Of a stretch of 64,000 nucleotides of DNA, positions 1 through 64,000 are shown piece after piece. The notes under the pieces were generated by a model. That model was not told the DNA's origin, searched no databases, and was given only the letters and a program-made list of their open reading frames with translations. Source of the DNA: a bacterium (GTDB lineage: Bacteria; 4484-113; JAFGCY01); contig JAGRNR010000004.1 in assembly GCA_020440645.1 (NCBI GenBank), positions 12,762 to 76,761 of the forward strand, written 5' to 3'. Made by a program: the position numbers and the translations under genes. How positions within the stretch are numbered: the first letter of the stretch is position 1; each line of letters starts with the position of its first letter.

Positions 1-78
1 GGGGGCGAAGCTCCCGCCTACGAGTCGCAGCCGCGCCCTGAGCATGTCGAATTCGGCAACGGGGCGCGCAAGCCGGGG

Positions 79-1848
79 ATGGGCCGCGGACGTGGCCGAG
101 GCCGAGGAGCCCAGCCACACAAACCGGAGCATCTCGGCAACCGCCTGCCCCCCGAGGAACGGATGCTGCCGGATGACTATGGCAACCGGATAGACCAGCC
201 GGAGCGTCCGGCCCGTGGTGGCCAGCGCCGGGATGCCCAGGGCAGCGGCCGCACTGAGCGCCAGCCGCGCCAGGACCGTCCGGCCCGCGAGCAGCGTCCC
301 CCACGCGGGGATCGCGGACCGCGCCAGCGCAATGAGCGCGGCGGTGACTATGTGGACGAGCAGCCCGCGCCGCGTTTCGTGGACCGCGAGCATCAGCCTG
401 CCCCGCGATTCATCAACAGGAACGAACTGGGCCGTGAGGGCCTTGACGATGGCAACCGCCGCCGCCGCAGCCGTGGCCGGCGGGGCCGGGGCCGCTCCAG
501 TGAGGGCGGCACGCGGGGGGAGGACCGCCAGGGACCGGGGCAAGCCGGGCCTGAGCAGGCGGGAGCACCCGCGGCTCAGGCGTCGGAGCGACAGCAGGAT
601 GGAAGCAGGGGCCGCCGTCGCAGCGCGGCTGCCGGCAATCCGCCTGAAGTCCGCCGCCCTGCCATGCGCACTCGTCCCGAGCGCAGTGATGACAGCGGCC
701 AGACCCGCGTCGCCAACCGCCGCAGCCGTGCCAAGGAAGAGAAGCTCGAGCTGGACATCATCGCCTTCATCCGTGACAACCCCGTTGTGCATGAGATCGA
801 GGGCATCTTCGAGCCGACCCACATGTTCAGCGATTTCGGCCTGTCAGCCAGGCTGCTGGCCAACGTCGAGAAGCGTGGCTACGAAGCCCCGACACCGATC
901 CAGGATGTTGCCATCCCGCCGGTCAAGGAAGGCCGTGACGTGGTCGGGCTGGCCAATACCGGCACCGGCAAGACGGCAGCCTTCCTGCTGCCGCTGATCG
1001 ACCGGATGCTGGCTGACAAGTCACAGTACGCGCTTGTGCTGGCACCGACCCGCGAGCTGGCAATCCAGATCGAGGAGGAGCTGCAGAGCTTCACGATCGG
1101 GCTCGGCATGCGCTCAACGGTGATCGTCGGCGGTGTGGGCGAGGGTGCGCAGCTCAAGAGCCTGCGTGCTGACAACCGTTTCATCATCGCCACCCCGGGC
1201 CGCCTGATCGACTTCATCAAGCGCGGTGAACTGTCACTGGACCGCTTCAACAACGTGGTGCTGGATGAGGCCGACCGCATGCTGGACATGGGCTTCATCC
1301 GCGACATGCGCTTCGTGATCGGCAGGCTGCCGCGCCAGCGCCAGACCCTGTTCTTCTCGGCGACGATGTCCGAGGAGATCCGCTCCCTGATCGGCGAGTT
1401 CCTGCATGACCCGGTGACGGTCAGCGTGGTGCGCCACAAGACCGCTGCTAACGTGCAGCAGGAAGTGATCAGCATGGCCGGGCGCAAGCGCTTCGAGATG
1501 CTCGTGGATCTGCTGGGCCAGCCGGACATGACGCGTGTGCTGGTGTTTGGCCGCACGAAGCACGGCATGAACAAGCTGAGCAACATGCTCAACCGCGAGG
1601 GCCTGGAGACGGACGCGATCCATGGCAACAAGAGCCACAATGCCCGCCAGCTGGCGCTCAAGCGCTTCAAGGAAGGCAGTATCCAGGCACTGGTGGCGAC
1701 GGATGTGGCGGCGCGCGGGCTGGACATTGACGACGTCAGCCACGTGATCAACTTCGAGCTGCCGCAGACATATGACGACTACATCCACCGCATCGGCCGC
1801 ACGGGACGTGCCGGCCGGACGGGACATGCGATCACGTTCATCGAGTGA
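79..1848 (+). CDS. DEAD-box ATP-dependent RNA helicase (RhlE/DeaD-like) with ~220-aa N-terminal Arg/Gly-rich low-complexity extension
   Basis: Translation shows Q-motif (GYEAPTPIQ), motif I GLANTGTGKTAAFLLP, PTRELA, DEAD box VLDEADRMLDMGF, SAT, HRIGRTGRAG. N-terminal 220 aa are RGRGRG/RRRRSRGRRGRGR-rich with repeated QPAPRF(V/I)(D/N)R. Reading frame is open back to nt 1, so the true start may lie upstream of the window or at an internal Met. Confidence 0.9.
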   Translation: MGRGRGRGRGAQPHKPEHLGNRLPPEERMLPDDYGNRIDQPERPARGGQRRDAQGSGRTERQPRQDRPAREQRPPRGDRGPRQRNERGGDYVDEQPAPRFVDREHQPAPRFINRNELGREGLDDGNRRRRSRGRRGRGRSSEGGTRGEDRQGPGQAGPEQAGAPAAQASERQQDGSRGRRRSAAAGNPPEVRRPAMRTRPERSDDSGQTRVANRRSRAKEEKLELDIIAFIRDNPVVHEIEGIFEPTHMFSDFGLSARLLANVEKRGYEAPTPIQDVAIPPVKEGRDVVGLANTGTGKTAAFLLPLIDRMLADKSQYALVLAPTRELAIQIEEELQSFTIGLGMRSTVIVGGVGEGAQLKSLRADNRFIIATPGRLIDFIKRGELSLDRFNNVVLDEADRMLDMGFIRDMRFVIGRLPRQRQTLFFSATMSEEIRSLIGEFLHDPVTVSVVRHKTAANVQQEVISMAGRKRFEMLVDLLGQPDMTRVLVFGRTKHGMNKLSNMLNREGLETDAIHGNKSHNARQLALKRFKEGSIQALVATDVAARGLDIDDVSHVINFELPQTYDDYIHRIGRTGRAGRTGHAITFIE

Positions 1849-1855
1849 GGAGTGC

Positions 1856-1901
1856 GGAGTTTGGAGTGGGGAGTGACTCTCCACTCCAACCGCCAAACTC
1901 C
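1856..1901. terminator. Imperfect hairpin between convergent helicase and peptidase genes (candidate bidirectional terminator, no clear T-tract)
   Basis: GGAGTTTGGAGTGGGGAG ... CTCCACTCCAACCGCCAAACTCC; arms GGAGTTTGG/CCAAACTCC and GGAGTGG/CCACTCC pair. Located 8 nt after the helicase stop and abutting the peptidase stop. Confidence 0.35.
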
Positions 1902-4067
1902 CTACTCAAACCTGTCCAGCGCTGCCGGGATGTCAACGCCCATGTTGTGCAGGGCGAAGCACATCAGGTCGGAGAATTCCGCGATGCTCTTGGCCAGCGG
2001 CTTGCCCGCGCCATGCCCGGCCTGGGTCTCCACACGCACCAGCACCGGGTTGTCACAGGCCTGCACATGCTGGATCTGCGCCGTGAACTTGAAGGTGTGG
2101 CTCGGCACCACGCGGTCGTCCGTGTCGGCGGTGGTTGCCAGGGTCGGCGGGTAGCAGACTCCCTCGCGCAGGTTATGCAGCGGTGAGTAGGCGTACAGCG
2201 CCTTGAATTCCTCGGGGTCCTGCGGGCTGCCGAAGTCGCTTTCCCAGCCGCCGCCGGCGGTGAACTGGTTGAAGCGCAGCATGTCCATCACACCGACCTG
2301 CGGCAGGGCCGCCGCGAACAGTTCGGGACGCTGCGTCATCACCGCGCCGACCAGCAGGCCGCCATTGCTGCCACCCATCACCGCCAGTTTCCCGCGTGAG
2401 GTATAGCCGCTGTCAATCAGGAACTCGGCAGCCGCAATGAAGTCGTCAAACGCTACTTGCCGGTTTGTCTTGATAGCCGCCTGGTGCCAGGCCTCGCCGT
2501 ATTCGCCCCCACCACGGATGCAGGCGATCGCCCACACGCCGCCCATGTCCATCCAGACCGTGCGGCTGGTGGAGAAGTACGGGCCCTGGCTGGAATTGAA
2601 GCCGCCGTAGCCGTAGAGCACGGTCGGGTTGCTGCCATCCAGCTCTATGTCCTTGTGGTGCGCGAGGAACAGAGGCACGGCAGTGCCGTCCTTGCTGCGG
2701 TAGAAGCGGAACTCGCCGACGTAGCTGGACGGGTCGAAGCTCAGCTCGGGCTGGCGGTAGAGTTCGCTTTGCAGCGTTGCCAGGTTGAGGCGGTAGATTG
2801 TGCCCGGCGTCGTCATATCCGTGTAGGTGTAGAACACCTCGCTGGCATCCATCCGTCCGCCTAATCCGCCGGCACTGCCAACGCCTGGCAGCTGCAGGTC
2901 CTGTACGAAACTGCCATCCATGTCGTAGACCTTCACTGCGCTGCGCGCATCCTGCAGGTATTCGCAAAGCATGCGGCCGCCGGTCAGGCTGACGCCGGAC
3001 AGCGGAAAGCGGCTTTCCGGGACCAATTCCTGCCAGTTGGCGCGGTCCGGATTGCGGCGGTCGATCTCGACTATGCGCCCGCGCGGCGCATCGAGCGTGG
3101 TCTGGAACCACAGGCGGTCACCGTTGTTGCCAAGGAAGCCGAAGTCGGCGTCGTCAATGTCAATCAGCTTCTCGACCGTGCGCTGCGGGTCGGCGGGGTC
3201 CATCAGGTAGATCCGGTTTCCGGTGCTGCCGCGCTCGCTTAAGTAGATCACCAGCAGGTCGCGCTGCTCATTGGTGCCGGCGCTGATCCACCAGTCCGGA
3301 TGCTCGGGCAGTTCGTAAACCAGCTCATCTGCGGACTGCTCAGTGCCGATGGCATGGTACATGGTCTTCCTGTCAACGTTGGCTGCGGTGAACTCCTCAC
3401 CCTCGGCGGGGACCGGGAATGTCAGGTAGTAGAAGCCGGCATTGCCGGAGCCCCAACTGGCAACACCGAACTTGCCCCACTGTACGAGGTCCGGCAGGTC
3501 CTCACCCGTCGCCACGTCACGCACCTGCCACTCGCACCAGTCTGAACCGCTGACGCTCTTGGCATAGAGAAGCAACGTGCCGTCGTCACTGGGTTGCCAG
3601 CTGGCAAGCGAGACTGAGCTGTCATCAGAGAAGGCGTTCGGGTCAAGGATCACGCGGGCCTCACCGTCCAGGCCCTCGCTCACATAGAGCACACTCTGGT
3701 TCTGCAGGCCGTCATTGCGGGTGAAGAAGTAACGTCCACCGGCCTCGGCTGGTGCGCTGAAGCGCTCATAGTCAACGCGCTGCATCATGCGCTCGTAGAC
3801 AGCATCCCGTCCGGCGATGCCGTCGAGGTAGCTGAAGGTCAGCTCGTTCTCGGCATCGACCCACTGCTTCAGCTCATCGCTACCGAGCTCCTCCATCCAG
3901 CGGTAGGGGTCGGCTACCTGCGTGCCGTGGTAGTCGTCCACCACATCGCCGCGCCGGGCCTCGGGATAGTCGAGTCCCTGGGCAAGGACTGGTGTCAGGG
4001 CTGCCAGCGTTGCCAGCAGGGCAAAGGCCAGGATGCGGTACAGGCCGCGAGCGTGCGCGTTATTCAT
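1902..4067 (-). CDS. Prolyl oligopeptidase (S9A family serine peptidase), secreted
   Basis: Catalytic triad context GGSNGGLLVGAV (Ser), DDRVVPSHTFKF (Asp), GHGAGKP (His). N-terminal beta-propeller region. Signal peptide MNNAHARGLYRILAFALLATLAALTPVLAQG. Confidence 0.85.
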   Translation of the reverse strand: MNNAHARGLYRILAFALLATLAALTPVLAQGLDYPEARRGDVVDDYHGTQVADPYRWMEELGSDELKQWVDAENELTFSYLDGIAGRDAVYERMMQRVDYERFSAPAEAGGRYFFTRNDGLQNQSVLYVSEGLDGEARVILDPNAFSDDSSVSLASWQPSDDGTLLLYAKSVSGSDWCEWQVRDVATGEDLPDLVQWGKFGVASWGSGNAGFYYLTFPVPAEGEEFTAANVDRKTMYHAIGTEQSADELVYELPEHPDWWISAGTNEQRDLLVIYLSERGSTGNRIYLMDPADPQRTVEKLIDIDDADFGFLGNNGDRLWFQTTLDAPRGRIVEIDRRNPDRANWQELVPESRFPLSGVSLTGGRMLCEYLQDARSAVKVYDMDGSFVQDLQLPGVGSAGGLGGRMDASEVFYTYTDMTTPGTIYRLNLATLQSELYRQPELSFDPSSYVGEFRFYRSKDGTAVPLFLAHHKDIELDGSNPTVLYGYGGFNSSQGPYFSTSRTVWMDMGGVWAIACIRGGGEYGEAWHQAAIKTNRQVAFDDFIAAAEFLIDSGYTSRGKLAVMGGSNGGLLVGAVMTQRPELFAAALPQVGVMDMLRFNQFTAGGGWESDFGSPQDPEEFKALYAYSPLHNLREGVCYPPTLATTADTDDRVVPSHTFKFTAQIQHVQACDNPVLVRVETQAGHGAGKPLAKSIAEFSDLMCFALHNMGVDIPAALDRFE

Positions 4068-4118
4068 ATTGACTCCAGCTATCGAAGTGGGTTCTGAGTA
4101 TAGAAGAGGGAGCAGGGT

Positions 4119-4135
4119 GCAGGTTGCTGGTTGCA
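4119..4135 (-). promoter_or_regulatory. Conserved 17-22 nt upstream motif GCAGGTTGC(T/C)GGTTGCA (coding-strand TGCAACCrGCAACCTGCA), copy 1, ~55 nt upstream of the peptidase start
   Basis: Near-identical copy at 24662-24678 upstream of another secreted-protein gene on the same strand; contains a tandem GCAACC direct repeat. Confidence 0.35.
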
Positions 4136-4222
4136 GTAGGAAGCAGATTGTATCTTGATGGCGATCTTATGCGCTTGGCTTCTCCCTCTGCTGCATCCTA
4201 CAACCAGCACCCAGTAACCTGG

Positions 4223-6322
4223 TCACGGCGAAGCCGTGACTCCCATGTTGTGCAGCGCAAAGGCGTACATGTCCGCGAATTCGCGCATCTCCTGGGCGAT
4301 CGGCTTGCCCTGGCCATGTCCGGCGCGGGTGTCGATGCGGATAAGCGCAGGTCTATCGCAGGACTGCACCGCCTGCAGGCGCGCGGCGAACTTGTAGCTG
4401 TGGCTCGGCACCACACGGTCGTCTGTGTCACCAGTAGTGACCAGTGTGGCGGGATAGCATGTGCCCTCACGCAGGTTATGCAGTGGTGAGTAGGCGCGGA
4501 TCGCGCGGTATTCATCCTCGTTCTGCGGGCTGCCGTAGTCGCTCTCCCAGAAGGGGCCGGCGGTGAACTGGTTGAAGCGCAGCATGTCCATCACGCCGAC
4601 TTGCGGCAGGGCGACGGCGAACAGATCCGGGCGCTGGCACAGCACGGCACCGACCAGCAGGCCGCCGTTGCTGCGGCCCTGGATGGCGAGGCGTTCGCGC
4701 GTGGTCCAGCCTTCCCTGAGCAGGTATTCTGCAGCGGTAATGAAGTCCTCATAGGCCCGCTGGCGGTTCTGCTTGATTGCCGCGTGGTGCCAGGCCTTGC
4801 CATACTCACTGCCACCGCGGATGCCGGCGATCGCGAACAGCCCGCCCATTTCGATCCAGGCCGCACGCGCCGGGGTGAACTTCGGGATCTGCGCGATGTT
4901 GAAGCCACCGTATCCGTACAGAATGGTCGGCAGGTTGTTTCCCGGCTTCAGTCCCCTTCTGTGGGCGAGGTGCAGCGGAACGCGGGTGCCGTCGGCACTT
5001 TCGTAGAACACGGTGCTGGTTTCGTAGAGCGCCTGGTCCCAGCCGTTGTCAGGTGCTGGATCAATAGCCGTGACGCTCGCATTGCCGGACGGCAGCGCGG
5101 AAATGTCAACGCGCAGGGTGCAGTCCGGTGTGATCGCATCTGTGTAGTCGAGGAAGAACTCGCTGGAGCCAGCGCTGCCGTGCATGTTTTCAACGTTGCC
5201 ATTTCCCGGCAGGGATAGCCTGTCCAGCTCAGAACCATCAGTGGCGAACAAACGCATCACACTGGCGGCATGTTCAAGGTACTGGCAGGCGAAGCGACCG
5301 CCGTACAGGGCCGCCACTCGCAGGGCCTCCGGCTGCTCTGGCACCAGCTCGCGCCAGTCTGCGGGGCCCGGATTGCCGCGCTCGACCTCCACGATGCAGT
5401 AGTTCGGTGCGGAATGGTCAGTGCGGAACCACAGCCTGTTGCCATCGTTGCCCAGGAACTGCATGCCATGCTCATAGCTGTCAACCAGCAGCTCAGGCTG
5501 GGCACCATCCAGCAGGTCCAGCAGGATGATGCGGTTGCCGGGCATCCCGCGCCGGCTGTTGTAAATCACCAGCAGGTCACGGGCATGGTTAAGGCCAAAG
5601 AAGATTCCCTCGTCCTGCTTGCCAGGCAGGGCGAACAACTGTACGTCTACTGCCTGTTCCTGCCCAAGGATGTGCCGGTGGATGCTGGCGGCGTGGCTGC
5701 CGTCCATGTGTTCACGACCCGGGCGTGGTTCGGGGTAACGCTTGTAGATGAAGGAGCTGCCGTCCGCCTCCCATGCGGCGTTCGCATACTTGCCCCAGCG
5801 GATGGTGTCCGGCAGGTCTGTGCCCGTCGCCACGTCGCGCACGCGCCAGGTGGTCCAGTCGCTGCCGCTTTCGCTTGTGCCATACAGCAGCTTGGAACCG
5901 TCGCGGGACGGTGCCCACATTGCCAGCGAGACACTGCCGTTGTCAGAGAAGCTGTTCGGGTCCAGCAGCAGGCGCGGCTCGCCATCCAGTCCCTCGCTGA
6001 CGAACAGCTGGTCCTGGTCATGGCTGCCGTCATTGAGCATGCGGAAGTACAGGCCGCCGGCCTCATGCGGCAGGCCGCGGTGGCCGCCGGTCGCCAGCCT
6101 CATCAGGCGATCCAGGATGGCGCTGCGCTCATCGATGGCGGAGAGGTAACCCTCTGTCAGCTCGTTCTGGGCATCCACCCAGGCTTCGGTCTCAGCGCTG
6201 CGGATCTCCTCCAGCCAGCGGTAGGGATCGGCCACCTGCTCGCCGTGGTAGTCATCAACAGTGTCGTCACAGCGGGTGACAGGGTAGTTCAAAGCGGGGC
6301 GTGGAAGAGGGTTGTCATTCAT
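4223..6322 (-). CDS. Prolyl oligopeptidase (S9A) paralog, no obvious signal peptide
   Basis: GRSNGGLLVGAV, DDRVVPSHSYKF, GHGQGKP; same overall architecture and clearly alignable with the adjacent 1902-4067 product (tandem paralogs). Confidence 0.85.
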   Translation of the reverse strand: MNDNPLPRPALNYPVTRCDDTVDDYHGEQVADPYRWLEEIRSAETEAWVDAQNELTEGYLSAIDERSAILDRLMRLATGGHRGLPHEAGGLYFRMLNDGSHDQDQLFVSEGLDGEPRLLLDPNSFSDNGSVSLAMWAPSRDGSKLLYGTSESGSDWTTWRVRDVATGTDLPDTIRWGKYANAAWEADGSSFIYKRYPEPRPGREHMDGSHAASIHRHILGQEQAVDVQLFALPGKQDEGIFFGLNHARDLLVIYNSRRGMPGNRIILLDLLDGAQPELLVDSYEHGMQFLGNDGNRLWFRTDHSAPNYCIVEVERGNPGPADWRELVPEQPEALRVAALYGGRFACQYLEHAASVMRLFATDGSELDRLSLPGNGNVENMHGSAGSSEFFLDYTDAITPDCTLRVDISALPSGNASVTAIDPAPDNGWDQALYETSTVFYESADGTRVPLHLAHRRGLKPGNNLPTILYGYGGFNIAQIPKFTPARAAWIEMGGLFAIAGIRGGSEYGKAWHHAAIKQNRQRAYEDFITAAEYLLREGWTTRERLAIQGRSNGGLLVGAVLCQRPDLFAVALPQVGVMDMLRFNQFTAGPFWESDYGSPQNEDEYRAIRAYSPLHNLREGTCYPATLVTTGDTDDRVVPSHSYKFAARLQAVQSCDRPALIRIDTRAGHGQGKPIAQEMREFADMYAFALHNMGVTASP

Positions 6323-6338
6323 GGGAAGACCAGTTTAA

Positions 6339-6441
6339 CAGTGGTCAGTAGTCAGTGGTCAGTGGTCAGTGGTCAGTGGTCAGTAATGCTATCCGGTTCG
6401 ATTCATTTTCCTGACCACTGACTACTGATCACTGACTACTG
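6339..6441. repeat. Seven tandem heptamers (CAGTGGT/CAGTAGT/CAGTAAT, 6339-6387) followed by a 23-nt loop and an inverted copy (CTGACCACTGACTACTGATCACTGACTACTG, 6411-6441), able to form a long stem-loop
   Basis: Read directly from the sequence. The right arm overlaps the last codons and stop (6436-6438) of the BirA-like gene; the element lies just upstream of the peptidase-2 start (6322). Confidence 0.65.
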
Positions 6442-7389
6442 CGATTCCAGTTCCGAATAGCTTTCGATTTCATATTGATTGCCGGCCTCATCCTGCACAT
6501 ACAGATGGCCGCTGGCGAAGTCGACATGTGTGGCTGTCACCGGGATGGTTTTCCCCTCGCGATTCAGCAGCCAGCGCTGGCCAGCGCTGCGGTCCAGTTC
6601 CCGCCAGTCCGGCTCCAGTTCGCGGATCGCAGAGTCGTCCGCCGCGCTGAAGCCCTGCAAGATACCGTTGAATACCAGCTTGCCGTAGAGCCGCATCACG
6701 ATCCCGCTGAACAGGGCCTCGCGGTCCAGCTGCATCCCGCAACAGTCCCGCACTGTGGTCAGGCGATCATGCAGCTCCAGCGCGAATGCGCTAGCCGTCG
6801 AGTTCACGTTGAGACCGATTCCGATCACAAGCAGGCCCGGCAGGTGCTCTGTCAGGATCCCGCCGCACTTGCGGTACAACAGCTCACCATCGGAATCGCG
6901 GCGTGCCATCAGCAGGTCATTGGGCCATTTGATGGCGCAGATGCTGCTGGCCAGGCTGTCGCGGGCCTCATTGATTGCCCGAGTGACACGCTCACCCGTC
7001 GTGGCATTCCCATCCCCGCCCGGGTCGTCTTCCTGCTGGTAAATCCGGGCCGCGCGCCACTGTTCACGCACGAGGTTGGAAAGGCTCTGGCCCAGCAGCA
7101 CGGAAAGGGCCAGCGGCAGGCGGGGACTGGGCTCAAGCCCATTTGTGAGCGGCAGGCCAAGCGAGAACGCGATGTCCTGCCCGGGCTGCATGCTCCAGCT
7201 GCGGCCCCGGGTGCCACGGCCCTCTGGCTGGGCGTCAGTGCAGACCAGCAGCGGCTCGGTCAGCCCGCGCACGGCGAACTGCTCCTTAACGAGCTCGCTG
7301 GTGGAGGGGCAGCTTTCGACGTACTGCAGCAGCATCCGGCCATCAAGGCGGGCGGCAAGGGAGGCGGTTGCATCGAGAAGCTTATTCAC
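6436..7389 (-). CDS. birA: Biotin--[acetyl-CoA-carboxylase] ligase (group I BirA-like, no N-terminal HTH)
   Basis: Biotin-binding loop GRGTRGRSW (cf. GRGRRGRKW), KWPNDL, GGILTE, IGIGLN motifs as in E. coli BirA catalytic domain; short N-terminus lacks a DNA-binding domain. Confidence 0.75.
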   Translation of the reverse strand: MNKLLDATASLAARLDGRMLLQYVESCPSTSELVKEQFAVRGLTEPLLVCTDAQPEGRGTRGRSWSMQPGQDIAFSLGLPLTNGLEPSPRLPLALSVLLGQSLSNLVREQWRAARIYQQEDDPGGDGNATTGERVTRAINEARDSLASSICAIKWPNDLLMARRDSDGELLYRKCGGILTEHLPGLLVIGIGLNVNSTASAFALELHDRLTTVRDCCGMQLDREALFSGIVMRLYGKLVFNGILQGFSAADDSAIRELEPDWRELDRSAGQRWLLNREGKTIPVTATHVDFASGHLYVQDEAGNQYEIESYSELESQ

Positions 7390-7406
7390 AATTCATCAAT
7401 AGAACT

Positions 7407-7435
7407 TTGACCTGATGGGCTCGTCTACTTATAAT
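7407..7435 (+). promoter_or_regulatory. Near-consensus sigma70-type promoter TTGACC-N17-TATAAT
   Basis: TTGACC at 7407-7412, 17-nt spacer, TATAAT at 7430-7435; predicted TSS ~7442 upstream of the 7455/7476 start codons (SD GGGAG before ATG 7476). Confidence 0.5.
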
Positions 7436-7454
7436 AGGGTATTCCGCAGAAGGA

Positions 7455-8363
7455 ATGACCTTGCAGGGAGAACCGATGCGCAGTTCACTTATCACTTTGC
7501 TGGCTCTGGCGCTGCTGATCGCAGGCCATTCGGCCGCGCGCGCCGCGGAACTGACCGCGACGGATGCCAAGGTCAGCGAGAAGAAGATCACACTGAGCTT
7601 CAGCGTCAGTGAGATGCCCGAGATAGACAAGGTATTCGACTACGGCGCGAACATCGTCAAGATCAAGGTGCCCGGCCTCAACTTCGGTTCCGCCCAGCTC
7701 AAGGGCGACAAGCTGAAGGTGAGCGACGAACATGGCGAAAGCTTCTACCGCTTCACCCGCTTCTCGAAGATCGAGGGCGGCGGGATGATCTCGATTTACC
7801 TCGGCAAGCTCTGCTCACCGGCGGATGCGCTGGTGGTGCCCCGTGACGGCCGCATCGAGGTTGAGATCATCAAGCCGCTGTGGAAGCTGGACAGCAAGCC
7901 GGCAGACAACCCCGCAGCTGACAACCCGCCAGCCGACGATCCGCCGGCGAATGACAATCCGCCCGCAGACAACACGACGGAGCCCGTGCAGGCCACCCCG
8001 GCGACTGACCAGGGCGGTGACACCCAGGCCCAGCCGGTCAGCAACAACAGCAGCGCTCAGGATCCCCCGGTGCGCCCGGCCTTTGACAACAGTGGAGCCC
8101 AGAGCTACCGCAAGTTTGACCTGGACAAGGTGCCGGCCGCCAAGGTGGAGCTCAAGGGCATGCCCTTTGACGAGGCGATCCTGCGCATCGTGGCGGACAG
8201 CGGCTTCAACGTGGTTGTCGGCAACGGGATTGACGATACTGAAGTCAACCTCAACTTCACGCAGAAGGGCCTGTCGCTCAAGGCGGCACTGGACATCCTC
8301 TGCATGGCCTACGACCTGAAGTACGACGTCACGGATGACGCGATCGTGATCTCTCGCCGCTAG
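7455..8363 (+). CDS. Secreted protein with N-terminal AMIN-like beta domain, Pro/Asp-rich (P-A-D-N) linker and C-terminal STN/N0 (secretin-and-TonB N-terminus) domain
   Basis: Signal peptide MRSSLITLLALALLIAGHSAARA (likely true start ATG 7476). C-terminal VELKGMPFDEAILRIVADSGFNVVVGNGIDDTEVNLNFTQKGLSLKAALDILCMAYDLKYDVTDDAIVIS matches the STN/N0 pattern of PilQ/GspD and FecA-type receptors. Linker PADNPAADNPPADDPPANDNPPADN. No secretin C-domain. Confidence 0.6.
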   Translation: MTLQGEPMRSSLITLLALALLIAGHSAARAAELTATDAKVSEKKITLSFSVSEMPEIDKVFDYGANIVKIKVPGLNFGSAQLKGDKLKVSDEHGESFYRFTRFSKIEGGGMISIYLGKLCSPADALVVPRDGRIEVEIIKPLWKLDSKPADNPAADNPPADDPPANDNPPADNTTEPVQATPATDQGGDTQAQPVSNNSSAQDPPVRPAFDNSGAQSYRKFDLDKVPAAKVELKGMPFDEAILRIVADSGFNVVVGNGIDDTEVNLNFTQKGLSLKAALDILCMAYDLKYDVTDDAIVISRR

Positions 8364-8408
8364 GCAGCGGCAGCCAGGCATCCATGCCGGCCGACGACAG
8401 TCCGGCCG

Positions 8409-9143
8409 GTGCAGCATTCCGGGAGGAAGCACATGTCCCGACTGATCGTCATCCTGATCGCCATCGCCGCCATGTTCATGGCCGGCTCATGCGTGCCTTC
8501 GATCCACGGCATTGCCACGGAGAGCAACCTTGAGTTCCGCCCCGAGATGGTCGGGTCCTGGGTCAGCGATGACGGTGAGGCAGGCTGGGTATTCGACAGC
8601 TACGACGAGCAGCAGTACATCCTGTCGCTTTACACGCCGGACGGGCTGGATGGCAGCTTCCGTGCTGCCCTGGTGGACCTGGACGGCGAGCTGTTCCTCG
8701 ACCTGTTCCCGGATGACACCGATGAGAAATGGCCGATCAACAGCTTCTATGGCCTGCACTTCATTCCGGTGCATACCTTCCTGCATGTCGAACTGGGCGA
8801 GGGTACGCTTTCACTGCGGATGATGGACCCGTCCTGGCTGGATGCCAAGCTGCAGCAGGATCCGGAATTCGTCAGTGCCGTGAGTGAGAACATGACGGTG
8901 CTGACGGCATCAACCGGCGAGCTGCAGGCCCTGCTGCCGCAGTGGCTCAATGAAGCTCCAATCGTCGGTGGCGGCTTCATGGGCGGCGACGCCTCGCCTT
9001 TCACTGAAGCTGTGGTGCTGACACCCGGCGAGGTGATGGAACGCGAGGATATGGAGCCGGCGGAATTCATGGACATGGAAGGGCTTGATGAAATGGATGA
9101 GGTGGTGGACACGACGGAGGAGGCTCCGGTCACGGCACCCTGA
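8409..9143 (+). CDS. Acidic lipoprotein/secreted protein of unknown function (likely start ATG 8433 preceded by GGGAGGAAG)
   Basis: Signal peptide with lipobox-like MSRLIVILIAIAAMFMAGSC; acidic C-terminus (EDMEPAEFMDMEGLDEMDEVVDTTEE). No recognised catalytic motif. Confidence 0.5.
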   Translation: MQHSGRKHMSRLIVILIAIAAMFMAGSCVPSIHGIATESNLEFRPEMVGSWVSDDGEAGWVFDSYDEQQYILSLYTPDGLDGSFRAALVDLDGELFLDLFPDDTDEKWPINSFYGLHFIPVHTFLHVELGEGTLSLRMMDPSWLDAKLQQDPEFVSAVSENMTVLTASTGELQALLPQWLNEAPIVGGGFMGGDASPFTEAVVLTPGEVMEREDMEPAEFMDMEGLDEMDEVVDTTEEAPVTAP

Positions 9144-9235
9144 ACTTCAGCTGGCTTCAACAGCGGCCGATTGGCAGTCACGGTGATTTCCCGGCGCTAG
9201 AATAGGGCCGACAACACCCACGACTGAGGTATCAA

Positions 9236-10825
<1,590 letters not shown>

Positions 10826-10840
10826 CCAGCGTAGCCAGGC

Positions 10841-10981
10841 TTATTCTTCGACCGGTGGAATATGGATCAGCCTGCCACTGGCCTGGCAGCGATCACACTG
10901 CACGCCGTCGCTCGTGATCATGCCGGCGCCGTCACACACGGGGCAGCGGTATGACAGTCCAGGAGTGAATTGCAGGTGCAT
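10841..10981 (-). CDS. Small (46 aa) zinc-ribbon protein MHLQFTPGLSYRCPVCDGAGMITSDGVQCDRCQASGRLIHIPPVEE
   Basis: Hand translation of the minus strand: ATG at 10981, TAA at 10841-10843; two CxxC pairs (CPVC...CDRC). Not in the supplied ORF track (below size cutoff). Confidence 0.4.
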   Translation of the reverse strand: MHLQFTPGLSYRCPVCDGAGMITSDGVQCDRCQASGRLIHIPPVEE

Positions 10982-10996
10982 CAGGATGTACTGAAT

Positions 10997-11194
10997 TTAC
11001 TGCGATATATCTTCTGCCAGCACATTCAGCTTATGGGGCTCCGCCCATACTTCACGTCCGGAGACTCGGTATAGCTCCCTGCGCAGGCAGTCCCGGCAGT
11101 TGAGGGAGATCTGCTCGATGTCCGTTGCATTCAGGCGGGTGCCATTGCCCCGACCTGGCCCGTTTGATTTGCCATCCATGGTCCGTAATCCCAA
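10997..11194 (-). CDS. Small hypothetical protein (65 aa) immediately upstream of the zinc-ribbon ORF
   Basis: ORF-track entry only; no recognisable motif except a CRDC pair. Could be non-coding. Confidence 0.2.
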   Translation of the reverse strand: MGLRTMDGKSNGPGRGNGTRLNATDIEQISLNCRDCLRRELYRVSGREVWAEPHKLNVLAEDISQ

Positions 11195-11286
11195 TATTCC
11201 TTCTGGTCAATTCAGACAAATATGAGACGGCTTATCAATGAGGGCGTTACATTGAGAATGAGAAATTACTGAGATCAAGCTGATTT

Positions 11287-11784
11287 CTAAGAGAGTTCAA
11301 GAAGTGTATGGAGAGCTATGCATACAGTCGCGATCCGTACTGCTTCCCGGTCGCCCTCGAAGTGACATAGCTTAGTGGAAACACCATCCGGGCCCAGCCA
11401 GGCGATCCAGACCGTGCCGACCGGTTTGTCTGCCGTGCCACCGCCCGGCCCGGCGATGCCGCTGACAGCCACGACGTAGTCGGAATGGAAGCGCTCGCGC
11501 GCGCCTGTTGCCATTTCGATCACGGTCCGTTCGCTGACCGCGCCATGCTCGTCCAGCGTAGCCTGGCTGACTCCCAGCAGATCCACCTTTGCGCGGTTGG
11601 CATAGCTGACGATCCCGCCGGGGAACACTTCGCTGCTGCCGGACACGCTGGTGATCGCCTGCGCGATCCAGCCTCCGGTGCAGCTTTCCGCTGTTGCCAA
11701 AGTCTGGCCTCTGGCTGCGAGTTGAGCCACCAGCCGGGAGGCGAGCTCATCGGCAAGTGACTGGCTGGCGGGGATGCCGCTCAT
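11287..11784 (-). CDS. pncC: CinA C-terminal domain protein (nicotinamide-nucleotide amidohydrolase PncC-like)
   Basis: [44 protein letters not shown] and [12 protein letters not shown] are characteristic of CinA_C. Start overlaps the stop of the upstream ROK gene (ATGA, 11781-11784), implying translational coupling. Confidence 0.8.
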
Positions 11785-12686
11785 GCGGTCTGTCCTTCGG
11801 TGCTGCCGGCGAGGAAACGCACACTGCCCCAGGCGATGGCGGTGGCGTTGTCAGCCGGGAAGATGATTTCCGGAACTTCCGTGGTCTTCAGGCAGTGGCG
11901 GCGCAGGCGCTGGTAGGCAGCCGGCATGAAGTGCTCGCGTGCCCCGGCCAGCCCGCCGCCGATGTACATCCGCTGCGGGTAGAACACGTTGGCAAAGCTG
12001 CCCAGCCCGGCCCCGAGGCATTCGCCGTAGTGGAACCAGGCATCGCGTGCAGCCTGTTCGCCGTTGCTGGCTGCCGTGGCAATCATCTCCGGGCTGATGT
12101 TGCTGCCTCCGGCCTCGAGGTAGTAGCGCTGGATCGCGCTGATGCAGCACAGGCTTTCAAAGCTGCCGGGAATGCCTGTGTTGGCAGGTTCGCCGTGCAT
12201 GTCGAGCGAGATGTGGCCGCCCTCCGGGCTGGTGCCGCTCATCGTGCCAAGCAGGCGGTCGCCGAGCCAGATCGCTGTCCCGAGCCCGGTGCCGAGTGTG
12301 AAGCCGCAGGCGATGTTCTGTGTTTCAGCTTCATCCTGCATCACTCCGAGCAGGTAGGCATCGGCATCGTTAAGCACCTGCACCGGGCAGCCGAACTGCC
12401 CACGCAGGTAGTCGGTGAGCGGGACCTCGTCCCATGGCGTGTTTGGCGACATCAGGATCCGCCCCCGGTGCACCATCCCACAGGTGCCGACACCGATGCA
12501 GGCCGGCCGCGCATCAGGGGAAGGCAGGCATTCACGGATCAGTGCCGCGATGGCAGCGGCCACGGCAGTGCCGTCCGTATTCTGCGGGACCGGCAGGCCA
12601 TTGCGCCAGATCAGCGGGTCACCATGCTCCCAGCAACCGATCTTCACCGAGGTCCCGCCGATGTCAACTCCGACTGCGAAGCTCAT
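11781..12686 (-). CDS. ROK-family sugar kinase (glucokinase/N-acetylglucosamine kinase-like)
   Basis: N-terminal [16 protein letters not shown]-binding motif; ROK-like CGxxGC / HGEP region ([26 protein letters not shown]); CxC..C zinc motif region. Confidence 0.75.
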
Positions 12687-12710
12687 CGGGCTGAGTATAG
12701 CCGAAAGAGA

Positions 12711-14456
12711 CTAGCTGACATTTATGACCAGCCAGGCCGAACCCTCGCCACCTTCGTCACCGCTGATGAGCACCCGCACTCGATAGGTTCCGGGCTCATT
12801 GAAGGTATGTACATAGGTCGGGGAAGGACCACTGCTCCCCGGAATGGAGGCACCGCTCTCGCCGATGAATACCTCAAAGGCGTACGAGACGATGCTGCCT
12901 TCCTCGATCGTGCTGCCTGATGCATCGAAGCTGACTGTGAGCGGAGCCGGGCCGGATGTCGCACTCGCTTCCAGCATCGCATCAGGCTGGTGCACAAGGT
13001 AGCTCCATTCCACCTGCCCGATGTACAGGCGCTGGTTGTTTGCATATTCCAGCAGGCTGCCGGAAGCGAGGTTTGGCATGGTGGAGGGCCCCATTGCTAG
13101 TGAGCTGGAGCCGCAGTTTTCCGCTTCCCAGGCCGTGACAGCCTGCAGCTGGCCCGACGGGTAATAGACTGCGCTGCCATAGGGCAGGACCTCAACCTCA
13201 GACTCAGGGGCATCCTGCAGGATGCCTGCTACCCAGACCGTTTCAGAAGCTGTAGCGGCAACCGTACTGAGCTGGGCATCCTGGTACTTTGCGGAGTATT
13301 CCACCAGCAGGATGTCCTCCACGGGGTAATGGCCCCTGTAGTAGAGCAGCAAGGGATTGCTGACATGGTGCTCCGACCAGTCCGGGTCGAGCGGTACGGG
13401 CCAGCTGGCCGCGGCACCGCTGATCAGGAAATCCTGGCCAGCTGCACTGACATCCCAGGCGGTCAGGAAACTGCCGCCACCGCCGCTTACACCGGTGCCC
13501 AGCAGATAGGCGCCGGGGCCGTTGAACCACAGCAGCACGATGTCCCGCTGCTGTTCGCTGCCTCCGGAATATTCGGGCATGTCACAGGCTGCACACAGCA
13601 GGCCGCTGTCATCGAAGTCCAGGGACCGTGGGTACACGTCCCGGCCCGGCACGTTCCAGATACGGCTGTCCTGCAGGCTGCCGTCGGATGTGGAATACCA
13701 CAGCAGCAGCGGAGCGAAATAGTTTCCACTGAGCGGCCCGCCGTACTGAGCGAGCACTGCCAGCCTGCCGCCGTGGGTGGCAATGGACAGGCCGCTGTCA
13801 AAGTCGTAGGGATCTGCGCTCCAGCGCCTTGCCCACAGCATCTCGCCGCTGCCACTGAGCTTGAAGGTGAACACGAATCCACGCACCGCATGCCAGCCGC
13901 CGGGCTGCACGGCGTCGTCATACTTCCATGCCTGGCCCGTCGCATAGATGTTGCCGGCAGAGTCGGCGGTCACGGCTTCGAGGTGGATGGAGTGGTCGGA
14001 CCAGGTGACCTCGCGTTCCCAGGCCACATTGCCGGATGGGCTGATCCTGACAACCAATCCGGGCATGGCAACGAATTCCTCGTAGCTGCGTGAGCCATAG
14101 TCGCCAACGAAGACAGCATCACTGGAAATGGCAACGATGTCCTTGGGATAGACATCCACCACGCCGCCCCAGATGCGGCCCCAGTGGCCCTGCGGGCCGG
14201 CATGCACCAGCAGTGCATGCCTGATGCCTCCGGACTCGTAGTCATGCAGCATCCAGACAGTGGTCCCGTCAACGGAATCGAGCTGCGGCAGGGCAGCCTG
14301 GGTGGGGACAGACAGGGCCAGCAGCAGTAACAGAGTGGTAATGCACAGTCTCATATCATTCTCCCAGGACGGAGCGAATGCCCCTGATGCTCCTGCCAGG
14401 CGCTGTACCTTGGGCGGCAGGGTTGGACCAGCCTCCCTCGTCATCGCTGTTGTCAT
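12711..14456 (-). CDS. Secreted beta-propeller (SBBP-repeat-like) protein with C-terminal PKD domain; likely true start at 14354 (MRLCITTLLLLLALSVPTQA signal peptide, SD GGGAG)
   Basis: Repeated (S/A)GNIYATG-type beta-propeller blades; C-terminal PKD-like PLTVSFDASGS...YAF...PGTYRVRVLISGDEGGEG. The annotated ORF 5' end overlaps the next gene only if the upstream GTG/ATG is used. Confidence 0.6.
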   Translation of the reverse strand: MTTAMTREAGPTLPPKVQRLAGASGAFAPSWENDMRLCITTLLLLLALSVPTQAALPQLDSVDGTTVWMLHDYESGGIRHALLVHAGPQGHWGRIWGGVVDVYPKDIVAISSDAVFVGDYGSRSYEEFVAMPGLVVRISPSGNVAWEREVTWSDHSIHLEAVTADSAGNIYATGQAWKYDDAVQPGGWHAVRGFVFTFKLSGSGEMLWARRWSADPYDFDSGLSIATHGGRLAVLAQYGGPLSGNYFAPLLLWYSTSDGSLQDSRIWNVPGRDVYPRSLDFDDSGLLCAACDMPEYSGGSEQQRDIVLLWFNGPGAYLLGTGVSGGGGSFLTAWDVSAAGQDFLISGAAASWPVPLDPDWSEHHVSNPLLLYYRGHYPVEDILLVEYSAKYQDAQLSTVAATASETVWVAGILQDAPESEVEVLPYGSAVYYPSGQLQAVTAWEAENCGSSSLAMGPSTMPNLASGSLLEYANNQRLYIGQVEWSYLVHQPDAMLEASATSGPAPLTVSFDASGSTIEEGSIVSYAFEVFIGESGASIPGSSGPSPTYVHTFNEPGTYRVRVLISGDEGGEGSAWLVINVS

Positions 14457-15387
14457 ATGGCCAGAGTGCGTAACTGTTGAACTCCAGGCTGTCCAGCCTG
14501 ATTACGAAGCGCAACCTGTCGCTGTTCTTGTGCAGGTTCGTCGCCACGGTGGCGTTGCCCAGGTGTGTCCACTCGCCAGACATGTCGTTCGTGCCGTAAA
14601 CCGCATAGCCTGTGATGCTGCCGCCGAAGTTCTGGCCGATCACGGTCACGTCGGAGATGTTGACCTCGCCATTGCCGTCGCCGTCAGCATGCATCGCCGC
14701 GAACCACAGCGGGTCGGACTGCCGCCTGCCGAAGTGCTTGCCAACCGGGGTCAGGTCGCTGATGGTGACGGAGCCATTCAGGTCGTAGTCGCCGCTGTTG
14801 CGGTAGGTCCAGCTCAGCCGCCAGGGGCCGCTGCCACTCAGTCGCAGGTCGCGCACCATGTTCTGCGTTCCGTAGGGTGTGAATGATGCGCTGCGGCTAT
14901 CAAGAGCAAACAGGGCCGGCCCGGGGCTTGCCGGCGGAGCAGGCCTGTCGGCCACGGCATCCTGCAGGGCAGCGCAGAGCTGTTGCCAGAGTTCGTCGTC
15001 AATACCGTCGGGTACGGCGGTCGTCGCGATCTGCGTTGACAGTTCCTCCGCAATGGGACCTGTTTCCGGGAATGCGGGAACTTCGCGGCTGAGCTGATGA
15101 GAGGATGATGGAATGGCACGTTCCCGGTCGGGTGTGCGGGAGTTTCCTGCACATGCGCACAGGAGCATGAGAGGGACAAGGATTGCCAGACGTGACAGCA
15201 TGGCCTTCTCCTGCAAGGGGTTACACCATTTAGTACCACCTGTGGGAGGCCGGAATTGCTGCCTGTTTGTTAAATATGGATAAAACAGACCATTATTGTC
15301 TGTAATACTGAATAACAGCCCTGTACGGTTCAGTAGCCGGTGGTGTAGCTCAGCAGGGTATGGCTGCGCTGCTGGCCGTCGGTCCAC
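14356..15387 (-). CDS. Lipoprotein with a pair of dockerin-type-I-like Ca-binding repeats (likely start 15201, MLSRLAILVPLMLLCACAGNS)
   Basis: YRNSGDYDLNGSVTISDLTPVGKHFG and DGDGNGEVNISDVTVIGQNFG; module is homologous to that in the 20828-23170 product. Confidence 0.6.
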   Translation of the reverse strand: MDRRPAAQPYPAELHHRLLNRTGLLFSITDNNGLFYPYLTNRQQFRPPTGGTKWCNPLQEKAMLSRLAILVPLMLLCACAGNSRTPDRERAIPSSSHQLSREVPAFPETGPIAEELSTQIATTAVPDGIDDELWQQLCAALQDAVADRPAPPASPGPALFALDSRSASFTPYGTQNMVRDLRLSGSGPWRLSWTYRNSGDYDLNGSVTISDLTPVGKHFGRRQSDPLWFAAMHADGDGNGEVNISDVTVIGQNFGGSITGYAVYGTNDMSGEWTHLGNATVATNLHKNSDRLRFVIRLDSLEFNSYALWPYDNSDDEGGWSNPAAQGTAPGRSIRGIRSVLGE

Positions 15388-16454
15388 TTGATGATGCGGT
15401 GCGGCTCAAGGCGCTCGACCCACCACTGCCAGTTCTCGTTGCCGACATGCATCACCATTTCCCAGCAGCCGTAATCGCTCAGCTCCGCGCTCTTGATGCT
15501 CGTGCGCCGGGGCTGCTCGATGGAGATCGGGATGTTCTCGCGGCTGTCCGGGTCGAACACGACTGCCACCAGTGGCCAGTCAGCGTTGTCATAATCAAGG
15601 CTGCGCACAAGGCTGTCCAGCTGGTTGATGTCGAAGGAGAAGGGCAGCATGCGCTTGCGCTCCACGCCGGTGATGCCGCCGACATTCTGGCGGATCGTGA
15701 CCCGGTCGAACAGGTACTCCGCGCGCAGCGCTTCCTCCAGTCCGAGGTCCATCGCCTGCTGGCTGCGCCGCTCACCGAGAGGGATCAGCTGGGTGAGGAT
15801 CGGGCGCATGGTGCTGAGCTGCACCTGCAGCTCGATGCGCTGCTGCGGCTCGAACTCATACAGCCTGACGACGTTCAGCACCTGGCCGGCCAGCGGCTGG
15901 TCCTCCACTGAGCAGTGGATCGAGAGGAAGCCGAGCACACCGCCGGCCGGTTCCTGCACGATGAAGCGCGAGAGGTCCTGGAAGCCCTGCGGCAGCACGC
16001 TGTCACGCGGGTTGTAGCCGCTGTTGTCAATCCGCTCGTACTCGAGTGGCAGCAGCGGGTTGAGGAATGGGTCGTTACGGGTTGCCTGGCGCTTGAAGGC
16101 GCGCTCCTCCTCGTCAGTCGAGGGACGAAGGCGCGGCTTGATCTTGCGGTCCTCCTCCGTCTCCGGAGGCTCTTCCTCCAGCTGGCCGATGCCGCTGTCA
16201 TCCAGCTGCGGATCCTCGTCCTGCTGCGGATCCTCGTCCTGCTTCGGCGGATCGTCCTGCTGCTGGGGTGGCGGGTCATCCTGGTTCTGCGCACGCACCG
16301 GCAGAGCCGTGCTGCCAAGCAGCATCAGCATGATCGCCAACGCGAGGATTGCCAGTCTGTACCTGTCCATATCTGTTATGCGCCGCCGTACACTGCCAGG
16401 CGCAGGATCAGCATCACCAGTGCGGCCACGAACACCGCACCGCCGAAGCCACAT
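15330..16454 (-). CDS. Secreted acidic Gln/Asp/Pro-rich protein of unknown function (likely start 16370, MDRYRLAILALAIMLMLLGSTALPVRAQ)
   Basis: Signal peptide; QDDPPPQQQDDPPKQDEDPQQDEDPQLDD low-complexity region; no catalytic motif recognised. Confidence 0.45.
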   Translation of the reverse strand: MWLRRCGVRGRTGDADPAPGSVRRRITDMDRYRLAILALAIMLMLLGSTALPVRAQNQDDPPPQQQDDPPKQDEDPQQDEDPQLDDSGIGQLEEEPPETEEDRKIKPRLRPSTDEEERAFKRQATRNDPFLNPLLPLEYERIDNSGYNPRDSVLPQGFQDLSRFIVQEPAGGVLGFLSIHCSVEDQPLAGQVLNVVRLYEFEPQQRIELQVQLSTMRPILTQLIPLGERRSQQAMDLGLEEALRAEYLFDRVTIRQNVGGITGVERKRMLPFSFDINQLDSLVRSLDYDNADWPLVAVVFDPDSRENIPISIEQPRRTSIKSAELSDYGCWEMVMHVGNENWQWWVERLEPHRIIKWTDGQQRSHTLLSYTTGY

Positions 16455-17806
16455 ACCAGCCGGGCCCGGTGCTCGCCCTCCAGCAGTTTAAGCGAACCTT
16501 CGTGCGCACTGCAGAAATCGAACAGCACATGCCCGGTCACGCCCTCGGCCTGCAGGCCGGTGCTGCCCATCAGTGCCGCACTGAGGAACTGACTGCGCCC
16601 GGGCCACCATTGTTCGGCCTGCTTCACCCGCTGGCGGAACTGGCGGCCCTCCACGCTCAACCTGTCGCCATGTGGTGAAGGCACGCTTTCGCCCCGAGCC
16701 ACGGCGCTCTTGTATTCAGAGATGCGGTGCTCGTCCACCTTGCGCCTCAGCCAGCTCATCTCGCGCGGCTTCAGTGCAGCCACCGGGTCGCGGTGGATGT
16801 CGAGCTTGCTCACACGCTTCTCGTCGGTGAATTCGGAAGCGTCGGGGATGTACATCATATAAGGGTTGGCACGCGCCATGCGCTCCAGCTCCGCACCACC
16901 CATGTGCAGGGCTTCGGTCAACCAGCGCTCCTCGCGCTGCTGCTGGCTGCGGGCCACGGCGGGGGGCATCACATCCGCCGGCACCTCGCTGGAGACGGCC
17001 AGCGCCTCGAAAGGCATTTCACAGCGGTCATACAGCTCGGCCAGCAGCAGCTTGCAGCGGGCCTGCAGGTGCGGATTGACATTGCGGATGCTGCGCACGG
17101 CCTTGGTCAGCAGCATGGCGGCCTCGCGGTACTGCTCCTGCAGGCTGAGCGCATAGGCCAGGATCAGCGCGTGGTCCAGCGCTACGGCGTCCTCTTCCTC
17201 TGGATGCGCGCCACGCATGGCCTTGATCGCGCGGTCCACCTCGCCGCGCTGCACCAGCAGGTAGCCGCCCATCAGGCGCAGCTCGTCACGCATGCCGTGG
17301 CGGCTGATCAGGTCGCGCACTTCTTCCAGTGCTGCACCTGGCTGGCCGGATGCCCAGTGGGCAACGGCGAGCATCAGGCCCGCGCCGTATTCATTGGGAT
17401 GCACCGGAATCAGCACAGTCGGGGTGATGCGCACGAGGATGCGCAGGCCGGGGTAGATCCGGCGGATCGCCTCGCCACAGTCCGGGCTTTCGCGGCCGCA
17501 CTGCTCAAGCGCTCCGAGGGCATCGTCGAGCCTGCCCTGGGCCAGCGCGAAGGCCCCGGCCAGCAGGTGGGTGTCAGGCAGCAGGGAGCCGGCGCGGCTG
17601 GCATTGCTGATCACCCCGGCGGCCCCGCGGGAATCACCGCCGGCCAGGCGCTCGAGGCAGTACAGGAGCTGCTTCTCGTCATAGGGCATCAGGATTTCAA
17701 CCAGTTTGGTGACGTGGTAGCTCGAGCGGTTCTCGCCCAGTCCCCGTCCCACATCCAGAGTGACAAGCGAAAGCTCCGGATGGCTGAAAAGCCAGTTATC
17801 CCACAT
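16376..17806 (-). CDS. Hypothetical helical-repeat (TPR-like) protein with C-terminal hydrophobic anchor
   Basis: Long uninterrupted ORF with Ala/Leu-rich helical repeat character (…LAGAFALAQGRLDDALGALEQ…), C-terminal AVFVAALVMLILRLAVYGGA. The domain assignment is tentative. Confidence 0.4.
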   Translation of the reverse strand: MWDNWLFSHPELSLVTLDVGRGLGENRSSYHVTKLVEILMPYDEKQLLYCLERLAGGDSRGAAGVISNASRAGSLLPDTHLLAGAFALAQGRLDDALGALEQCGRESPDCGEAIRRIYPGLRILVRITPTVLIPVHPNEYGAGLMLAVAHWASGQPGAALEEVRDLISRHGMRDELRLMGGYLLVQRGEVDRAIKAMRGAHPEEEDAVALDHALILAYALSLQEQYREAAMLLTKAVRSIRNVNPHLQARCKLLLAELYDRCEMPFEALAVSSEVPADVMPPAVARSQQQREERWLTEALHMGGAELERMARANPYMMYIPDASEFTDEKRVSKLDIHRDPVAALKPREMSWLRRKVDEHRISEYKSAVARGESVPSPHGDRLSVEGRQFRQRVKQAEQWWPGRSQFLSAALMGSTGLQAEGVTGHVLFDFCSAHEGSLKLLEGEHRARLVCGFGGAVFVAALVMLILRLAVYGGA

Positions 17807-17865
17807 CCCTGAATTTTAACACCGCCGCTCCAGATCAGGGCTACCGCAGTGTTAAGCTTGCGTCG

Positions 17866-18492
17866 ATGGATTCAGCCGCTGAATCGTGCCGCAGGTATCC
17901 AATGCTGTTGCCGTTCCTTGTGTGCGTTGCATTGATGCTTGCGGGATGCCAGGATGCTGCGCAGAAAAACTGGAATGGCAGCGGATTGTCACCTGACCAG
18001 CTGAAGACCATCAAGCGTCATGCGGATGACAGCGGCCTGCAGAACCTGGCGCCATTTGACGGAACTTATCCCGACTCATGGCCTGCATTGATCAGTATCA
18101 AACAGGGCAGTTACATTGATTACTCGGGTTCGATCGTTGTAGATGAACAGGACAACCTGCCTGTAATTGTTGTGCAGGGAATGATGCCAGGCAGCTACAA
18201 GGACTGCTGTGATTTCTTCGAGAAGCAGTTTCAGAAGCAGGTACATCAAAGCAACGAGGACAAGGGAAAGTTCACGATTGCCACAAAGATCAATCCAGAT
18301 CCGCAGGGCAAGCTGCAATTCACTGTCGACCCGGGAAACATGCTTGTATCGCCGGACAGTAGCAGCTACCTGTTTGAAGTATATGTCTTGCAGGAAGGCG
18401 AAGGTATCAGCTTTGGCAAGCTGAGGAAAGACTTTCCTGGATGGTGCCGCTTCAGGGTATTCCTGAATTCTCCGCACTACATCAGGGATTGA
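17866..18492 (+). CDS. Lipoprotein of unknown function (probable start 17902, MLLPFLVCVALMLAGCQD); lower-GC gene
   Basis: Lipobox LAGC; ~48% GC versus ~65% in flanks. Confidence 0.5.
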   Translation: MDSAAESCRRYPMLLPFLVCVALMLAGCQDAAQKNWNGSGLSPDQLKTIKRHADDSGLQNLAPFDGTYPDSWPALISIKQGSYIDYSGSIVVDEQDNLPVIVVQGMMPGSYKDCCDFFEKQFQKQVHQSNEDKGKFTIATKINPDPQGKLQFTVDPGNMLVSPDSSSYLFEVYVLQEGEGISFGKLRKDFPGWCRFRVFLNSPHYIRD

Positions 18493-18543
18493 TTCCTTCG
18501 TAATTGGCTGTCCGGCCGGAACAGCGATGTTAAGCTTGCCTTA

Positions 18544-19281
18544 ATGGACAAGACGGGCGAATCTGTGGCACAGGGAACAGCGGGACCTGTCCGCAAGTGG
18601 ATAACCGCATTTCGCCAGGGACAGGCCACCCAGGTTGATGCCATGCTGATTGCTTCACTGCTGGCTTTCATGTTCCTCGGTCTCTCAATGATGCTGGCCT
18701 GGGTCTACCTGGTCGGGCCCGACTGGTATGACATTGTCAAGCCCGAGGAATTCTTCACCCTGTACATCGGCGCGCCAATAGTGTGGTACGCGGGGACGCT
18801 GGCCATGCGCAGGCTGGCGCTAAGTACATTGCGCCCCTGGCTGGCGGAAGGACTGCTCGAGCAGAACCTGCTGGGCAGCGAGCTGGGCCGGGAACTGATG
18901 GAAGGCGGGGATGGCGGCAGCTTCAAGCGCAGCCTGCAGCGGCTCAGCCGCAGGCTGCCCGGCTTCATCAGGCGCAGCGGGCTCGGTAGCTCAGGGCCCT
19001 GGAATGCGCTCGGCCTGGCCACGATCCTCAGTTGCGCGGCACTGGCCGGACTGATGCTCGTGCTGCATGCGCAGTTCGGCCGCTGGCTGGAGTACCCGAT
19101 ACTGTTCCTCGTGCTGGGCAGCATGCTGCTGCACTACCGATTGAGGCTTGATGCCTGCATCCGGCAGCTTGCACTGGCAGACTACCTGCTAGGCAGCTTC
19201 GGGCTGGATTCCAGTCCGTCCCAAACAGGGATTCCACAACCTCCACCCAAGGCTCCGCCACCTCCGAAAGTACCTGAGTAA
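18544..19281 (+). CDS. Integral membrane protein of unknown function with Pro-rich C-terminus
   Basis: Several hydrophobic helices (LIASLLAFMFLGLSMMLAWVYLV; LATILSCAALAGLMLVL; ILFLVLGSMLL); C-terminal PQPPPKAPPPPKVPE. Confidence 0.45.
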   Translation: MDKTGESVAQGTAGPVRKWITAFRQGQATQVDAMLIASLLAFMFLGLSMMLAWVYLVGPDWYDIVKPEEFFTLYIGAPIVWYAGTLAMRRLALSTLRPWLAEGLLEQNLLGSELGRELMEGGDGGSFKRSLQRLSRRLPGFIRRSGLGSSGPWNALGLATILSCAALAGLMLVLHAQFGRWLEYPILFLVLGSMLLHYRLRLDACIRQLALADYLLGSFGLDSSPSQTGIPQPPPKAPPPPKVPE

Positions 19282-19358
19282 CGCTTCATGCATACTGGCC
19301 GGAGATACCGCCTGGATCGATTCCGCTGCATATCCGTCTGGGATACTGCCCCGCTGCA

Positions 19359-20093
19359 ATGGGTAGAATGATGTGCCCGCGGGAGGGATTGATGAGACTT
19401 AGAAATACACTGACCAGCCTGCTTCTGCTTGTGTGCCTGTGCACGGCCGCCAGCGCGCACCCGAACCACGAGACTGCACCGGACTTTGACTACCCGGGCG
19501 CGGTGAAGCGCATGCTGGCCGTTGACCTGTCGAAGGCGCTGGACCTCGTGACCTACGTCGGTCCCGGCGACAAGGGCAGCACGGACTACGAGAAGGAATA
19601 CATCAAGGAGCTGGCCGCCAAGGGTGGCCCGCTCAAGGCGGACTGGAAACTGAGCGAGGGCGAACGCCGGCGCGTCTCGCTGTGGAAGCTGCCCGGCGGG
19701 CATGGTGTTGTCAGCCTGACGCAGCTGGTGCGCGAGGTGGAGAACTACTGGGACAAGTGGGGCCAGCTGCCGCACAGCGGGCCGGAGCTGTATTACGGCC
19801 TGATCAGCTGGGGCGGGCAGAAGAGCTGGCCGGAGCTGTCGCCGGAGGATGTGATCCTGCGCTACTACCACGCGATCAACCCGGTGACCGGGAAGTTCTA
19901 CACGGACTTCAACTCGGAGAAGTGGAGCCCGGGCGGGATCAGCATCAAGATCGTGGATGACGATGAGGAAGTCGGCAAGCACTTCGCGGGCCAGAAGATC
20001 AAGGGCAAGCCTGTGACGCGCTACATCCACGTGAGGATCTGGGGCGAGAAGCAGGGCACGCTGCTGTATGAGGAGCGGGTGCCGAGGAGTTAG
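19359..20093 (+). CDS. Secreted protein of unknown function (probable start 19392 after GGGAGGG SD)
   Basis: Signal peptide MRLRNTLTSLLLLVCLCTAASA. Confidence 0.5.
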   Translation: MGRMMCPREGLMRLRNTLTSLLLLVCLCTAASAHPNHETAPDFDYPGAVKRMLAVDLSKALDLVTYVGPGDKGSTDYEKEYIKELAAKGGPLKADWKLSEGERRRVSLWKLPGGHGVVSLTQLVREVENYWDKWGQLPHSGPELYYGLISWGGQKSWPELSPEDVILRYYHAINPVTGKFYTDFNSEKWSPGGISIKIVDDDEEVGKHFAGQKIKGKPVTRYIHVRIWGEKQGTLLYEERVPRS

Positions 20094-20198
20094 GAGGCGC
20101 GCAACTCGCTTGCGCGCAATGAGGAAGAAGAGCCCGCAGAGGGTCTAACCACAGAGAACACAGAGATCACTGAGAACAAGAAAAACCAGGGGAAACGG

Positions 20199-20702
20199 AT
20201 GAGACTAAGTCTACTCAAGATGTCGCCCTTATCATTCTTATTGCTGTTTGCCGCAATTGCAGAGTGCAATGCAGGTGATGTTACTGCAGCCGCTGTGACC
20301 GGAAAGGAAGCGGGAATTGTTGCACAATTCGTGAATGCAGATCCAAACAGCAGGACGCCTGCGGATCTGGAGACACGCTACTATCGCTATCTTACATATC
20401 CATACTTTGCATATGTGCACAATGACAACCTGTATATACTTTTCGATCCAGGTGGGGCATCGGCAAGTCCTCAACGAGTTTCATTCAGTGATCTGGCAAC
20501 AGGAGAATTGATCGGCGAGGTGTCCGTCACTCAGGATCCGGAGGGATACGAAGGTGAGCTGGAATGCGCAAGGGATCTGATCATCATGCCCGTATCCAAG
20601 ATCAGTGACTGGATTGACGGTGAGATCCCTTGGGATGCAATCAGTATGACTGTTGATTGTGTGCTGGGCAAACCTCAGATGCTTGTGCCCTTAATAGACT
20701 GA
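20199..20702 (+). CDS. Secreted protein of unknown function in a low-GC (~42-45%) island
   Basis: Signal peptide MRLSLLKMSPLSFLLLFAAIAECNA; gene GC content far below surrounding DNA; triple 9-mer repeat immediately upstream (20150-20178). Confidence 0.45.
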   Translation: MRLSLLKMSPLSFLLLFAAIAECNAGDVTAAAVTGKEAGIVAQFVNADPNSRTPADLETRYYRYLTYPYFAYVHNDNLYILFDPGGASASPQRVSFSDLATGELIGEVSVTQDPEGYEGELECARDLIIMPVSKISDWIDGEIPWDAISMTVDCVLGKPQMLVPLID

Positions 20703-20827
20703 CAACGGTATTTGTTGTATTGACATAACGTTGCGGTTTCCAGAATTCTCCGTGCTCACTGTGCTCTCTGTGGTTTATCTCTCCGCGTGCTCCTCTCCCT
20801 CCGTAGCCAGAATGAATTCTGACCTCC

Positions 20828-23170
20828 CTACTCAACCAGCACCGCATAGTGTGCCATCGCCGTCACGTCGTCAACATAGGCCACCGCCGGGAATCCGCCC
20901 ACGTCCGCCAGTGAGACCCAGCCGTCTTCCGCCGTCAGGTCCGTGATCTCCTGCACGGGGAACCAGCTTACGCCAGTGCCGTCCGTGCTGCGGCGGAACT
21001 TCAGCTTGCCTCCGTCAACGAACACGTAGCAGACCCGGTCACCGACCACCTTCGCGGAATACTCGCTGTGGCTGTCACCCGCCGTCGCCGAGAGCTGCTC
21101 CTGGGTGACGAAACCGTTGCCACGCAGGTTGACAAGCCCGTTGCCGGCGTAATCATGCAGCAGCAGCCACTGCCCGCCGGCCGGCAGGTCGAGCACTGCA
21201 TCGCCGATCTCAATCTGCGTCGGGTTGTAGACCGGGAAGGCCACATGCCAGACCACGTTGCCACTGTCGATATGCGAATCCTTGTAGATCACCTGCTTGT
21301 TCTGGGCATCCCAGTAGACCAGTGCAGGTGAACCGCTGACCACGCCGGCGCTGACATTCCAGCCAAGGTTCAGGCCGGAGTCGATCATCCCGGCCGTGTC
21401 CCAGTGGGAGCCGATGGCGTCGTCGCTGAGCGCGTACAGCACCTCGCTGGCATCCCGGTCGAAGATCGCCACGGAGGGCCGTCCATCCGCCATCACCGCC
21501 GAGATGTCACGCAGGTTATTGGCTGACAGCGCGATGTTGTAGGGCGTGGTGAACTGCTGGTCCTCCACATAGTTGTATTCCACCCGGTAACTGCCACCGC
21601 CACTCTGCAGCGAGACCACGCCCGGCACACCACCCACGTCGAGGATGTCCACCTGGCCCTGGGTACCGCCCATCAGTTCGTTGATGCGGCGTGTTGCCAG
21701 CGGCTGGTTCCACATGGCATCGTTGCCGTAGTTGAGTGTGACCACCGTCCTGTCCGTGCTCTCATAGACCGTTGAAATGTAAGGCCGGTTGTCAATGCCC
21801 AGCAATGAGATGTCCTCAATCTCCACCACTGGATTGCCTGATGCGACGATGTCCAGGTCCGTGACCTGCCAGCCCGCATTGGCGGCCACGCTGAACTGCT
21901 TCGAGGCGAAACCAGTTGCGCCATCCTGGTCGCGCACGTACAGGGCGACAGACCAGTTGCCGGGGCCGACATGTTGAGTAAGCGTGACCTTGCCGGGATC
22001 AGTGAATTCAGCCTGGAAGATGCCGTCCACGATGAACCAGAAGTATTCCAGTGCTCCGCCCTCCGGGTCAGTGCTGGCTGAGGCGTCGGCCTTGAGCTGG
22101 AATGGATCCACCCCGGCGTTCTTCTCGATAGTGAAGCTGGCTGACGGGGCCTGGTTGCCAAGCCCGGCGATCTCTGAGGGGATGCCTTCCGTGCCACTGT
22201 CAACCGGGCGCAGCCAGTAGGCGAAGGTGTTGTCACTGGCGGCATCGCTGTGCACTTCGTAGTACAGGCGGCCCTGCGCCGGTGTGTTGAGTGCGTCTGC
22301 GAGTGCTGCGGACTGCAGCTCGGGGATGCTTGATGCCGCTGTGGACGAGGCGGGGTAATCGCCCTGTGTGCCCTGGTAGATGTTGAAGGAGGCCACCCGG
22401 CTGCCGAAGCCGACCCCAATCGGAGAGATGTCGGCGATGTTGATTTCTCCGTTACCATCCCCGTCCACCACTGACTCAACGCTGGCAACGGGGAAGCCGC
22501 CTGTGGATGTCTTGCCGAAGTGCACGGCGATCGGGGTCAGGTCGGAGACATTGACCTCTCCGTTCTGGTCGTAGTCGCCCTGGTTGCGGTAGTACCAGTA
22601 GAAGAAGTTGCGGTTGGGGTCGTAGTCAAGGTCAATGCGTGAACCTGCACTGACCGGCGGCGCACTGGCAGTGCGGGTGCTGGCGACCTCGGCTTCGCCA
22701 TTGAAGCTGATCGTGGCCAGCGTAGTGCTGCCGCTGAAACCGGCTGTGATATCCGGATGCAGCATGCAGACACCGATGTCGACTGTGTTGTCAGCAGAGG
22801 GGACAGCGATGCTCAGTGCATCCTCGCCTGCCCATGGGCCGGGGCTGACACTCGCGCTGCCAGTGGCAGTGCCGGGGATGGCAATGCGCAGGTAGGCTGC
22901 GCGCAGGTTCATTGCCTCAGTTGTGCTGATCGTGGCAAGCGGCTGGCCATCCTGCTCAGTCCAGTCGATGCTCAGGGAACCGGGATCGAGAGATTCGAAT
23001 ATGCCGCCGGGGAGGATCTCAATTGCACCAGTCTGCTTCTGGTCAGCTGTACTGAGCGCTGCCGGTCCGTCAAGCGTGGGACTGGCATTGCCTTGGTCCC
23101 TGCCGGAGCTGCACGAACAGCATGCAGTGGTCATCAGCACGAATATCAGTTGTTGCCAGTGAATGCGCAT
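20828..23170 (-). CDS. Large secreted lipoprotein (780 aa) with dockerin-type-I-like repeat pair and PKD/Ig-like and beta-propeller-like regions
   Basis: Lipobox TTACCSCSS; YRNQGDYDQNGEVNVSDLTPIAVHFG + DGDGNGEINIADISPIGVGFG; PKD-like FTIEKNAGVDPFQLKADASASTDPEGGALEYFW...ALYVRDQDGATGFASKQFSV. Confidence 0.6.
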   Translation of the reverse strand: MRIHWQQLIFVLMTTACCSCSSGRDQGNASPTLDGPAALSTADQKQTGAIEILPGGIFESLDPGSLSIDWTEQDGQPLATISTTEAMNLRAAYLRIAIPGTATGSASVSPGPWAGEDALSIAVPSADNTVDIGVCMLHPDITAGFSGSTTLATISFNGEAEVASTRTASAPPVSAGSRIDLDYDPNRNFFYWYYRNQGDYDQNGEVNVSDLTPIAVHFGKTSTGGFPVASVESVVDGDGNGEINIADISPIGVGFGSRVASFNIYQGTQGDYPASSTAASSIPELQSAALADALNTPAQGRLYYEVHSDAASDNTFAYWLRPVDSGTEGIPSEIAGLGNQAPSASFTIEKNAGVDPFQLKADASASTDPEGGALEYFWFIVDGIFQAEFTDPGKVTLTQHVGPGNWSVALYVRDQDGATGFASKQFSVAANAGWQVTDLDIVASGNPVVEIEDISLLGIDNRPYISTVYESTDRTVVTLNYGNDAMWNQPLATRRINELMGGTQGQVDILDVGGVPGVVSLQSGGGSYRVEYNYVEDQQFTTPYNIALSANNLRDISAVMADGRPSVAIFDRDASEVLYALSDDAIGSHWDTAGMIDSGLNLGWNVSAGVVSGSPALVYWDAQNKQVIYKDSHIDSGNVVWHVAFPVYNPTQIEIGDAVLDLPAGGQWLLLHDYAGNGLVNLRGNGFVTQEQLSATAGDSHSEYSAKVVGDRVCYVFVDGGKLKFRRSTDGTGVSWFPVQEITDLTAEDGWVSLADVGGFPAVAYVDDVTAMAHYAVLVE

Positions 23171-23233
23171 TGCGAATGGCCTCCCGGACCGTATCCGCGC
23201 ATTATACCCGGATTTAACTTTTTGGGCTGATCC

Positions 23234-24679
23234 CTATCTTGCAGGCTGTACTACGGGCAAAGCAGTCCAGTCCCAGGCGTCAATGGCATCAACAACGTCC
23301 AAATCGTAAGAAGCCAGTTCCTTGCCAGTGTAGAGTTGTCTTTGCTGTTGCCAGATTTCCTCGAAAACCCTGAACCCCATGCCACCGGATATCCACAGGT
23401 CCAGTGTCTCGCGAGCGCCTGGCTGGTTCTCTGCCATCCGGATTGCGGCAGGGAGCAGTTTTTTCTGCGCTACGTACTCCTCATATCGCTGTGGATTGTT
23501 CAATGCCGTGAATATCTCCTCCCTTTCCATCTGCAGCACTCTCAATTCATCAATCAGGAAGGGCAGGTCCTTGCGTTGTTGTACGTCAAGGTAATCCGGG
23601 TAATCTCTGGTGCAGGCCTTCAAGGTGCCTATGATAACCTGCAGCAGGAATGTGTCACCAGAATCCCTCATCCGATAGTAGGCACGGTTATGCAGCATTG
23701 CTCTGTGCAGTGTCTGCAATTCGTTGAATCGCCCCTCCTCCAGCAGCTTCAGCGAAACCCAGTAGGCAAGCTGGAGGCTGGCAGAGGCGGATATCCAGTT
23801 GCGAGAGTTGTAATCGGTAAGGTTTGGTCCGATCAGCATGCCTGCCAGGATCTCATTCCCGGGAACCTGTCCATCCTTGAAACTGTCAATCACGGAACTA
23901 ACCGGGAATTCCGGAATCGGGCCATTGAATGGCGCAGCCAGCGACTGGTCCAGGTCTTCCAGCGCCTCAGCTTCGTTGCCATTGCTGAACTGCAGGAGCG
24001 CACGCTCCAGGTACGCCCAGGCGTGTTCAGGATACAGTGAAGTGTATACGTCGAGGAGTAGCAGCAGCTCCGCGCTGGATTCCCCTTCCCACATGAACTG
24101 CGGCAAGCCGCTGTCCCGCGGAGTTCTAATGCGATTCTTGAGTTGCTTTTCCGAAATCAAGCGCATCATAAGCGCAGGGCTGCGGATGCCACGCTCATAA
24201 GCTTCCTCAAGAATTGCCATCCCGTCCACGATGTCCATGAATACTCCACTGCTGCCAGCCTGCCTGCAGTAGATACGCAGCTCCCACCAGCGCGGGTCAT
24301 CCCCGAACTCATCCTCCCAATCCAGCAGCACGCTATCAGGCAACAGGGCTGGCTCCGCGATGGCGGCATCATTGTGCGAAATGTAGACAAATGCTTCTGG
24401 CGCAGAGTATTCCCAGATTGCGGCTGCATAGCTGTCAAACAGAGCATCGCCGCTTGGCTTTGGTCTCGCGCCCTCAATGCGCGTCTGCACATCCTCGCGA
24501 TGTAGGAGCTGATGGGCAGTTTCCTCGAAGTCAGAGTCGTCATCCTGTGCGTTGGCAGGATAGGCGTTGAAAGTCACCGCCAACAGCAGCATTGCTGCCA
24601 TTACCCAAGGCAGTTTCATTGAGTGTCCTCCCCGACTATCGTAGGACATGGAAACAAGGTTGCAGGTTGCCGGTTGCAC
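23234..24679 (-). CDS. Secreted protein of unknown function (probable start 24619 after GGAGGA SD; MKLPWVMAAMLLLAVTFNAYPANA)
   Basis: Signal peptide; moderate-GC gene; conserved upstream motif at 24662-24678. Confidence 0.5.
   Translation of the reverse strand: MQPATCNLVSMSYDSRGGHSMKLPWVMAAMLLLAVTFNAYPANAQDDDSDFEETAHQLLHREDVQTRIEGARPKPSGDALFDSYAAAIWEYSAPEAFVYISHNDAAIAEPALLPDSVLLDWEDEFGDDPRWWELRIYCRQAGSSGVFMDIVDGMAILEEAYERGIRSPALMMRLISEKQLKNRIRTPRDSGLPQFMWEGESSAELLLLLDVYTSLYPEHAWAYLERALLQFSNGNEAEALEDLDQSLAAPFNGPIPEFPVSSVIDSFKDGQVPGNEILAGMLIGPNLTDYNSRNWISASASLQLAYWVSLKLLEEGRFNELQTLHRAMLHNRAYYRMRDSGDTFLLQVIIGTLKACTRDYPDYLDVQQRKDLPFLIDELRVLQMEREEIFTALNNPQRYEEYVAQKKLLPAAIRMAENQPGARETLDLWISGGMGFRVFEEIWQQQRQLYTGKELASYDLDVVDAIDAWDWTALPVVQPAR
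24662..24678 (-). promoter_or_regulatory. Second copy of upstream motif GCAGGTTGCCGGTTGCA (coding strand TGCAACCGGCAACCTGCAACC), ~45-60 nt upstream of the predicted ATG 24619
   Basis: 16/17 identity with 4119-4135, same orientation relative to the downstream gene. Confidence 0.35.
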
Positions 24680-24808
24680 GTTTCAGGGAAGTCAATGAGT
24701 CAAGAAGTCAACGAGTTAATGGCCTCAATGCTTCTAAGCATTGATGTGACTTATTGCCTGATTGACTCAGTGACTCCGGTCACAATGATTACGGCGAGCT
24801 GAATCCTC

Positions 24809-26968
24809 ATGCTCCCGCTTAACAAACGTCCACCATTCGCCGGGTATCATCCTACTGTGATGGAGTATCCCGAGCAGGTCCACCGCAAGCTGCGCCAGTT
24901 GCCGGATTCACCGGGCGTGTACCAGATGAAGGACGCGCGCGGCAAGATCCTGTACATCGGCAAGGCGCTTGTGTTGAAGAACCGAGTCTCGAGCTACTTC
25001 ACCGCCGCTGCCGAGAGCGACCCGCGCATCGCCCAGCTGGTTACGGAGATCCGCGATCTGGACTGGATCGTGGTGCCGACCGAGATCGACGCGCTGATGC
25101 TGGAAAGCTCGCTGATCCGCACCTTCAAGCCGCGCTACAACACGATGCTCAAGGACGACAAGTCCTACCCCTACGTCAAGATCAGCACCAATGAGAAGTT
25201 CCCGCGCGTGATGCTGACGCGGCAGTACCTTGACGACGGCGCGCGCTACTGGGGGCCGATGACGAGCGTCGGGCAGGTCAGGAGCGCGATGAAGTTCATC
25301 GCCGGAATGTTCCAGCTCAGGACCTGCAAGCTGGAGATTGACGACGAGCACAAGTACCACAAGCCCTGCCTGGACTTCCACCTGAAGCTGTGCAGCGCGC
25401 CCTGTGTCGGCTACATCGACGAGAAGAAGTACGGCGCGCTGGTGCAGTACGCCGTGGACTTCTTCAATGGCAACTACGGCACCGTGATTGACGAGATGAA
25501 GAAGCGGATGTGGGAGGCGGCGGAGAACCGCGACTATGAAAGTGCGGCACGCTACCGCGACCTGATCGAGGCCGCCGAGAAGAGCTTCCAGCGCACGCGC
25601 ATGATCGGGCGGCCGGGAGAGAACTACGACGTGCTCGGGCTGGCGCGCAGCCGGGACAAGGCCTGCGTGCTGGTGATGCCGGTACGTGACGGGCGCCTGA
25701 TCGGCGACCGCAAGTTCGTGCTGGACCATCGCCTGGAGGACAGCGCTGACAACGACGTGCTATCCGGCTTCCTCAAGCTGCACTATGCCAACCCGCAGAA
25801 CGTGCCGCCTGAGCTTGTGCTGCCGCACCAGCCGCAGGATGCGGAGGTGATCCGCCAGTGGCTCGGCCGGCTGCGCTTCCAGGCGCTGGAGCACCGCGGT
25901 GAGGCTGAGGAGGTGGCGATCCTCGCCGGCAGCTTCGCGGAGAACGGCGAGGCCGGTGTGGTGCCGGAGCTGGTCTCCGGAGATGGCAATGTGGCGATCA
26001 CCGACACCGCCGGGATGCCGATCCGCCGCGTGCTGCTGACGACGCCGAAGCGCGGCAAGAAGCTGGAGCTCCTGGGGATTGCCAATCGCAATGCGCAGGA
26101 GCGCCTGCACACGGTGCTCTTGGGGGGTGGCGGAGACTACGTCGTCACGCCGGGGCAGAAGGCGCTCAAGGAGCACCTCTCGCTGCCGGACTACCCGCGC
26201 CGCATCGAGGGCTACGACATTGCCAACCTGCAGGGCCAGCAGGCCACGGGGGCGATGGTGGTGTTCACCGGCGGGCGCAAGGATGCCCCGGAGTACCGCC
26301 TGTTCAACATCCGCCTGAAGCAGACCCCGGATGACTACGCTATGCTGATGGAGACCCTGCACCGGCGGCTCAGGCGCCTGCTGACCGACCCGAAATGGAA
26401 GAAGCAGGTGGACCTCGTGATGATCGACGGCGGCAAGGGGCAGCTCAACAGCGTGCGCCGCGTGTTCGACCAGATGATGGACGACCCGGACCTGTCAACG
26501 GAGCAGCGCGAGGTGCTCGACGGCATCAAGCTGTGCAGCCTCGCCAAGCAGGAGGAGCTGGTCTACCACTACAACGACATTGACCAGCTGGAGGAGATCC
26601 GCCTGCCGCATACCGACCCCGGCCTGCGGCTGCTGGTGGAGCTGCGCAATGAGGCGCACCGCTTTGGCAACTCGCAGCACTCGAGGATGAAGGAGAAGGC
26701 GATGCGCATCTCGGTCCTGGACACCGTGCCGGGCCTGGGGGAGACGCGCAAGCGGGAGCTTTTGCGGCACTTCGGCAGCGTCAAGCGCCTGCGGGAAGCC
26801 ACGGTGGAGGAGCTGCTGGAGGTGAAGGGTATCGGCCGAGCATTCGCCGAGCACATCCGCAAGTACCTCGAGCGTGACAACGAGCTGGAGGAGGCCAAGA
26901 TGGAAAAAAAGCGCGAGATGCGCATCCGCCGCATCCGCCGCGAAGGCGACCCGGACCGGCCTGGGTAG
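24809..26968 (+). CDS. uvrC: Excinuclease ABC subunit C (UvrC) with short basic C-terminal tail
   Basis: GIY-YIG motif GVYQMKDARGKILYIGKA...YF, UvrBC-interaction and RNaseH-like regions, C-terminal HhH (LLRHFGSVKRLREATVEELLEVKGIGRAFAEHI). Likely start at MEYPEQV (24860). Tail MEKKREMRIRRIRREGDPDRPG. Confidence 0.9.
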   Translation: MLPLNKRPPFAGYHPTVMEYPEQVHRKLRQLPDSPGVYQMKDARGKILYIGKALVLKNRVSSYFTAAAESDPRIAQLVTEIRDLDWIVVPTEIDALMLESSLIRTFKPRYNTMLKDDKSYPYVKISTNEKFPRVMLTRQYLDDGARYWGPMTSVGQVRSAMKFIAGMFQLRTCKLEIDDEHKYHKPCLDFHLKLCSAPCVGYIDEKKYGALVQYAVDFFNGNYGTVIDEMKKRMWEAAENRDYESAARYRDLIEAAEKSFQRTRMIGRPGENYDVLGLARSRDKACVLVMPVRDGRLIGDRKFVLDHRLEDSADNDVLSGFLKLHYANPQNVPPELVLPHQPQDAEVIRQWLGRLRFQALEHRGEAEEVAILAGSFAENGEAGVVPELVSGDGNVAITDTAGMPIRRVLLTTPKRGKKLELLGIANRNAQERLHTVLLGGGGDYVVTPGQKALKEHLSLPDYPRRIEGYDIANLQGQQATGAMVVFTGGRKDAPEYRLFNIRLKQTPDDYAMLMETLHRRLRRLLTDPKWKKQVDLVMIDGGKGQLNSVRRVFDQMMDDPDLSTEQREVLDGIKLCSLAKQEELVYHYNDIDQLEEIRLPHTDPGLRLLVELRNEAHRFGNSQHSRMKEKAMRISVLDTVPGLGETRKRELLRHFGSVKRLREATVEELLEVKGIGRAFAEHIRKYLERDNELEEAKMEKKREMRIRRIRREGDPDRPG

Positions 26969-26977
26969 GAAGCAGTA

Positions 26978-29794
26978 TCATTGTTTTTCCAAGGATCGTT
27001 CAAATCTCATTTCTGCCAATCTAAGGTCCTTCAAGATACACATTTCTTCATGCGGTATCAACTTCTGATTTATTTCTAGAATTGCAGCGATAATCTCTTT
27101 TCCGCAATTCTGAAGATCCTGTATTGAATTCGAGCTATCACAACGACAGATTTCTAATAGAATTTCATTTGCGGAATCGTTATTGAATCCTCCGCTGATT
27201 AATTTGGTACATGTATCAAGTCTGAGCAATTGATATATTGCATAATCCATGTTGTCAGTTATTGAAGTTTCACTTATTAATTTATGCATTTCTTCCAAAT
27301 CCAGATAAACGTCCTGAATAATGTTGCAACGACACAAATACATTGCAGCACTTATTTTATCCTCCCATTGCCTGTCTTCTAATACAGCATACGCAACATC
27401 CCGGAAATAATCTGTGGCTTTACTGATTTTATTATTTTCAAAATACATAGAACCTATAGCCGCTTTTGCAAAGAGCTCTGCATGCTTATTGTATACATCT
27501 TCAGAAAGTCTGGCTGAAGTTTGGAGATATGATATACCGCTCAGAAAATCACTTTCACTTATGAAAATTCCAAGATTATTCAATGCAAAGATTTGTCCAA
27601 ATAGGTCATCATTTCCCCTGGCATGTTCAATAGCCTTCTCCAGTTTGTCAAGAACACCATCTTGGTTTCCGCACTTCAACCGACAGATAGCATGATGTGT
27701 CAGAAGCTCTGTTAAGCCACTGTATTCATTAAGTTCATTACATTGATCGAGGATCTCACAATACATCTTTTCAGCCTCGCGAACATCTCCCATTCGAGAT
27801 GTAAGTACAGCAATTCTTGTTTTGATCCTCAACAAAAGATCCTTGTCGATTGGATTGCAAGCATCAAGTGCTATTTTGAGCAATTCCATAGCTTCTGGCA
27901 GTTCTGAAGGTTTTATGTACTTCGATGCAAAGTGAAGCAAGAACTTGGGTGAACGTGGCGGTGATTCTGGCGATAGTTTCCTGGCTTCATTCCAAAAAAC
28001 TGTGGCGGTCTGCGAAATTTTTTCGAACTCCTCATAGTTCCTTTGATGTGAGTATCGAGACATCAAACTACAAGCAATCCAGTGGGCTGCATGATAATTC
28101 CCATCTAGTGCATATAGCTCCATTGCCTTCAAAGACATCATATCAGCATAGGAACTCGACGCTTGAATTGGTAGAGTCTCATAATATGCAAGAAAACTAT
28201 TGATCATGACTGATTGCCATTTCTCATCTGACACGGTCCCCGCCCGCTTCTCCGCATGCTCGCTCAGCCACTTCAGGGCATTGCGGCGTTCGTCGAACGG
28301 CCATTCATCGAGTTGGCCACCCTCGAACTGCAGGCGCAGCACGTTACCGAGGTATTCCTCCACCAATGTGTGTTCCTCGTTGTCAGCGCCGAAGCTCTGC
28401 CGCACACGCTCGAAGATCAGGCGGTGGCGGAAGCTGTACAGATGCGAAGTCGCAAGCTTCTGCTCACGGGTTACGAGCTGGTGGATGCGTCCGAGGTCGC
28501 CCAGCATCACACTGGCACGGCCGCGCTGCATCCCAAGATGTTCCGCGGTGTATGTGATCAGTTCATCGAGGAACTTCTGCCCCATCACACTGCCCCACTG
28601 CAGCACCCGCAGGCGGTCGCCATCCAGCAGGCGCAGGCGGCGGTCGATCACCTCGCCCACGCGCAGCGGGATCCGTGACAGCTCGGCGTCACCAACTTTC
28701 AGTGCACCGTTGCCATCCAGCCAGCCCTCCTCCTCGACGAGCTTTGCATAGTTGACGGCGTAGAACGGATGCTCGCCGGCGCGCTGCACGATCCGCGAGA
28801 TCGTCTCATCGCTGGCACCGGGCAGGTGGTCTGAGATGATCCCCGCCATTGATTCGCGGGTGAGGTCCTGTCCCAGCTCGATGCGAGTCACGCACTGGCC
28901 ATCGGCATGCCGCAGCAGTCCGTGCTCCAGTTCCGCAGCCGTGCTTGACAACCTGCCGGGGTCATCCTGGCGGGCCGCCAGCTGGGCTGCCAGCTCATTG
29001 GAACGGATCGTGGAGATGCACAGAAGTTTCCAGCCGCGCCGCAGGCCGAGGTCCAGCATGCGCTGCAGGAAGCCGAGGCTGCGTGCATCGGCCCATTGCG
29101 CGTCGTCAACCACAAGCACCAGCGGCACTGTGGGCAGCTTACTGTCCGCCTCGTCGTTGAGGGTTGCCAGCATGCGGCTGATCATGTCCTCGGGCTTCTG
29201 GCCGTTGTAGATGTCCGTCGCGCCGGCCACGCTCGTGACGTCGCGCGCGCTCTTCAGCTCGCGCTGCCGGCGGCCCAGTTGCCAGATCGAGCGCAGCGCG
29301 GCATATACATCAATCAGCGGTCCGGCCGGGGAGAAACCGAGCCCGGCCTCCATCACGGAGCGGCCGGTCTCCAGCCAGGCATCCTTCACGAGCTTGGCGC
29401 GCATGATGCCGTCCAGATGCAGCACGAGCTGGTCCATTGCGTCGAGGAAGGGGGAGAATCCCTCCCTGTCATGTTCATTGCCGGGAGGGCATGTGATTGC
29501 CCACCACATGAAGGGCAGTGCGCCACGTGGCGGCCGGCCCTTCGGGAACTCGGGCCGCAGGCTGTCAATCGTGTTCGCTCCGAGGGCGAGGTCGGGCCAG
29601 TAGCCCTCACGCCCCATGTCCAGCTGCGGGTCGTAACGGGTTGTCAGGATCTGGTAGAGTTCCTGCACCAGCCGCGTCTTACCCATGCCGGGCTCACCAG
29701 ACACCCGGACATACTGGACGTTGCCCTGGCGTGATTTCTCCCACGCGGAAACCAGCAGCTCAAGCTCAGCATCTCGGCCCCGTAACGGATACAT
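26978..29794 (-). CDS. STAND-type NTPase (N-terminal AAA_16-like ATPase) with C-terminal TPR-like sensor repeats; C-terminal ~530 aa encoded by AT-rich DNA
   Basis: N-terminus LRGRDAELELLVSAWEKSRQGNVQYVRVSGEPGMGKTRLVQELYQIL (Walker A GEPGMGKT); Walker B-like LVLVVDDAQWAD; no HTH at C-terminus. Coordinates 26978-~28200 are ~35-40% GC, 28200-29794 ~65% GC. Confidence 0.75.
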   Translation of the reverse strand: MYPLRGRDAELELLVSAWEKSRQGNVQYVRVSGEPGMGKTRLVQELYQILTTRYDPQLDMGREGYWPDLALGANTIDSLRPEFPKGRPPRGALPFMWWAITCPPGNEHDREGFSPFLDAMDQLVLHLDGIMRAKLVKDAWLETGRSVMEAGLGFSPAGPLIDVYAALRSIWQLGRRQRELKSARDVTSVAGATDIYNGQKPEDMISRMLATLNDEADSKLPTVPLVLVVDDAQWADARSLGFLQRMLDLGLRRGWKLLCISTIRSNELAAQLAARQDDPGRLSSTAAELEHGLLRHADGQCVTRIELGQDLTRESMAGIISDHLPGASDETISRIVQRAGEHPFYAVNYAKLVEEEGWLDGNGALKVGDAELSRIPLRVGEVIDRRLRLLDGDRLRVLQWGSVMGQKFLDELITYTAEHLGMQRGRASVMLGDLGRIHQLVTREQKLATSHLYSFRHRLIFERVRQSFGADNEEHTLVEEYLGNVLRLQFEGGQLDEWPFDERRNALKWLSEHAEKRAGTVSDEKWQSVMINSFLAYYETLPIQASSSYADMMSLKAMELYALDGNYHAAHWIACSLMSRYSHQRNYEEFEKISQTATVFWNEARKLSPESPPRSPKFLLHFASKYIKPSELPEAMELLKIALDACNPIDKDLLLRIKTRIAVLTSRMGDVREAEKMYCEILDQCNELNEYSGLTELLTHHAICRLKCGNQDGVLDKLEKAIEHARGNDDLFGQIFALNNLGIFISESDFLSGISYLQTSARLSEDVYNKHAELFAKAAIGSMYFENNKISKATDYFRDVAYAVLEDRQWEDKISAAMYLCRCNIIQDVYLDLEEMHKLISETSITDNMDYAIYQLLRLDTCTKLISGGFNNDSANEILLEICRCDSSNSIQDLQNCGKEIIAAILEINQKLIPHEEMCILKDLRLAEMRFERSLEKQ

Positions 29795-29840
29795 CCGTCA
29801 ATTATATGTAATCACCAACGCAGGAACCGGGAACCGGCAC

Positions 29841-30690
29841 TCAGTACCCCCGGATGTACCGCAGTTCCCCGGGGATTGCCCCCTCGATGCTCGTGATCAC
29901 CACCGGCAGTCCGCCCTGCAGGGCCATTGCGTTTGCCATGCCATGCTCAACGTCCATGACCGGCAGCCAGCTGGCGAACCATTCCTGCACGCCGGAGCGT
30001 GCCGGCAGCCAGGCCGGTCCGACGAGGAACAGTTCATTCGCATCCTCGCTGTAGCAGCAGATCTGCGGCAGTCCGCCATACTCCAGCACGGTGATGTAGC
30101 TGCCATACTGCAGGCTGAAACCATGGCTGACAATGCTCCAGTCCGTCGGCCCTGCCGGATCGTCTACCTTTGCGTAGCCATAGACGACATCGTCCCGCTT
30201 GGCTGCGAAAGCGGGCCGGCCGTCAATCACGGCACCGCGCATGAAGTTCATGAAGCCATCCGTTTCGCTGATGCGGTGGTGGCTGAAGTCAGCAACGGAA
30301 GCCGGGTTGCCATCGGTGCGATGTTGAATGCCATCTGCGCGCCGTCGAAGGAGAAGAACGCTGGCCTGCCGTCGTAGTCGAACAGCGAATAGCCGTGACC
30401 GTTGGGCTGCTCGGTGGCGCTTGCCACAGTCCAGTCCGAAGTTGCGGCCGGTATGGACTTTGTGCTGCGCAGCAGGAAACTGTCGTTGTCATCCAGCTCA
30501 GTCTCATTGCCGCGCGCGGATTGTCAGCAGCAGGCGGAAAAGCTGGCAGTGCAGTGCCAGGCAGCAGTGGTACAGTCTCTACGGACGGTCCGGCAGCATT
30601 GCCGTTGTCACCAGCCGGTGTGGTTCGGGCAGGCTGTTATGACCAGGAAACAAGCAGTGCAAGCAGCATCAGTAACGGTAATCGCAGCAT
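29841..30690 (-). pseudogene. Decayed gene for a secreted repeat protein (signal peptide MLRLPLLMLLALLVSWS followed by in-frame TAA and at least two frameshifts)
   Basis: Hand translation: ATG at 30690 gives a signal peptide followed directly by TAA; protein-like segments continue in two other frames (…SLFDYDGRPAFFSFDGAQMAFNIAP… then …FMRGAVIDGRPAFAAKRDDVVYGYAKVDD…GELRYIRGY*), sharing a DGRPAF repeat. Could alternatively reflect sequencing/assembly errors. Confidence 0.4.
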
Positions 30691-30757
30691 GGATGCACCT
30701 CCGCAAAGGCTGCACCAATACTAACACGCTGCCTGTTTGCGTGGCCAGGCCCGCAGC

Positions 30758-33586
30758 TCAGGTTCCTTCGGCATTCCCCTGCTGTTCAGCAATCCGCCGC
30801 TGCAGGTCCTGCACTTCGCCCGGCAGTTCCTGCAGCAGCACGGCTGTCGGGTCCTGCATCCGCTCACGGCACTCTTCAAGCAGCCCGGAGCAGAAGCTGA
30901 GGATGTCCGGATCGCCAGCATCATTCCTTCCAATGAACCGCTCCAGCTGCGATGCCTGCTGCGCGTCATGTGAGCCGCCATGCAGCAGCAGCGAAGCCTC
31001 GATCCTGGCGATATCCATCTTGGCGAGGCTGCCTGGGTTGTCAACATCCAGACCGCGGAACCAGCCCGCCAGCTCTACGGCTCGGGAGTAGTTGCCAATG
31101 CTGAGCTGTGCGCGCATCAGGGTGATGAAGAAGCGCATCAGTCGCAGGTGCGCATTGCGCTCGATGGCAATTGTGTATGCCGTCTCCAGCCGCGAGCAGG
31201 CCTGTTCGTAGTCACCCTCTGAGAAGTCAATCGATCCGAGCGAGCAGAGGCTGAACAGCCTTGAGCTTTCATCTCCGACTTCCTCCGCCATGTGCAGGGC
31301 CCGTTGCGTGTACTCATATGCCTGCGGGATGTCATCGTGCTTGGAGTAATAGACGCCGATGTTTGACGTGATCTGCGTAGCGTGCAGCTGGTCGCCGCTG
31401 GCCCTCGCGCAGTCCAGTGCCTGCAGCAGCAGGCTGATGCCCTGCTCATCGCGCTTCTGCAGCAGGTTGCACAGCGCCAGGTACTGCAGCAGCGATGTCC
31501 GGCTGATGTTCGTGCGCTCGCTGAAACCCTCGCTGTCCAGCCGCAGGAGGATCTCCTCAGCCTCCTGCAAGCGCCCTAGCTGCATCAGATAGCTTGCCAG
31601 CAGCAGGTCGCACTTGGCTAGCTGCGGCTCGTCCTCCGTTTCCACGGCGAGCTCGATCGCCTGTTCCGCCAGTTCCACCGCACGTGGCAGGTCGCCGTCC
31701 AGCAGTGCCACGGCCGAGCGTGAGATCTGCAGGTATGTCGACTGTTCCGGCAGGCTGGGGTCCTGCTCCCGGGCCAGTTGCCAGAGTGCTTCAGCCTGTG
31801 ATTCAAGCGTATCCAGTTGGTCAGTATGCTGGCGCTGGCGCTGGATCTTCACGGATTCAGCTGCCAGCTCATGCGCCTTCCTGTACAGCCCGGCTTCCTT
31901 CATCAGCCGGGTCGCCCTGTCCGCAAGGTCCATACGTTCGCGATTGCCGATTGGAATGGTGCTGAAGTAGAGCAGGAAACTCTCTATCTCAGTACGTTTC
32001 CAGCCTGCAGTGTCCTGCTCGCGGCGGCGCTTCTGCCTGTCCGCCGCGTAGTCGCTGAGCCAGCGCAGGGCGCTGCGCTGCTCGTCCTGCGGCAGCTCCC
32101 CCAGCAGCTTCTCCTCCATGTACTCCCGCAGCAGCTCGCCGAGGCAGTCCCGTACAAGTCCGTGCTCCGGGTTGTCATCTCCGAAGCCCTCCGCCACCCG
32201 CTCGAACAGCAGGCGATGGGTGAAGCCATACAACGACCAGTCCAGCTGCCGCTGCTGTCGGTTCACCAGCTGGTGCACTTCCGTCAATTCAGTCAGCCAG
32301 GCGCTGGCCCGGATCGGCTTGATGTCCATCTCACGCGATACGAGGGCGATCAGCTCATCGAGGAAGCGCTGGCCCTGCACGCTGGCCCATTCCAGCACCC
32401 GGCGACGGTTGCCATCCAGCAGGCGCAGGCGGCGGTCGATCAGCTCCCGGATGCCCGCCGGAATGCGGGACAGTTCATCGCTGCCAACCGTCAGTGCCCC
32501 GTTGCTGTCAACCCAGCCTTCCTCCCGGACCAGCAGCGCATAGTTCACGGCATAGAAGGGATGGTTGCCGGCGCGGCTTGCGATGGCCTGAATTGTCTCG
32601 TCAGACGCATGCGGGATGTGGTCGGAGATGATGCTGTTGATGGCTGCCTGGTCCAGGTCCTGCGTGAGGTCAATCCGGCGCACGTTGGCTTCACCGGTAT
32701 GCCGGATCAAGCCCGTCTCCAGCTCGGCGGCCGTGGCAGCCAGCCGGTTCTCCCCGTCCTCTGCTGCCCGCAGCTGGCTGGCCAGTTCGTTGGAGCGGAT
32801 CGTGCTGATGCACAACAGGCTCCACTCCCGCTCCACCCCGAGTTCCAGCATCCGCTGCACGAAGCCGAGGCTGCGCGCGTCCGCCCACTGCGCATCGTCC
32901 AGCACCAGCACCAGCGGGACGGTCGGCAGCTTGTTGTCCGCCGGGTCATTCAGCGTGGACAGCAGGCGGCTGATCATGTCTTCGGGCTTCTGCCCATGGT
33001 AGATGTCCTTCCCGCCTGAAAGTTCCGTGATGCTGCGGCCTCCCTTCAGTTCACGCTGGCGCTTGCCGAGTTGCCAGACCGAGCGAAGCGCGGCGTACAC
33101 GTCCACCAGCGGACCGACGGGTGTGAAGCCCAGCCCGGCCTCGAGGAAACTGCGTCCGGCATCCAACCAGGCATCCTTCACAAGCTTGGCACGCATGATG
33201 CCGTCGAGGTGCAGTGAAAGCTGCTCCATCGCATCAAGGAAGGGGGCGAAACTGTCCGGCACATGCTCATTGCCCTGGCGGCAGACCACCGCCCACCACA
33301 TGAATGGCAATGGGATCTTCGGCGGACCTTCCACGGGGAAGCGCGGCCGCACGCTATCGAGCACACGTGCGCCGAGGAACAGGTCGGGCCAGTAGCCGTT
33401 GCCGCTTTCAACTGCCGCCGGGTCGTACTGCGTTGTCAGGATGCGGTACAGCTCCTGCACCAGCCGGGTTTTGCCCAGCCCAGGCTCGCCCGCAATCCGC
33501 ACGTAACGCACCTGGCCCTGGCGTGCCTCTTCCCATGCCTCAACCAGTAGGGCGAGCTCGGCGTCCCGTCCGTGCAGTGCGTGCAT
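30758..33586 (-). CDS. STAND-type NTPase (AAA_16-like) with TPR-like repeats; paralog of 26978-29794
   Basis: MHALHGRDAELALLVEAWEEARQGQVRYVRIAGEPGLGKTRLVQELYRIL; LVLVLDDAQWAD; alignable with the neighbour over the N-terminal ~530 aa; uniformly GC-rich; C-terminus lacks HTH. Confidence 0.75.
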   Translation of the reverse strand: MHALHGRDAELALLVEAWEEARQGQVRYVRIAGEPGLGKTRLVQELYRILTTQYDPAAVESGNGYWPDLFLGARVLDSVRPRFPVEGPPKIPLPFMWWAVVCRQGNEHVPDSFAPFLDAMEQLSLHLDGIMRAKLVKDAWLDAGRSFLEAGLGFTPVGPLVDVYAALRSVWQLGKRQRELKGGRSITELSGGKDIYHGQKPEDMISRLLSTLNDPADNKLPTVPLVLVLDDAQWADARSLGFVQRMLELGVEREWSLLCISTIRSNELASQLRAAEDGENRLAATAAELETGLIRHTGEANVRRIDLTQDLDQAAINSIISDHIPHASDETIQAIASRAGNHPFYAVNYALLVREEGWVDSNGALTVGSDELSRIPAGIRELIDRRLRLLDGNRRRVLEWASVQGQRFLDELIALVSREMDIKPIRASAWLTELTEVHQLVNRQQRQLDWSLYGFTHRLLFERVAEGFGDDNPEHGLVRDCLGELLREYMEEKLLGELPQDEQRSALRWLSDYAADRQKRRREQDTAGWKRTEIESFLLYFSTIPIGNRERMDLADRATRLMKEAGLYRKAHELAAESVKIQRQRQHTDQLDTLESQAEALWQLAREQDPSLPEQSTYLQISRSAVALLDGDLPRAVELAEQAIELAVETEDEPQLAKCDLLLASYLMQLGRLQEAEEILLRLDSEGFSERTNISRTSLLQYLALCNLLQKRDEQGISLLLQALDCARASGDQLHATQITSNIGVYYSKHDDIPQAYEYTQRALHMAEEVGDESSRLFSLCSLGSIDFSEGDYEQACSRLETAYTIAIERNAHLRLMRFFITLMRAQLSIGNYSRAVELAGWFRGLDVDNPGSLAKMDIARIEASLLLHGGSHDAQQASQLERFIGRNDAGDPDILSFCSGLLEECRERMQDPTAVLLQELPGEVQDLQRRIAEQQGNAEGT

Positions 33587-33710
33587 CCGTCGATTATATC
33601 CAGCAACCGGAAAGCGTCGAGACCTTGTGGAGGAAGTGAACTTTGCTGGAATTTCAGACGAAGGCTAAATGCTTTTCCGCTGCGAACGATTATTGATATA
33701 GGGAGTCTTA

Positions 33711-33932
33711 ATGGCCATGAGCACGAATCGGTCAACAATCGGCCTGGTGGCGGCACTGTCGGTGCTGCTGATCGTGCTCGCCTTCATCACCCGTGAGGTG
33801 CTGGACATCGGCACCGGCGAGCGGCCCGTGCGTGCGCGCATCACCGTCGGCGGCATGGAGCAGCCGGGGGATGAGGCAGGCCTTGAAGCCGAGCAGCCGG
33901 ACATCCGGATCCCGCAACCCGACGAAGACTGA
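33711..33932 (+). CDS. Small (73 aa) single-pass membrane protein, hypothetical
   Basis: One hydrophobic helix IGLVAALSVLLIVLAFI followed by acidic tail; ORF-track only. Confidence 0.25.
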   Translation: MAMSTNRSTIGLVAALSVLLIVLAFITREVLDIGTGERPVRARITVGGMEQPGDEAGLEAEQPDIRIPQPDED

Positions 33933-33998
33933 TTCCGGTGTTTCCAGCAGGTGGCAACCAGCTGGCCTGTCCTCCCGCTCATTCCGGATGCTTCTACA

Positions 33999-34856
33999 TC
34001 ACTTCGTGACTGTCTTCCCGTCTGCATACATTTCGTCAAGCATCGCCAGCAGCAGCTCATGGCGGCGGTTGGTGAACTGCCTGGGGTCGTTTGTCAGCAT
34101 GATGTTGATCAGCAGAAGGGGCATGGCGGCGATTGGCAGTATGGCCAGCAGCAGGCCACTCGCCATCGCGGTGCCGCGCAGGACGGAAAGCACGCGCTCC
34201 GCCATCAACCGCCGGCGGACGGCGGAACCGCCCATCCCGAGGAACAGCTCAAGATTGTCAGCCATCAGCCGGCCATTCACAAGCTCCGTTTCTGTATGCT
34301 GGCCGCGTGCCAGGGGAGGCAGGCGCACCAGGTCGTATTCCGAAACCGGGCTGCCGTATACATTTGAGACAAGCTCCAGGATATCCAGTTCATGCAGCCG
34401 CTTGCCGAGTTGCTTCCTCAGGCCTGTTGAGGATTGGGCTCCAAGCGTGCATCCAACCGTAACTGTGGCCATCACTGCGATGGCAATGATTTCGGGTACG
34501 CTCCAGCCAACCTGCCCAAATGAGGGAAACAGGCTGTAACTGCCAATGGCGAAGAACAACAGCAGGACGACGATTCCAATCAGGAAAATGAACGAGATGG
34601 ACATGAAACTCCTGCCCACCCCGGCGAACAGTTGTTCGACGGAGCCATGTCCGCGTGTTGAGAGATACCAGTCCAGCACTTCCAGCAACTGCCAGTCGTC
34701 AGGTTCGTCCTCGTTGGTGACGACCGGTGACCACAGCTCCCAAAGAATCCTGCGCAGCTGCTTCGGGATGCGCCGGCCCTCGTGGAAGCGCTCCTTATTG
34801 GTCATGCCCCCGAGCTGCTGCCGCGTGATGTCCCCACTTGATTCCTGTTGGTCCAT
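33999..34856 (-). CDS. Integral membrane protein of unknown function
   Basis: Cytoplasmic N-terminal region then multiple TM helices (SISFIFLIGIVVLLLFFAIGSYSLF; IIAIAVMATVTVGCTLGA; LLLAILPIAAMPLLLINIML). Divergent from the ArsR-family gene. Confidence 0.5.
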   Translation of the reverse strand: MDQQESSGDITRQQLGGMTNKERFHEGRRIPKQLRRILWELWSPVVTNEDEPDDWQLLEVLDWYLSTRGHGSVEQLFAGVGRSFMSISFIFLIGIVVLLLFFAIGSYSLFPSFGQVGWSVPEIIAIAVMATVTVGCTLGAQSSTGLRKQLGKRLHELDILELVSNVYGSPVSEYDLVRLPPLARGQHTETELVNGRLMADNLELFLGMGGSAVRRRLMAERVLSVLRGTAMASGLLLAILPIAAMPLLLINIMLTNDPRQFTNRRHELLLAMLDEMYADGKTVTK

Positions 34857-34937
34857 TCAGGTTGCTGGTATCTCCTGAACCCAGTATAGATCAGGGTCCA
34901 GCCGTCGTCGTGTACATGATTTTCGCGAATTTACAGG

Positions 34938-34985
34938 AAAATTTGTAAAATCACTTGCTTTCTACAAATAAATTTGTATAATCAC
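34938..34985 (+). promoter_or_regulatory. Candidate promoter/operator of the ArsR-family gene: direct repeats AAATTTGTA(A/T)AATCAC x2 (32 bp apart), 16-bp palindrome TACAAATAAATTTGTA, -35 TTGCTT (34955-60), 16-nt spacer, -10 TATAAT (34977-82)
   Basis: Read from the sequence in the AT-rich 34857-35014 divergent intergenic region. Repeats overlap the -35 and -10 elements, as in autoregulated repressor operators. GTG start 35015 preceded by GAGGAG. Confidence 0.45.
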
Positions 34986-35014
34986 AGTATCAGCTTCGAG
35001 GAGCGAGCGAAACG

Positions 35015-35617
35015 GTGAAGAAGGAACAGGTAGTCGGGAGCCTCGGTGAGGCAAGGGTACTGCTCAAGCCGCTGCGCATGGACATCATGCACCTGCTGGC
35101 GGAGCCGCACTCCTGCACCGAGATTGCAGGCAACCTGGGGCTGACGCCGCAGAAGGTGCACTACCACGTCAAGGTGCTGGAGAAGGCCGGGTTCGTGGAG
35201 CAGGTGGATGAGCGGCAGGCCCGTGGCCTGAAGGAAGCGATCTACCGGGTCACCGCCCAGAGCGTGTCCTTCGCGCCGGCGCTCGTGGCAGCCCTCGGAG
35301 GAAGGGAGAAGCTCAGGGACAACCTGAGCGTCGGATACATGATGGGTCTCGCGGATGAACTGGCACGTGATTCAAATCGCCTCGCGATGATGCGGGACGA
35401 GACCCCGACGCTCAACCTGAGTGCCCAGATCGAGCTGGCTGATGCCTCGCAGCGAGGTGAGTTCATGGCGGAATTGCAGCAGCTGATCCAGTTCCTCGCG
35501 GAGAAGTACGGAGCTGACGACGGAGTGCCGCGCGACGGTGCGGACATCTTCAAGCTGGTGCTGGCCTGCTACCGCAATCCGGACAGCACCGACGAGGGCG
35601 GGCCCTCGCCCAACTAA
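35015..35617 (+). CDS. ArsR/SmtB-family winged-helix transcriptional regulator with C-terminal extension
   Basis: HTH region LKPLRMDIMHLLAEPHSCTEIAGNLGLTPQKVHYHVKVLEKAGFV; typically found next to AHSA1/SRPBCC genes. Confidence 0.7.
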   Translation: MKKEQVVGSLGEARVLLKPLRMDIMHLLAEPHSCTEIAGNLGLTPQKVHYHVKVLEKAGFVEQVDERQARGLKEAIYRVTAQSVSFAPALVAALGGREKLRDNLSVGYMMGLADELARDSNRLAMMRDETPTLNLSAQIELADASQRGEFMAELQQLIQFLAEKYGADDGVPRDGADIFKLVLACYRNPDSTDEGGPSPN

Positions 35618-35678
35618 GCGGCCCGCAACCCGTGACTGCGATGCAGCTTCGGCTGCCGCTGGCGCGCGGATACAGGAA

Positions 35679-36197
35679 ATGAACGAGAGGTGTGACATGC
35701 AGGGATTCAAGCGGTGCGCCGGAATGCTGCGTACGAACATGGTTGTCAGGGCAGGCAAGCCACAGGTATATGCCGCGCTGACAGAACCAGCCAGGCTCAG
35801 GCAGTGGCTGTGCGAGGGAGCGGATGTGGAGCTCGATCGCGGGATCTACCGCCTGTGGGGGCGCGGCCTGGCGGGCAGCCCCGGTCAGTGGGCTGATGCC
35901 GTGGGACTCGTTGCCAGCCGCGCGCCTGAGCTGCTGGTACTGGGCCAGCGGTACGCAGGGGTGGAAGTTGAGCTCGAGTTCATCCTCAGCTCGACGATCG
36001 GCGGACTGAACATCCAGTTCAGCATGCGCGGGCTGGAAGAACTGCCGGATGCTGAACGAATCCGCCTGGCGGAAAGCTGGAGTGCGGCGCTGCTGAACCT
36101 GAGGGGCCAGCTCGAGAATGCCCGGCCGCTAGCGATGCCCCCGCTGGTGTCGGCGGCACTTGAGCAGGGAGGACGGACCCTGCTACGAAGCGTATAG
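35679..36197 (+). CDS. SRPBCC-superfamily protein (AHSA1/Activator-of-Hsp90-ATPase homolog-like, single domain)
   Basis: VVRAGKPQVYAALTEPARLRQWL…; start chosen at internal ATG (35679); upstream part of the ORF-track entry looks non-coding. Confidence 0.55.
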   Translation: MNERCDMQGFKRCAGMLRTNMVVRAGKPQVYAALTEPARLRQWLCEGADVELDRGIYRLWGRGLAGSPGQWADAVGLVASRAPELLVLGQRYAGVEVELEFILSSTIGGLNIQFSMRGLEELPDAERIRLAESWSAALLNLRGQLENARPLAMPPLVSAALEQGGRTLLRSV

Positions 36198-36258
36198 TTG
36201 CTGCAGGGGCGGCAAAGTGAAAAGCGCCGGGAACGCCGGCGGGCAATACTGACAACAT

Positions 36259-37170
36259 TTGGGAGAAGACATGAGCGGAATGGAACAGGAACGGTTAGAG
36301 GTCAGGCTGGCAATCGATATCAGGTCCAGCCGGGAGAAGGTCTGGCGGGCGCTGACGGACTGGCAGCAGCTAAACGGCTGGCTCAGTGACAAGGCGGACG
36401 TGGACCTGCCGGCGGGCCGCTTCAAGCTGTGTGGCAACAGGCTGCCGGACAGTCCATGTGATGGCACTGACAAGTTCAGCCTGGCCGGCTATGAGGATCG
36501 CAGCAGGCTGGAGCTCAACTGGCAGTTCCGTGCTGGCAACACCGGGCTGTCTTTCCAGCTCAGTGGCGACGGTGATGCCTGCCGCGTCGAGCTGGCACAT
36601 ACGGATGTGCCTCGCCGGGGCGAGACCGAAGTGACGATGATCGAATACTGGCAGTGGGTGCTGCTGGCCCTGCGAGGCTATTGCGAGACCGGCAGCCGGC
36701 CGGGCATCTTCGAGTTCGGGGCTGAGCAGCGGACTGGGCAGCTTGAGGTCGGGATTGACATTGCCGCGGAGCGCGAGACCGTCTACAACATCCTTGCCAG
36801 CAGTGATGGCCTGAAGGGCATCTTCGGAGGCGAGGGGCCGGAAGTTGAGCTCAGGGATGGTGGCAAGTACAGCTACGGCTGGGGACCGAACGAGGGCCCG
36901 ACGAAGGTGATCAGCTTCAAGCCCAATGAACTGATCCACACCGACTGGTACCACGGCACTGATCCCGAAACCTTCATCACCTGGAAGCTCAGCGGCAGCG
37001 GGGGGCGCACCCGGCTGACGCTGGTGCACAGCGGCTTCCCGAACGAGGCGCAGAAGCACGACTACGAAGCCGGCTGGTTCCACTTCCTCGTCGAGCTGCG
37101 TGAGCTTGCCGAAGGCAACAGCGATCGCAAGGTGGAAGTACTGGCCAGGCCGGACGGCTGGGCCATCTGA
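36259..37170 (+). CDS. Tandem-AHSA1/SRPBCC-domain protein
   Basis: Two repeats: VRLAIDIRSSREKVWRALTDWQQLNGWL… and EVGIDIAAERETVYNILASSDGLKGIFG…; each ~140 aa. Confidence 0.6.
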   Translation: MGEDMSGMEQERLEVRLAIDIRSSREKVWRALTDWQQLNGWLSDKADVDLPAGRFKLCGNRLPDSPCDGTDKFSLAGYEDRSRLELNWQFRAGNTGLSFQLSGDGDACRVELAHTDVPRRGETEVTMIEYWQWVLLALRGYCETGSRPGIFEFGAEQRTGQLEVGIDIAAERETVYNILASSDGLKGIFGGEGPEVELRDGGKYSYGWGPNEGPTKVISFKPNELIHTDWYHGTDPETFITWKLSGSGGRTRLTLVHSGFPNEAQKHDYEAGWFHFLVELRELAEGNSDRKVEVLARPDGWAI

Positions 37171-37202
37171 CCAACACATGAAACTGACAACGGAGCACTG
37201 AA

Positions 37203-38069
37203 ATGAGCAAGACTATCAACACGACCGTGAGGATCAACCGGCCGGCAGCGGAGATCTTCCGCCTGCTGACAACGACCAGTGAACTGGAGCAGTGGTTCGC
37301 TGAGCATGCCAAGGTGGACCTGGCAGGGGGGAGCTACGGATTCTGGGGACGTTACACCCCGGGGCTGCCATCCGAAGCACAGCAGCAGCTGAAGGGATTT
37401 CAGCAGGACCGCAGCCTTAGCTATGTCTGGCTCGTGAATGGCAACGATACTGAAGTGGAATTCACGCTGGATCCCGATGGCGATTCCACTGTGGTGAAGC
37501 TTGTGACCCATGGCAACCGCGAGTGGGAGGAGGGCAGCGGATCGATGACGGACTTCTGGGTGGCCGCACTGGAGAACCTGCGCCTGCATGCCCATGGGCA
37601 TGCGCAGATCCTCAGGTGTGACTACAACCATGTGCGCGGCCCGGTGGACTGCGCAGTGGAAGTTGCCAGCGGGGCCTCGGCAGTCTGGGAAGGCCTCACA
37701 GATCCCGGGCAGCTGGACCGCTTCTTCGCCAGCGGGGCACGTGTCGTGCTGGAGCCGGGCGGAGAGTTCAGTTACGGCTGGGAGAACGGCGGGCCCCAGA
37801 GCGTTGTCAGCCTCGAACCCGGCCGCAGCCTCGAGGTGCGCTGGCTGTGGGGTACTGAGGACGACACTGTGGTGCGCTGGGAGCTCAAGGAAAGCAGTGG
37901 ACGGACGCGGATCAGCCTGCTTCACAGCGGCTTCGGCGAGCGCAAGACCCAGGACTACCACGCCGGCTGGACGAGCTTCCTCGTCTCGCTGAAGGCAATG
38001 CTCGAGCTGGGCAGCGACTGGAGCAAGGTGCAGACCGACGGCTATGTGCCGGAAGGCGCAACTGCCTGA
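37203..38069 (+). CDS. Tandem-AHSA1/SRPBCC-domain protein (paralog)
   Basis: TTVRINRPAAEIFRLLTTTSELEQWF… and DCAVEVASGASAVWEGLTDPGQLDRFF…; the C-terminal half is similar to the previous gene (HSGFPNEAQKHDYEAGWFHFLVELRELAE vs HSGFGERKTQDYHAGWTSFLVSLKAMLE). Confidence 0.6.
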   Translation: MSKTINTTVRINRPAAEIFRLLTTTSELEQWFAEHAKVDLAGGSYGFWGRYTPGLPSEAQQQLKGFQQDRSLSYVWLVNGNDTEVEFTLDPDGDSTVVKLVTHGNREWEEGSGSMTDFWVAALENLRLHAHGHAQILRCDYNHVRGPVDCAVEVASGASAVWEGLTDPGQLDRFFASGARVVLEPGGEFSYGWENGGPQSVVSLEPGRSLEVRWLWGTEDDTVVRWELKESSGRTRISLLHSGFGERKTQDYHAGWTSFLVSLKAMLELGSDWSKVQTDGYVPEGATA

Positions 38070-38165
38070 TACTTGGACAATGCAGCGGCTGGCTTGTGGA
38101 GATCACGGGCCAGCCGCTATCCTCATACTGCTTCGGGGGAAGCCAGGAATAACGGGAGGCGGGAA

Positions 38166-38954
38166 ATGTCAGATGCAACGGGCGGCGCACCGCAGGCGCC
38201 GCGTGGTAGTGGGGAGCACCCGATCTGCTGGGTGGAGATCCGCTCAACGGATCTCCAGAAGGCACATGATTTCTATGGCACTGTGTTCGGCTGGGAGCTG
38301 TCCGACTTTGGCGACACGTTCAAGGTGCACTATGCACCGGGACATCTCGGGATGGGCTTCAGCAAGGGCTGGCGCGATGAACTGCCAAACTCGCTGTTCT
38401 ACATCGCGGTGCCCGACATTGACGATGTTGTGGCGAAGGTCGTGGCGCGCGGCGGCGAACTGGTTGAGCCAAAGCAGCCGATCGGTCCAGACATGCCGAA
38501 CTCTGCGATTGTCAGGAATGCCCAGGGGGTGCACCTCGGGCTGTTTGACGGGGCCAAATCGCCCCAGCCCTATGTGCCGGCACCGTGGACGGCACCTGAA
38601 CCGGTTGAGCCGAACACCGTCTGCAGTGTGGAGATCCACGGAGGCACGGACCTCTCCGACGCTGAGAACTTCTACGGCGGGCTGTTCGGCTGGGGCACGG
38701 CGTCAATGGGACCGCAGTACATGATGTACGACCCCGGAGCCGGTGTCGGCGGAGTGTTCCAGGGACATACGCCGCAGGCCCCGGTGATGATCTACATCTA
38801 CGTGACGGACGTGATGGCGGCACTTGAGAAGATCGTTGCCAGCGGCGGCAAGCAGATCGGCGAGGCGGCGGCCATGCCCGGCATGGGGATGTTCGGCTAC
38901 TTCTCCGATCCAAATGGAGTGGTGCTGGGCCTGATCGGCCCGGCCGGAAACTGA
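38166..38954 (+). CDS. Tandem VOC-family (glyoxalase/bleomycin-resistance/dioxygenase fold) protein, cytoplasmic
   Basis: Two VOC modules: ICWVEIRSTDLQKAHDFYGTVFGWEL… and VCSVEIHGGTDLSDAENFYGGLFGWGT…; likely start at MSDATGG (38166). Confidence 0.65.
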   Translation: MSDATGGAPQAPRGSGEHPICWVEIRSTDLQKAHDFYGTVFGWELSDFGDTFKVHYAPGHLGMGFSKGWRDELPNSLFYIAVPDIDDVVAKVVARGGELVEPKQPIGPDMPNSAIVRNAQGVHLGLFDGAKSPQPYVPAPWTAPEPVEPNTVCSVEIHGGTDLSDAENFYGGLFGWGTASMGPQYMMYDPGAGVGGVFQGHTPQAPVMIYIYVTDVMAALEKIVASGGKQIGEAAAMPGMGMFGYFSDPNGVVLGLIGPAGN

Positions 38955-39011
38955 TATCATTTCGCCTTCGCGCCACAAGCGCGGGATGGTTCATAAAAGG
39001 AGTAATCAGTC

Positions 39012-39941
39012 ATGCGCAGGATTGCAACAGCGCTTATCACAGCAACTGCCGCCACAATGGCGATGCTTGGCAATGCCGAGGCCCGCGGCTTCGGTGACAA
39101 CGACACCGCGAAGTACTTCGGCAGTGGTGAGCAGGTCGTCGCCGGGATGCAGATGGAGATGGAAATGACCAAGGGCACAGCACAGATGCCGGTCGGCACC
39201 GGTGAGCACTGGGTCGCCTGGCTGGAGTTCACCACTGCTGACATTGATGCCACCAGTGCATTCATGTCTACGGTGTTCGGCTGGCAGGTGATGCCTTTCA
39301 TGGATGGCTACAGCATCTGGATGCCGGACATGGAGAAGGGTGTGCTGGGTTGCGGCCTGAGCCAGAATCCGGAGATGCCGCAGCAGACGGCCTACTACCT
39401 CTATACGCCGGACATCGACGCCAAGCTGGCTGATGTGGAGGCGATGGGCGGCAGCACCTTCATGGAGAAGATGCCGATCGCACCGGACATGCCGAACATC
39501 GCGATGTTCATGGATGCCAGCGGCGTGATCGTCGGCCTGATCGACCAGGCCCTACCGGCTGAGGACGTTGCCAACCCGGTTGGGCCCGGTGCCAGCGGCG
39601 TGCCCGGCCAGTTCTGCGGCCTCGAGATCTACAGTGGCGATGCCTCAGTGACAACGAAGTTCTACGGCAAGCTGTTCGGCTGGGGCATCAAGCCCGGCAT
39701 GGAGGGCTACCTCGACTTCCACCCCGGCAGCGGAATTTCCGGCGTGTTCCAGGGCCATACGCCGGATGCAAAGGTGATGGCTTACATCTGGAGCGATGAC
39801 GTGCAGGCCACGCTGGATGCAGTCACCGCTGCCGGCGGGACCACCTTCGGCGATGCGATGGGGATGGAGGACATTGCCACCTTCGGCTACTTCGTGGCCC
39901 CCGGTGGCCTGATGCTCGGCATCATGGGGCCAGCCAGCTAG
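39012..39941 (+). CDS. Tandem VOC-family protein with signal peptide (secreted paralog of 38166-38954)
   Basis: Signal peptide MRRIATALITATAATMAMLGNAEA; HWVAWLEFTTADIDATSAFMSTVFGWQV… and FCGLEIYSGDASVTTKFYGKLFGWGI…; C-terminal GVFQGHTPDAKVMAYIW parallels GVFQGHTPQAPVMIYIY in the paralog. Confidence 0.65.
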   Translation: MRRIATALITATAATMAMLGNAEARGFGDNDTAKYFGSGEQVVAGMQMEMEMTKGTAQMPVGTGEHWVAWLEFTTADIDATSAFMSTVFGWQVMPFMDGYSIWMPDMEKGVLGCGLSQNPEMPQQTAYYLYTPDIDAKLADVEAMGGSTFMEKMPIAPDMPNIAMFMDASGVIVGLIDQALPAEDVANPVGPGASGVPGQFCGLEIYSGDASVTTKFYGKLFGWGIKPGMEGYLDFHPGSGISGVFQGHTPDAKVMAYIWSDDVQATLDAVTAAGGTTFGDAMGMEDIATFGYFVAPGGLMLGIMGPAS

Positions 39942-40564
39942 TCCACACCCCGCTCCAGTTCAGAGATCATCCAGTCCGCCAGGTCAGTGTTGCCAAGTGC
40001 AGCCTGCCTGGCGGCTACGTTTCTGATGTCCTCTGCATTCTTATTCTGGTTGAGCTTGAGCTTGCCGTCCAGCCTGTCAACGAGCATCCTGAAGGCCACG
40101 ATGCCACGCAGCAGGCCATCGCGTTTACGCTCATCCAGCATTGCCATCCGCCAGCCGCTGTCGCCCGGTTCCATGGCTTCAACAAGTCGCTCGATTGCCA
40201 GCGCGCTGTCTGCCCCATCCGCATACTTCACCGGCTTGCCGGCGGCATGCACTGCGATGTAGTTCCAGGTCGGCACCTGGCCCTCACTGGCATAGTCGGA
40301 AGGTGAGACATAGCCATGCGGGCCACTGAAAACGACCAGTGCTTCCCGCTCACCATCAAACGAATCATGCAATGGGTTAGCACGGGCCAGGTGTGCCACG
40401 AATTCGATGGATCCGTCGGGCAGTTCATCGACGAGGAAGGGTAGGTGTACGCCCTGCATCCGGCCGTCACGGTCGCTCATGCTGAGCACGCCGAAGGGAT
40501 ATTCGCGGATCAGCGCGATGATGCGCTGCCTGTCGGAGAGCCTGTAGTAGTCGGGCGACCACAT
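39938..40564 (-). CDS. PaiB-family FMN-binding negative transcriptional regulator-like protein (PNPOx-like fold)
   Basis: N-terminus MWSPDYYRLSDRQRIIALIREYPFGVLS…VHLPFLVDE…GPHGYVSPSDY…VPTWNYIAVHAAG matches the PaiB pattern. Its stop overlaps the stop of the convergent VOC gene (shared CTAG at 39938-39941). Confidence 0.65.
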   Translation of the reverse strand: MWSPDYYRLSDRQRIIALIREYPFGVLSMSDRDGRMQGVHLPFLVDELPDGSIEFVAHLARANPLHDSFDGEREALVVFSGPHGYVSPSDYASEGQVPTWNYIAVHAAGKPVKYADGADSALAIERLVEAMEPGDSGWRMAMLDERKRDGLLRGIVAFRMLVDRLDGKLKLNQNKNAEDIRNVAARQAALGNTDLADWMISELERGVD

Positions 40565-40573
40565 CGCCCGGTC

Positions 40574-41098
40574 CTAGTTGATCGCCCAGATGTCGGGCAG
40601 CTGGCGCCACTTCTGCTCGAAGTCCAGACCGTAGCCCACAACGAACTTGTCCGGGATCTCGAAGCCGGTGTAGTCGATCTTCATCTCAACCTTGCGGCTG
40701 TGCGGCCGGTTCAGGAAGGCGCAGACATGCACACTTGCCGGCTTGCGATGCTGCAGCTGCTCGAGGATGTAGTTCAGGGTCAGGCCACTGTCGATGATGT
40801 CCTCGACCACGATCACATGCTCGCTTTCGATGCTCTCGTCCAGGTCCTTGATCAGGCGCACGACGCCGGTGCTGGAGGTGCCGGAATAGCTCGATACCGC
40901 GAGGAAGTCGTAGCTCAGCGGGACCTCGATGCGACGCACCAGGTCTGACAGGAAGATGTTGGCCCCGCGCAGCACGCCGACCAGATGCACCTTGCGACCG
41001 GCGAAGTCCTCGGTGATCTGCGCGGCGATCTCGTCCACGCGCTTGTCGATTTCAGCAGCCGTGTAAAGCCGCGTGAAGTAGCTGGGGATTTCGAGCAT
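40574..41098 (-). CDS. hpt: Hypoxanthine-guanine phosphoribosyltransferase
   Basis: PRPP-binding motif HVIVVEDIIDSGLTL; overall length and order typical of Hpt. Confidence 0.85.
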   Translation of the reverse strand: MLEIPSYFTRLYTAAEIDKRVDEIAAQITEDFAGRKVHLVGVLRGANIFLSDLVRRIEVPLSYDFLAVSSYSGTSSTGVVRLIKDLDESIESEHVIVVEDIIDSGLTLNYILEQLQHRKPASVHVCAFLNRPHSRKVEMKIDYTGFEIPDKFVVGYGLDFEQKWRQLPDIWAIN

Positions 41099-41256
41099 AG
41101 CGCACTAGGATAACACAGCAATACTAGTAATGTATCGCGCCTGCGGAACCGGGTTCCCCGCCCGAAAGTCAGACTGTGACGTAACCCCGCGCGGATCTCG
41201 ACGTCTTAGTCTGTGCGGGCGGCCACCGGAGGGCCATTCCGCGCGGTGGCGTGGAA

Positions 41257-41285
41257 TTGACTACCGAATGGGTACAATGTAACAT
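41257..41285 (+). promoter_or_regulatory. Candidate sigma70-type promoter TTGACT-N17-TAACAT upstream of the first prepilin-like gene
   Basis: TTGACT 41257-62, 17-nt spacer, TAACAT 41280-85 preceded by TG; SD AAGGA 41299-303; ATG 41313. Confidence 0.4.
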
Positions 41286-41312
41286 TGCCCGTTGAATGCA
41301 AGGACGGACCAT

Positions 41313-42743
41313 ATGAATAACTGGGGTCGAAAATCAGATGGAACACGGGGTTTCTCGCTCATCGAGCTCCTCGTTGTGCTGCTCATTTTCGCGATCCTGA
41401 TCGCGATAACTGTTCCGAGCTTCATCTCCTCACGGCCGGAGCGCAACCTCGCAAGTGCGGTGGACATCTTCGCCACCGACTTCGGCTATGCGCGTGCCAA
41501 GGCCGAGCAGACCGGCAGCCGGGTGTTCATGGCATTCGACATGTCGCCGGATGCGCGCCAGTGTGAGGGCTGGTGGGACACCACCAGTGACACCGCGAGC
41601 AATGCCGCCCCGAGCGGGACCCCCAGCGGCAGCTACATCAACCCGAACAACCCGGGCATCAGCCGTTCGGCGAACACCTACTTCATCGTGGAGGAACGTC
41701 CGCGCTGGATCGAGGTGGATTCCAACGGCTTCAAGCCCTATGACAGCGGCTTCAACCCGAGCCTCGTGACCGGCCAGGCGCCGTTCACCTACCTCGACTG
41801 GCTGAACCAGTACGACGCGTGGAACGCCGGCATCGCCGACTACCCCGTCGAGCCGCTCTATCCCTACGACGCTGCAGAGACCTTCAGCGCGGCGGGCCCG
41901 GAGGATGGCGCCTTCATGGACATCTCAACCCCGCTGATCTTCTATCCGCAGAACCTCGGCCTCGGTGGCAGTGACACCCAGGACTATGTGGACCGCTGGA
42001 TCGACGGCCCGACCGCCCCGACCTGGGACACCGGCGACCGCAACGACCAGGCGATGAAGGTGTTCTGCGCAGCGGACGAGCAGGAGATCCTCAGCTTCGA
42101 CCGCACAATCGACTTCGACGTGAACGGCCTGCGCATCTACACCCATGGTGTGGACAGCCAGCGTATGAAGGACCAGGTCCTTGACTACATCATCCTGAAG
42201 AAGGTTGAGCTGCCCGAGGAAGTCTTCTTCCTGAACCCCTGGAAGAACACCTACCCGGCCGGCTGGGAGGATGTGAACAACGACGGCACGATCGACGAGT
42301 TCAAGTACAAGGACATGCAGTTCCTGCAGTACCTGATCACCTTCTCCCCCGACGGTGAGGTGTACAAGTCCGAGTGGACCTTCGACCCCGAGCCCTTCCC
42401 GGACGGCAACTACTACGGCCAGTCCCATGGCCGGATCCAGGACCGCCTGGAGGCCAGTGGCGTGCATGCGGTCTACATGGTGATCGCGGAGACCGTCGAC
42501 TTCGGTTCAACCTCTCCGATCGCGAAGACCATGGTGCAGGACAACAAGAAGGCCAACAGCCAGAGTGCCGGCAGGGTGTTCACGTACTGGAACAACAGCG
42601 GCAAGTACTTCGTGGATGACTACACCCCGAACGATAAGGCGCATTTCATCGACCGTGATGACCCGCGCCTGGACCTCGGTAACGTCTCCCCCCAGGTGGC
42701 ACGCGAGTTCGTGTACCGCCAGGACTTCCTCTCGAAGATCTGA
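41313..42743 (+). CDS. Large (477 aa) prepilin-type N-terminal cleavage/methylation domain protein (pseudopilin-like 1)
   Basis: Class-III signal MNNWGRKSDGTRG|FSLIELLVVLLIFAILIAI with Glu+5. The ORF track starts at an upstream TTG (41292). Body rich in aromatic/acidic residues, no other domain recognised. Confidence 0.75.
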   Translation: MNNWGRKSDGTRGFSLIELLVVLLIFAILIAITVPSFISSRPERNLASAVDIFATDFGYARAKAEQTGSRVFMAFDMSPDARQCEGWWDTTSDTASNAAPSGTPSGSYINPNNPGISRSANTYFIVEERPRWIEVDSNGFKPYDSGFNPSLVTGQAPFTYLDWLNQYDAWNAGIADYPVEPLYPYDAAETFSAAGPEDGAFMDISTPLIFYPQNLGLGGSDTQDYVDRWIDGPTAPTWDTGDRNDQAMKVFCAADEQEILSFDRTIDFDVNGLRIYTHGVDSQRMKDQVLDYIILKKVELPEEVFFLNPWKNTYPAGWEDVNNDGTIDEFKYKDMQFLQYLITFSPDGEVYKSEWTFDPEPFPDGNYYGQSHGRIQDRLEASGVHAVYMVIAETVDFGSTSPIAKTMVQDNKKANSQSAGRVFTYWNNSGKYFVDDYTPNDKAHFIDRDDPRLDLGNVSPQVAREFVYRQDFLSKI

Positions 42744-42812
42744 TTACTGTAATTCAAAGTTCCCTGATGGGTAACATAAGGTATGCGACAGGTGGATGAA
42801 TTGAGGCACAAC

Positions 42813-43898
42813 ATGCGTATCAGGATGGCAGGCAGGCGGGGTTTCTCCCTGCTGGAGCTGATGATCGCGCTTACGATCCTTGCGATCGCACTGGTTCCCG
42901 TGGCCTACTTCTACAGCAAGTCACTGCAGATGGTGGAACAGTCCACCGTCCGTACCCGTGCCCTGATGCTGGCCCAGGAGCGCCTGGCGGAACTGCGCCA
43001 GATGCCCTATGACCAGATCTACTCGAACGTCACCCCGAGCCCCGTGCAGGTGCGTGTCTACCAGGCGGAGAGCGCCATCGACACCGCGACTGCAGACTGG
43101 TTCGGTTACGATTACGAGAGTGCCGGTGACTGGCAGGCGATGTGGCACTACCCGCTGCCGCTGGACTACAACCCGTATGACCCGGCGACCCAGGGTTACA
43201 ACAACGCCGTCGGCGTGAACCGCAATACGCCGTCCAACCCGATCGGCGGCATGTTCACAGGGCATGTGAACTTCAACACGCCCAACAGCTTTGATTACGA
43301 GTACGAGCCGATCGGTTTCTACCGCTTCCGCATCAACCGCCAGAACGCCCTGCTTGAGCAGGCCGGCCCAGGTGTGGACCCGGTCAATGTCCCGGACATC
43401 GCCGACGTGCGCATGATCGACCGGCGCAGCCTGCCCCAGGTGGAGCAGCGCCTGGACAACCTCAACAACATGGACAATTTCCGCACGGGCTACGACCAGC
43501 TCGTGGAGCAGTTCGGTGAGTTCGGCCGTCGCACCATCGTGCTTGACGTGGTGACCAATGTCGGCGGTGAGAACAACCCGCTGGACACTGACGGAGACAA
43601 CTTCGACCCGAATGACGACCGCGACGGCGGTGCCACGGCACTTGACCCGTACCCGATCACCAAGGGACCGGACAACAAGTTCCAGGTGCTGACCCGCGGC
43701 GGCGGCCCCGGCAAGCTGATCATCGTGCAGGTGTTCTGGCTGCCGCGCAACGCCCCGGAGGGCTACATCCCGTTCAGCGACCTGAATGTGATCGACCTGC
43801 GCACCTTCGTCTCCCCGACGAATGAGTGGACCACGCTGGGCGAAGGCACGGGTCCGCTGACCAACAACAAGAGCCTGATCATCACCCCGACCAACTGA
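42813..43898 (+). CDS. Prepilin-type N-terminal domain protein (pseudopilin-like 2, ~361 aa)
   Basis: MRIRMAGRRG|FSLLELMIALTILAIALVPVAYFY; likely start 42813 (ORF track 42783). Confidence 0.7.
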   Translation: MRIRMAGRRGFSLLELMIALTILAIALVPVAYFYSKSLQMVEQSTVRTRALMLAQERLAELRQMPYDQIYSNVTPSPVQVRVYQAESAIDTATADWFGYDYESAGDWQAMWHYPLPLDYNPYDPATQGYNNAVGVNRNTPSNPIGGMFTGHVNFNTPNSFDYEYEPIGFYRFRINRQNALLEQAGPGVDPVNVPDIADVRMIDRRSLPQVEQRLDNLNNMDNFRTGYDQLVEQFGEFGRRTIVLDVVTNVGGENNPLDTDGDNFDPNDDRDGGATALDPYPITKGPDNKFQVLTRGGGPGKLIIVQVFWLPRNAPEGYIPFSDLNVIDLRTFVSPTNEWTTLGEGTGPLTNNKSLIITPTN

Positions 43899-44154
43899 TC
43901 GGACCGGAACATAGTCCGCTGGCCATGGTCAGACAGGCCGGCCGGAATCGCAGGGCAGGGAGAATACGGGTGGAAAAACCGAATTCTTGTCGGAATTCCC
44001 AGCTTGATGGCTTGCGCGGATTGCGTGCGGCCTTGTTTGGAAGCGGCCTCAGGCCGGTGCAGGAGCTTCCGGGGCTTTTAGGTATTGGAAGTAACCTGTT
44101 CTATAATAAAACGTCTACATACTCGACGCTACACCTAGCACTGAGGCGTATCTC

Positions 44155-45177
44155 GTGGTGAAAACTATGCACAGAGACACAAAGGCTTTTACCCTGGTTG
44201 AGTTGCTGGTGGTAATGGGCATCATCCTGATTCTGGTGTCCATCGCCCTGCCGGCGACCAATTCCGCTCGGTCAAAGGCCAAGGACATGGAAGTCAAGAA
44301 GGGCTGCAATGACATCCAGGCGGCACTGGAGAAGTACGGGGTGGCCAAGGGTGGCTATCCCGGCGTCCAGTGGATCCAGGACTCAAACGGCGATTACTTC
44401 GCCGGCCCGGGACTGATCGGCGGCCTGCCGACCTACAACGGCGCTGAGCCCCAGAAGGACTTCTACGTCCCGAAGGATGACAGCGATGCGCGTGGTCCCG
44501 GCAACCAGGCTCCCTACTTCCCGGACGAGACCCCCAACCCGTCCGTGCTGGATGCCCTGATCGTCAGCGGAGAGCTGACGGATTACCCGGCAAACCCCTT
44601 CGTGAGGACCAACGGTGGCCTGAAGGCGCAGATGTCCAACCTGTTCCTGTTCAGCCCGCAGGGCGTGAACGGTGACACCCAGCCGGACGTGAGCGACCCG
44701 AACACCATCAACTGGAACCGCTACCTCGGCAGCAGCCAGTCGATGCGTGCCAACTACGCCGACTACGGCCGTGGCCACTTCACCTACATCCCGCTCAACC
44801 CGCAGAATCTCAGTGGCACGGACTTCGCCGGTAACTGGGGCGCACTGAGTGGCCAGGACCGCAGCGAGTACTACGCCAAGTGCAAGGGCTACATCCTGAT
44901 CGGCTGGGGCGGAAGCCGCGCCGATGACAGCCAGGCCAAGGGCCTGAGCGAGAAGTACTGGAGCAACAGCGCCAGTGCTTTCGACTTTGACAACAGCCTC
45001 GTGGCGGACCCGCTGGAGCAGGTGCTCTCGAATGTCACCCCGGCGGGCATCCTGCGCGGTGACGTAACGGACAGCGACGGCGGCATCGGCACCTTCGGCC
45101 AGACCCTGCCGGGCGGCGGTCCCGACATTGACAACGCCTTCTACGGCGCTACCTTCATCAAAATTACCGGGAGCTGA
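44155..45177 (+). CDS. Type IV pilin/GspG-like pseudopilin (candidate major subunit; 336-340 aa)
   Basis: (MVKT)MHRDTKA|FTLVELLVVMGIILILVSIALPATNSARSKAKDMEVKKGCNDIQAALEKYGVAKGGYP resembles GspG/PilA N-terminal helix and alpha-beta loop. Ala rather than Gly at -1. A 257-nt upstream intergenic region contains a perfect TATAAT (44102-44107). Alternative start ATG 44167. Confidence 0.75.
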   Translation: MVKTMHRDTKAFTLVELLVVMGIILILVSIALPATNSARSKAKDMEVKKGCNDIQAALEKYGVAKGGYPGVQWIQDSNGDYFAGPGLIGGLPTYNGAEPQKDFYVPKDDSDARGPGNQAPYFPDETPNPSVLDALIVSGELTDYPANPFVRTNGGLKAQMSNLFLFSPQGVNGDTQPDVSDPNTINWNRYLGSSQSMRANYADYGRGHFTYIPLNPQNLSGTDFAGNWGALSGQDRSEYYAKCKGYILIGWGGSRADDSQAKGLSEKYWSNSASAFDFDNSLVADPLEQVLSNVTPAGILRGDVTDSDGGIGTFGQTLPGGGPDIDNAFYGATFIKITGS

Positions 45178-45180
45178 TTG

Positions 45181-46212
45181 ATGCAGAGCAGATACATCAA
45201 GCCTGACTGGGGCACACAGCTGCGGGGCTTCACCCTGATCGAGCTGCTGGTCGTGATCGTGGTGATCTCCATCCTCGTGGCGATCGCCCTGCCGAACCTG
45301 CAGAAGGTCAAGCGCAAGCAGATGGAAGCCCAGACCGCGACCCAGGTCAATGAGATCCAGAAGGCGCTCGAGGCATTCGGTACCGACCATAACGGCCAGT
45401 ACCCCTTCCGCGTGACCTGGTATGACAACGCCACGGTCAGCGACCCGAACTTCGACCCATACGTCGCCCGTGACACGGGCAGCGGCCTGACCAGCGACCC
45501 GGGCGACCGCTTCTCGCTGGGCATCTGGGGTGGCGCGGAGCGCGTCACCCGCGAGGGCTACAACATCAACACGGTGCAGGACATCGAGCGTCCTGACCTG
45601 CTGCCCCAGCCCTACGCCGCAAACTGGAACTACAACAACTTCTACAACCGCTTCAACCAGTACAGCGACCCGCTGGTGGCGATGGGCTACATCGGCGAGT
45701 ATCCGCCGAACCCCTTCATGAAGCGCCAGATGGGCAACGTGCTCTGGGAGTACGGCGATGCCAACTGGAAGAACGGTGGCCCGGCGCGCCTGGATCCCTC
45801 GATCCCCGGCGAGAACGTGGTGCCGACCCCCGGCGACTTCACCTACACGCACTTCTACGGTGTTGACAACGCCAACGACTACACCTACCCGAAGGGCGTG
45901 GTGGCCGGCAAGGCCGGTTACAACGTGACCTACCCGAGCGGCGCGGTGCAGGACGGCAAGTACTACATCGACGTCGTTGACAGCTACCAGATCTGGGGCT
46001 ACGGCGACATGCGCCTCAACGGCAGCTGGTACGTGAACTACCCAAACAACTCACTCGGCCTTGCGGTGCGCGGCAATGAAGCCGCCGGCAAGGACTGGAA
46101 TGGCAACGGTACGAAGGACATGTTCGAGCGTGGTCTGGTGACCTACGCCAAGCGCAGCGGTCAGGGGTCGACTACGGCAACTGACAACAGCGGCAACAAG
46201 GTTGAATTCTAA
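45181..46212 (+). CDS. Prepilin-type N-terminal domain protein (pseudopilin-like 4, 343 aa)
   Basis: MQSRYIKPDWGTQLRG|FTLIELLVVIVVISILVAIALPNL; start 4 nt after the preceding stop (coupled). Confidence 0.7.
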   Translation: MQSRYIKPDWGTQLRGFTLIELLVVIVVISILVAIALPNLQKVKRKQMEAQTATQVNEIQKALEAFGTDHNGQYPFRVTWYDNATVSDPNFDPYVARDTGSGLTSDPGDRFSLGIWGGAERVTREGYNINTVQDIERPDLLPQPYAANWNYNNFYNRFNQYSDPLVAMGYIGEYPPNPFMKRQMGNVLWEYGDANWKNGGPARLDPSIPGENVVPTPGDFTYTHFYGVDNANDYTYPKGVVAGKAGYNVTYPSGAVQDGKYYIDVVDSYQIWGYGDMRLNGSWYVNYPNNSLGLAVRGNEAAGKDWNGNGTKDMFERGLVTYAKRSGQGSTTATDNSGNKVEF

Positions 46213-46247
46213 TCGCAATGGCAATGGCATTGACAGGAGCAGAAACG

Positions 46248-47312
46248 ATGCGCAGTCGCAGGGGTTTTACACTGGTGGAGATGCTGGTCGTGATCGGCAT
46301 CATCGGACTGCTGGTGGTGACACTCGTCCCACTGGTCAAGGGTGCACAGGTCAAGGCCAAGGAAGCGGCCATCAAGGCCCAGATGTCCGGCATCGAGACA
46401 GGGCTTGCCAACTATGCCCAGAACCACAATGGCAACTACCCCGGCGTGGCACTGGATGCGATGGCGACCTACCAGGACCATGCGCTCGGTGATCCGCAGT
46501 TCTATGCGGGTGGCGGCGCCGGTTCACTGGCCCCTCAGGCCAACCAGATGGTCAACGGCATCCTCGGTGGCGTTGGCCACTACAACGGCTCCAGCACAAA
46601 CGTGTTCGAGCAGATCAAGAACGTCAAGGACACCCCGTTCAGCGGCAATGAGGACACCGCCCGCCTGTTCGACTCCCTGATCCTGACGGACAGCATGCCG
46701 GAGTACCCGGCCAACCCATTCGTCACGAACGTGAACACCGCCAGGCGTGACCAGATGCGCAACGTGTTCCGCTTCAACATCAACATCGGCGGCGGTTTCG
46801 ACCCGGCTGATGTGTTCGAGCCGGGCAACCCCTCTCCCGGCGGTTATGACGTCTCCTTCTACTGCTCGATCAAGGGTGATGGCAGCCAGCCGAACGTAAC
46901 CACTGCCACGGACCCGTTTGACAGTGCCCGTACGCTGGTCTCCCAGGACCCGACCGGCCTGCCGCTGGCGAGCTTCACCCCGGACGACTACGTCTTCGGC
47001 CCGAATGATGGCCGTTACTTCGCCCCCGGTGATTTCGCTTACGTGCCCGTACTGAGCGCGAGCGCAAATCCCTTCGGTGACAGCGCGGCCACTCTCGAGA
47101 ACGAGACCTGGAAGTGGGGCACCAATGTGAGCGGGTACCTGCTTTTCGCCTACGGTGATGCAAAGCACGAGACCAAGGAATACGAGGACGAGCAGCGCGA
47201 GTTCTTCGACACCGGCCTGCCCGGTTACGGCAGCCCCGGCGTGGATACCCTTTATGAGTGGTACGTGCTGCAGCTGTTCGAAGGCGCAATCTTCTACAGC
47301 AAGAAGGTCTGA
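46248..47312 (+). CDS. Prepilin-type N-terminal domain protein (pseudopilin-like 5, ~354 aa)
   Basis: MRSRRG|FTLVEMLVVIGIIGLLVVTLVPLV; AGGAG SD 8 nt upstream of ATG 46248 (ORF track starts 46218). Confidence 0.7.
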   Translation: MRSRRGFTLVEMLVVIGIIGLLVVTLVPLVKGAQVKAKEAAIKAQMSGIETGLANYAQNHNGNYPGVALDAMATYQDHALGDPQFYAGGGAGSLAPQANQMVNGILGGVGHYNGSSTNVFEQIKNVKDTPFSGNEDTARLFDSLILTDSMPEYPANPFVTNVNTARRDQMRNVFRFNINIGGGFDPADVFEPGNPSPGGYDVSFYCSIKGDGSQPNVTTATDPFDSARTLVSQDPTGLPLASFTPDDYVFGPNDGRYFAPGDFAYVPVLSASANPFGDSAATLENETWKWGTNVSGYLLFAYGDAKHETKEYEDEQREFFDTGLPGYGSPGVDTLYEWYVLQLFEGAIFYSKKV

Positions 47313-47318
47313 TGCCGC

Positions 47319-47337
47319 GCGCCGGCTTATCCGGCGC
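47319..47337 (+). terminator. GC-rich hairpin GCGCCGG-cttat-CCGGCGC just after the stop of pseudopilin-like 5 (no T-tract)
   Basis: Perfect 7-bp stem read from sequence; lacks U-tract, so its function as a terminator is uncertain. Confidence 0.3.
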
Positions 47338-47473
47338 TGGCCAAGGGCAATTTCCGGCGGGGGCTTTTGAGTGCCGCCGCAGCTGGGAATAACAGGTATA
47401 GGCACCCCGTCTGCTTACAGATTGGCGGGGGCACTCTCAGGCCGGCTGGCGACAGGCCGGCCCAGGTGAGCGG

Positions 47474-49330
47474 ATGATCAAGAACAGATACAGACGCAAC
47501 GGTTTCACCCTGATCGAGGTGCTGGTGGTGGTACTCATCGCCGCCATCGTCTTCTCGGTGATGTTCACCGTGCTCGGCACATCCTTTGAGGTGCTGCGCG
47601 TTGGTGAGAGCCGTGCCCAGCTGAACAACAACACACGAGCGGCCCTGGATTACGTGGTGAATGACATCAGCACCGCGACCTCCATTCCGCTGGAGTATGA
47701 CCGCGACATCAACGGTTACCCCGATGACCTGCCGTACACCAATGGCGAAGGTTATGACGAGGATGCCGTCTGGCGCGTGGCCTGGCGGGTCAACAACCTG
47801 CCGGTGATCTCCGCGGGTTACTTCCTGAGCTGTGCCTGGAGTGACAGGCTGCGCCTGACCCACCAGTCTCTTGTGGCCGACACCCCCCGGGGCAGCAACC
47901 AGACCTTCGCCGTGCCGAAGGCGATCCGCCGCGACGGCTCCCGCGAGCTGGTCTACTACGACAGCCTGCTGCGCCTCGTGACCCCGGCCAACGATGAAAT
48001 GCCTTACTACCTGTCCGGTGAGTGGGATCGCAACGGAGACGGTGTTTTCGACGGTGCTGACCTGCAGAACTCCGGCCCCGGTGCCGGCCGTGGCGTGCTG
48101 GACGGCTACCCGGATGTGGTGGTCTCCGGTGCCCAGAAGGAAAGCTCCGTGCTGGTGCAGGACCTGTTCTACGCCTTCGCTGACAGCCCGGACATCGTGC
48201 GCCGTGAGCGCCAGATCCCGATCAGCGGCAACATCACCCGCGTGAAGTACGAGTACCTGCACGAGGTGCCGGTCTACCTCTCGCGCGTGAACGGCGGCAA
48301 CGTCGAGATCTGCTACCAGAGCCTGCTTGACGGCAGCATCAACTGGATTGCCGCCAATGATGAGCGTGACAATTCGATGGTTGGCATGGAGCCCCTGGTG
48401 GACCACTGGGAGATGCGCCAGATCGACGTGGCCTTCAACGGCACCGACGGGTTCTACGTGGATCCGGACACCGGCGCGCAGTACGGCGGCTTCAGCTGGA
48501 AGCTGCAGGACAGCTACCCCGAGGGCTTCGACCCGCTGAAGCTGACCGGTGACCACGTGGCCCCGCCGACCGGAGTCGGCCTCGGTGAGGTGACCGGCGG
48601 CACACTGACCAGCGGCTGGAACTGTGCCGTGTTCGACAACATCGATTCCAACGGCGACGGTCGCAACGATAACTCCCCGATCGACCGCTTTGCCTATGTG
48701 ACCACCAGCGTGAGCGGTGGTGAAGTGATTGACGGTGGCATCGCACAGTTGCGTCCCGACATGGAGCGCCTTCACGGTACCGGCTATTACCAGCGCAGCC
48801 TGAACCCGACCGGCGTCGGTGACCTTGGCGATGCGGACGGCATCCCTGACGGCGATGGCATCCCGGATGACCCGGTGCCCGGCTGGTGGCTGCCCTACAT
48901 GCGCGCCGTGCGTGTGACCGTGGTGTCCACACCGAACGATGTGATCGAGGAGCGCCGCAACAAGAGCGGTAAGGCTGGCAAGACCGGTTCCACCGTGTAC
49001 TACCGCCTCGACAGCCCGATCCCCTTCTCGGATCCTTCCCGCACCCAGCCGCTGTACAACCAGCAGGCTGACTACATCGGCGTCAACAAGGACCTGGTGA
49101 TGACCCGCACGGTCCCGGTCAACAGCCCCCTGGTGGAGAGCGGAGCCTATCCGTACTACCTCGAGCTGATGACCAGCCCGCGTGACAGCCGGATCCAGGA
49201 GCGCCGCGTGGACCAGAACGTGTTCGACGCGGTACGCACCCTGTTCCGCGATCCGCTGGATCCGAGTGCGACCATCCGGGCCAGCACTCCCTCGGAGAAG
49301 CTGCAGGAAAAGGACCCGGTCTCGAACTGA
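47474..49330 (+). CDS. Large (618 aa) prepilin-type N-terminal domain protein (minor-pilin-like 6)
   Basis: MIKNRYRRNG|FTLIEVLVVVLIAAIVFSVMFTVLG; long body with no other recognised domain. Confidence 0.7.
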   Translation: MIKNRYRRNGFTLIEVLVVVLIAAIVFSVMFTVLGTSFEVLRVGESRAQLNNNTRAALDYVVNDISTATSIPLEYDRDINGYPDDLPYTNGEGYDEDAVWRVAWRVNNLPVISAGYFLSCAWSDRLRLTHQSLVADTPRGSNQTFAVPKAIRRDGSRELVYYDSLLRLVTPANDEMPYYLSGEWDRNGDGVFDGADLQNSGPGAGRGVLDGYPDVVVSGAQKESSVLVQDLFYAFADSPDIVRRERQIPISGNITRVKYEYLHEVPVYLSRVNGGNVEICYQSLLDGSINWIAANDERDNSMVGMEPLVDHWEMRQIDVAFNGTDGFYVDPDTGAQYGGFSWKLQDSYPEGFDPLKLTGDHVAPPTGVGLGEVTGGTLTSGWNCAVFDNIDSNGDGRNDNSPIDRFAYVTTSVSGGEVIDGGIAQLRPDMERLHGTGYYQRSLNPTGVGDLGDADGIPDGDGIPDDPVPGWWLPYMRAVRVTVVSTPNDVIEERRNKSGKAGKTGSTVYYRLDSPIPFSDPSRTQPLYNQQADYIGVNKDLVMTRTVPVNSPLVESGAYPYYLELMTSPRDSRIQERRVDQNVFDAVRTLFRDPLDPSATIRASTPSEKLQEKDPVSN

Positions 49331-49344
49331 CCTGAAGCAAGAGA

Positions 49345-49379
49345 ATGGCCCGGCAACGTCCGGGCCATTTTTGCTTTTA
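49345..49379 (+). terminator. Canonical intrinsic terminator ATGGCCCGG-caacgt-CCGGGCCAT + TTTTGCTTTT
   Basis: 9-bp GC-rich stem, 6-nt loop, downstream T-tract; 15 nt after the stop of gene 47474-49330. Confidence 0.7.
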
Positions 49380-49458
49380 CTGCACGGATGTGAAGGCTCA
49401 ATTTTCTATATATATGGTGTAGATTCCCAGCTCTTGGGAATAATAAACTGCGAGGCTT

Positions 49459-52400
49459 ATGCGCACTTACACAAATCTCGTTGGTGGGTCCCCGGAAAGC
49501 GGCAGTGCTTCCACGGCTGACCTCACCCCTGGAACTGATATGACTGGAATATCCAATGGCGGAAACACCCCTCAGCACGCCCCTTGCGGGCAGCTCCGCG
49601 GACGCGCTGTGAAGCGCGGCCACCGGGGCGTCGTGCTGCTGGCCGTGATCATCTTCGTGGCGCTCCTGCTCCCGCTGGTGACGCTGGTCCTGACCAGCCT
49701 CAACACGGAAGCGGTCAGCACCGCAGAGGCGATCAAGGGCCACAAGCTGGACCTCGCGAGCCAGAAGGCGCTTAATGACGCCATCTCGCTCGTGGTGCAG
49801 CAGAAGTCCCTGCCGGACTATTACAGCTCGGCCAACCAGCCGGCCACGGCGATCGTCGTGCTCGACCCGGTCAGCGGCTTCCGCCGTGACCAGGTGCCGG
49901 ACAGCGGCGTGGTCGGTGCTGCGGGCCTCGACGACATCCTCGGCACGGGAGACGACTACTGGACCAGTCCCCGTGGCGACCGTTCCGTGCTGCCGACGGA
50001 TGTCTACGACCACACCCGCAACTATGAGTTCGACTTCAGCTTCAGCCAGATGCATTCGCCGACCTACCTCGGCCAGCCCTCGCTGCTGTCGTCAACCAAC
50101 CGCTACAACGGCACGAGCCCGAACACCGGCGAGACCATCTGGCTGTTCAACCCCTACCTGGCGGTGGCGGTTGACGATGATGCCGACGGAATTGACGACG
50201 GTTACGACCCGAACGACGCCGGTGGCGACCCGTTTGACGGCAAGGAGGCCCAGCTGCATGGCAACGGTGGTTTCCCGAATGCTGACGAGCCCCGTCTGAA
50301 CGGGCCCGGAAGTGCCGTCGAACGCAGCCTTGACAACGGAAACAACATCCGGGACTACATGCTCAACTCGCGCATCGCGATCTACGAGAGCGTGTTCACC
50401 GACCTCGACCGCGGCCCCGTGCCGACGGACCTGCTGAAGAGCTATGCCGACGTGACCGATGAGGCCGGCCGCATCAACCTGAACATCTTCTGCAAGAAGG
50501 TGCGCGTGCTGATGCCGGAGGCCGCCGACGTCGACTACAACCTCGAGGGCCTGGCAACCAACGACTTCAACTACAACGAGCAGCTCAACGAGCTCGGCTT
50601 CAAGTGGATTGACAACCCGCTGTTCCCGGACCGCCTGACCAACCAGCGCTGGAACTGGAACATCCCGGCCGGCACGCTGTCCAATGACGGCGATATCGAC
50701 TTCGGTACGCTTGACCCGTCCACCGGCATCCCGGACCCGACCCCGGACGGCTACTCCTGGCCTGACCTGGGCGAGAACGTGCAGCACTTCTACCTCGGCG
50801 ACACCGATGGCGACGGCATTTCCCAGGGCAACGAGGCCGCGCGCCACAGTGTCGAGATGCTGACCAGCCTGCCTGGCGTCGACCTGGAGCTGGCACTCAA
50901 CATCCTCGAGTACCTCAACCCGAGCCAGGACACGCTCAACGCGATCGACCCGGGCTACGCTGATGGCAGCGTCGAGCCCAACATCGACCCGACCATCGGC
51001 GCCGCGGGCTACCGCTATGACGTGGCCAACGTCACCCCGCCGCTGACCGCGCTCGGCATCAACCTCGCGGGCGGCACCGTCGGCAGCATCTTCTGGGACT
51101 TCGCCGCCAGCGATGAGGACGACATGCCGCTGCCGCAGCCCTTCGCGCTTTCGAGCCTGGACCAGCTGCTCAACGTGCCCGGCATGACCCGCGCCAAGTT
51201 CAACAGGCTGAAGGACTACCTGACGATCCACAGCTATGACACCAACGTGATCGGCACCTACATCACCGACGTCGGCCCGGATGCCGACCTGGTGAACGCC
51301 TACGAGGCCGGTGACCCGTTCTTCTTCGGCCAGGTGCGCCGCACCGTGCCGGATGACATGCGCGACACTGACAATGTCAACGACCTGCGCTACGACGTCA
51401 CCGCCACCGCCGGCGGTTTCTCGCTCGAGGACTACCGCGACCGCGCGGAGGAGATGTACGCCTACATCCGCGAGCACCTGCCGAGCACCAACTTCCGCAA
51501 GATCACCCTGCCGGCGGTCGACCGCACCGGCCGCAGTGGCGCGTCAGACCACATGACGCCCAATGACGACCCGCGCTACGACCCGACCGGTGGTGGCCTG
51601 CTTGTGCCGCACCGCGACAGCGAGGCCAACCCCTACAACGTCGGCGCCTTCGGCCACCAGTTCCCGACCAGCGACGAGGCCTTCACGAACTTCGCCGGCT
51701 ACCCGGCGCTGAACCCCGAGTTCAGCCTGGACAGCTGCCTTTCAATCGTGCTCTACCGCAACGGTACGCCGTTCACCGCCGATGACTACACCTACGACTG
51801 GAACGGCGTGAACATGGCTGCCCACCCGGCCAGCCCGGGCATCGGCAACCTGTTCGGCGGCGGTGCGTTCTTCTTCATCGAGCGCATCTTCGGCATCTTC
51901 GGCGGCGGCTTCGACTTCGGTCCGAACAACAACCCGCCGGACGGCTTCGACTTCGCCACGCTGGCCAACACGAACAATGCCAACCCGGTCGTCACTCCGC
52001 ACGGCCCCGGCGTGTTCACCGCTGCCAACCTGCTCAACCCGGGCACCTTCGACAGCGCGGCTGACCTGCTGCAGGTCCCGCTCTACGAGTTCAGCAGCAT
52101 GAGTGTCAGCCTGATGTCCGACCCGCCGTCAGACTACCGTGACCCGATTGTCAACCAGAACGGCATCGTGAGCTACTACGCCACCTTCAGTGACGTGGTG
52201 CCGGTCAGCTGGTACTTCGACAACGTGACCGGCCCCGACGGCAACCTCGGCACGGCAGATGACCCGGCGCAGGACGTGGTGCTGTACATGCTGTACTTCA
52301 ACTACGCCAACCGCACCGGTGTGTTCCCCTCCGCGGGTGGCCCGTATGACGCTCCCTCGCTCAGCGCTGACACGGTGCAGATTCCGCTCACCGCGCAGCA

Positions 52401-55400
52401 GATCCGCTCGGTCAGCCCGGTGTTCCCCGGCATGACCGGCAATGTCACGATCCAGGCCTATGACAACTTCAACAACCTGGACGTGCTCGGCCCCGACTTC
52501 ACCAACAGCCCGGCATTCGCCAGCACGCTGGCCCCGCTCGGCGGCGTCGGCAGCCTCGGCCGCAACTTCAGCTACCAGCAGGTCCCGTACCCGCTGGGTG
52601 GCGGCGTGACGGATGATGGCAACTGGCGCCCGAACGAGGGCAATGCCTGGGACACCGGTGTGGCCCCGGTGCAGTGGCCCGGCTGGGCCTGGACCGGTGA
52701 AGGCGACCCCTACGCCACCGGCCGCATCCTGGCCTACCGCTGGGATGACAATGCCAATGAGCCGGAGGACCCGGAACTGCGCGCGGATGACATCACCAAG
52801 GTCTTCCTGCAGAACAACACCGAGGCCGCGATCCCGTTCGCGGTCAACATCCTGCCGGTGCGCACCGGTGGCGACACATATGACATCTACTCCAGCTACG
52901 GCGGCGCGGACACCTCCGGCGGCGGCAGCTACCTGCTGTTCGACTGGGAGTACCGCGACACGCTCGGCCCGGATGACGACCCGGATGACTTCGACGGCAC
53001 CTGGCCGACGGAGCAGCCCGGGCAGCTGATCAACAACCCGATCCAGATCCGCGTCAACCCGGAGGGCAACACGGTCACGCTGCACATGTATGACCTGCGC
53101 AGCTTCGTTGACTCCAGTGGCCTGCCGATCGCCAGCGGCACGCCTGCGCTGCCCGGCAACATCTATGCCGGCGGCCGCGTGCAGACCACCCCGTCTGACG
53201 GCGGCACCTTCCCGGTGGACTACGGCGGTGGCTACCCGCCGGTGCCGACTGCTGGCTATGCCTTCGACAGCGCCGTGATCTCCCCGATCGAGACCGCCGC
53301 CGGCTTCCAGGCCCAGCTTGCCAGCCATGAGGTCTCCGTGTTTGACAACGACACCAGTGTCGAGGTCGAGATGAGTGCCGCCGGTGGCGACCTGAACTAC
53401 AACTGGGAACTGCGCGTGCTTGACGCGACGCTTGGCAACGGTGCCGGCGGCCCCTACCAGGGTCCCGACGGTGCCGGCCCGATCGCCAGCTTCCCCGGCC
53501 TCGGCAGCCCGCCGCGTCCGTCCCGCGTCACTCCCCCGGGATTCGACTATGCAGCCGCCGAGCTCGTGCCCGGCACCCTGCTGGTCGTGGCCGGCAGCAG
53601 CAGCAGCCCCGAGTGGAACACATTCTTCGACCCGAGCGGCCTGCCGAACAACACCGAGTACTGGCTGCGCCTGCGTGTCACCGAGAACGGCGGCACGACG
53701 GACACCGTGTTCAGCAAGCTCGTGAAGGACGACGAGTCCTCCAGCAGCACCGGCACCGCCATCCCGCCGGAGATGAACGCCAGCATCACCCTGCGTGAGC
53801 TCGGTGACAGCCGCCTCGGCTTCACCGCGAGCGCTTCCGTGGACGGCGGCCGTGACGGCTACGGCTACTACTGGGTCCTGACCCGCCCGAAGTACAACGG
53901 CACCGGCAACCACGTGCTGGACAGCGCAATCCCGATGGAGACCGTCGACGCGGCGGCCCCGATCGTGAACCTCGACAGCCTGACGACCGGCGGCGGTGCG
54001 GTCAGCACCACGGTGCAGATGCGCTCCAACGACGCCAGCCCGAGCTTCGAGTTCAGCCAGCTTGACAACTATGACAACGAGACCGGCGCGGCCGGCGCGG
54101 ACGGCATCCCGGATGCGCAGGGTGTGTACTTCGTGCACTGCTTCGTGCTCGACCGCAACAACCTGCTGCCCTCCAGCGGCCAGTCTTTCATCGCGCATGA
54201 CGTGGCGCAGGTGACCCTGAGCAACCTCGGCACCGGCGGCAGCGGAGTGCCCGACACCTCCGGCATCGCCCGCACCCCGATGGCGGTGCTGGCGGCGAAC
54301 CCGCCGGGCAATGCCAGCATCTCAGCCGGCACCAACAACAGCGCCGCCGGTGGTGCGAACCCGCCCTACATCGGCAGTGCGACCATCGACCCGGCAATTG
54401 AGCCCGACGTGGCCGCCAACGGCCAGGCGATCGTGATCCGCGGTTTCAACTTCGACCCGGTTGCCAGCAACAACACCGTGCACTTCGCCGGTGGCGTGAG
54501 CGCGACCGGCGCCGGTGTGACGGCCCCGAGCGGAGTTGACATCCTCAACATCGGCGGCTCGCCCTACGGCCAGCAGGAGCTGACCGTGCGCGTGCCGGAC
54601 GGCGCCCGCACCGGCTTCATCACCGTGCAGACCCCGGGTGGCACCAGTGATCGCCGCTACATCTTCCAGACCGGCTTCAACGTGACCTTCGACCTGATCG
54701 GCAGCCTGTCCGTGAATGATGCGGCCTACCTGCAGTACGACCTGGACTTCCAGGGCGACGGCAAGATCGACTACAGCTACAGCTCACTGAGCAACCCGTC
54801 CGGTGGACGCCAGCTGATCGGCAGCAACCTCGGCATCACCCATGACTACGCCGGCGACGGCATCGGCAACTACAACGCCACCCTGACGGTCAAGGACCTC
54901 GTCAGCGGGCGCACCGCCGTCAGCCACCAGCTGGTGATGATCCATGACCTTGCCAACGTGAGCGGCACGAACCTCGTGCTTGCCAGCGGCTTCATCGGCA
55001 ACATCTTCCTGGCCGGCACGCCGTCCTTCACGGATGGTGCAGCGAGCTTCATCAGCGCCGGCGTGCTGCCGGGCGACCTGGTGACCAACCTGAACACCGG
55101 AGCCACCACCAGCGTTGTCAGCGTGATCTCGCAGAACGAGGTTGGCTGCGGCAGCCTGAGCGCCCCGCAGTGGAACATCGGCGATGCCTACAGCATCAGC
55201 CGCTTCGTTGACAGCAACGGCGCCTACGGCATCCTGGCCGACATCTGGCCGGACATCGACACCCGCGGTGCCAGCTTCAACCCGCAGCCCGGCAGTGGCC
55301 TGGCCTTCCGCAGCGCGGTCGGCGGCATCAACACCGCCCTGGCCCGCCGCAAGTGGCAGATCGACCTGAACGGCACCAGTGGCACCCGTGGCGGTGAGCA

Positions 55401-58400
55401 GGTGACCTCCGGCAACTCCACCAGCAACGAGCCCTCCGGTACGGTGCTGCGTGACACGAACAACAACTTCGCCCAGGCTGGCAGCCGTGGCGTGAGCGTC
55501 GGCGACCTGGTGCTGAACATCACGGATGGCTCCACGGCCAACGTGCTTGACGTCGTCAGCGGATCCGAGCTGCGCCTGAGCAACCCGGGCGACCCGAGCT
55601 TCGGCACGGGCCTCGTGAACGGCACCGGCGTGAACCGCACCGGCGTGGTTGATGGCAATTCCGTCAACCAGGTGATCGACCAGCTGGCGGCCCCCTACGA
55701 CTTCGTCGGTGACATCAACGGCCCGGCGCAGGGTGGCATCATGGTGGGCGACACCGTGCTGCAGACCCGTGACGGCGTGCAGATCGGCACCTGGACGGTG
55801 AGCAGCACCGCCAACAGCCCGGGCATCCTCGACGTGGTGAACAACACCTTCACCGGTACGCAGACCGCGACCGTGAATGCCTTCACCGACAACGGCGGCG
55901 GCAACTGGGACATCACCCTCAACCGCTTTGCCAACAACAGCCTGATCGGCCTGGTCCTCACCAACGTGACGGATGGCAACTCCACCTGGACCATCACCGC
56001 CTTCAACGGCGGCAATGACCTGACGGTGCAGCTGATTGCTCCCGGCGCGGGCCTCGGTGTGTTCAACATCGGTGACCTGGTGAGCATCAACGCGGTGCCC
56101 GCCGAGTGGGTGGTCGATGACATCTGGACGGTCAACATCCCGGCCAACCAGTTCCGCATCGGCTACGAGTACGAGATCTTCACGGAGAACGGCTTCAGTG
56201 GCAACGCCTGGGCGGATGCCACCTTCGCCGACTTCAACACGCCGATCGAGTTCCACATCGAGATGAACTACCCGTTCGACCTGAGTGCCGCCGGCGCAGC
56301 CGCCAGCTTCATCGAGGTTGACTGGGACAACGACAGCGTGGTCGACGACATCTTCTTCGTCGCCGACACTACCCGTGGCGATGGTACGCAAAACGGCATC
56401 GAGGTCGAGAACGCGGTGATCACCCACAGCTTCGGGGCTGGTCCCGAGCTCAATGGCGCCGGCTACACAGTCGGCCGCTACTGGGTGAACTCCTTCGCCG
56501 CTGGCCAGACCGGCAGCGAGCGCTACGGCGGTGGTGCGGGCTTCGCCCTGCCGGTGGTGCGCGTGGGACGTGACGATTACGACACGGACCTCAGCACCCT
56601 GAACGTGGCGCAGTGGAACAACAGCCGTGACCACAAGGTGACGATGACGGCGCTGTACCAGACCTTCGCCACCCTGACTGACAACCCGCTGCCGGGCAGC
56701 ACCAAAAATGCCGTCCGCCAGTACGAGACCGTCGACCAGCTCTACGTGCCGCGCGGTGACAGCCAGTTCGCCACGAGCCTGACCAACTGGGTCAGCTACA
56801 GCTCGCCCTTCATGACGAGCAACGTGCCGGGCATCACCCAGATGCTGCACCAGTCGGTGCATGGCGAGGGCAGCAGCTTCAACTGGCTGTCCGATGCCAA
56901 CGCCAACACGCTGTGGAACAACGACGGCAGCGAGAGCCCGCAGGATGGCAACCCGTCCTCGACCTACGAGTACGCAGTCAACAACGGCTTCAACAACTGG
57001 GCCGAGGTCCCGCTGAACGTGCGTGGCGCCAGCTTCCCGCAGGCCGCCCCGAACGTCGGCCGCCCGCAGCCCAACGGCATCTTCGACTACTACACCGCCC
57101 GTCGCGGCGTGTACAACGGCTGGGCCTGGAGCAGCGACGTGCTGCCCTCCAGCCAGCGCAGCTTCAGCTTCGACAGCCAGGCCGTGTTCGTCGGCGACCG
57201 CAACGGCTCGTCCAGCCCTGAGCGCCGTGCACTCGGTGTGGACATCTACATCGATTCCATCGTCGCCAGCAACAGTGACCCGATCCGCTTCACGGCCTTC
57301 CCGAGCGGCGGTGCCAACGAGTTCAACTCCTACAGCTACCGCTGGTTCGTCGAGTACGACAACGGCGGCGGCTTCCAGCCGGTCGACATGGACAACAACA
57401 CGACCACCAACCCGCCGGTCTCCGCCAGCATCTCCGGGCCGATCCTCGTGCCCTACGAGGACATCCAGGACGAGGCGTTCTGGGTGCCCGCTGACAGCGG
57501 TGCCGGCGCATGGCGCGTCTGGTGCGAGGTCAGCGACGGCAGCGGCGTGGTCAACTCCGCGATGAAGACCTTCACGGTCGTCGAGCCGCCGCACAGCGTG
57601 CACGTGATGGCCACCCCGCCGAGCGGCAGCACCGGTGAGTTCATTGAGTTCTGGGTCTCCGCGGACGGCGGCACCCCGGGCTACGACCTCGAGATCGACT
57701 ACGACGGCGACGCCGTGTATGACGATGTGGTGACGGTCGGCGACGGCAGCATCCACATCTTCGGCAACGTCTACAACACGCCGGGCACCTACAACGTCGA
57801 GGTGCGCTCGACCGATGACAGCGGCAACGTCGCGACTGACACCACGGTGGTCCGTGTCGCGGAGAGCATCCCGCTGTGGGGCGACCTGATCGTCAACCCG
57901 CCGAGCGGCGTGGCTCCGTTCATCGCCCAGGTGCACTACGCCGTCAGCGGTGGTCGCAGGCTGGCCGACGGCGGTTACAACGTGAACCTCGCCCTGCTTG
58001 ACAGCAGCGGTTCCAGCCAGGGCAGCGTCAGCCGCACCGATGCCGACAGCTTCGGCGGCGACGGCCCGGATGACCCGCGCCTGCCGGGCGGCAACGATGA
58101 GCCCGTGACCTTCGTGGTCCCGAGTGCCGGCACCTACACCGTGCAGATGACCGTCAGTGACAACAGCGGCGGCGTGGTCACCGTGAACGACACGATCTTC
58201 GCGGACGGCTACATGACCCCGATCGAGTACGGCAACACCGCGCCGCGCGTGGTGACCGACCGTGAGGGCCGCCCGATGCACGCGGTGCGCATCTGGACCG
58301 ACCCGCACCTGACGCTCAGCGATGACACCACCCAGGTGTTCGGCAACAAGCCGGACTCCGAGGGACGTGGCGGCCGCCTGATGGAGGCCGACCTGCAGGT

Positions 58401-59982
58401 GTTCGGTGACATCGTCGGTGTGGACACCAACCAGGCCTTCCGCTCGATCGGCAACTACGCCTCCAAGGACCCGCTGGACGTGCCGCAGTGGCAGGTCAGT
58501 TACAGCCAGGGCTTCTTCGGCAATGCGAACATCGAGGACTACTACGACACCTACACCGAGGGCCGTGTGAACATCAATACCGCCTCGGAGGAAGTGCTGA
58601 CCGCGCTGTTCCGCAAGATCATCACAAACCGTGCCTATGACTATGACGTGGTGGATGACATCGATAACAACGGTGTGAACGAGACCTACCACTTCGTACG
58701 TGACCAGGTGAACGACAGCCACATGTCCGAGGCTGCCGCCCGCGTGCTGGCCCGCAAGGTGATCCGCTACCGCACCCTGTACTACGACCAGAACAAGCCG
58801 ACGCCGGCTGATGCCGACGGCAACTTCGGTTACACCCAGAGTGCGAATGCGGCTGCTGCCTCCCTCAACCTGGGTAACTTCCGCGTGGACCACCTGCCGA
58901 TGATCGGCCCGTTTGACGGTACCAACCCGCACCAGTACGGCATCGCCAACCGCGATGGCGCGCTGGGCCAGGCCAACACCCAGATGCTCAACACCTGGGA
59001 CAACATGGCCGGCAGCTACTACAACCTGAACAACGGCGATGCCGCGAACATGTTCTACTCCACGAGTGACATCGCGGTGGTGCGTGAGCCGCTTGCCATC
59101 AACATCGGCATCGATGTGGACGGCGACGGCGTGCCGGAGCCGGGCTTCAGCTTCAACGTGAACGAGAGCAAGGAGAACTACGCCAAGTACCTCAACGACG
59201 TGGCGAGCAACAGCAACTGGGAGAACAACCGCTACGCCGGCGGTGGCGGATTCGGTACCTGGGCGGCCACCGGCCAGTACCCGTCCGACAACAGCGGCAA
59301 CAACTACTCCCGCTGGTCCTTCGACGCCCGCCACTACTTCACCTACAGCAGCGGCAACCAGGGTCTGACCGTCGGTACGGATGGCAGCTTCAGCCTGGGT
59401 GCCCTGACCGGTGTTGAGGACGTGGTGGACGGCCGCAACAGGGTCGGCGTGTTCGAGTCCAACGGCGTGACCGCGGGTACCTACATCCCGAACCCGCCGT
59501 TCCAGAACATCTTCGACCTCTACAAGGTGATCGACGACTCGGCCGGCAACCAGAGCTTCCCGCTCACCGGTACGCTGGATGCGACCATCACGCTCAACGG
59601 CAATGACCGCTCGTCCGGCCTGCGCCGCTACTCCGGCCCGTCCGCCTTCCGTTACGAAGAGTACTGGGATGCTGGCGCAGGTGAGTTCGTGGTCCGCTCC
59701 AACTGGCTGGACGACATCGCCCCGTTCATCACCTGCCGCAGTTACGTCTACCGTGTGGACTCCAGCGCGGCGATCACCGCCAGCGGCGGAACCTCCAGCG
59801 CCCTGCTGGATACCTCCACCCTGGCCCGTGACCGCTCGAAGACCGTCATCCTTGATGCCGGCCCGCTGGCGAACAACCGTGGCGTGGACCAGATTTCCGA
59901 CCTTGACGCCTCCAGGGGTCTGATCAGCCCGGCACGCAGTGCCAGCTACAAGATCCTCTGGTTCTCGGATAACTCCGAGTAG
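49459..59982 (+). CDS. Giant (3507 aa) GspK-like minor pseudopilin fused to adhesin-type repeats (IPT/TIG, PKD/Ig-like, Asn/Gly/Thr-rich beta regions)
   Basis: N-terminal KRGHRGVVLLAVIIFVALLLPLVTLVL hydrophobic segment lacking Glu+5 (as in GspK, QRGVALLIVLL…). HhH-like motifs GRINLNIF (50464-50500), LDQLLNVPGMTRAKFNRLKDYL (51159-51225) and C-terminal GRVNINTASEEVLTALF (58561-58620). IPT-like domain ~54361-54660; PKD-like ~57630-57870 and ~57880-58200. GAGG SD before ATG 49459; alternative in-frame GTG 49609. 10.5-kb uninterrupted ORF flanked by terminators. Confidence 0.8.
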   Translation: MRTYTNLVGGSPESGSASTADLTPGTDMTGISNGGNTPQHAPCGQLRGRAVKRGHRGVVLLAVIIFVALLLPLVTLVLTSLNTEAVSTAEAIKGHKLDLASQKALNDAISLVVQQKSLPDYYSSANQPATAIVVLDPVSGFRRDQVPDSGVVGAAGLDDILGTGDDYWTSPRGDRSVLPTDVYDHTRNYEFDFSFSQMHSPTYLGQPSLLSSTNRYNGTSPNTGETIWLFNPYLAVAVDDDADGIDDGYDPNDAGGDPFDGKEAQLHGNGGFPNADEPRLNGPGSAVERSLDNGNNIRDYMLNSRIAIYESVFTDLDRGPVPTDLLKSYADVTDEAGRINLNIFCKKVRVLMPEAADVDYNLEGLATNDFNYNEQLNELGFKWIDNPLFPDRLTNQRWNWNIPAGTLSNDGDIDFGTLDPSTGIPDPTPDGYSWPDLGENVQHFYLGDTDGDGISQGNEAARHSVEMLTSLPGVDLELALNILEYLNPSQDTLNAIDPGYADGSVEPNIDPTIGAAGYRYDVANVTPPLTALGINLAGGTVGSIFWDFAASDEDDMPLPQPFALSSLDQLLNVPGMTRAKFNRLKDYLTIHSYDTNVIGTYITDVGPDADLVNAYEAGDPFFFGQVRRTVPDDMRDTDNVNDLRYDVTATAGGFSLEDYRDRAEEMYAYIREHLPSTNFRKITLPAVDRTGRSGASDHMTPNDDPRYDPTGGGLLVPHRDSEANPYNVGAFGHQFPTSDEAFTNFAGYPALNPEFSLDSCLSIVLYRNGTPFTADDYTYDWNGVNMAAHPASPGIGNLFGGGAFFFIERIFGIFGGGFDFGPNNNPPDGFDFATLANTNNANPVVTPHGPGVFTAANLLNPGTFDSAADLLQVPLYEFSSMSVSLMSDPPSDYRDPIVNQNGIVSYYATFSDVVPVSWYFDNVTGPDGNLGTADDPAQDVVLYMLYFNYANRTGVFPSAGGPYDAPSLSADTVQIPLTAQQIRSVSPVFPGMTGNVTIQAYDNFNNLDVLGPDFTNSPAFASTLAPLGGVGSLGRNFSYQQVPYPLGGGVTDDGNWRPNEGNAWDTGVAPVQWPGWAWTGEGDPYATGRILAYRWDDNANEPEDPELRADDITKVFLQNNTEAAIPFAVNILPVRTGGDTYDIYSSYGGADTSGGGSYLLFDWEYRDTLGPDDDPDDFDGTWPTEQPGQLINNPIQIRVNPEGNTVTLHMYDLRSFVDSSGLPIASGTPALPGNIYAGGRVQTTPSDGGTFPVDYGGGYPPVPTAGYAFDSAVISPIETAAGFQAQLASHEVSVFDNDTSVEVEMSAAGGDLNYNWELRVLDATLGNGAGGPYQGPDGAGPIASFPGLGSPPRPSRVTPPGFDYAAAELVPGTLLVVAGSSSSPEWNTFFDPSGLPNNTEYWLRLRVTENGGTTDTVFSKLVKDDESSSSTGTAIPPEMNASITLRELGDSRLGFTASASVDGGRDGYGYYWVLTRPKYNGTGNHVLDSAIPMETVDAAAPIVNLDSLTTGGGAVSTTVQMRSNDASPSFEFSQLDNYDNETGAAGADGIPDAQGVYFVHCFVLDRNNLLPSSGQSFIAHDVAQVTLSNLGTGGSGVPDTSGIARTPMAVLAANPPGNASISAGTNNSAAGGANPPYIGSATIDPAIEPDVAANGQAIVIRGFNFDPVASNNTVHFAGGVSATGAGVTAPSGVDILNIGGSPYGQQELTVRVPDGARTGFITVQTPGGTSDRRYIFQTGFNVTFDLIGSLSVNDAAYLQYDLDFQGDGKIDYSYSSLSNPSGGRQLIGSNLGITHDYAGDGIGNYNATLTVKDLVSGRTAVSHQLVMIHDLANVSGTNLVLASGFIGNIFLAGTPSFTDGAASFISAGVLPGDLVTNLNTGATTSVVSVISQNEVGCGSLSAPQWNIGDAYSISRFVDSNGAYGILADIWPDIDTRGASFNPQPGSGLAFRSAVGGINTALARRKWQIDLNGTSGTRGGEQVTSGNSTSNEPSGTVLRDTNNNFAQAGSRGVSVGDLVLNITDGSTANVLDVVSGSELRLSNPGDPSFGTGLVNGTGVNRTGVVDGNSVNQVIDQLAAPYDFVGDINGPAQGGIMVGDTVLQTRDGVQIGTWTVSSTANSPGILDVVNNTFTGTQTATVNAFTDNGGGNWDITLNRFANNSLIGLVLTNVTDGNSTWTITAFNGGNDLTVQLIAPGAGLGVFNIGDLVSINAVPAEWVVDDIWTVNIPANQFRIGYEYEIFTENGFSGNAWADATFADFNTPIEFHIEMNYPFDLSAAGAAASFIEVDWDNDSVVDDIFFVADTTRGDGTQNGIEVENAVITHSFGAGPELNGAGYTVGRYWVNSFAAGQTGSERYGGGAGFALPVVRVGRDDYDTDLSTLNVAQWNNSRDHKVTMTALYQTFATLTDNPLPGSTKNAVRQYETVDQLYVPRGDSQFATSLTNWVSYSSPFMTSNVPGITQMLHQSVHGEGSSFNWLSDANANTLWNNDGSESPQDGNPSSTYEYAVNNGFNNWAEVPLNVRGASFPQAAPNVGRPQPNGIFDYYTARRGVYNGWAWSSDVLPSSQRSFSFDSQAVFVGDRNGSSSPERRALGVDIYIDSIVASNSDPIRFTAFPSGGANEFNSYSYRWFVEYDNGGGFQPVDMDNNTTTNPPVSASISGPILVPYEDIQDEAFWVPADSGAGAWRVWCEVSDGSGVVNSAMKTFTVVEPPHSVHVMATPPSGSTGEFIEFWVSADGGTPGYDLEIDYDGDAVYDDVVTVGDGSIHIFGNVYNTPGTYNVEVRSTDDSGNVATDTTVVRVAESIPLWGDLIVNPPSGVAPFIAQVHYAVSGGRRLADGGYNVNLALLDSSGSSQGSVSRTDADSFGGDGPDDPRLPGGNDEPVTFVVPSAGTYTVQMTVSDNSGGVVTVNDTIFADGYMTPIEYGNTAPRVVTDREGRPMHAVRIWTDPHLTLSDDTTQVFGNKPDSEGRGGRLMEADLQVFGDIVGVDTNQAFRSIGNYASKDPLDVPQWQVSYSQGFFGNANIEDYYDTYTEGRVNINTASEEVLTALFRKIITNRAYDYDVVDDIDNNGVNETYHFVRDQVNDSHMSEAAARVLARKVIRYRTLYYDQNKPTPADADGNFGYTQSANAAAASLNLGNFRVDHLPMIGPFDGTNPHQYGIANRDGALGQANTQMLNTWDNMAGSYYNLNNGDAANMFYSTSDIAVVREPLAINIGIDVDGDGVPEPGFSFNVNESKENYAKYLNDVASNSNWENNRYAGGGGFGTWAATGQYPSDNSGNNYSRWSFDARHYFTYSSGNQGLTVGTDGSFSLGALTGVEDVVDGRNRVGVFESNGVTAGTYIPNPPFQNIFDLYKVIDDSAGNQSFPLTGTLDATITLNGNDRSSGLRRYSGPSAFRYEEYWDAGAGEFVVRSNWLDDIAPFITCRSYVYRVDSSAAITASGGTSSALLDTSTLARDRSKTVILDAGPLANNRGVDQISDLDASRGLISPARSASYKILWFSDNSE

Positions 59983-60027
59983 TGACAAAGACTGGTATCA
60001 CCCAGTCCTGCAATTGAGACGATTTAT

Positions 60028-60062
60028 GGACCCCCGGAGCTAATCCGGGGGTCTGTTTTTTC
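60028..60062 (+). terminator. Canonical intrinsic terminator GGACCCCCGG-agctaat-CCGGGGGTC + TGTTTTTTCC
   Basis: 10/9-bp GC stem, 7-nt loop, T-tract; 46 nt after the giant gene stop. Confidence 0.75.
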
Positions 60063-60083
60063 CGAATAACTTCCGAATAACTT
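60062..60083. repeat. Perfect tandem direct repeat CCGAATAACTT x2
   Basis: 60062-60072 and 60073-60083; lies between the terminator and the secretin promoter (-79 to -58 relative to predicted TSS). Confidence 0.6.
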
Positions 60084-60105
60084 AAAAGATAGGTACTCAG
60101 GTTCA

Positions 60106-60134
60106 TTGACAAGAGATTTTTCCTAGCTTAAAAT
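60106..60134 (+). promoter_or_regulatory. Near-consensus sigma70-type promoter TTGACA-N17-TAAAAT for the secretin/pilM unit
   Basis: TTGACA 60106-60111, 17-nt spacer, TAAAAT 60129-60134; predicted TSS ~60141; ~110-nt leader to ATG 60250 (SD GAGGAG). Confidence 0.55.
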
Positions 60135-60249
60135 ATCCAAATTGCACCGTAGCCCCGTGCTACTGTTAGCGCTGCACAGTTGGATACTGCCCTGTTGGTA
60201 TGGGCAGGAAATTACACGGATTGTTAATCTGTCCGTGAGGAGCGATTGG

Positions 60250-63021
<2,772 letters not shown>

Positions 63022-63034
63022 AACCTGAAACCGA

Positions 63035-63120
63035 GGGGTCAGGCCTGGACTGTTTATGTTCATGCCTGACCCCGCGGAACATTTAGTGGGGCGCCCGTGT
63101 CTCTAAGTACGGGTTTCTTC
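63035..63120 (+). terminator. Two hairpins between secretin and pilM: GGGGTCAGGC-19 nt-GCCTGACCCC and CCCGT-gtctctaagt-ACGGG + TTTCTTC
   Basis: Read from sequence; the second has a short stem followed by a T-rich tract. May act as a partial terminator/attenuator; pilM has its own SD (GGAGG). Confidence 0.35.
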
Positions 63121-63133
63121 GGTGGAGGTTAGA

Positions 63134-64000
63134 ATGGCTCAAGGAGCTGCAAAGAAATACGATGTAGGCCTTGATCTGACGTCGAACGAGCTGCGTTGTA
63201 CCGCAATCAGCCGCAAGGGCAAGGAAATGATCCTGGAGCGCTTCGCGGTTGGTGAGATCCCGTCCTCGGTATTCGCCGCCGGACGTGTGGCGGAACCCGG
63301 ACAGCTCGGGAACCGGATCAAGGAGATCCTCAAGGAAAACGGCATCGTGGCGCGTCGCGCCATCATCTCGCTTTCCGGCAAGGCTGCAATCACCCGCATC
63401 ATTGAACTTCCCAAGATGGGCGCTGCCCAGACCAGGCAGGCCATCTCCCTGCAGATCAACCAGTACGTACCCTTCCCCCCGGGTGACACCGTGTATGACT
63501 ACAAGGTGCTCCCGGCCCGTGAGGGTGCGAACCCGGCGATGCAGGAAGTGCTGCTGGTGGCCACCCGTGCCACCACCGTCGATTCACTGATCGCAACCAT
63601 GCGCTCAGCGGGCATCGAGTGCGAAGGTATCAAGATCACCTCGCTGGCGGCCTGGAACCTGATCGAAAGCAGCATGGAGGGTTACACCTCCGCAGTCGGC
63701 CTGATCGACATGCGTGACACGGTGACTGACCTGTCCTTCTTCCTGAAGGGCCAGTTCCGCCTGTCCCGTCCGGTCGAGCTTGGCTACAACAACATCCTGG
63801 CCAAGGTCGGGCAGCTGCTCGGCGTCAGTGCCCAGGAGGCTGAGGAATACCTCAAGGCCGACCCCGTCGACCTGACCATCCCCGAGGATGAGATCGACCC
63901 GACCGAGGATAACCGCCTGCGCGAGGCCCTGCTCTCCGTGTTCAGCGGCTTCGTGTCGGAGCTGATCCGCTCCATCCGTTACTACGAGAGCCAGGCGCAG
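63134..64000 (+). CDS. pilM: Type IV pilus assembly protein PilM (actin-like ATPase fold), 3'-truncated by window end
   Basis: Hand translation from ATG 63134: MAQGAAKKYDVGLDLTSNELRCTAISRKGKEMILERFAVGEIPSSVFAAGRVAEPGQLGNRIKEILKENGIVARRAIISLSGKAAITRIIELPKMGAAQTRQAISLQINQYVPFPPGDTVYDYKVL… shows typical PilM N-terminal organisation; open to nt 64000 (289 codons). Confidence 0.8.
   Translation, partial: MAQGAAKKYDVGLDLTSNELRCTAISRKGKEMILERFAVGEIPSSVFAAGRVAEPGQLGNRIKEILKENGIVARRAIISLSGKAAITRIIELPKMGAAQTRQAISLQINQYVPFPPGDTVYDYKVLPAREGANPAMQEVLLVATRATTVDSLIATMRSAGIECEGIKITSLAAWNLIESSMEGYTSAVGLIDMRDTVTDLSFFLKGQFRLSRPVELGYNNILAKVGQLLGVSAQEAEEYLKADPVDLTIPEDEIDPTEDNRLREALLSVFSGFVSELIRSIRYYESQAQ

Follow-up and report, generated by a model that had tools for sequence, protein, structure and literature searches.

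What is the element at positions 6339-6441, and does it serve the genes that it separates? In the stretch of bacterial DNA analyzed here (64,000 nucleotides, referred to as the window), a tandem array of heptanucleotides faces an inverted copy of itself between a gene for a biotin-protein-ligase-like protein and a gene for a prolyl oligopeptidase. Tandem Repeats Finder identified a period-7 array at 6339-6384 (6.6 copies, 94% matches, consensus CAGTGGT), which a degenerate seventh unit, CAGTAAT, carries on to 6387, and an inverse array of the same period at 6411-6441 (4.4 copies, consensus CTGACCA). An inverted-repeat finder paired 6346-6376 with 6411-6441 as arms of 31 nt that are 94% complementary, the longest and best inverted repeat of the 64-kb window, and the tandem array, inverted copy and 23-nt loop described in the original prediction were thus confirmed. 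Several alternative pairing registers exist between the 6339-6387 and 6411-6441 arms. The 14-mer CAGTGGTCAGTGGT, searched in the 64-kb window with up to 2 mismatches, gave 10 matches where 0.66 were expected; nine of them are within the element, and the tenth, at 46155-46168 with 2 mismatches, is at chance level.

The three neighboring genes are all on the minus strand. Upstream is the gene for the ligase-like protein (6436-7389, 317 aa), a divergent member recognized by Pfam BPL_LplA_LipB (E = 2.6e-10), whose best NCBIfam match, birA_ligase, scored 73.7 bits, under the 83.1-bit cut-off. Downstream are the gene for an S9 prolyl oligopeptidase (4223-6322, 699 aa, Pfam Peptidase_S9_N and Peptidase_S9, ATG at 6320-6322) and that for a second S9 prolyl oligopeptidase paralog (1902-4067, identified with Pfam). 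A DEAD-box RNA helicase gene on the plus strand (79-1848) converges on the three. Read on the minus strand, the 5′ arm (6411-6441) is made up of the units CAGTAGT, CAGTGAT, CAGTAGT, CAGTGGT and CAG, followed by a loop of about 23 nt (6388-6410, GAAAATGAATCGAACCGGATAGC) with a small internal stem in the predicted fold. The 3′ arm (6339-6387) consists of 6.6 (CTGACCA)-type units; it is the variable arm, and two of its units have no partner in the 5′ arm. As had been predicted, the element overlaps the stop of the BirA-like gene: the TAG at 6436-6438, within the first CAGTAGT unit, is its stop codon. The hairpin fills the whole spacer from this codon to a -10-like box in front of the peptidase gene.

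RNA folding of 6325-6455 gave energies far below those of shuffled sequences, in agreement with the stem-loop originally proposed. The minus (transcribed) strand folded at -54.9 kcal/mol (z = -6.2) and the plus strand at -68.3 kcal/mol (z = -9.0), and 0 of 200 shuffles were as low in either case. The sense fold is the weaker one because the mismatches between the arms are A.C in sense and G.U in antisense. The suggestion of a strong terminator did not hold up in its canonical form. No U-tract follows the stem on either strand (sense 3′ flank GUUAAACUGGUCUUCCC, plus-strand flank CGATTCCAGTTCC), a scan of 1500-8000 for consensus terminators and promoters found nothing at the element, and a search of the whole window against Rfam at gathering thresholds returned 0 matches. 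What the element shares with intrinsic and "I-shaped" terminators is a stable stem-loop directly after a stop codon and, between convergent genes, a bidirectional placement; it differs from canonical intrinsic terminators in having no U-tract and in its far larger dimensions (stem of about 31 bp, loop of 23 nt). Tail-less "I-shaped" terminators have been proposed for high-GC bacteria.

An extended -10-like box, TGTTAAACT (TGnTAAACT; 6332-6340, minus strand), follows the hairpin immediately on its 3′ side and precedes the peptidase ATG by 9 nt. The same position holds TGTTAAACT, TGTTACACT, TGATAAACT or TGCTATACT in the related loci L001, L202, L211, L212 and L204, and a box (TATACT, TACACT or TAAACT) precedes the peptidase gene in all relatives, with or without the repeat. 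Restricted TAnnnT boxes were found 5-9 nt before the start codon in 9 of the 40 genes of the window, against an expectation of about 1.3 calculated from 12 boxes over 45 other upstream positions. The starts with such boxes (TATACT, TAAACT, TAAAAT or TATAAT) are at 6322, 12686, 17806, 33586, 41098, 41292, 42783, 49459 and 60142. These boxes at 5-9 nt suggest that leaderless mRNAs are frequent in the lineage. The ORF at 49459-59982, with a TAAACT box 9 nt before its ATG, is a single frame of 3507 aa with a GC3 of 0.90, and the sequence TATACTGG recurs upstream of genes in the relatives. The gene that follows 4223-6322 has TATACT, about 25 nt, GGAG and ATG, conserved in all relatives, an arrangement that reads as the normal layout of -10 box, transcription start, Shine-Dalgarno sequence and start codon. 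We infer that each peptidase gene has its own promoter, which for the first one is probably the TGTTAAACT box, with an mRNA that would be leaderless or nearly so. With a conserved -10-like box placed between hairpin and ATG, the peptidase mRNA probably starts downstream of the hairpin, and the initial placement of the element in the 5′ leader of the peptidase gene is doubtful. Rather than being part of that leader, the hairpin probably lies 3′ of the ligase-like transcript and covers the -35/upstream region of the promoter that follows. The CTGACC units were considered as a -35 box and rejected, since they are 5, 12 and 19 nt away from the -10-like box and none of these distances is optimal.

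We propose, with a probability of about one half, that the element is a slippage-generated hairpin without a U-tract, located at a transcript end and dispensable. In this proposal, a long RNA stem-loop would form at the 3′ end of the biotin-ligase-like transcript and act as a U-tract-less terminator and/or a barrier to 3′-exonucleases, as REP elements do, and it would shield the downstream peptidase promoter from read-through. REPs stabilize upstream mRNA and attenuate transcription. On closure of the hairpin, the RNA in the RNA:DNA hybrid would be the pyrimidine-rich, last-transcribed arm. Hybrids of the r(pyrimidine):d(purine) type are weak, and such a hybrid could replace the U-tract, in both directions by symmetry. 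Such a function would be dispensable, and the precise sequence could drift freely through replication slippage. Against a role at the transcript end are the sense fold, which is weaker than the antisense fold, the relatives that have no hairpin and the missing U-tract.

The history of the element was followed in related genomes. The closest one is CP060262.1 ("MAG: Planctomycetales bacterium HK-STAS-UBP7_A-1"), in which the ligase-like protein is 94% identical and 11.5 kb of DNA align at 93.7% nucleotide identity, and the four-gene synteny is kept in metagenomic relatives down to 61% identity. The element was found in independent assemblies (L081, L001, L208-L210, L202 and L203) and is therefore no assembly artefact. 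L208-L210 are identical to L001. The 6411-6441 arm is identical in the window, L081, L001 and L208-L210, and the loop at 6388-6410 has two substitutions with respect to L001. The 3′ arm has four units in L001 and L208-L210 and six in the window and L081, in line with the slipped-strand variable repeat of the original prediction. Compared with L001, the window has an insertion of 14 nt, or two units, placed at 6351-6364. The order of units in the variable arm is CCA, CCA, CCA, CCA, CTA, CCA in the window, CCA, CCA, CTA, CCA, CTA, CCA in L081 and CCA, CCA, CTA, CCA in L001. L081 is 99.7% identical to the window, one array unit being different (CTA for CCA), and its array equals that of L001 plus a duplicated 14-nt CTGACTACTGACCA. 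The gain or loss of whole units in the start-proximal arm is consistent with replication slippage.

At larger distances, the site holds other structures. L202 and L203 (74% BirA protein identity) have a larger CAGTGGT hairpin with homologous loop ends and a 3′ flank that matches the window (CACTGTTACACTG, i.e., CACTGTTA(A/C)ACTG), as well as an additional GC-rich hairpin after the stop codon. L211 (70%) and L212 (68%) have arrays of the 9-mer CTTCTTCCA that end in the same ...CCACTG(T/A)TAAACTGG, L207 (62%) has a repeat of 21-nt period and complementary type, and L204 and L206 (61%) have a gap of 36-42 nt with no repeat or hairpin. As these last two relatives lack the element at the site, it is not needed and is dispensable. 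L204 also includes, at 4783-6470, a DarT/Macro-domain gene pair (DarTG-type toxin-antitoxin) beside the fumarase gene; this pair is absent from the synteny of the window. The element is therefore inherited and dispensable; it has persisted for long in one clade and varies by whole units, and the stop-to-promoter gap itself acts as a repeat nursery. Our favored reading takes it as an inverted microsatellite of local origin, inherited and prone to slippage, with the structure (CAGTGGT)n, loop, (ACCACTG)n.

A search for purifying selection between the window and L001 found no excess conservation of the element with respect to nearby synonymous sites: 97 of 99 positions of the element are conserved, against 88-96% at nearby third codon positions. 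This comparison shows no constraint because the local divergence between the two is too low to tell. The divergence is a mosaic, noted at 4223-6322, in which nucleotide identity varies between 87% and 99.6% from gene to gene over 12 kb, and this suggests recombination between lineages. The main rival to our proposal is that the element is a neutral mutational by-product, functionless slippage debris in a tolerated stop-to-promoter gap, where slippage, which in many bacteria favors 7-nt units, and hairpin-templated copying between the arms would inflate any short repeat. Several of the observations above speak for it, namely the 7-mers, 9-mers (CTTCTTCCA), 21-mer or nothing at the site in the relatives, the lack of conservation in excess of synonymous sites and the unequal length of the arms, to which can be added that published studies assigned no function. 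We nevertheless consider it somewhat unlikely, in view of other properties of the repeats that are described below and are unexpected from symmetric slippage alone.

Four further inverted repeats made of repeat arrays were identified in the window, each with a different unit. One, at 1843-1907, lies between convergent genes and extends from stop codon to stop codon, with GAGTGNG units and a loop of 1 nt. Another, at 4106-4224 between the two peptidase genes (minus strand), has AGGGTGC/AGGTTGC units around a loop of about 39 nt. It overlaps the stop codon of the first of them (4223-6322), ends 3 nt before the TATACT box (4097-4102) and has a sense fold weaker than the antisense one, as at 6339-6441. 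A weaker one in a divergent intergenic region (24657-24775) consists of three AGGTTGC units, then four AGTCAATG-type 8-mers and their complement. Lastly, inverted arrays of a CACAGAGAA-type 9-mer at 20148-20179 and 20750-20782, about 570 nt apart, bracket the ORF 20199-20702, which is low in GC and encodes 167 aa with a signal-peptide-like N-terminus. The region 20148-20782 resembles one of these hairpins whose loop holds a gene, or else an inserted cassette. Three of the four heptamer elements of the window touch a stop codon, and in all window elements the purine-rich arm comes first.

The convergent site was compared among relatives, leaving aside L207, whose contig ends inside the gap. In L001 (reverse complement of 1280-1475), the site has GAGCAAT units and a structured loop of 115 nt, folding at -92 kcal/mol; this hairpin is wholly different from that of the window despite flanks of 97% identity, and nothing similar to the L001-specific loop was found elsewhere in the window. 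A long hairpin is present at the site in the window, L001, L202, L204 and L206, with different sequences and energies of -41 to -105 kcal/mol. The sequence at this site turns over, with hairpin potential retained. The comparison bears on the neutral by-product from both sides: fast turnover of units and loops between nearly identical flanks is what it would produce, but the potential to form a hairpin was kept in every relative that could be examined.

Similar arrays were therefore present within the window, with other units, and they were also found in other genomes, so that the absence of such elements elsewhere, which would have spoken against the original prediction, was not what was observed. 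The exact sequence (CAGTGGT)x3 occurs in at least 120 metagenome contigs (L082-L201), whose GC contents span 33-73%, and in IMG/VR viral contigs (58 stretches, L213-L270), and many of the CAGTGGT arrays fold as hairpins of 30 to more than 100 bp. The density of period-7 arrays was 6.3 per 100 kb in the window (4 in 64 kb), 12 per 100 kb in the relatives (9 in 74 kb) and 0.8 per 100 kb in unrelated loci (7 in 857 kb); the CAGTGGT-carrying contigs among the matches listed had 186 heptamer arrays in 687 kb. An inverse copy was located within 300 nt (score of at least 14) for 82 of the 221 period-7 arrays away from contig ends (37%, among the matches listed), and reversed or complemented control queries for the same 221 arrays found 9 (4%). 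Pairing of period-7 arrays with an inverse copy far exceeds chance, and the class is genome-wide and cross-lineage.

The pairs have a fixed handedness. In 28 of 28 non-redundant pairs among the matches listed, (CAGTGGT)n comes first and (ACCACTG)n second, and the reverse order was found in 0; this order reads alike on both strands. When 142 non-redundant period-7 hairpins of any unit were examined among the matches listed, 139 showed a G/C bias, the 5′ arm having more G than C in 124 and less in 15 (p = 1.6e-22). The bias persisted, 61 versus 13, among the matches listed with units at least 2 mismatches away from CAGTGGT. Both arm orders give the same duplex, and therefore thermodynamics cannot account for the order; what is needed is a process with a direction, for instance transcription or translation, or else a generating mechanism that is itself directional. 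The handedness (28 of 28, 124 versus 15) is unexpected if the arrays are by-products of symmetric slippage. It supports a tail-less terminator because the arm transcribed last is pyrimidine-rich in every case, and the hybrid that it forms with the template is weak. A comparison of sense and antisense folding energies in 26 tandem-context hairpins among the matches listed is a point against the transcript-end role, with no sense bias (14 versus 12, p = 0.34), although the ORF-based strand calls are noisy and the focal locus itself was mis-called. Metagenome hairpins among the matches listed were in tandem (23), convergent (4) or divergent (4) contexts, and in 16 of 31 the upstream stop was -19 to +7 nt from the array; both counts are indicative only, because units that contain TAG or TGA end any frame entering them.

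Solitary arrays are oriented as well. Handedness was measured on about 140 hairpins and orientation on about 170 solitary arrays, among the matches listed, and (ACCACTG)n lay on the sense strand, with a long ATG-ORF within 60 nt downstream, in 60 cases versus 13 in the opposite orientation. This, too, is unexpected from symmetric slippage alone, and it points, at least in part, to a role for the downstream gene instead of the upstream one, which counts against the transcript-end role. The hairpin could then be a regulatory element that tunes expression of the peptidase gene: the (ACCACUG)n arm, C/A-rich, G-poor and with UGA in three frames, would aid translation initiation or the promoter, and the complementary arm would sequester it. 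The orientation is the same as that of the Beggiatoaceae TAACTGA repeats (PMC4679880), 2-6 nt separate the arm from the ATG in viral contigs, and the variation in the lineage of the window affects the start-proximal arm. In Nostoc, deletion of heptamer repeats modestly changed the behavior of the recO promoter. At the locus under study, however, a conserved -10-like box separates the array from the ATG, so that the array is probably outside the peptidase mRNA; the TGAC cores are 12 or 19 nt from the -10 box and not 16-18 nt, extra units alter no spacing, and the gene and the box are both present in relatives that lack the array. We consider regulation of the downstream gene clearly unlikely here. 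A phase-variable (contingency) repeat was also rejected, as the array overlaps only the stop codon and the tract is upstream of the -10-like box. The periodicity leaves the proximal sequence unchanged when units are added, and no phase variation is therefore expected.

Phage-like contigs of about 60% GC (L219, L229 and L265 (IMGVR_UViG_3300044824_000335), L231, L236, L243, L222 and L226) have a CAGTAAT/CAGTGAT...ACCACTG/ATTACTG hairpin in many of their intergenic gaps. The 3′ arm of the phage-like hairpins ends a few nt before a Shine-Dalgarno sequence or an ATG, the loop CAGTAAAGGCAAAAACTG is conserved within one phage-like group, and (CTGATAA)n units are found at the outer ends of CAGTGGT-type hairpins in viral contigs. 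In 81 heptamer arrays far from CAGTGGT arrays, among the matches listed (L082-L201), CAGT/ACTG was present in 18.5% of the units and TCAG/CTGA in 17%, about three times the expected share of about 5.5%. The long arrays in L119, L169 and L185 have outer units CAGTAGT or CCGTAGT, which contain TAG, and inner units CAGTGGT or CAGTGAT, a gradient that suggests growth near the loop or seeding from a stop-codon-containing unit. The occurrence of such a hairpin in many of the gaps between genes of compact phage-like contigs speaks against a neutral by-product. A broader idea is that hairpins with a CAGT core, including the CAGTAAT/CTGATAA variants, form a handed, cross-phylum, phage-borne class whose arm order and orientation toward start codons would reflect a dedicated mechanism and not passive debris of slippage, with the STRR, TAACTGA and GGGAATC repeats discussed below as facets of one phenomenon. 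We hold this to be doubtful. The mechanism could be a general U-tract-independent bidirectional terminator or insulator acting through weak r(pyrimidine):d(purine) hybrids, or a nucleic-acid-binding protein that would read heptamers.

The wide distribution also raises the possibility of a mobile element of the REP/REPIN or MITE type spread by a transposase. REPs are fixed-sequence units of 20-40 bp, present hundreds of times; they bear an unpaired tag, GTAG or CGTC, and have a cognate RAYT transposase (PMC3733652). The element shares with REP, BIME and REPIN structures its extragenic position at gene ends and its palindromic nature, its outer units (CAGTAGT) include GTAG, and the same heptamer hairpin is found in many unrelated and phage-like contigs, with the loop conserved in one phage group. 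However, its stem is made of microsatellite repeats, the unit changes from one locus of the window to the next, and the 64 kb contain no further CAGTGGT-type copy. The GTAG is internal and base-paired, occurring only inside paired CAGTAGT units, and no unpaired GTAG or CGTC tag was found. The element occupies an orthologous position in the relatives, with flanks shared over long divergence; there are no target-site duplications at 6339-6441 and no terminal inverted repeats beyond the arrays. No plasmid in PLSDB was matched by blastn, with the reservation that low-complexity filtering may hide such a match. Mobility by these means is highly improbable, and the likeness to REPs that had been proposed stands only in a loose sense, although REPs are the functional analogy that we favor.

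Among long microsatellites, heptamers show the strongest over-representation in many bacterial genomes, according to the summaries of earlier work (Mrazek et al. 2007, summarised in PMC4679880 and PMC4692102). The features that define intergenic heptanucleotide repeats were examined at the locus. At least three head-to-tail units of 7 nt are present (6.6 and 4.4 copies), the site is non-coding and period 7 is in excess within these 64 kb of genome, the number of units is polymorphic between close relatives (4 versus 6, and larger in L202), and there is a convergent inverse partner array as in the Xanthomonas sub-type (31 nt, 94% complementary). The element is a further case of the known intergenic heptanucleotide repeats, inverted pairs included, since every feature examined was found. 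Published work since 1990 is not known to have assigned them a function.

The closest parallel in architecture is found in Xanthomonas, which has about 185 GGGAATC-type arrays, among them 70-75 pairs described as "always" convergent (Rehm et al. 2015, PMC4692102). Those arrays are intergenic, at an average of 28 nt after the upstream ORF, and depleted between divergent genes; their length varies between Xcc and Xac, and they are mostly transcribed, with no function found (PMC4692102). Both systems have tandem 7-nt units in intergenic DNA near the 3′ end of the upstream ORF, often with an inverse array and with the G-rich arm first, and in both the length and sequence vary between close relatives and no function has been assigned. 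The differences are that each locus of the window has a different unit, whereas one unit dominates in Xanthomonas, and that the host is a Planctomycetales-labelled MAG and not a gammaproteobacterium. Unlike GGGAATC, the CAGTGGT unit has no G-tract, and therefore no G-quadruplex is possible.

The STRR repeats of cyanobacteria are also intergenic tandem heptamers. They were reportedly described by Mazel et al. in 1990 (cited in PMC4692102) as a few high-copy unit types in heterocystous cyanobacteria. STRR2 (TTGGTCA) is one base from the rotated unit GTGGTCA, and STRR1 (CCCCAGT) and STRR3 (CAACAGT) share the CAGT core; these similarities of units may be coincidental. In contrast with the few high-copy unit types per cyanobacterial genome, the element is known from 64 kb. 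Direct repeats of TAACTGA (= CTGATAA) are found in marine Beggiatoaceae, cyanobacteria and Bacteroidetes and are oriented toward start codons (MacGregor 2015, PMC4679880). They resemble the repeats of this study in being heptamers with an ACTGA core, in their sense-strand orientation upstream of start codons, in having stop codons in all frames and in being scattered across phyla. They differ in that the sets are nearly all direct (1 inverted set in 170, PMC4679880), whereas the element is a paired hairpin with a different unit.

For the organism, the hairpin marks a gene boundary, and the three co-directional genes probably have separate promoters. The number of units in the array is a possible marker for strain typing. 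The consequences of a single locus are small. Since heptamer hairpins are found in compact phage-like genomes, at least some of them are arguably used. The handedness and the start-codon orientation are simple, testable constraints for any explanation of heptamer repeats, and these class-wide rules are the part worth following.

Follow-up and report, generated by a model that had tools for sequence, protein, structure and literature searches.

To our knowledge, secretin heads that combine AMIN and N0 domains are known only within proteins that form pores, in which they hold pilus and secretion machines in place and anchor them. TsaP, FimV (LysM), GspA/ExeA and GspB are separate periplasmic proteins that provide links from secretins to peptidoglycan and/or contacts with N0. 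OutB is a separate periplasmic protein of the same anchor or scaffold kind (PMC9239104). PilQ attaches to peptidoglycan by its AMIN domains, while its N0 contacts the HR domain of PilP, a lipoprotein of the inner membrane; as monomers not yet assembled, PilQ already uses AMIN and N0 to recruit PilMNOP before the pore forms (PMC5285504). A pore-less AMIN+STN(+TPR) architecture was noted in 2008 and predicted to localise periplasmic complexes (PMC2572700); a literature search yielded no description of a stand-alone AMIN+N0 protein of the kind reported here.

The 64,000-nucleotide stretch of DNA analysed here (the window) contains an open reading frame at 7455-8363 (+, 302 aa), here called X, for which, judged from its sequence, the N-terminal layout of a PilQ-type secretin minus the pore is the right description. 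The product has four parts, namely a signal peptide, an AMIN-like beta domain, a Pro/Asp-rich linker and an STN/N0 domain (Table 1). While the reading frame of the initial annotation stands, its start codon probably does not: translation more likely begins at ATG 7476 (MRSS...) than at ATG 7455, because homologues begin MRSS or MRR, GGGAGA lies 4 nt upstream, and ATG 7455 is absent from one of the related loci (L006). The signal peptide and its cleavage site were called by eye; a helix occupies residues 10-24 in the structure model, and A28 and A30 of the A-x-A site are invariant in the 12-member family alignment, in agreement with the secreted product that had been proposed. Since there is no cysteine at the cleavage site, X is not a lipoprotein, and the pilotin-like role also suggested for it is unlikely, there being an A-x-A site and no lipobox cysteine. 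The PADN-rich linker was likewise correctly recognised and is predicted to be disordered; part of it is encoded by a 15-bp tandem repeat (7905-7973), its dN/dS (0.17-0.34) is above that of the folded domains, and the length differences among family members, which range from 268 to 428 aa, fall chiefly within it.

Table 1. Coordinates of X, its control region and neighbours, and of the window secretin used as comparator
Feature	Position	Strand	Basis or remarks
birA, class I biotin-protein ligase, no N-terminal HTH	6436-7389	-	divergent neighbour of X
Two tandem DnaA-box-like 9-mers, 11 bp apart	7382-7401	+	12-locus anchored alignment, TTATNCACA scan
9-mer one, TTATTCACA	7382-7390	+	
9-mer two, degenerate, TCATCAATA	7393-7401	+	
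X promoter, sigma-70-type superimposed on ECF-type elements	7402-7435	+	conserved in loci
ECF-type elements, GAAC-N16-CGTCT	7402-7405 (GAAC), 7422-7426 (CGTCT)	+	
Sigma-70-type elements, TTGACC-N17-TATAAT	7407-7412 (TTGACC), 7430-7435 (TATAAT)	+	11/12 consensus positions
Shine-Dalgarno-like GGGAGA and preferred ATG	7466-7478 (GGGAGA 7466-7471, ATG 7476)	+	sequence, homologues
Predicted Sec signal peptide, MRSSLITLLALALLIAGHSAARA	7476-7544	+	cleavage after A-x-A, before AE
AMIN-like beta domain of four strand pairs, aa 31-146	7545-7892	+	N-terminal domain
Disordered Pro/Asp/Asn-rich linker, PADN-type repeats, aa 147-220	7893-8114	+	pLDDT 30-36
STN/N0 domain, aa 221-302, then stop codon	8115-8363	+	C-terminal domain
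Putative lipoprotein, acidic C-terminal tail	8433-9143	+	ORF, GGAGGA before ATG 8433
Window secretin (comparator)	60250-63021	+	own head plus secretin pore domain
Secretin AMIN-like domains, two	60331-60636 and 60748-61044	+	
Secretin N0	61378-61764	+	

The C-terminal domain has the N0 fold, with two beta-alpha-beta-type units, and is homologous to N0 of bona fide secretins (profile matches with E 1e-13 to 1e-6; BLASTP, 29% identity over 68 aa, E 2e-7); the Pfam STN models (PF07660, PF21305) score below the gathering score of 28.4 bits (18.9 for the whole of X, 23.1 for the isolated domain). Sub-threshold STN matches are present in all 12 of the 12 family members examined (best E 2.2e-5); NCBIfam returned no family for X, and Pfam only the sub-threshold matches to STN and FecR_C. 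The absence of a pore, also noted at the outset, is borne out: neither Secretin (PF00263) nor Secretin_N (N1) is matched in X by Pfam, the protein stops two residues past N0, and the next open reading frame encodes an unrelated lipoprotein. The same end point directly after N0 is shared by all of the approximately 30 family clusters, with frames intact. Without N1 or a pore domain, X cannot be an outer-membrane channel. The structural matches of X are to PilQ B2 and N0; FecR-type anti-sigma factors and TonB-dependent transducers also have the N0/STN fold, as do DotD and phage hub proteins, and X could thus have a different partner.

The AMIN-like character of the N-terminal domain was upheld in its fold but not in its sequence. 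Its eight beta strands form four strand pairs, like those of the AmiC AMIN domain and PilQ B2, but Pfam AMIN (PF11741) has no match in the whole of X (E<=1), in the isolated N-domain (E<=10) or in any of 12 family members, and a search of PDB sequences with the family profile gave nothing meaningful and no AMIN protein. The AMIN signature Rxxx[D/E] lies on the second strand of the pairs and is strongest in pairs 2 and 3 (PMC2572700); X has it in one pair of the four, pair 4 (R133-I-E-V-E137), and pairs 1-3 read KITLS, NIVKI and MISIY at this position. With the signature in a single pair and no Pfam AMIN match, peptidoglycan binding by this domain is not assured.

X is evidently conserved and functional. 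An exhaustive profile search places it in a small family of about 30 stand-alone clusters at 50% identity, 12 homologues were recovered by a word-indexed search, and the named members all come from UBP7 or 'Planctomycetales' MAGs; the family HMM found no X paralogue in the window translated in all six frames. Purifying selection acts on both folded domains (dN/dS about 0.07-0.26). In the profile search the nearest matches after the family itself are secretins of 520-830 aa with STN as well as Secretin_N and Secretin domains, and the N-domain, linker and N0 of the family profile all align with true secretins, over their first 300-470 residues. The resemblance to the N-terminal architecture of PilQ-type secretins, which had been recognised from the sequence alone, proves to be full-length homology: hhalign aligns profile positions 13-366 of the X family with residues 4-437 of the type IVa pilus PilQ P0061 (98.1% probability, E 1.4e-13). 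The gene for P0061, itself a complete PilQ, lies in a complete pilM...pilQ operon of the order T2SSE-T2SSF-pilin-PilM-x-x-x-secretin on contig JAGRNT010000001.1 of a sister MAG, and an 85%-identical orthologue of X is present on JAGRNT010000012.1 of the same MAG, this being the one genome in which X and pilQ were seen together. A further secretin, P0064, is likewise encoded after pilM and pilN.

We favour, tentatively and with somewhat less than even confidence, the interpretation that X (7476-8363) is a soluble periplasmic paralogue of the type IVa PilQ head that would act in trans for type IV filament machines, and the best reading of its role is perhaps as a free, peptidoglycan-tethered N0 adaptor or regulator of such machines. 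By analogy with PilQ, the beta domain would provide a tether to the cell wall without a pore, and N0 would either contact a partner of the PilP/GspC type or take a place in a secretin's N0 ring; X could then serve as a trans-acting anchor, placeholder or competitor that tunes where, and how many, type IV filament machines assemble, with its expression presumably under the tight control of a deeply conserved sigma-70 and ECF-like promoter interlocked with the start of birA. The initial annotation had suggested a trans-acting, cell-wall-anchoring partnership with the window secretin; X may play a part of this kind, for which the PilMNOPQ machine is a more plausible partner than that secretin. 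A more specific version, which we regard as improbable, would make X a dedicated PilQ head without a pore and under regulation of its own, in the form of a free N0 module tethered to peptidoglycan. It would mark, or else block, places on the cell wall for alignment complexes of the PilP/PilMNOP type and so control the place and time of type IV filament machine construction, with an envelope-stress ECF sigma factor or a response regulator acting as a switch at the promoter interlocked with the essential birA gene; if true, secretin systems would have a trans-acting regulator of a new class, descended from a secretin.

The control region of X is shared with birA. The near-consensus promoter TTGACC-N17-TATAAT reported previously is confirmed, and the window has a single copy of the composite motif CTTTGAC-N8-13-CGTC-N3-7-TATAAT (0.00 expected), as has each of 14 loci, in every case just upstream of X; the locus L005 keeps GAAC-N16-CGTCC and has no well-spaced TTGAC. 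A generic promoter of the lineage was considered and rejected, as in about 300 kb of related sequence the composite motif is found only upstream of X. The promoter nucleotides are conserved between X orthologues that are only 30-45% identical, and such conservation at the nucleotide level across this protein divergence was unexpected; conservation of this sort is seldom seen, and it may point to a regulon of uncultured organisms. The tandem 9-mers, also described as TTATCCACA-like, abut the X promoter on one side and on the other overlap birA at the GTG annotated as its start. In the 12-locus alignment and scan the TTATNCACA box is perfect in the window and in L006, L008, L010, L012, L014 and L019, has one mismatch in L001, L011 and L013, and is absent from L020 and L022; because it is intergenic in L013, the box is not merely birA coding sequence. 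A chromosomal replication origin is unlikely at this position, with only two boxes present and the locus at approximately 0.66 Mb of the 4.11-Mb reference genome. A search of the whole window against Rfam gave no match. Downstream, no terminator was found in 8363-8433, and X may therefore be co-transcribed with the 8433-9143 gene, whose product matches no Pfam family and which is conserved (tblastn) in the close clade only (L001 and L006-L010).

This control region bears on the alternative that survives best, which we consider rather unlikely: that X descends from a PilQ head and has taken on another periplasmic job, that of a scaffold for the envelope or cell wall in general with no connection to pili, for example as an envelope-stress or cell-division-linked peptidoglycan adaptor expressed from an ECF or response-regulator promoter. 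AAC at -35 and CGT(C) at -10 are common to ECF promoters, those of envelope-stress regulons included (PMC5758882), GAAC-N16/17-CGTC and the tandem 11-bp-spaced repeats are kept upstream of X across deep divergence, and AMIN domains of other proteins target septal peptidoglycan (PMC2572700). In addition, none of about 17 loci has pilus or secretion genes beside X. Against this alternative, the closest sequence relatives of X are all secretins, no sigma factor was found among 10 small open reading frames of the window, and GAAC-N16/17-CGTC shows no enrichment of its own in the window (5 occurrences, 4.3 expected) and is thus uninformative by itself as a regulon motif. A candidate ECF sigma/anti-sigma pair at 39938-41098 turned out to be a phosphoribosyltransferase and an FMN-binding protein.

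The ECF-like signature also leaves a weak link to sigma-factor signalling, and hence to the proposal, made as an alternative in the initial annotation, that X works in cell-surface signalling, its STN/FecR_C-like domain having as partner either an anti-sigma factor or a transducer of the TonB-dependent kind. Pfam FecR_C does match X about as weakly as STN, but we think this proposal quite improbable. In about 17 distinct loci X nowhere adjoins a gene for a TonB-dependent receptor, FecR or an ECF sigma factor, its relatives are secretins that align over the N-domain too, and Pfam detects no transmembrane anti-sigma part, FecR domain, plug or barrel. An anti-sigma factor of the FecR type is not indicated, X having a cleavable signal peptide at its N-terminus and only the weak C-terminal FecR_C/STN match, nor is a TonB-dependent transducer, there being no Plug or TonB_dep_Rec match and the protein ending after STN.

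The pairing of X with birA was unexpected in its invariance. The identity of birA is supported by Pfam BPL_LplA_LipB (E 2.6e-10), TIGR00121 (E 1.5e-20) and a GRGTRGRSW motif, and tblastn places it immediately upstream and divergent of X in every locus, even where BirA identity falls to 28-31%, as the sole constant neighbour in about 17 loci, all others varying. A biotin-related periplasmic function for X might account for this, and for the order birA, X, bioY in L012/L021, where bioY lies 5 bp downstream of X; we give it as little credence as the signalling proposal, since bioY adjoins X in that one lineage only, the AMIN-like and N0 folds hint at no vitamin binding, and BirA, being class I and without a DNA-binding domain, cannot regulate X. 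A shared control region of 60-120 bp, which cannot be split without harming an essential gene, can explain the pairing.

Poorer still are the prospects of the idea with which X was introduced, that of a 'split secretin' in which X would supply in trans an AMIN/N0 head missing from the secretin 52 kb away. X does have the architecture of a head without a pore, both genes are lineage-specific, and a relative likewise has the two on a single contig, of 69 kb (P0005 and P0087). The window secretin, which was said to lack an AMIN domain, nevertheless carries a pair of AMIN-like domains and an N0 of its own, as well as a Gly-rich insertion, and because it has its own front end the idea fails. Unrelated genes fill the distance between the two, and the X family HMM does not match the window secretin; hhalign aligned only the signal peptide when the family was compared with the secretin sequence alone, and only N0 (E 6.4e-4, 28% probability) when it was compared with the secretin's own alignment. 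Both secretin types examined, the window secretin and the PilQ protein P0061, are complete, and we judge a split secretin very improbable; the comparison does provide a corrected domain picture for an unusual secretin of the little-known candidate phylum UBP7. That X is a decaying, functionless remnant of a partial pilQ duplication is hardly credible, for while it ends exactly where PilQ enters N1, both of its domains are under selection, about 30 diverged clusters retain intact frames and a common end point, and conservation extends to the promoter and to the site of signal-peptide cleavage.

Among known systems, several resemble X in part. DotD, from the type IVB system of Legionella, and the lipoprotein associated with BfpB in the bundle-forming pilus are stand-alone N0-like partners, but they are lipoproteins with no AMIN-like domain or long tether and no sequence kinship to X. 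The C-terminal cell-surface signalling domain of FecR/PupR belongs to membrane-anchored anti-sigma factors encoded beside an ECF sigma factor and a transducer, whereas X has none of these features. TsaP, FimV, GspA/ExeA, GspB and OutB are built on LysM, PG_binding and HR folds, and none copies a secretin head. The proteins of de Souza et al. (2008) have TPR repeats and canonical AMIN domains and are uncharacterised (PMC2572700), whereas X has no TPR detectable by Pfam; a TPR+STN protein (P0060) and the tandem-STN P0068, P0070, P0071 and P0081 are only distant matches of the X family. Unless a function for X is demonstrated, the practical consequences are modest. A conserved and selected free-standing head suggests that bacteria can use the recruitment module apart from the channel, and such a head could anchor machines, hold a place for them or regulate their assembly by competition. 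The closest counterpart is the type IVa PilQ head of P. aeruginosa, M. xanthus and N. meningitidis, with which X shares the order of modules and from which it differs in having no N1 or pore and a beta domain without the Pfam AMIN signature, and in being encoded alone, never in a pil operon.

The reading frame called X here is, on the evidence of its conservation, a genuine gene and no chance ORF. Word-indexed searching of 5.8 billion proteins recovered 12 homologues (98% to 38% identity), and when 1.84 billion representatives were searched exhaustively by profile there were 77 matches, about 30 of which are stand-alone proteins of 268-430 aa with the same end point; codon comparison with five orthologues indicates purifying selection, dN/dS being 0.07-0.26 in both folded parts and higher in the linker. 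The ATG at 7476 seems better placed as the start codon than that at 7455, because the homologues open with MRSS..., a GGGAGA lies 4 nt upstream, and the earlier ATG is absent from one related locus, L006. In keeping with its annotation as secreted, the product opens with a typical Sec signal peptide, which has an A-x-A cleavage site invariant in the 12-member family alignment and no lipobox cysteine.

An AlphaFold2 model built from a 12-sequence alignment shows three regions (see table). The N-terminal domain is correctly called AMIN-like as regards its modelled fold, but AMIN status in the family sense, and hence peptidoglycan binding, is not established, since Pfam AMIN (PF11741) matched neither X nor any of the 12 members and the Rxxx[D/E] signature that de Souza et al. 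(PMC2572700) gave for AMIN occurs in the fourth strand pair only. For the C-terminal half of the proposed AMIN-like plus STN/N0 layout, Pfam matched STN and FecR_C in 12/12 members but below threshold; the related folds of FecR/PupR, DotD and phage hub proteins also match the C-terminal domain. The Pro/Asp-rich linker between the two is, as had been noted, present, and part of its Pro/Asp/Asn sequence is encoded by a tandem repeat; most of the length spread of the family (268 to 428 aa) comes from this region, which suggests that the linker may lengthen and shorten by repeat expansion and contraction.

Features of gene X, its neighbours and the window secretin locus
Feature	Position	Strand	Description
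Upstream ORF	1902-4067	-	721 aa
Upstream ORF	4223-6322	-	699 aa
birA	6436-7389	-	class I biotin-protein ligase
Conserved control region	7382-7435		
X, ORF	7455-8363	+	302 aa
X, gene from preferred start	7476-8363	+	
X, N-terminal domain	aa 31-139		eight beta strands, pLDDT 80-90 (model)
X, linker	aa 147-220		disordered (model)
X, C-terminal domain	aa 232-301		alpha/beta, pLDDT 60-80 (model)
Tandem repeat in X	7905-7973	+	15 bp, 4.4 copies, 70% matches
Putative lipoprotein gene	8433-9143	+	MSRLIVILIAIAAMFMAGSC...
Pseudopilin-motif genes	41292-49330	+	six consecutive genes with N-terminal methylation motifs
Giant protein gene	49459-59982	+	3507 aa, PKD domains
Window secretin	60250-63021	+	959-aa ORF
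Secretin beta domains	aa 28-129, 167-265		eight strands each, pLDDT about 70-85 (model)
Secretin N1/Secretin_N	aa 554-724		

After the stand-alone family, the next matches to the X profile are proteins of 520-830 aa (E 1e-13 to 1e-6) that Pfam identifies as secretins (STN + Secretin_N + Secretin), and the whole profile, from beta domain through linker to the docking domain N0, aligns with their N-terminal 300-470 residues. These secretins share the layout of X, which stops at the exact point where their sequences enter N1, bearing out the reported absence of a pore. One of them, P0061 (787 aa), is encoded last in an operon whose other genes specify a T2SSE ATPase, a T2SSF platform protein, a pilin, PilM and three further small proteins; this operon is the pilB/C...pilMNOPQ locus of a type IVa pilus; a second, P0064, likewise lies downstream of pilM and pilN. 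Comparison of the X family with P0061 by hhalign gave a probability of 98.1% (E 1.4e-13; profile positions 13-366 against PilQ residues 4-437), and the two N0 domains are 29% identical by BLASTP. Because of this profile homology to P0061 and other secretin N-termini, X is very probably paralogous to the periplasmic head of PilQ, the secretin of type IVa pili, and the PilQ-type architecture first recognized in it holds. The P0061 operon is on contig JAGRNT010000001.1 of MAG 'UBP7 HKST-UBA03' and an X orthologue (85% identical) is on JAGRNT010000012.1 of the same MAG; X thus coexists, in this one genome, with a complete PilQ and the full pilMNOPQ locus around it.

In Pseudomonas aeruginosa, PilQ attaches to peptidoglycan through its AMIN domains and to the HR domain of the lipoprotein PilP through N0, and its monomers, while still unassembled, use both parts to recruit PilMNOP to future poles ahead of pore formation (PMC5285504). 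Because X has the counterparts of these two parts, with a long flexible tether and without a pore, we tentatively favour a role as a periplasmic adaptor or regulator of type IV filament machines. The beta domain would hold X on the cell wall while N0 bound a PilP/GspC-type partner or joined a secretin N0 ring, and X might then modulate machine assembly as an extra anchor, placeholder or competitor.

The main rival, that the module has been re-used in an envelope role independent of pili, we consider rather unlikely; it draws on an ECF-like promoter and on the lack of linkage to pilus genes. In about 17 distinct X loci from genomes and metagenomes, no pilus, secretion, TonB-receptor, FecR or sigma-factor gene adjoins X, and the TonB/FecR alternative raised earlier thus found no such neighbour; a part in cell-surface signalling is improbable. 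The window gene itself has a 98% match in the complete MAG genome CP060262.1 ('Planctomycetales bacterium HK-STAS-UBP7_A-1', 4.11 Mb). What every locus has immediately upstream of X is a divergent birA, even where BirA is only 28-31% identical to the window protein, across a spacer of 60-120 bp. Genes outside the pair differ on both sides, with peptidase S9 genes, YtxH or a dockerin-domain protein upstream of birA and a lipoprotein with a fumarase/aspartase-type lyase, cupin, TauE or a PKD-domain protein downstream of X. In one lineage (L012/L021) the biotin transporter gene bioY follows X by 5 bp; a biotin-related role is, like signalling, given little credence. The window BirA has a GRGTRGRSW motif at residues 57-65 and lacks a DNA-binding domain, and was therefore rejected as a regulator of X. 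The two adjacent large ORFs upstream of birA match, by their size and position, the tandem prolyl-oligopeptidase (Peptidase_S9_N + Peptidase_S9) paralogues for which the syntenic loci L001 and L006 are annotated. Between X and the putative lipoprotein gene downstream lie 70 bp in which no terminator was found; the product of that gene has a strongly acidic C-terminal tail, belongs to no Pfam or NCBIfam family, and is kept in the close clade alone (52-100% identity), being missing beside distant X orthologues.

The near-consensus sigma-70-like promoter reported for X is present (11/12 matches), within a spacer whose nucleotide sequence is kept (in the window, L001, L002, L005, L006, L008, L010-L013, L019, L020 and L022) across loci with proteins only 30-45% identical. 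Its pattern, GAAC-TTTGAC-N8-11-CGTC(T)-N3-5-TATAAT, has a single occurrence in the window (0.00 expected) and a single one in each of 14 loci, in every case just upstream of X, and is found nowhere else in about 300 kb examined; by itself, the short GAAC...CGTC pattern shows no enrichment in the window. ECF sigma promoters have AAC at -35, followed by a T-tract, and CGT/CGTC at -10 (PMC5758882). The GAAC-N16/17-CGTC part fits this general form and looks like an ECF-type promoter superimposed on the sigma-70 one; L005 retains GAAC-N16-CGTCC and has lost the properly spaced TTGAC. Just upstream, most lineages have two DnaA-box-like 9-mers (TTATCCACA type) 11 bp apart, the first of which overlaps the annotated GTG start of birA in the window and is intergenic in L013. 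We infer that the promoter is under tight regulation and possibly dual (sigma-70 plus ECF-type), that the tandem repeats upstream serve as its operator, and that it is interlocked with the birA 5' end; such interlocking would alone account for the never-separated gene pair. A scan of 10 small window ORFs identified no sigma factor or regulator for it.

The proposal that X is the missing head of a split secretin is very improbable, since the window secretin is complete, only remotely related to X, and separated from it by 52 kb of unrelated genes. Homologues of this secretin were collected and aligned and its N-terminal 547 residues modelled; it had been described as lacking an AMIN domain, and the model contains two AMIN-like beta domains, both undetected by Pfam, and a lower-confidence N0-like region split by an insertion of roughly 40 residues. 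The X HMM did not match it, and profile-profile comparison aligned X N0 only weakly with residues 377-505 (E 6.4e-4, 28% probability). Both secretin types examined, this one and PilQ P0061, are complete. The window secretin is an unusual one, with a very long Gly-rich low-complexity insertion of GGGG(Q/N/R) runs inside its N1 region. Directly upstream is the gene for the giant PKD protein, possibly a cargo or fibre-associated protein, preceded by the pseudopilin-motif genes; no ATPase or platform gene lies in this stretch (41292-59982), which with the secretin forms an atypical type II secretion/type IV filament-like locus. That X is a dead remnant is scarcely credible for a gene under purifying selection.

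The closest known entity to X is the N-terminal region of PilQ, although X, without N1 and pore domain, falls outside the secretin family. A poreless AMIN+STN(+TPR) architecture was listed in 2008 without study (PMC2572700), and no description of a free-standing PilQ-head paralogue came up in our literature search. Databases hold other poreless STN proteins, with tandem STN/N0 (200-380 aa) or TPR+STN; these distant X-profile matches (P0060, P0068, P0070, P0071 and P0081) are apparently uncharacterised. The architecture by itself would hardly surprise a specialist, but the strict selection, invariant birA pairing and deeply conserved promoter merit follow-up. The X family is uncharacterised and lineage-restricted; its evolutionary origin is clear and the mechanism proposed for it can be tested. 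TsaP, FimV and GspA/B/OutB are functionally analogous trans-acting anchors built on other folds, while DotD and the BfpB-associated lipoprotein are stand-alone N0-like proteins that, unlike X, have no AMIN-like part.

What the first reader, a model, noticed from the sequence alone, without database searches (positions are those of the whole stretch)
26978..33586. Tandem paralogous STAND NTPases (AAA_16 + TPR) with no effector or DNA-binding domain
Two ~940-aa proteins share a nearly identical N-terminal NTPase module (…RGRDAEL(E/A)LLV…GEPG(M/L)GKTRLVQELY…; LVLV(V/L)DDAQWAD) followed by TPR-like repeats, arranged head-to-tail on the minus strand around a decayed secreted-protein gene. NTPase-plus-sensor-repeat proteins of this kind act as signal-transduction switches and, in several recently described cases, as NLR-like anti-phage sensors. 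The lack of an HTH distinguishes them from MalT/LuxR-type regulators.
Basis: partly seen in the sequence, partly recalled or inferred. Interest (0 to 1): 0.55.

Follow-up and report, generated by a model that had tools for sequence, protein, structure and literature searches.

The report
Two effector-less STAND ATPases, one chimeric
Two neighbouring genes encode switch-type ATPases (a MalT-like nucleotide-binding core plus TPR repeats, with no output domain); this is an ordinary though uncharacterised protein family, and the one unusual point is that the second copy is strain-specific and carries a foreign AT-rich sensor half.

Summary
Window 26978-29794(-) and 30758-33586(-) encode 938- and 942-aa paralogues made of AAA_16 plus TPR. 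No HTH, kinase, cyclase or other effector domain was detected. "Nearly identical" overstates the N-terminal similarity, which is about 65% amino-acid identity over residues 1-520; the C-terminal parts are about 20% identical.

No conserved neighbour gene was found across 76 loci. There is no match to Avs or bNACHT models, no phage or plasmid relative, and no defence gene in this window.

New points:
- The upstream copy (STAND2) is the resident gene, syntenic in relatives at about 95% DNA identity and under purifying selection.
- The downstream copy (STAND1) and the broken ORF lie on a 3.8-kb segment that those relatives lack.
- The TPR half of STAND1 has GC3 0.34 against 0.79 for its N-terminal half, and no homologue was found. 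This is a sensor-module swap from an AT-rich homologue.

Best reading: ligand-gated oligomerising switches whose output acts through other proteins. An anti-phage role is neither supported nor excluded.

The parts
30758..33586 (-). STAND2: the resident 942-aa effector-less STAND NTPase (nucleotide-binding core, arm, TPR sensor).
32186..33586 (-). STAND2 nucleotide-binding core (residues 1 to about 467). Walker A GEPGLGKT is at 33467-33490 and Walker B LVLVLDD at 32894-32914. Also present are a GxP motif (G341-x-P343) and a winged-helix His438.
   Evidence: Invariant or near-invariant columns in the family alignments. The model shows strand and helix order typical of NBD-HD-WHD. 359 residues superpose on the MalT core.
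32921..33421 (-). Subfamily-specific insertion between Walker A and Walker B (residues about 56-222). It comprises a GYWPD loop, a PFMWW beta strand, an invariant His126, a long helical hairpin and a disordered linker.
   Evidence: Y65, W66, P81, P94, W97 and H126 are invariant in 51 family members. The YW motif is present in 133 of 138 representatives. The hairpin is modelled with low confidence.
30758..31942 (-). STAND2 TPR-like sensor (residues about 549-942).
   Evidence: TPR_12 and TPR_MalT by Pfam. Helical hairpins in the model. Structural hits to LGN, Rap and PH0952 TPR domains.
28232..29794 (-). STAND1 core-plus-arm half (codons 1-521). It is GC-rich (GC3 0.79) and about 65% identical in amino acids to STAND2. 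Walker A is at 29675-29698 and Walker B at 29102-29122.
   Evidence: dN 0.30 and dS 0.96 against STAND2.
26978..28231 (-). STAND1 sensor half (codons 522-938). It is AT-rich (GC 34-42%, GC3 0.34), TPR-like, and has no detectable homologue.
   Evidence: Composition. Only self-hits among 5.8 billion proteins. Residues 547-800 are modelled as helical hairpins with pLDDT 83-95. The probability of 407 stop-free codons at this composition is 8e-14. The junction still encodes the shared motif W..I.SFL.Y..T.PI, now in AT-rich codons.
29795..30757 (-). Spacer holding a disrupted ORF. A signal-peptide-like start with a premature stop lies at 30637-30690. Open stretches follow in three frames. The annotated 136-aa ORF is at 29841-30251.
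   Evidence: Three-frame translation. No homologue and no Pfam family. The 136-aa ORF is a singleton cluster.
26969..30812 (.). Strain-specific segment of 3,844 bp. It covers the last 18 codons of STAND2, the disrupted ORF and the whole of STAND1. In relatives at about 95-96% DNA identity, 51 bp stand in its place.
   Evidence: blastn against L002, L003, L005 and L010. The last 18 codons of STAND2 are saturated (dS 0.67) against 0.18-0.24 for the rest of the gene. No flanking repeats were found.
33593..33598 (-). TATAAT box 6 nt upstream of the STAND2 ATG, with a TCGACG -35-like hexamer at 33615-33620. This suggests a leaderless transcript.
   Evidence: Consensus scan, 10 of 12 matches. Sequence. 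This is a consensus match only and is not evidence of function.
29801..29806 (-). TATAAT box 6 nt upstream of the STAND1 ATG. The same ATATAAT-YGACGG-ATG arrangement precedes STAND2.
   Evidence: Sequences. Homology to the orthologue's upstream region reaches 29807.

Best explanation
Both genes encode members of a widespread, uncharacterised subfamily of STAND NTPases. The subfamily has a MalT-like nucleotide-binding oligomerisation core that starts at residue about 4, a subfamily-specific insertion in the NTPase domain, an arm, and a TPR sensor. It has no fused output domain.

By analogy with MalT, PH0952 and AfsR (inferred, not shown here), each protein would rest as an ADP-bound closed monomer held shut by sensor-core contacts. 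A ligand bound by the TPR solenoid would open it, ATP would bind, and the protein would oligomerise. Because no effector is fused and no neighbour gene is conserved, the output must act through other proteins, by recruiting or sequestering partners encoded elsewhere.

STAND2 is the resident, vertically inherited gene. STAND1 is an accessory paralogue carried with a broken ORF on a 3.8-kb segment that was probably exchanged between strains by homologous recombination. Its sensor half was replaced, at the arm/TPR boundary, by the matching part of a homologue from an unsampled AT-rich genome. The two proteins would then share one switch chassis but read different ligands, and they might co-oligomerise. 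This last point is inference.
For: Shown:
- Paralogy and domain content.
- Conserved Walker A and B, GxP and winged-helix His.
- Subfamily size and architecture. phmmer of residues 1-535 against 1.84 billion representatives gives 618 hits at E<=1e-10. 126 of 138 members have 25 or fewer residues before the NTPase. Pfam on 47 members reports only AAA_16/AAA_22 and helical-repeat or other non-enzymatic families among the 25 families listed.
- The nearest sequence relatives outside the subfamily are AAA_16 modules fused to cyclase, Ser/Thr kinase, SARP or LuxR domains, which are signal-transduction proteins.
- No recurrent neighbour among 846 ORFs in 76 loci.
- STAND2 is syntenic and under purifying selection: dN/dS 0.067 for the core and 0.36 for the sensor.
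- The extra segment is absent from relatives.
- Sharp GC3 break, 0.79 to 0.34, at codon about 522, which is the arm/TPR boundary in the model.
- The AT-rich part is a stop-free ORF, confidently modelled as TPR-like.
- The substitution spectrum is saturated with no deaminase-like bias.
- A separate Logan assembly spans the junction by 420 bp. Read-derived fragments from another run, SRR5690606, cover residues 524-653 and 834-938.
Against: - No biochemical or genetic data exist for any member, so ligand, partners and output are unknown.
- The mechanism rests wholly on analogy with distant STANDs. The N-terminal profile has no significant sequence match to any solved STAND.
- The structural assignment rests on AF2 models with pLDDT 77-78 and pTM 0.6.
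- Effector-less STANDs could equally be immune sensors with unlinked effectors.
- A few family loci in Thiohalocapsa lie near a type IIG restriction-modification gene and other PADLOC-matching genes.
- STAND1 has no orthologue to test for selection, so it could be a young, non-functional chimera.
- Co-oligomerisation of the two paralogues is speculation.
Confidence: 0.6

Rival explanations
1. The two proteins are NLR-like anti-phage sensors (Avs-type). The TPR domains recognise phage proteins, the protein oligomerises, and an unlinked or unrecognised effector kills or arrests the cell. The strain-specific second copy with a swapped sensor reflects arms-race diversification.
For: - The architecture, a STAND core plus a large TPR sensor, is the one used by most Avs families (PMC13581612, section 5, read).
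- STAND1 is accessory, lies on a strain-variable segment, and has a horizontally acquired sensor.
- The sensor evolves about 5 times faster than the core between strains.
- Read-derived fragments show allelic variation in the sensor, 90-98% identity.
- Some Thiohalocapsa family loci lie near a type IIG restriction-modification gene, an RmrA/CapP-like gene and a RecD-like gene.
Against: - Neither criterion that Lee et al. 2026 use for defence-associated STAND clades is clearly met. First, no effector domain was found in the two proteins or among the 25 Pfam families listed for 47 relatives. Second, no defence gene lies within about 10 kb in the window, and PADLOC hits among 280 neighbours are only scattered, each family matching 3 proteins or fewer per batch.
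- No PADLOC Avs or bNACHT model matches.
- STAND2 is a syntenic chromosomal gene between uvrC and housekeeping genes in every relative.
- No relatives in phages, plasmids or IMG/VR.
- The nearest sequence relatives are regulator-type fusions.
Confidence: 0.13
2. Only STAND2 is functional. STAND1 is a recent recombination by-product, a chimeric gene on its way to decay like the broken ORF beside it, and has no role of its own.
For: - It lies on the same strain-specific segment as a frameshifted ORF.
- Its sensor half is an orphan with foreign codon usage that has not adjusted to the host genome.
- The last 140 residues are modelled with low confidence.
- No orthologue is available to show selection.
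Against: - The ORF is intact over 938 codons. The probability of 407 stop-free codons in the AT-rich part is 8e-14.
- All catalytic motifs are intact.
- dN/dS against STAND2 over the core is about 0.3.
- The breakpoint falls exactly at a domain boundary and keeps the frame and the shared arm motif.
- It keeps the same promoter-like box as STAND2.
- The same allele was recovered in several assemblies and runs.
Confidence: 0.15
3. The AT-rich 3' half of STAND1 is a metagenome assembly chimera and does not exist in any cell.
For: - The source is a MEGAHIT-style metagenome contig.
- The GC change is abrupt, within about 10 codons.
- The AT-rich part has no homologue.
Against: - The reading frame continues for 407 codons and ends 10 bp from the uvrC stop.
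- Protein-level homology to STAND2 continues across the junction.
- A separate Logan assembly of run SRR6747764 is 100% identical from 20001 to 28648, which spans both the uvrC junction and the GC break.
- The exact protein is on 4 contigs in NCBI and ENA.
- A read-derived fragment from SRR5690606 starts at residue 524.
Confidence: 0.03

Closest known systems
MalT (E. coli maltose regulon activator) and the MalT-type STAND core
   Different: There is no C-terminal LuxR/GerE HTH. Sequence similarity to MalT is not detectable with a family profile. A roughly 100-residue insertion lies between Walker A and Walker B, which MalT lacks.
PH0952 of Pyrococcus horikoshii (STAND with TPR sensor, PDB 6mfv; PMC6468293)
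   Same: It is the best Foldseek match over the whole length: E 5e-12, 923 alignment columns. The domain order is the same: core, arm, TPR.
   Different: [quoted passage not shown] The proteins here start directly with the NTPase. Identity is 12%.
AAA_16 modules fused to adenylate/guanylate cyclase, PknK-type Ser/Thr kinase, SARP (AfsR-type) or LuxR domains
   Same: These are the nearest sequence relatives outside the subfamily. The best NCBIfam hit is the NTPase part of TOMM_kin_cyc, E 1e-17 and far below its cut-off. They also have C-terminal TPR sensors.
   Different: Those proteins carry an N-terminal or C-terminal output domain. The subfamily here has none: 126 of 138 members have 25 or fewer residues before the NTPase. 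It is also defined by the GYWPD/PxxWW insertion.
Avs (antiviral STAND) and bNACHT defence proteins
   Same: They share the general plan of a STAND NTPase plus a large, often TPR-like, fast-evolving sensor (PMC13581612).
   Different: No match to any PADLOC Avs or bNACHT model. No nuclease, SIR2, TIR or protease effector. No defence-island context in this window. No phage or plasmid relatives.

Membership tests
STAND NTPase superfamily | P-loop NTPase with Walker A (GxxxxGK[ST]) and Walker B (hhhhDD) | tested here: met
   GEPG(L/M)GKT at residues 33-40 and LVLV(L/V)DD at 225-231 in both proteins. G36, G38, K39 and D230/D231 are invariant in the family alignments. AAA_16 scores 56-67 bits against a cut-off of 32.6.
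STAND NTPase superfamily | Three-part core: nucleotide-binding domain, helical domain with GxP motif, and winged-helix domain with a conserved His | tested here: met
STAND NTPase superfamily | C-terminal repeat (sensor) domain after an arm | tested here: met
   TPR_12 and TPR_MalT hits. Helical hairpins run from about 549 to the C-terminus in both models. 30 of 47 relatives have TPR_12.
STAND NTPase superfamily | At least one effector domain at either end (usual but not obligatory; PMC6468293) | tested here: not met
   No Pfam, NCBIfam or PADLOC domain other than the NTPase and TPR. The NTPase begins at residue about 4 and the protein ends within the helical repeats.
STAND NTPase superfamily | ADP/ATP-dependent switch with ligand-induced oligomerisation | not testable with these tools
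   This needs biochemistry: nucleotide binding, SEC-MALS or cryo-EM.
MalT/LuxR-type STAND transcription regulators | C-terminal LuxR/GerE (or other) DNA-binding HTH | tested here: not met
   No GerE, HTH or Trans_reg_C hit at E<=1 in either protein. The only NCBIfam LuxR-family hit (AbsR2, E 0.002) covers residues 2-45, which is the NTPase start.
Avs / bNACHT antiviral STANDs | Match to the family's profile models (PADLOC-DB v2) | tested here: not met
   STAND1 has 0 hits. STAND2 hits only a generic 'TPR' model at E 2.7e-5.
Avs / bNACHT antiviral STANDs | Fused defence effector (nuclease, SIR2, TIR, protease and the like), criterion 1 of Lee et al. 2026 | tested here: not met
   None in the two proteins. 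None among the 25 Pfam families listed for the 47 relatives scanned. An N-terminal extension of more than 60 aa occurs in only 4 of 138 members.
Avs / bNACHT antiviral STANDs | Enrichment of known defence genes within 5 kb, criterion 2 of Lee et al. 2026 | tested here: inconclusive
   In the window there are no PADLOC hits in neighbours except an ArsR wHTH that matches Csa3. Across the family, 280 neighbour ORFs from 43 loci give only scattered hits, each PADLOC family matching 3 proteins or fewer per batch. Clear cases such as a type IIG restriction-modification gene are confined to Thiohalocapsa. No proper null model or whole-system caller was available.
Avs / bNACHT antiviral STANDs | Protection against phage on expression | not testable with these tools
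   This needs an experiment.
NLRs with N-terminal amyloid signalling motif plus adjacent effector (NWD2/HET-S-like, bacterial BASS) | Short N-terminal motif before the core, repeated in a neighbouring effector gene | tested here: not met
   Only 3-5 residues precede the conserved GR..EL start of the NTPase. No conserved neighbour gene was found.

The most novel reading that the evidence does not exclude
The GYWPD/PxxWW subfamily is an unrecognised class of bacterial NLR-like receptors. On this reading they signal without a fused effector, either through the conserved insertion in the NTPase domain or through unlinked partners. Their TPR sensors would be exchanged horizontally as modules, even between genomes of very different base composition. 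The strain-variable, sensor-swapped STAND1 would then be a snapshot of immune-type diversification.
Probability: 0.12. Interest if true: 0.6.

Novelty: new member of a known kind. Interest (0 to 1): 0.3.

Why it matters
Effector-less STAND ATPases are numerous: this subfamily alone has hundreds of 50%-identity clusters across at least eight phyla. Yet none of them has been studied, so how a STAND switch signals without a fused output domain is unanswered for this subfamily.

This locus offers a natural comparison. Two proteins share the same chassis but have unrelated sensors, one resident and one recently imported. That could guide experiments on ligand specificity and on whether sensor modules can be exchanged at the arm/TPR boundary.

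As a genome annotation matter the finding is ordinary. Both genes are correctly described as AAA_16/TPR STAND ATPases of unknown role. Nothing here supports calling them a defence system.

Tried and rejected
1. Hypermutation as the cause of the AT-rich half. The STAND2-to-STAND1 substitution spectrum in the C-terminal part has 317 transitions and 498 transversions, with C>A about equal to C>T, and nucleotide identity is 0.34. It is saturated with no deaminase-like bias, so this was rejected.
2. A mobile-element insertion. There are no terminal direct or inverted repeats beyond chance, no tRNA, and no integrase or transposase in the segment. Homologous recombination through flanking STAND2 and uvrC sequence fits better.
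3. A conserved partner or effector gene. I clustered 846 neighbour ORFs from 76 loci and found only ubiquitous two-component and ABC-ATPase clusters. The contexts of P0002, P0003 and P0004 share nothing.
4. The broken ORF as a lost effector. It has no homologue anywhere, including beside other family members.
5. The donor of the AT-rich sensor. Searches of 5.8 billion proteins, phages, plasmids and IMG/VR found nothing. A JGI metagenome scan with STAND1's N-terminal half found no close relative, and a scan with the N-terminal family profile found only distant AAA_16 relatives.
6. Sequence-level link to solved STANDs. The N-terminal profile against PDB sequences gives nothing significant; the best hit is RuvBL2 at E 0.005. 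The full-length profile is swamped by TPR hits.
7. Rfam found no RNA family in the window.
8. The afdb50 fold library was unavailable. The supplementary tables of Lee et al. are not held, so I could not look up the clade assignment.
9. The first genome scan, with a 51-sequence alignment, failed for lack of a conserved stretch. I repeated it with 10 close sequences.
Full report
OBSERVATION

They are clear paralogues, with BLASTP at 49% identity over 813 aa, E = 0 and only 8 gaps. Similarity is uneven: about 65% amino-acid identity over residues 1-520 and about 20% over 521-938.

Pfam finds AAA_16 above its cut-off in both proteins, plus TPR_12 and a weak TPR_MalT match. No HTH, GerE, kinase, cyclase or nuclease family appears even at E<=1. 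NCBIfam gives only partial matches far below cut-off, the best being the NTPase part of TOMM_kin_cyc. PADLOC gives nothing except a generic TPR model.

The 963-bp spacer begins with a signal-peptide-like ORF, MLRLPLLMLLALLVSWS, that runs into a stop codon. It continues with long open stretches in all three frames. No homologue of any piece was found in 5.8 billion proteins, in 85 fetched loci, or in Pfam. "Decayed secreted-protein gene" is a fair reading of the sequence but cannot be verified.

WHAT THE PROTEINS ARE

AlphaFold2 models of both proteins have pLDDT 78 and 77 and pTM 0.60 and 0.61. They show the same plan:
- a P-loop domain with five strands
- a helical bundle
- a winged helix (to about residue 467)
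- arm helices (to about 545)
- a solenoid of helical hairpins running to the C-terminus

Walker A, Walker B, the GxP motif (G341-x-P343) and a winged-helix histidine (H438) are conserved in the family alignments. These are STAND NTPases with a MalT-like core. The sequence is remote from every solved STAND, because a profile of the N-terminal half finds nothing significant in the PDB.

THE SUBFAMILY

A word-indexed search found only two full-length relatives (36% and 32% identity) before falling to AAA_16-only matches. Those weaker matches were cyclase, kinase, SARP and LuxR fusion proteins.

An exhaustive phmmer search of residues 1-535 against 1.84 billion representatives showed a much larger group. 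There were 9,595 hits at E<=1e-3, 618 at E<=1e-10 and 26 at E<=1e-30.

The group has a signature that generic AAA_16 lacks. After the Walker A helix comes a loop with invariant Y65-W66-P, then a strand P94-x-x-W97-W, then invariant H126. A long helical hairpin and a disordered linker follow before Walker B. The YW motif is present in 133 of 138 representatives.

In 126 of those 138, the NTPase starts within 25 residues of the N-terminus. Pfam on 47 full-length members found AAA_16 or AAA_22 in all and TPR families in most. The 25 families listed contain only helical-repeat or other non-enzymatic domains besides these, with no enzymatic or DNA-binding domain. A few members replace TPR with DUF3320 repeats. 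Lack of an effector is therefore a trait of the subfamily and not a truncation peculiar to this locus.

A scan of GTDB species genomes found 76 loci. They come from Planctomycetota, Acidobacteriota, Deinococcota, Proteobacteria, Chloroflexota, Armatimonadota, Bacillota and Bacteroidota.

CONTEXT

The window is ordinary chromosome. It carries a DEAD-box helicase, two prolyl oligopeptidases, an aspartase/fumarase, PKD lipoproteins, uvrC (convergent, ending 10 bp from STAND1), an ArsR-AHSA1-glyoxalase cluster, pseudopilins, a giant PKD protein and a secretin. No neighbour matches a PADLOC model, apart from the ArsR winged helix hitting Csa3.

Across the family, I called 846 ORFs in the 76 loci and clustered them. 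The only recurrent neighbours were two-component proteins (11 loci) and ABC ATPases (8 loci), both of which are ubiquitous.

PADLOC on 280 ORFs within 5 kb of the family gene in 43 loci gave scattered hits. No PADLOC family matched more than 3 proteins per batch. The clear cases lie in Thiohalocapsa: a type IIG restriction-modification gene, an RmrA/CapP-like gene and a RecD-like gene.

I could not compute a proper enrichment statistic, so the genomic-context criterion of Lee et al. 2026 remains inconclusive. Their effector criterion is not met. There are no relatives in phage genomes, plasmids or IMG/VR.

Two family genes within 10 kb of each other occur in 4 of the other loci (L020, L033, L063, L067). 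Paired paralogues therefore recur but are not the rule.

THE LOCUS IS A STRAIN POLYMORPHISM

Relatives at 95-96% DNA identity have a single 942-aa STAND. These include the complete genome CP060262.1, labelled "Planctomycetales bacterium HK-STAS-UBP7_A-1". Their STAND is 93-94% identical to STAND2, and its stop codon overlaps the uvrC stop.

Window 26969-30812 (3,844 bp) is replaced in those relatives by 51 bp. The segment covers the last 18 codons of STAND2, the broken ORF and all of STAND1.

The last 18 codons of STAND2 are saturated against the orthologue (dS 0.67, dN 0.74), while the rest of the gene has dS about 0.2. This marks a recombination breakpoint. No terminal repeats or mobility genes are present. 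The simplest account is exchange between related strains by homologous recombination through STAND2 and uvrC.

STAND2 is under purifying selection. dN/dS is 0.067 for core plus arm and 0.36 for the sensor, against 0.048 for uvrC.

STAND1 IS A COMPOSITIONAL CHIMERA

GC falls from 60-67% to 34-42% inside the ORF. GC3 is 0.79 for codons 1-531 and 0.34 for codons 532-938, with the break at codon about 522. In the model this is the end of the arm, just before the first TPR helix. It is the only such AT-rich stretch in the 64-kb window.

The AT-rich part is real coding sequence:
- 407 stop-free codons have probability 8e-14 at that composition.
- Residues 547-800 are modelled as TPR-like hairpins with pLDDT 83-95.

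It has no detectable homologue other than itself. Just after the break it still encodes the motif W..I.SFL.Y..T.PI that STAND2 also has, now written in AT-rich codons. The donor was therefore a homologue from an AT-rich genome that has not been sampled.

Hypermutation is excluded, because the substitution spectrum is saturated and unbiased.

An assembly artefact is unlikely for three reasons:
- A Logan assembly of SRR6747764 is identical from 20001 to 28648 and spans the break.
- The exact protein is on four contigs.
- Read-derived fragments from SRR5690606 cover residues 524-653 (128 of 130 identical) and 834-938 (95 of 105 identical).

The GC-rich half of STAND1 differs from STAND2 by dN 0.30 and dS 0.96. 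This is an old duplication within the lineage, not a recent tandem copy.

Both genes keep the same upstream element, ATATAAT-YGACGG-ATG. This hints at separate, possibly leaderless, transcripts, but it is only a consensus match.

MECHANISM (inferred)

I propose the following by analogy with MalT, PH0952 and AfsR. Each protein rests as an ADP-bound closed monomer. Ligand binding in the TPR solenoid releases autoinhibition. ATP binding then drives oligomerisation.

With no fused effector and no conserved neighbour gene, the output must act through other proteins, or else through the conserved insertion in the NTPase domain. The two paralogues share a chassis and differ in their sensors, so they would read different ligands. 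Co-oligomerisation is possible but untested.

The nearest sequence relatives are regulator-type fusions, and STAND2 sits in a stable housekeeping context. For these reasons I favour a signalling or regulatory role over immunity. The strain-variable, sensor-swapped STAND1 keeps the immune reading alive at about 0.13.

VERDICT

Its anti-phage suggestion is not supported by any test I could run, though it is not excluded either.

The proteins are new members of a known kind: STAND NTPases with a MalT-like core and a TPR sensor, in an effector-less and uncharacterised subfamily. The sensor-module swap across a 45-point GC3 gap, on a strain-specific segment, is a neat evolutionary detail but not a new kind of system. 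Interest is 0.3.

Noticed in passing
window 33593-33598 and 29801-29806 (minus strand): Both STAND genes are preceded by the same ATATAAT-YGACGG-ATG element. The TATAAT box lies only 6 nt from the start codon, which would give leaderless or near-leaderless mRNAs. STAND2 also has a TCGACG -35-like hexamer 16 nt upstream.
   Followed up: partly
window 26968-26978; L002 14096-14099: In relatives the STAND stop codon overlaps the convergent uvrC stop codon by 3 nt. In this window STAND1 ends 10 bp from the uvrC stop. The convergent genes share essentially no intergenic space and no terminator-like hairpin lies between them.
   Followed up: partly
window 49459-59982 (+), and 54784-59988 (-): A 3,507-aa ORF whose only Pfam hits are PKD domains. 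A 1,734-aa ORF lies antisense within it and is probably a high-GC artefact.
   Followed up: partly
window 1902-4067 (-) and 4223-6322 (-): Two adjacent prolyl oligopeptidase (Peptidase_S9) paralogues in tandem on the minus strand.
   Followed up: no
window 35015-39941 (+): An ArsR-type HTH regulator is followed by three AHSA1/SRPBCC-domain genes and two glyoxalase-like genes. The whole cluster is conserved in the related strains (L001, L002, L004).
   Followed up: no
window 33999-34856 (-): A 285-aa protein with no Pfam, NCBIfam or PADLOC match lies immediately upstream of STAND2 on the same strand. It is conserved at over 90% identity in the related strains, but was not seen next to other family members.
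   Followed up: partly
L033 8318-13357 and 17068-20652; L027 16634-17914; L043 4494-9230 and 15009-16988 (Thiohalocapsa): In Thiohalocapsa genomes, members of this STAND subfamily lie within a few kb of several PADLOC-matching genes. These are a type IIG restriction-modification gene (PADLOC E = 0), an RmrA/CapP-like gene, a kinase-containing giant protein and a RecD-like helicase. This is the only lineage where the context looks like a defence island.
   Followed up: partly
proteins P0012, P0013, P0016: Some subfamily members carry DUF3320 repeats after the nucleotide-binding core in place of TPR repeats. The same chassis is therefore combined with a different C-terminal module.
   Followed up: no
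STAND2 residues 213-261 (window about 32804-32950): The best, though non-significant, sequence match of the N-terminal profile in the PDB is the Walker B region of RuvB-like 2. That is another AAA+ protein with a large domain inserted between Walker A and Walker B.
   Followed up: no
window 41292-49330 and 60142-63021: Several genes with prepilin-type N-terminal methylation motifs (N_methyl) and a secretin gene, which suggests a type II secretion or type IV pilus-like cluster around the giant PKD protein.
   Followed up: no

Follow-up and report, generated by a model that had tools for sequence, protein, structure and literature searches.

Gene content of the locus

The window analysed here is a 64,000-nt stretch of DNA (GCA_020440645.1, JAGRNR010000004.1) from an uncultured planctomycete, in which gene A is one of two adjoining signalling-ATPase genes; the other is paralog B (Table 1). 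The neighbours of gene A are uvrC, glyoxalase- and AHSA1-family genes, an HTH regulator, PKD proteins, pilins and a secretin. ORF136 gave no match to Pfam, NCBIfam or PADLOC models. In the 500 nt upstream of it, text like that of a signal peptide and of a coding region is distributed between two other frames, and the motif DGRPAF recurs; ORF136 is probably the 3′ remnant of a decayed gene for a secreted protein or lipoprotein. No mobile-element signature, embedded RNA or tandem repeats were found.

Table 1. Features of the locus, in window coordinates
Feature	Position	Strand	Basis or remark
uvrC, convergent with gene A	24809..26968	+	Pfam UvrC domains
Hairpin and T-run resembling a terminator, downstream of gene A and within the coding sequence of uvrC	26907..26936	-	
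Lineage-specific segment, 3.79 kb (gene A, ORF136, spacers)	26969..30757		Absent from the sister lineage
Gene A, 938-aa STAND-like NTPase with TPR sensor	26978..29794	-	ORF, translation; NCBI MCB1185965.1 'AAA family ATPase [bacterium]'
Gene A, AT-rich 3′ part (aa 521–938 and stop codon)	26978..28233	-	TPR-like sensor module
Compositional junction (codons ~518–524, ..GTV/SDEKWQ..)	28222..28242	-	Change point codon 521
Gene A, GC-rich 5′ part (aa 1–520)	28234..29794	-	NTPase, putative helical and winged-helix-like region, putative arm helices
ORF136, hypothetical protein directly upstream of gene A	29841..30251	-	GC3 0.78
Paralog B, 942-aa STAND-like NTPase with TPR sensor	30758..33586	-	GC-rich throughout, 0.655 then 0.613
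Hypervariable C-terminal tip of paralog B (codons 841–942)	30758..31065	-	58% aa identity, dS 0.88 versus sister lineage

Gene A changes composition at codon 521

The initial annotation had claimed an abrupt GC switch within the reading frame of gene A, with its boundary at 28200. Sliding-window GC and a change-point analysis bear out the switch and place it close by, ~35 nt from the position first given: the maximum-likelihood change point is gene nucleotide 1561, i.e. codon 521 (window ~28233/28234), with a GC content of 0.645 (64.5%) before and 0.383 (38.3%) after it, ~26 points apart. Measured in 300-nt windows, GC is 0.64–0.66 at 26550–26999, 0.33–0.42 over 27000–28199, 0.50 at 28050–28349 and 0.59–0.67 from 28200 upward. 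A change point calculated from GC3 only falls on the same codon (0.80 versus 0.34). The 3′ boundary is equally sharp: gene A is AT-rich up to its stop codon at 26978–26980, and uvrC, convergent and GC-rich, ends with its stop codon at 26966–26968, which leaves 9 nt between the two genes. The recalculated profile is far from uniform, as the AT-rich segment has z = -8.6 against the remaining 1200-nt windows (mean 0.624, sd 0.028, minimum 0.539). GC of the whole window is 0.621; scanning the 64 kb in 1200-nt windows revealed no second AT-rich patch, and the other genes are all of host composition.

For comparison we took 111 AAA_16 genes, distant relatives of gene A in public genomic and metagenomic data. 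Splitting each gene into two segments gave a best GC difference of 0.262 for gene A, against a median of 0.034 and a maximum of 0.145 among these relatives. Furthermore, GC3 of the N-terminal minus that of the C-terminal part is 0.45 in gene A and 0.02 on average in 102 relatives (sd 0.049), a distance of ~8.7 sd. Across the wider family, GC3 is slightly lower for the C-terminal than for the N-terminal half (mean difference +0.02, Wilcoxon p = 2.7e-4), and two distant relatives, L054 and L085, display milder C-terminal GC drops of similar type.

All three codon positions shift together, from a GC1/2/3 of 0.70/0.43/0.80 in the 5′ part to 0.47/0.34/0.35 in the AT-rich part. The latter values lie near those for a genome of ~38% GC under the relation of codon-position GC to genome GC that Muto and Osawa, and Lawrence and Ochman, reportedly employed. 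The amino-acid bias described in the initial annotation was recovered as well: F, Y, M, I, N and K together make up 30.6% of the AT-rich part versus 16.3% of the GC-rich part. Codon usage, which had been suggested as a check, is foreign in the AT-rich part and host-like in the 5′ part, with a correlation of relative synonymous codon usage (RSCU) between the two of -0.51. ATA accounts for 35% of Ile (2% in host genes), AGA and AGG for 52% of Arg (8%), TTA and TTG reach 40% (3%) and GGA 62% (7%). At the junction the codon style changes from GGG ACC GTG to TCA GAT GAG AAA TGG CAA TCA. The AT-rich DNA holds no more promoter-like sites than shuffled sequence does.

The reading frame and the assembly are genuine

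The AT-rich reading frame is real and under constraint. It comprises 418 open codons (P = 3.5e-14 at its base composition), the longest open run among 2000 shuffles being 184 codons, and the other five frames hold 17–39 stops each in this part. The exact gene A protein is found on four contigs (NCBI MCB1185965.1 and ENA) of 0.2–1 Mb each (longest on record 338,482 nt). The initial annotation had named mis-assembly at the junction as a possible artefact. However, a separate Logan assembly (SRR6747764) crosses both junctions at 100% identity, covering 415 nt upstream of the 5′ junction and continuing through uvrC, and the switch is therefore not a mis-assembly.

The junction falls between an NTPase core and a TPR-like sensor

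Gene A contains a P-loop NTPase domain with Walker A and Walker B motifs, as in the STAND class, that begins at residue 4. The Pfam AAA_16 model matches with E = 3.2e-18 in gene A and 7.9e-15 in paralog B. Both motifs are invariant in the four family members compared (A, B, P0005 and P0006), namely G36, G38, K39 and T40 of Walker A (GEPGMGKT) and D230 and D231 of Walker B (DDAQWAD). The winged-helix-like region (aa 376–469) was poorly modelled, with pLDDT below 50. The AlphaFold2 model of gene A displays helical hairpins throughout aa 550–800 (pLDDT ~80–94) and low-confidence helices in the last ~100 aa. TPR_12 matches with E = 2e-6, which is under Pfam's cut-off, and hundreds of TPR proteins match aa 660–800 in a HMMER scan; paralog B carries a TPR_MalT-type Pfam match. 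The model and these matches agree with the TPR-like nature ascribed to the AT-rich region at the outset, and the predicted C-terminal repeat sensor is of the TPR kind. The junction sits in a loop between modelled helices 500–520 and 524–540, which supports reading the break as a domain linker between NTPase core and TPR sensor. Pfam, NCBIfam and PADLOC gave no further domain, and hence no fused effector, in A or B. The best PDB fold match to gene A is 6MFV, the STAND-TPR protein PH0952 (E = 6.9e-9), and sequence searches gave no match to any PDB chain.

Paralog B has a collinear counterpart of the AT-rich module

The 5′ part of A and paralog B have 65% aa identity and 71–76% nt identity with conserved blocks. 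According to the initial annotation the AT-rich region had no counterpart in the paralog. This was not upheld: the AT-rich sensor aligns to B collinearly and nearly without gaps at 20–26% identity, hhalign gives 97% probability over 263 columns (26% identity), and B is the best full-length match to the module among 1.84 billion representatives in an exhaustive HMMER scan. The junction coincides with a 3-residue indel between A and B, just ahead of the shared motif SFLxYxxTxPI.

The two halves differ in their relationships. N-terminal identity is 65% between A and B versus 37–40% to P0005 and P0006, whereas C-terminal identity is 20% between A and B, not above the 21% between B and P0006. This mismatch is suggestive rather than decisive, as identities near 20% are saturated. 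Differences between A and B are saturated too, with transitions not in excess (235:201). Deaminase-type hypermutation was considered and rejected, given the lack of a transition excess and of strand-specific skew. Gene conversion between A and B was likewise rejected, as the repeat search reported no near-identical tract and its best pair reached 76% identity over 300 nt.

Relatives of the AT-rich module and the search for a donor

The proposed search with the AT-rich segment for its donor lineage was carried out and yielded no donor in any collection. A search of 5.8 billion clusters returned solely the module's own cluster. In the HMMER scan of the 1.84 billion representatives its own fragment came first, followed by paralog B and then generic TPR proteins; 2 of 148 further matches also resemble the NTPase, distantly. 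The module found no match in JGI metagenomes or in IMG/VR, and tblastn against plasmids and phages gave just cyanobacterial CHAT/TPR proteins at 23% identity. No new relatives were obtained with a junction-spanning query, and the C-terminal parts of ~110 distant relatives are without meaningful similarity to the module. Matching of RSCU to the fetched loci was uninformative (the highest correlation, r = 0.60, was with a gene from a metagenome, taxon unknown). GTDB genomes were scanned with the GC-rich part and with the whole-family alignment: the former gave no close relative and the latter AAA_16 proteins only, at 30% identity or less. The cluster homologue search missed B with the N-terminal A query and also missed P0011, so that its negatives weigh less than those of the exhaustive scan. 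The sole relatives found for the AT-rich module are thus its own variants and paralog B, and neither a donor lineage nor a phylogeny nesting the module elsewhere emerged from the collections searched. A protein fragment from a soil metagenome, P0003, starts within 3 residues of the junction, and in soil variants of A the C-terminal tip is 90.5% identical versus 97–98.5% elsewhere.

A sister lineage lacks the 3.79-kb segment

The sister locus L164 (GCA_020440665.1) aligns at ~96% to window positions 43586–30813 and 26968–24818. In L164, B adjoins uvrC with overlapping stop codons (CTAG), and L165–L170 are arranged alike; these loci without A represent one lineage, L164 and L170 being 99.99% identical. 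P0163 was considered as a third locus variant and rejected as an unrelated, mis-clustered sequence. An orthologue of B, P0161 (UNM08940.1, 'Planctomycetales bacterium'), lies on a 4.11-Mb contig.

Divergence from the sister climbs sharply on both flanks of the segment. In uvrC, dS rises from 0.11 in the first 1860 nt to 0.40 in the last 246 nt; a 285-aa gene has a dS of 0.05. Paralog B is a mosaic in which a tract with dS 0.005 lies beside tracts of 0.2–0.9, with an overall span of 0.005 to 0.88; outside the tip it has 96–99% aa identity and a dS of 0.005–0.28. Its tip has a dN/dS of 0.42, versus 0.07–0.11 for codons 1–430 and 730–840. The T7 run of the hairpin downstream of gene A arises from two synonymous changes in uvrC relative to the sister (GAG AAG to GAA AAA). 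The elevated flank divergence suggests that the haplotype bearing A is old, or that a more distant relative supplied it through homologous recombination. Since the whole gene lies on a lineage-specific segment with unusually divergent flanks, a swap need not have occurred at the present locus.

DISCUSSION

Origin of gene A

Taken as a whole, we consider it probable that gene A is a genuine in-frame chimera, an accessory gene in which an AT-rich sensor is joined to a GC-rich STAND core that is an old paralogue of the neighbouring B. The first 520 codons would represent a P-loop NTPase core of STAND type with a history in a GC-rich planctomycete background, and the last 418 codons a TPR-like sensor from the same narrow subfamily with the composition of a ~30–40% GC genome. 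Since all codon positions and the amino-acid content are shifted, the module would have resided for long in a low-GC genome, which makes a sensor swap or horizontal origin the best reading. The two parts were most likely joined in frame by recombination at the linker ahead of the sensor. The AT-rich part would have been added recently, as it has scarcely drifted to host composition, and the chimeric gene is an accessory one, lying with a decayed upstream gene on the 3.79-kb segment between B and uvrC. The AT-rich DNA ends less than 10 nt from the stop codon without a foreign flank, a neatness not expected of a simple illegitimate insertion. The domain swap or horizontal acquisition of the sensor proposed in the initial annotation is accordingly retained as far as composition and codon usage fit it; no donor came to light, and the swap may have taken place at another locus.

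Could the switch be an artefact in which the assembler joined two unrelated metagenomic fragments? The sequence comes from a metagenome-assembled genome, and mis-joins classically show up as sudden changes in GC. However, the same protein on four contigs and the identical Logan assembly across both junctions speak against it, as does a junction that is in frame, at a helix–helix loop, collinear with paralog B and followed by a motif common to B; we regard such a chimera of assembly as extremely improbable. The polarity of the exchange deserves more thought, as the data show just two compositional classes meeting at codon 521. A whole AT-rich family member could have arrived from a low-GC donor and had its first 1.56 kb overwritten by a GC-rich resident paralogue via gene conversion, which would make the NTPase half the replaced part, and the N-terminal parts are recombinable, A and B having 71–76% nt identity with conserved blocks. 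Nevertheless B is not the converting copy, as no repeat pair above 76% identity was reported, and a third, closer paralogue would be needed, none of which was seen in the window or in protein searches. The GC-rich decayed gene directly upstream of A furthermore implies a native 5′ neighbourhood, and we hold this reverse course of events to be unlikely.

An origin in place, with the sensor of A deriving from an A/B duplication and turned AT-rich by local AT-biased mutation or relaxed selection, would account for the failure to find a donor in any database searched and predicts what the scan returned, namely that the nearest relative of the module among the 1.84 billion representatives is the adjacent paralogue B. 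The slightly lower GC3 of C-terminal halves in the family and the milder drops in L054 and L085 point the same way. On the other hand, the shift is confined to a 1.25-kb block with boundaries sharp to ~10–30 nt on both sides and a frame that is still open, and we know of no bacterial process that gives such a sharp-edged block with an open frame. GC1, GC2 and amino-acid content are shifted as expected from long residence at low GC, neither a transition excess nor a strand-specific skew is seen, and B and all other genes in the 64 kb keep host composition. Divergence in place therefore appears very unlikely to us, and the joining of a foreign sensor to a resident core is preferred.

Known systems and function

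The E. coli protein MalT and the Pyrococcus horikoshii protein PH0952 (6MFV) resemble A and B in combining a P-loop NTPase, helical domains (putative in A and B) and a C-terminal TPR solenoid. The effector of MalT is a C-terminal LuxR-type domain. That of PH0952 is an N-terminal ArsR-like domain (PMC6468293), and autoinhibitory contacts between nucleotide-binding domain (NBD) and sensor have been described for both proteins (PMC6468293). A and B differ from MalT and PH0952 in carrying no DNA-binding effector. The two nonetheless offer a plausible functional model, in which an inducer lifts the autoinhibition between sensor and NBD and ATP-dependent multimerisation follows. By this analogy the TPR module would bind an inducer and keep the NTPase closed until the inducer comes, and A and B would have a common signalling core and different ligands.

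The initial annotation likened gene A to rapidly diversifying immune-type NTPases. The locus does diversify fast; an immune type is not supported, with no PADLOC match, effector or defence context found for gene A. A and B might be antiviral or conflict-type STAND receptors of the Avs/NLR kind, with sensor exchange as part of an arms race with phages or competitors and not of altered metabolite or regulatory sensing. In Avs and bacterial NLR-like proteins, too, the STAND NTPase is central and the C-terminal repeat sensor highly variable, typically of TPR type in Avs, and these proteins turn over fast between strains (PMC10907252). Close lineages differ in whether they have gene A, the tip of B is hypervariable (58% aa identity, dN/dS 0.42) and the tips of soil A variants are more variable than the rest. 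However, PADLOC returned 0 families for A and just a generic TPR model for B, effector domains are absent from the N- and C-termini, and the neighbours are housekeeping genes, with neither a cell-killing effector nor a defence-island neighbourhood found at gene A. The neighbourhoods of the two nearest homologues, P0005 and P0006, are unlike each other and not defence-like either. Thus we judge a defence function to be unlikely, and an immune role of gene A is not supported.

In its evolution gene A resembles the polymorphic toxins Rhs and CdiA: in these, too, a conserved core is followed, from a fixed junction onward, by a variable C-terminal module of different composition. E. coli Rhs has a 'GC-rich core and AT-rich core-extension' within one ORF (PMC7259588), and the C-terminal diversity of Rhs/CdiA comes from recombination with cassettes (PMC3482391). 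In contrast to these, the variable part of gene A is a TPR sensor and not a toxin, YD or filamentous repeats are absent, and neither a downstream immunity gene nor orphan cassettes follow, uvrC lying 9 nt downstream; the resemblance would be evolutionary, not functional. Diversity-generating retroelements (DGRs) of multicellular bacteria diversify C-terminal STAND sensors, often in duplicated target genes, by mutagenesis of C-type lectin variable regions through a neighbouring reverse transcriptase (PMC10907252). Gene A differs from such targets in its TPR-like sensor and in a change that comprises 1.25 kb of composition and not adenine-specific sites. Pfam detected no reverse transcriptase in the neighbours of gene A and in ten large ORFs of the window, and repeat searches gave no DGR template repeat.

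Implications for STAND receptors

Whether STAND/NLR-type ATPases gain new receptor specificities by trading entire sensor modules is an active issue in bacterial immunity and signalling. Gene A provides an unusually clear natural example, with a break at the linker, a gap of 26 GC points and a sister haplotype without A for comparison. It also poses a structural puzzle, as a sensor only ~20% identical to that of B would have to remain compatible with a core that is 65% identical, though the sensors of PH0952 and MalT contact the NTPase and so hold it inactive (PMC6468293). The start of P0003 near the junction, the hypervariable tips in A and B and the GC drops in L054 and L085 are hints that the AT-rich module may belong to a shared stock of interchangeable sensor cassettes, with the linker as the fixed point of exchange, in an effector-less planctomycete STAND family. 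We think this improbable; if true, it would make the family a polymorphic-receptor system and not a one-off chimera, with cassettes crossing between genomes that differ widely in GC. There is already good documentation of mosaic genes and of sensor shuffling, and gene A refines these established ideas without changing them: it represents a clean, though not unprecedented, case of receptor-module exchange in bacteria.

A compositional break at codon 521 of gene A

The initial annotation had described an abrupt GC switch near position 28200 inside a STAND-like NTPase gene (gene A, 938 aa), and recalculation bore this out. In 300-nt windows GC lies at 0.59–0.67 over 28200–29800, passes through 0.50 at 28050–28349, remains at 0.33–0.42 over 27000–28199 and is back to at least 0.64 at and below 26999, in the convergent gene uvrC. 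A two-segment likelihood fit placed the break at nucleotide 1561 of the gene, codon 521 (window ~28234), with GC of 0.645 on the 5′ side and 0.383 on the 3′ side; a fit to GC3 only returned the same codon (GC3 0.80 versus 0.34). Codon style switches from ...GGG ACC GTG before the break to TCA GAT GAG AAA TGG CAA TCA... after it. At its far end the AT-rich block terminates at the gene A stop codon, and the stop of uvrC follows 9 nt beyond. Compared with the remaining 1200-nt windows (mean 0.624, sd 0.028, minimum 0.539; overall GC of the window 0.621) the block has z = −8.6, and no second patch of more than ~700 nt with GC below 0.49 was found in the window. As an outside control we used 111 distantly related AAA_16 genes extracted from fetched loci: their best two-segment GC difference had a median of 0.034 and a maximum of 0.145 (n = 111) versus 0.262 in gene A, and with the split fixed at codon 520 GC3 of the N-terminal part exceeded that of the C-terminal part by 0.020 on average (sd 0.049, 102 genes) versus 0.45 in gene A.

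Across the family GC3 is slightly lower in the C-terminal halves (mean 0.02, Wilcoxon p = 2.7e-4). Two distant AAA_16–TPR genes were observed with weaker GC decreases in their C-terminal halves: GC3 0.57 to 0.32 in a Thermoplasmata archaeon MAG (L054, 5174–8032), and GC3 down to 0.28–0.38 around codons 600–800 on metagenome contig Ga0163144_10116995 (L085, 497–3889).

The AT-rich part (1,254 nt, residues 521–938, hereafter the module) consists of 418 open codons, which has a probability of 3.5e-14 at its own base composition; no frame of 2000 shuffled sequences stayed open for more than 184 codons, and 17–39 stops interrupt each of the five alternative frames. The exact protein is on record as NCBI MCB1185965.1 ('AAA family ATPase [bacterium]') and occurs on four contigs of 0.2–1 Mb each (longest on record 338,482 nt). 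That a mis-assembly joined the two halves is exceedingly improbable: the separate Logan assembly of SRR6747764 crosses the junction into uvrC, with 100% identity over 415 nt of the GC-rich side, the entire AT-rich block and uvrC. Three protein fragments from soil run SRR5690606 (P0003, P0011 and P0004) are 98.5%, 97% and 90.5% identical to residues 524–653, 609–726 and 834–938, respectively; slightly different alleles of the module are therefore present elsewhere. P0003 starts at residue 524, at most 3 residues from the compositional junction. The soil variants are closest in the first two thirds of the module and more variable over its last 105 residues, mirroring the hypervariable tip of the neighbouring paralog B.

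Domain architecture and structural model

Residues 1–520 match Pfam AAA_16 (E = 3e-18), and the Walker A (GEPGMGKT) and Walker B (DDAQWAD) motifs include residues that are invariant across the four known family members. An AlphaFold2 model built from a four-sequence alignment (mean pLDDT 69) is confident at residues 550–800 (pLDDT ~80–94), which form helical hairpins in series, and poor at residues 376–469 and over the last ~100 residues. The best PDB fold match was 6MFV, the STAND-TPR protein PH0952 (E = 6.9e-9), followed by generic TPR scaffolds; by sequence no PDB chain was matched. The junction is located in the loop joining model helices 500–520 and 524–540 and coincides with a 3-residue indel between A and B; judging from the model, it would be a structurally tolerant spot for joining two pieces. 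Domain searches found no effector domain at either end of A or B.

Relationship of the module to paralog B

The module had been thought to have no counterpart in the paralog, which proved incorrect. The alignment of A and B (942 aa) is collinear, spans 813 residues and contains 8 gaps, and hhalign of the A module against a profile of B (from this lineage and its sister) and P0006 gave a probability of 97% (E = 3e-11, 26% identity). The first 270 positions of this alignment are strictly collinear, and no similarity was detectable by hhalign over the last ~140 residues. The pairwise alignment, proposed as a breakpoint check, located the same site: sliding-window identity is 50–90% up to codon 520 and 10–30% thereafter, the drop coinciding with the GC switch. 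Directly past the junction there is a conserved island, SFLAYYETLPI in A versus SFLLYFSTIPI in B. An exhaustive HMMER search of 1.84 billion representatives with the module ranked its own 118-aa fragment first and B second (E = 9e-16); the matches after B were generic TPR proteins only, covering residues 660–800. The family of A and B is very rare. Besides B, the nearest relatives of the NTPase half of A are P0005 and P0006. N-terminal identity is 65% between A and B versus 37–40% to these two, whereas C-terminal identity between A and B is 20%, not above that between B and P0006 (21%). Such discordant relationships of the two ends would support a foreign sensor without being decisive, since ~20% identity is near saturation.

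The word-indexed protein search missed B (65% identical) from the A N-terminal query as well as the 97%-identical P0011, and its negatives should be read with care. P0163, a 54-aa member of the 90% cluster of B, turned out to be an unrelated sequence.

Composition and possible origin of the sensor

All three codon positions shift at the junction, with GC1/2/3 of 0.70/0.43/0.80 in the 5′ part and 0.47/0.34/0.35 in the module. F+Y+M+I+N+K account for 16% of residues in the 5′ part and 31% in the module, G+A+R+P for 31% and 18%, respectively. In the module ATA makes up 35% of Ile codons (2% in host genes), AGA+AGG 52% of Arg (8%), TTA+TTG 40% of Leu (3%) and GGA 62% of Gly (7%). RSCU values of the two halves of gene A correlate at −0.51. 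The amelioration work of Lawrence and Ochman reportedly gives regression coefficients of codon-position GC against genome GC; with these coefficients, the module is near the values expected for a genome of ~38% GC (0.51/0.37/0.33). The donor GC implied by GC1 and GC2 is somewhat lower and that implied by GC3 somewhat higher, an offset in the direction of slight amelioration that is within noise at 418 codons.

The initial annotation had proposed a recent domain swap or horizontal acquisition of the sensor. Composition and codon usage are indeed foreign, and gene A is probably a chimera with a sensor of foreign composition; if the variant of reverse polarity is included, a chimera is quite likely. 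What failed was the search with the segment alone for its donor lineage: no donor was found in any collection searched, and this absence counts against a foreign origin. The alternative that the module turned AT-rich in place by drift appears improbable to us. Differences between A and B are saturated, and those from G/C to A/T comprise 235 transitions versus 201 transversions; with no transition excess and ordinary strand skews in the module, nothing indicates deaminase-like hypermutation. Under the preferred reading of a foreign sensor, a donor gene from within the A/B subfamily is to be expected, since the motif following the junction is common to the module and B and missing from P0005 and P0006. 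Our guess would be a low-GC relative, possibly another planctomycete.

A lineage-specific segment between uvrC and paralog B

Orthologues of B exist at 90% identity or more, among them P0161 (UNM08940.1, 'Planctomycetales bacterium') on a 4.11-Mb contig. Seven loci of a sister lineage (L164–L170) are syntenic with the window and ~96% identical; L164 1–12774 corresponds to window 43586–30813, and L164 12826–14976 to window 26968–24818. In all seven loci B directly meets uvrC, the stop codons overlapping (CTAG), and the counterpart of a 3,789-nt segment comprising gene A, ORF136 and spacers is missing. Gene A did not arise by recent duplication of B, as the two are just 71% identical in nucleotides where alignable.

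Features of the window around gene A and their divergence from the sister lineage
Feature	Position (strand)	dS to sister	Remarks
uvrC, first 1860 nt		0.11
uvrC, last 246 nt		0.40
uvrC, 3′ end	26720–26968 (+)		89–90% identical to sister versus 96–99% further in
Synonymous changes in uvrC	26903–26908		GAG AAG to GAA AAA
Segment missing in sister	26969–30757
Gene A	26978–29794 (−)
Gene A stop codon	26978–26980 (−)
Gene A residues 834–938	26981–27295 (−)
ORF136	29841–30251 (−)		GC3 0.78
B–A spacer and ORF136	29841–30757 (−)
Paralog B	30758–33586 (−)		L164 10001–12829
B codons 1–430		0.28
B codons 437–729		0.005
B codons 730–840		0.20
B codons 841–942		0.88	58% amino acid identity, dN/dS 0.42
285-aa gene upstream of B	33999–34856 (−)	0.046
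3,507-aa ORF	49459–59982 (+)
Secretin	60142–63021

Divergence from the sister climbs toward the segment from both sides, which implies a tract of ~4.3 kb (~26720–31065) whose history is much older, or more distant, than that of the DNA around it. The tract fits an import by homologous recombination, its source being a more divergent relative in which gene A was already beside uvrC, and it also fits a presence/absence polymorphism maintained for a long time. The loci lacking gene A are all one lineage (L164 and L170 are 99.99% identical), and the difference may reflect either gain or loss of the segment. Host-like DNA (ORF136 and the 5′ half of A) and the AT-rich block both lie inside the segment, so a single donor cannot have supplied all of it in one piece: gene A either was chimeric before the segment arrived or had its sensor exchanged later.

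Compared with the sister, B is a recombination mosaic with its lowest protein identity over the last 102 codons. The two synonymous changes in uvrC yield the T7 run of a hairpin that resembles a terminator for gene A and lies on the strand opposite uvrC. The spacer between B and A together with ORF136 resembles one decayed gene for a secreted protein or lipoprotein: MLRLPLLMLLALLVSWS, which resembles a signal peptide, comes before a stop, past which coding-like text appears in two other frames with the DGRPAF motif repeated. A single nonsense mutation plus two frameshifts would explain the decay.

Possible function and relation to known systems

In PH0952 and MalT the nucleotide-binding domain is kept closed, with ADP bound, by the TPR sensor together with the arm; once an inducer binds, this hold is released and multimerisation becomes possible (PMC6468293). 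If A and B act in this way, two signalling cores that resemble each other would be coupled to sensors that differ strongly, and the proteins would answer to different ligands; all functional readings of the two proteins we infer. The nearest homologues lie beside unrelated genes, and the local neighbours of gene A are uvrC, glyoxalase- and AHSA1-family genes, an HTH regulator, PKD-domain proteins, prolyl oligopeptidases, pilins and a secretin, a housekeeping context. Since PADLOC has no model matching gene A, the 'immune-type' label of the initial annotation is not established. Variation of the type known from conflict systems (PMC10907252) is nonetheless observed: gene A is present in one lineage and absent from the other, B is a mosaic, and both paralogs have C-terminal tips that are hypervariable.

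The 285-aa protein encoded upstream of B contains stretches that are hydrophobic and membrane-like, matches no family and is kept beside B in the sister; it may act together with the STAND proteins, which lack an effector. The 3,507-aa ORF, whose sole Pfam match is one PKD domain, adjoins pilin-like (N_methyl) genes and the secretin. These genes are a large surface-protein or secretion cluster, separate from the gene A finding.

The architecture of gene A, as known here from sequence and model, agrees with that of STAND proteins bearing a TPR sensor; it differs from the STAND class in having no fused effector. Closest in evolutionary pattern are Rhs and CdiA, with a conserved core and a variable, compositionally distinct C-terminal module at a fixed joint. 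E. coli Rhs has a 'GC-rich core' and an 'AT-rich core-extension' (PMC7259588), and the diversity of polymorphic toxins stems from recombination with cassettes (PMC3482391). Unlike these systems, the gene A locus is without toxin, immunity gene or orphan cassette. DGRs diversify STAND sensors by a different mechanism, and no DGR components were detected at this locus: Pfam scans of the neighbours of gene A and of ten large ORFs of the window revealed no reverse transcriptase, and no template repeat turned up in repeat searches. That genes can be mosaic, and that STAND genes move horizontally and have their sensors shuffled, is established, and the case of gene A stays within known evolutionary mechanisms, as an unusually clean and well delimited example with a useful sister haplotype.
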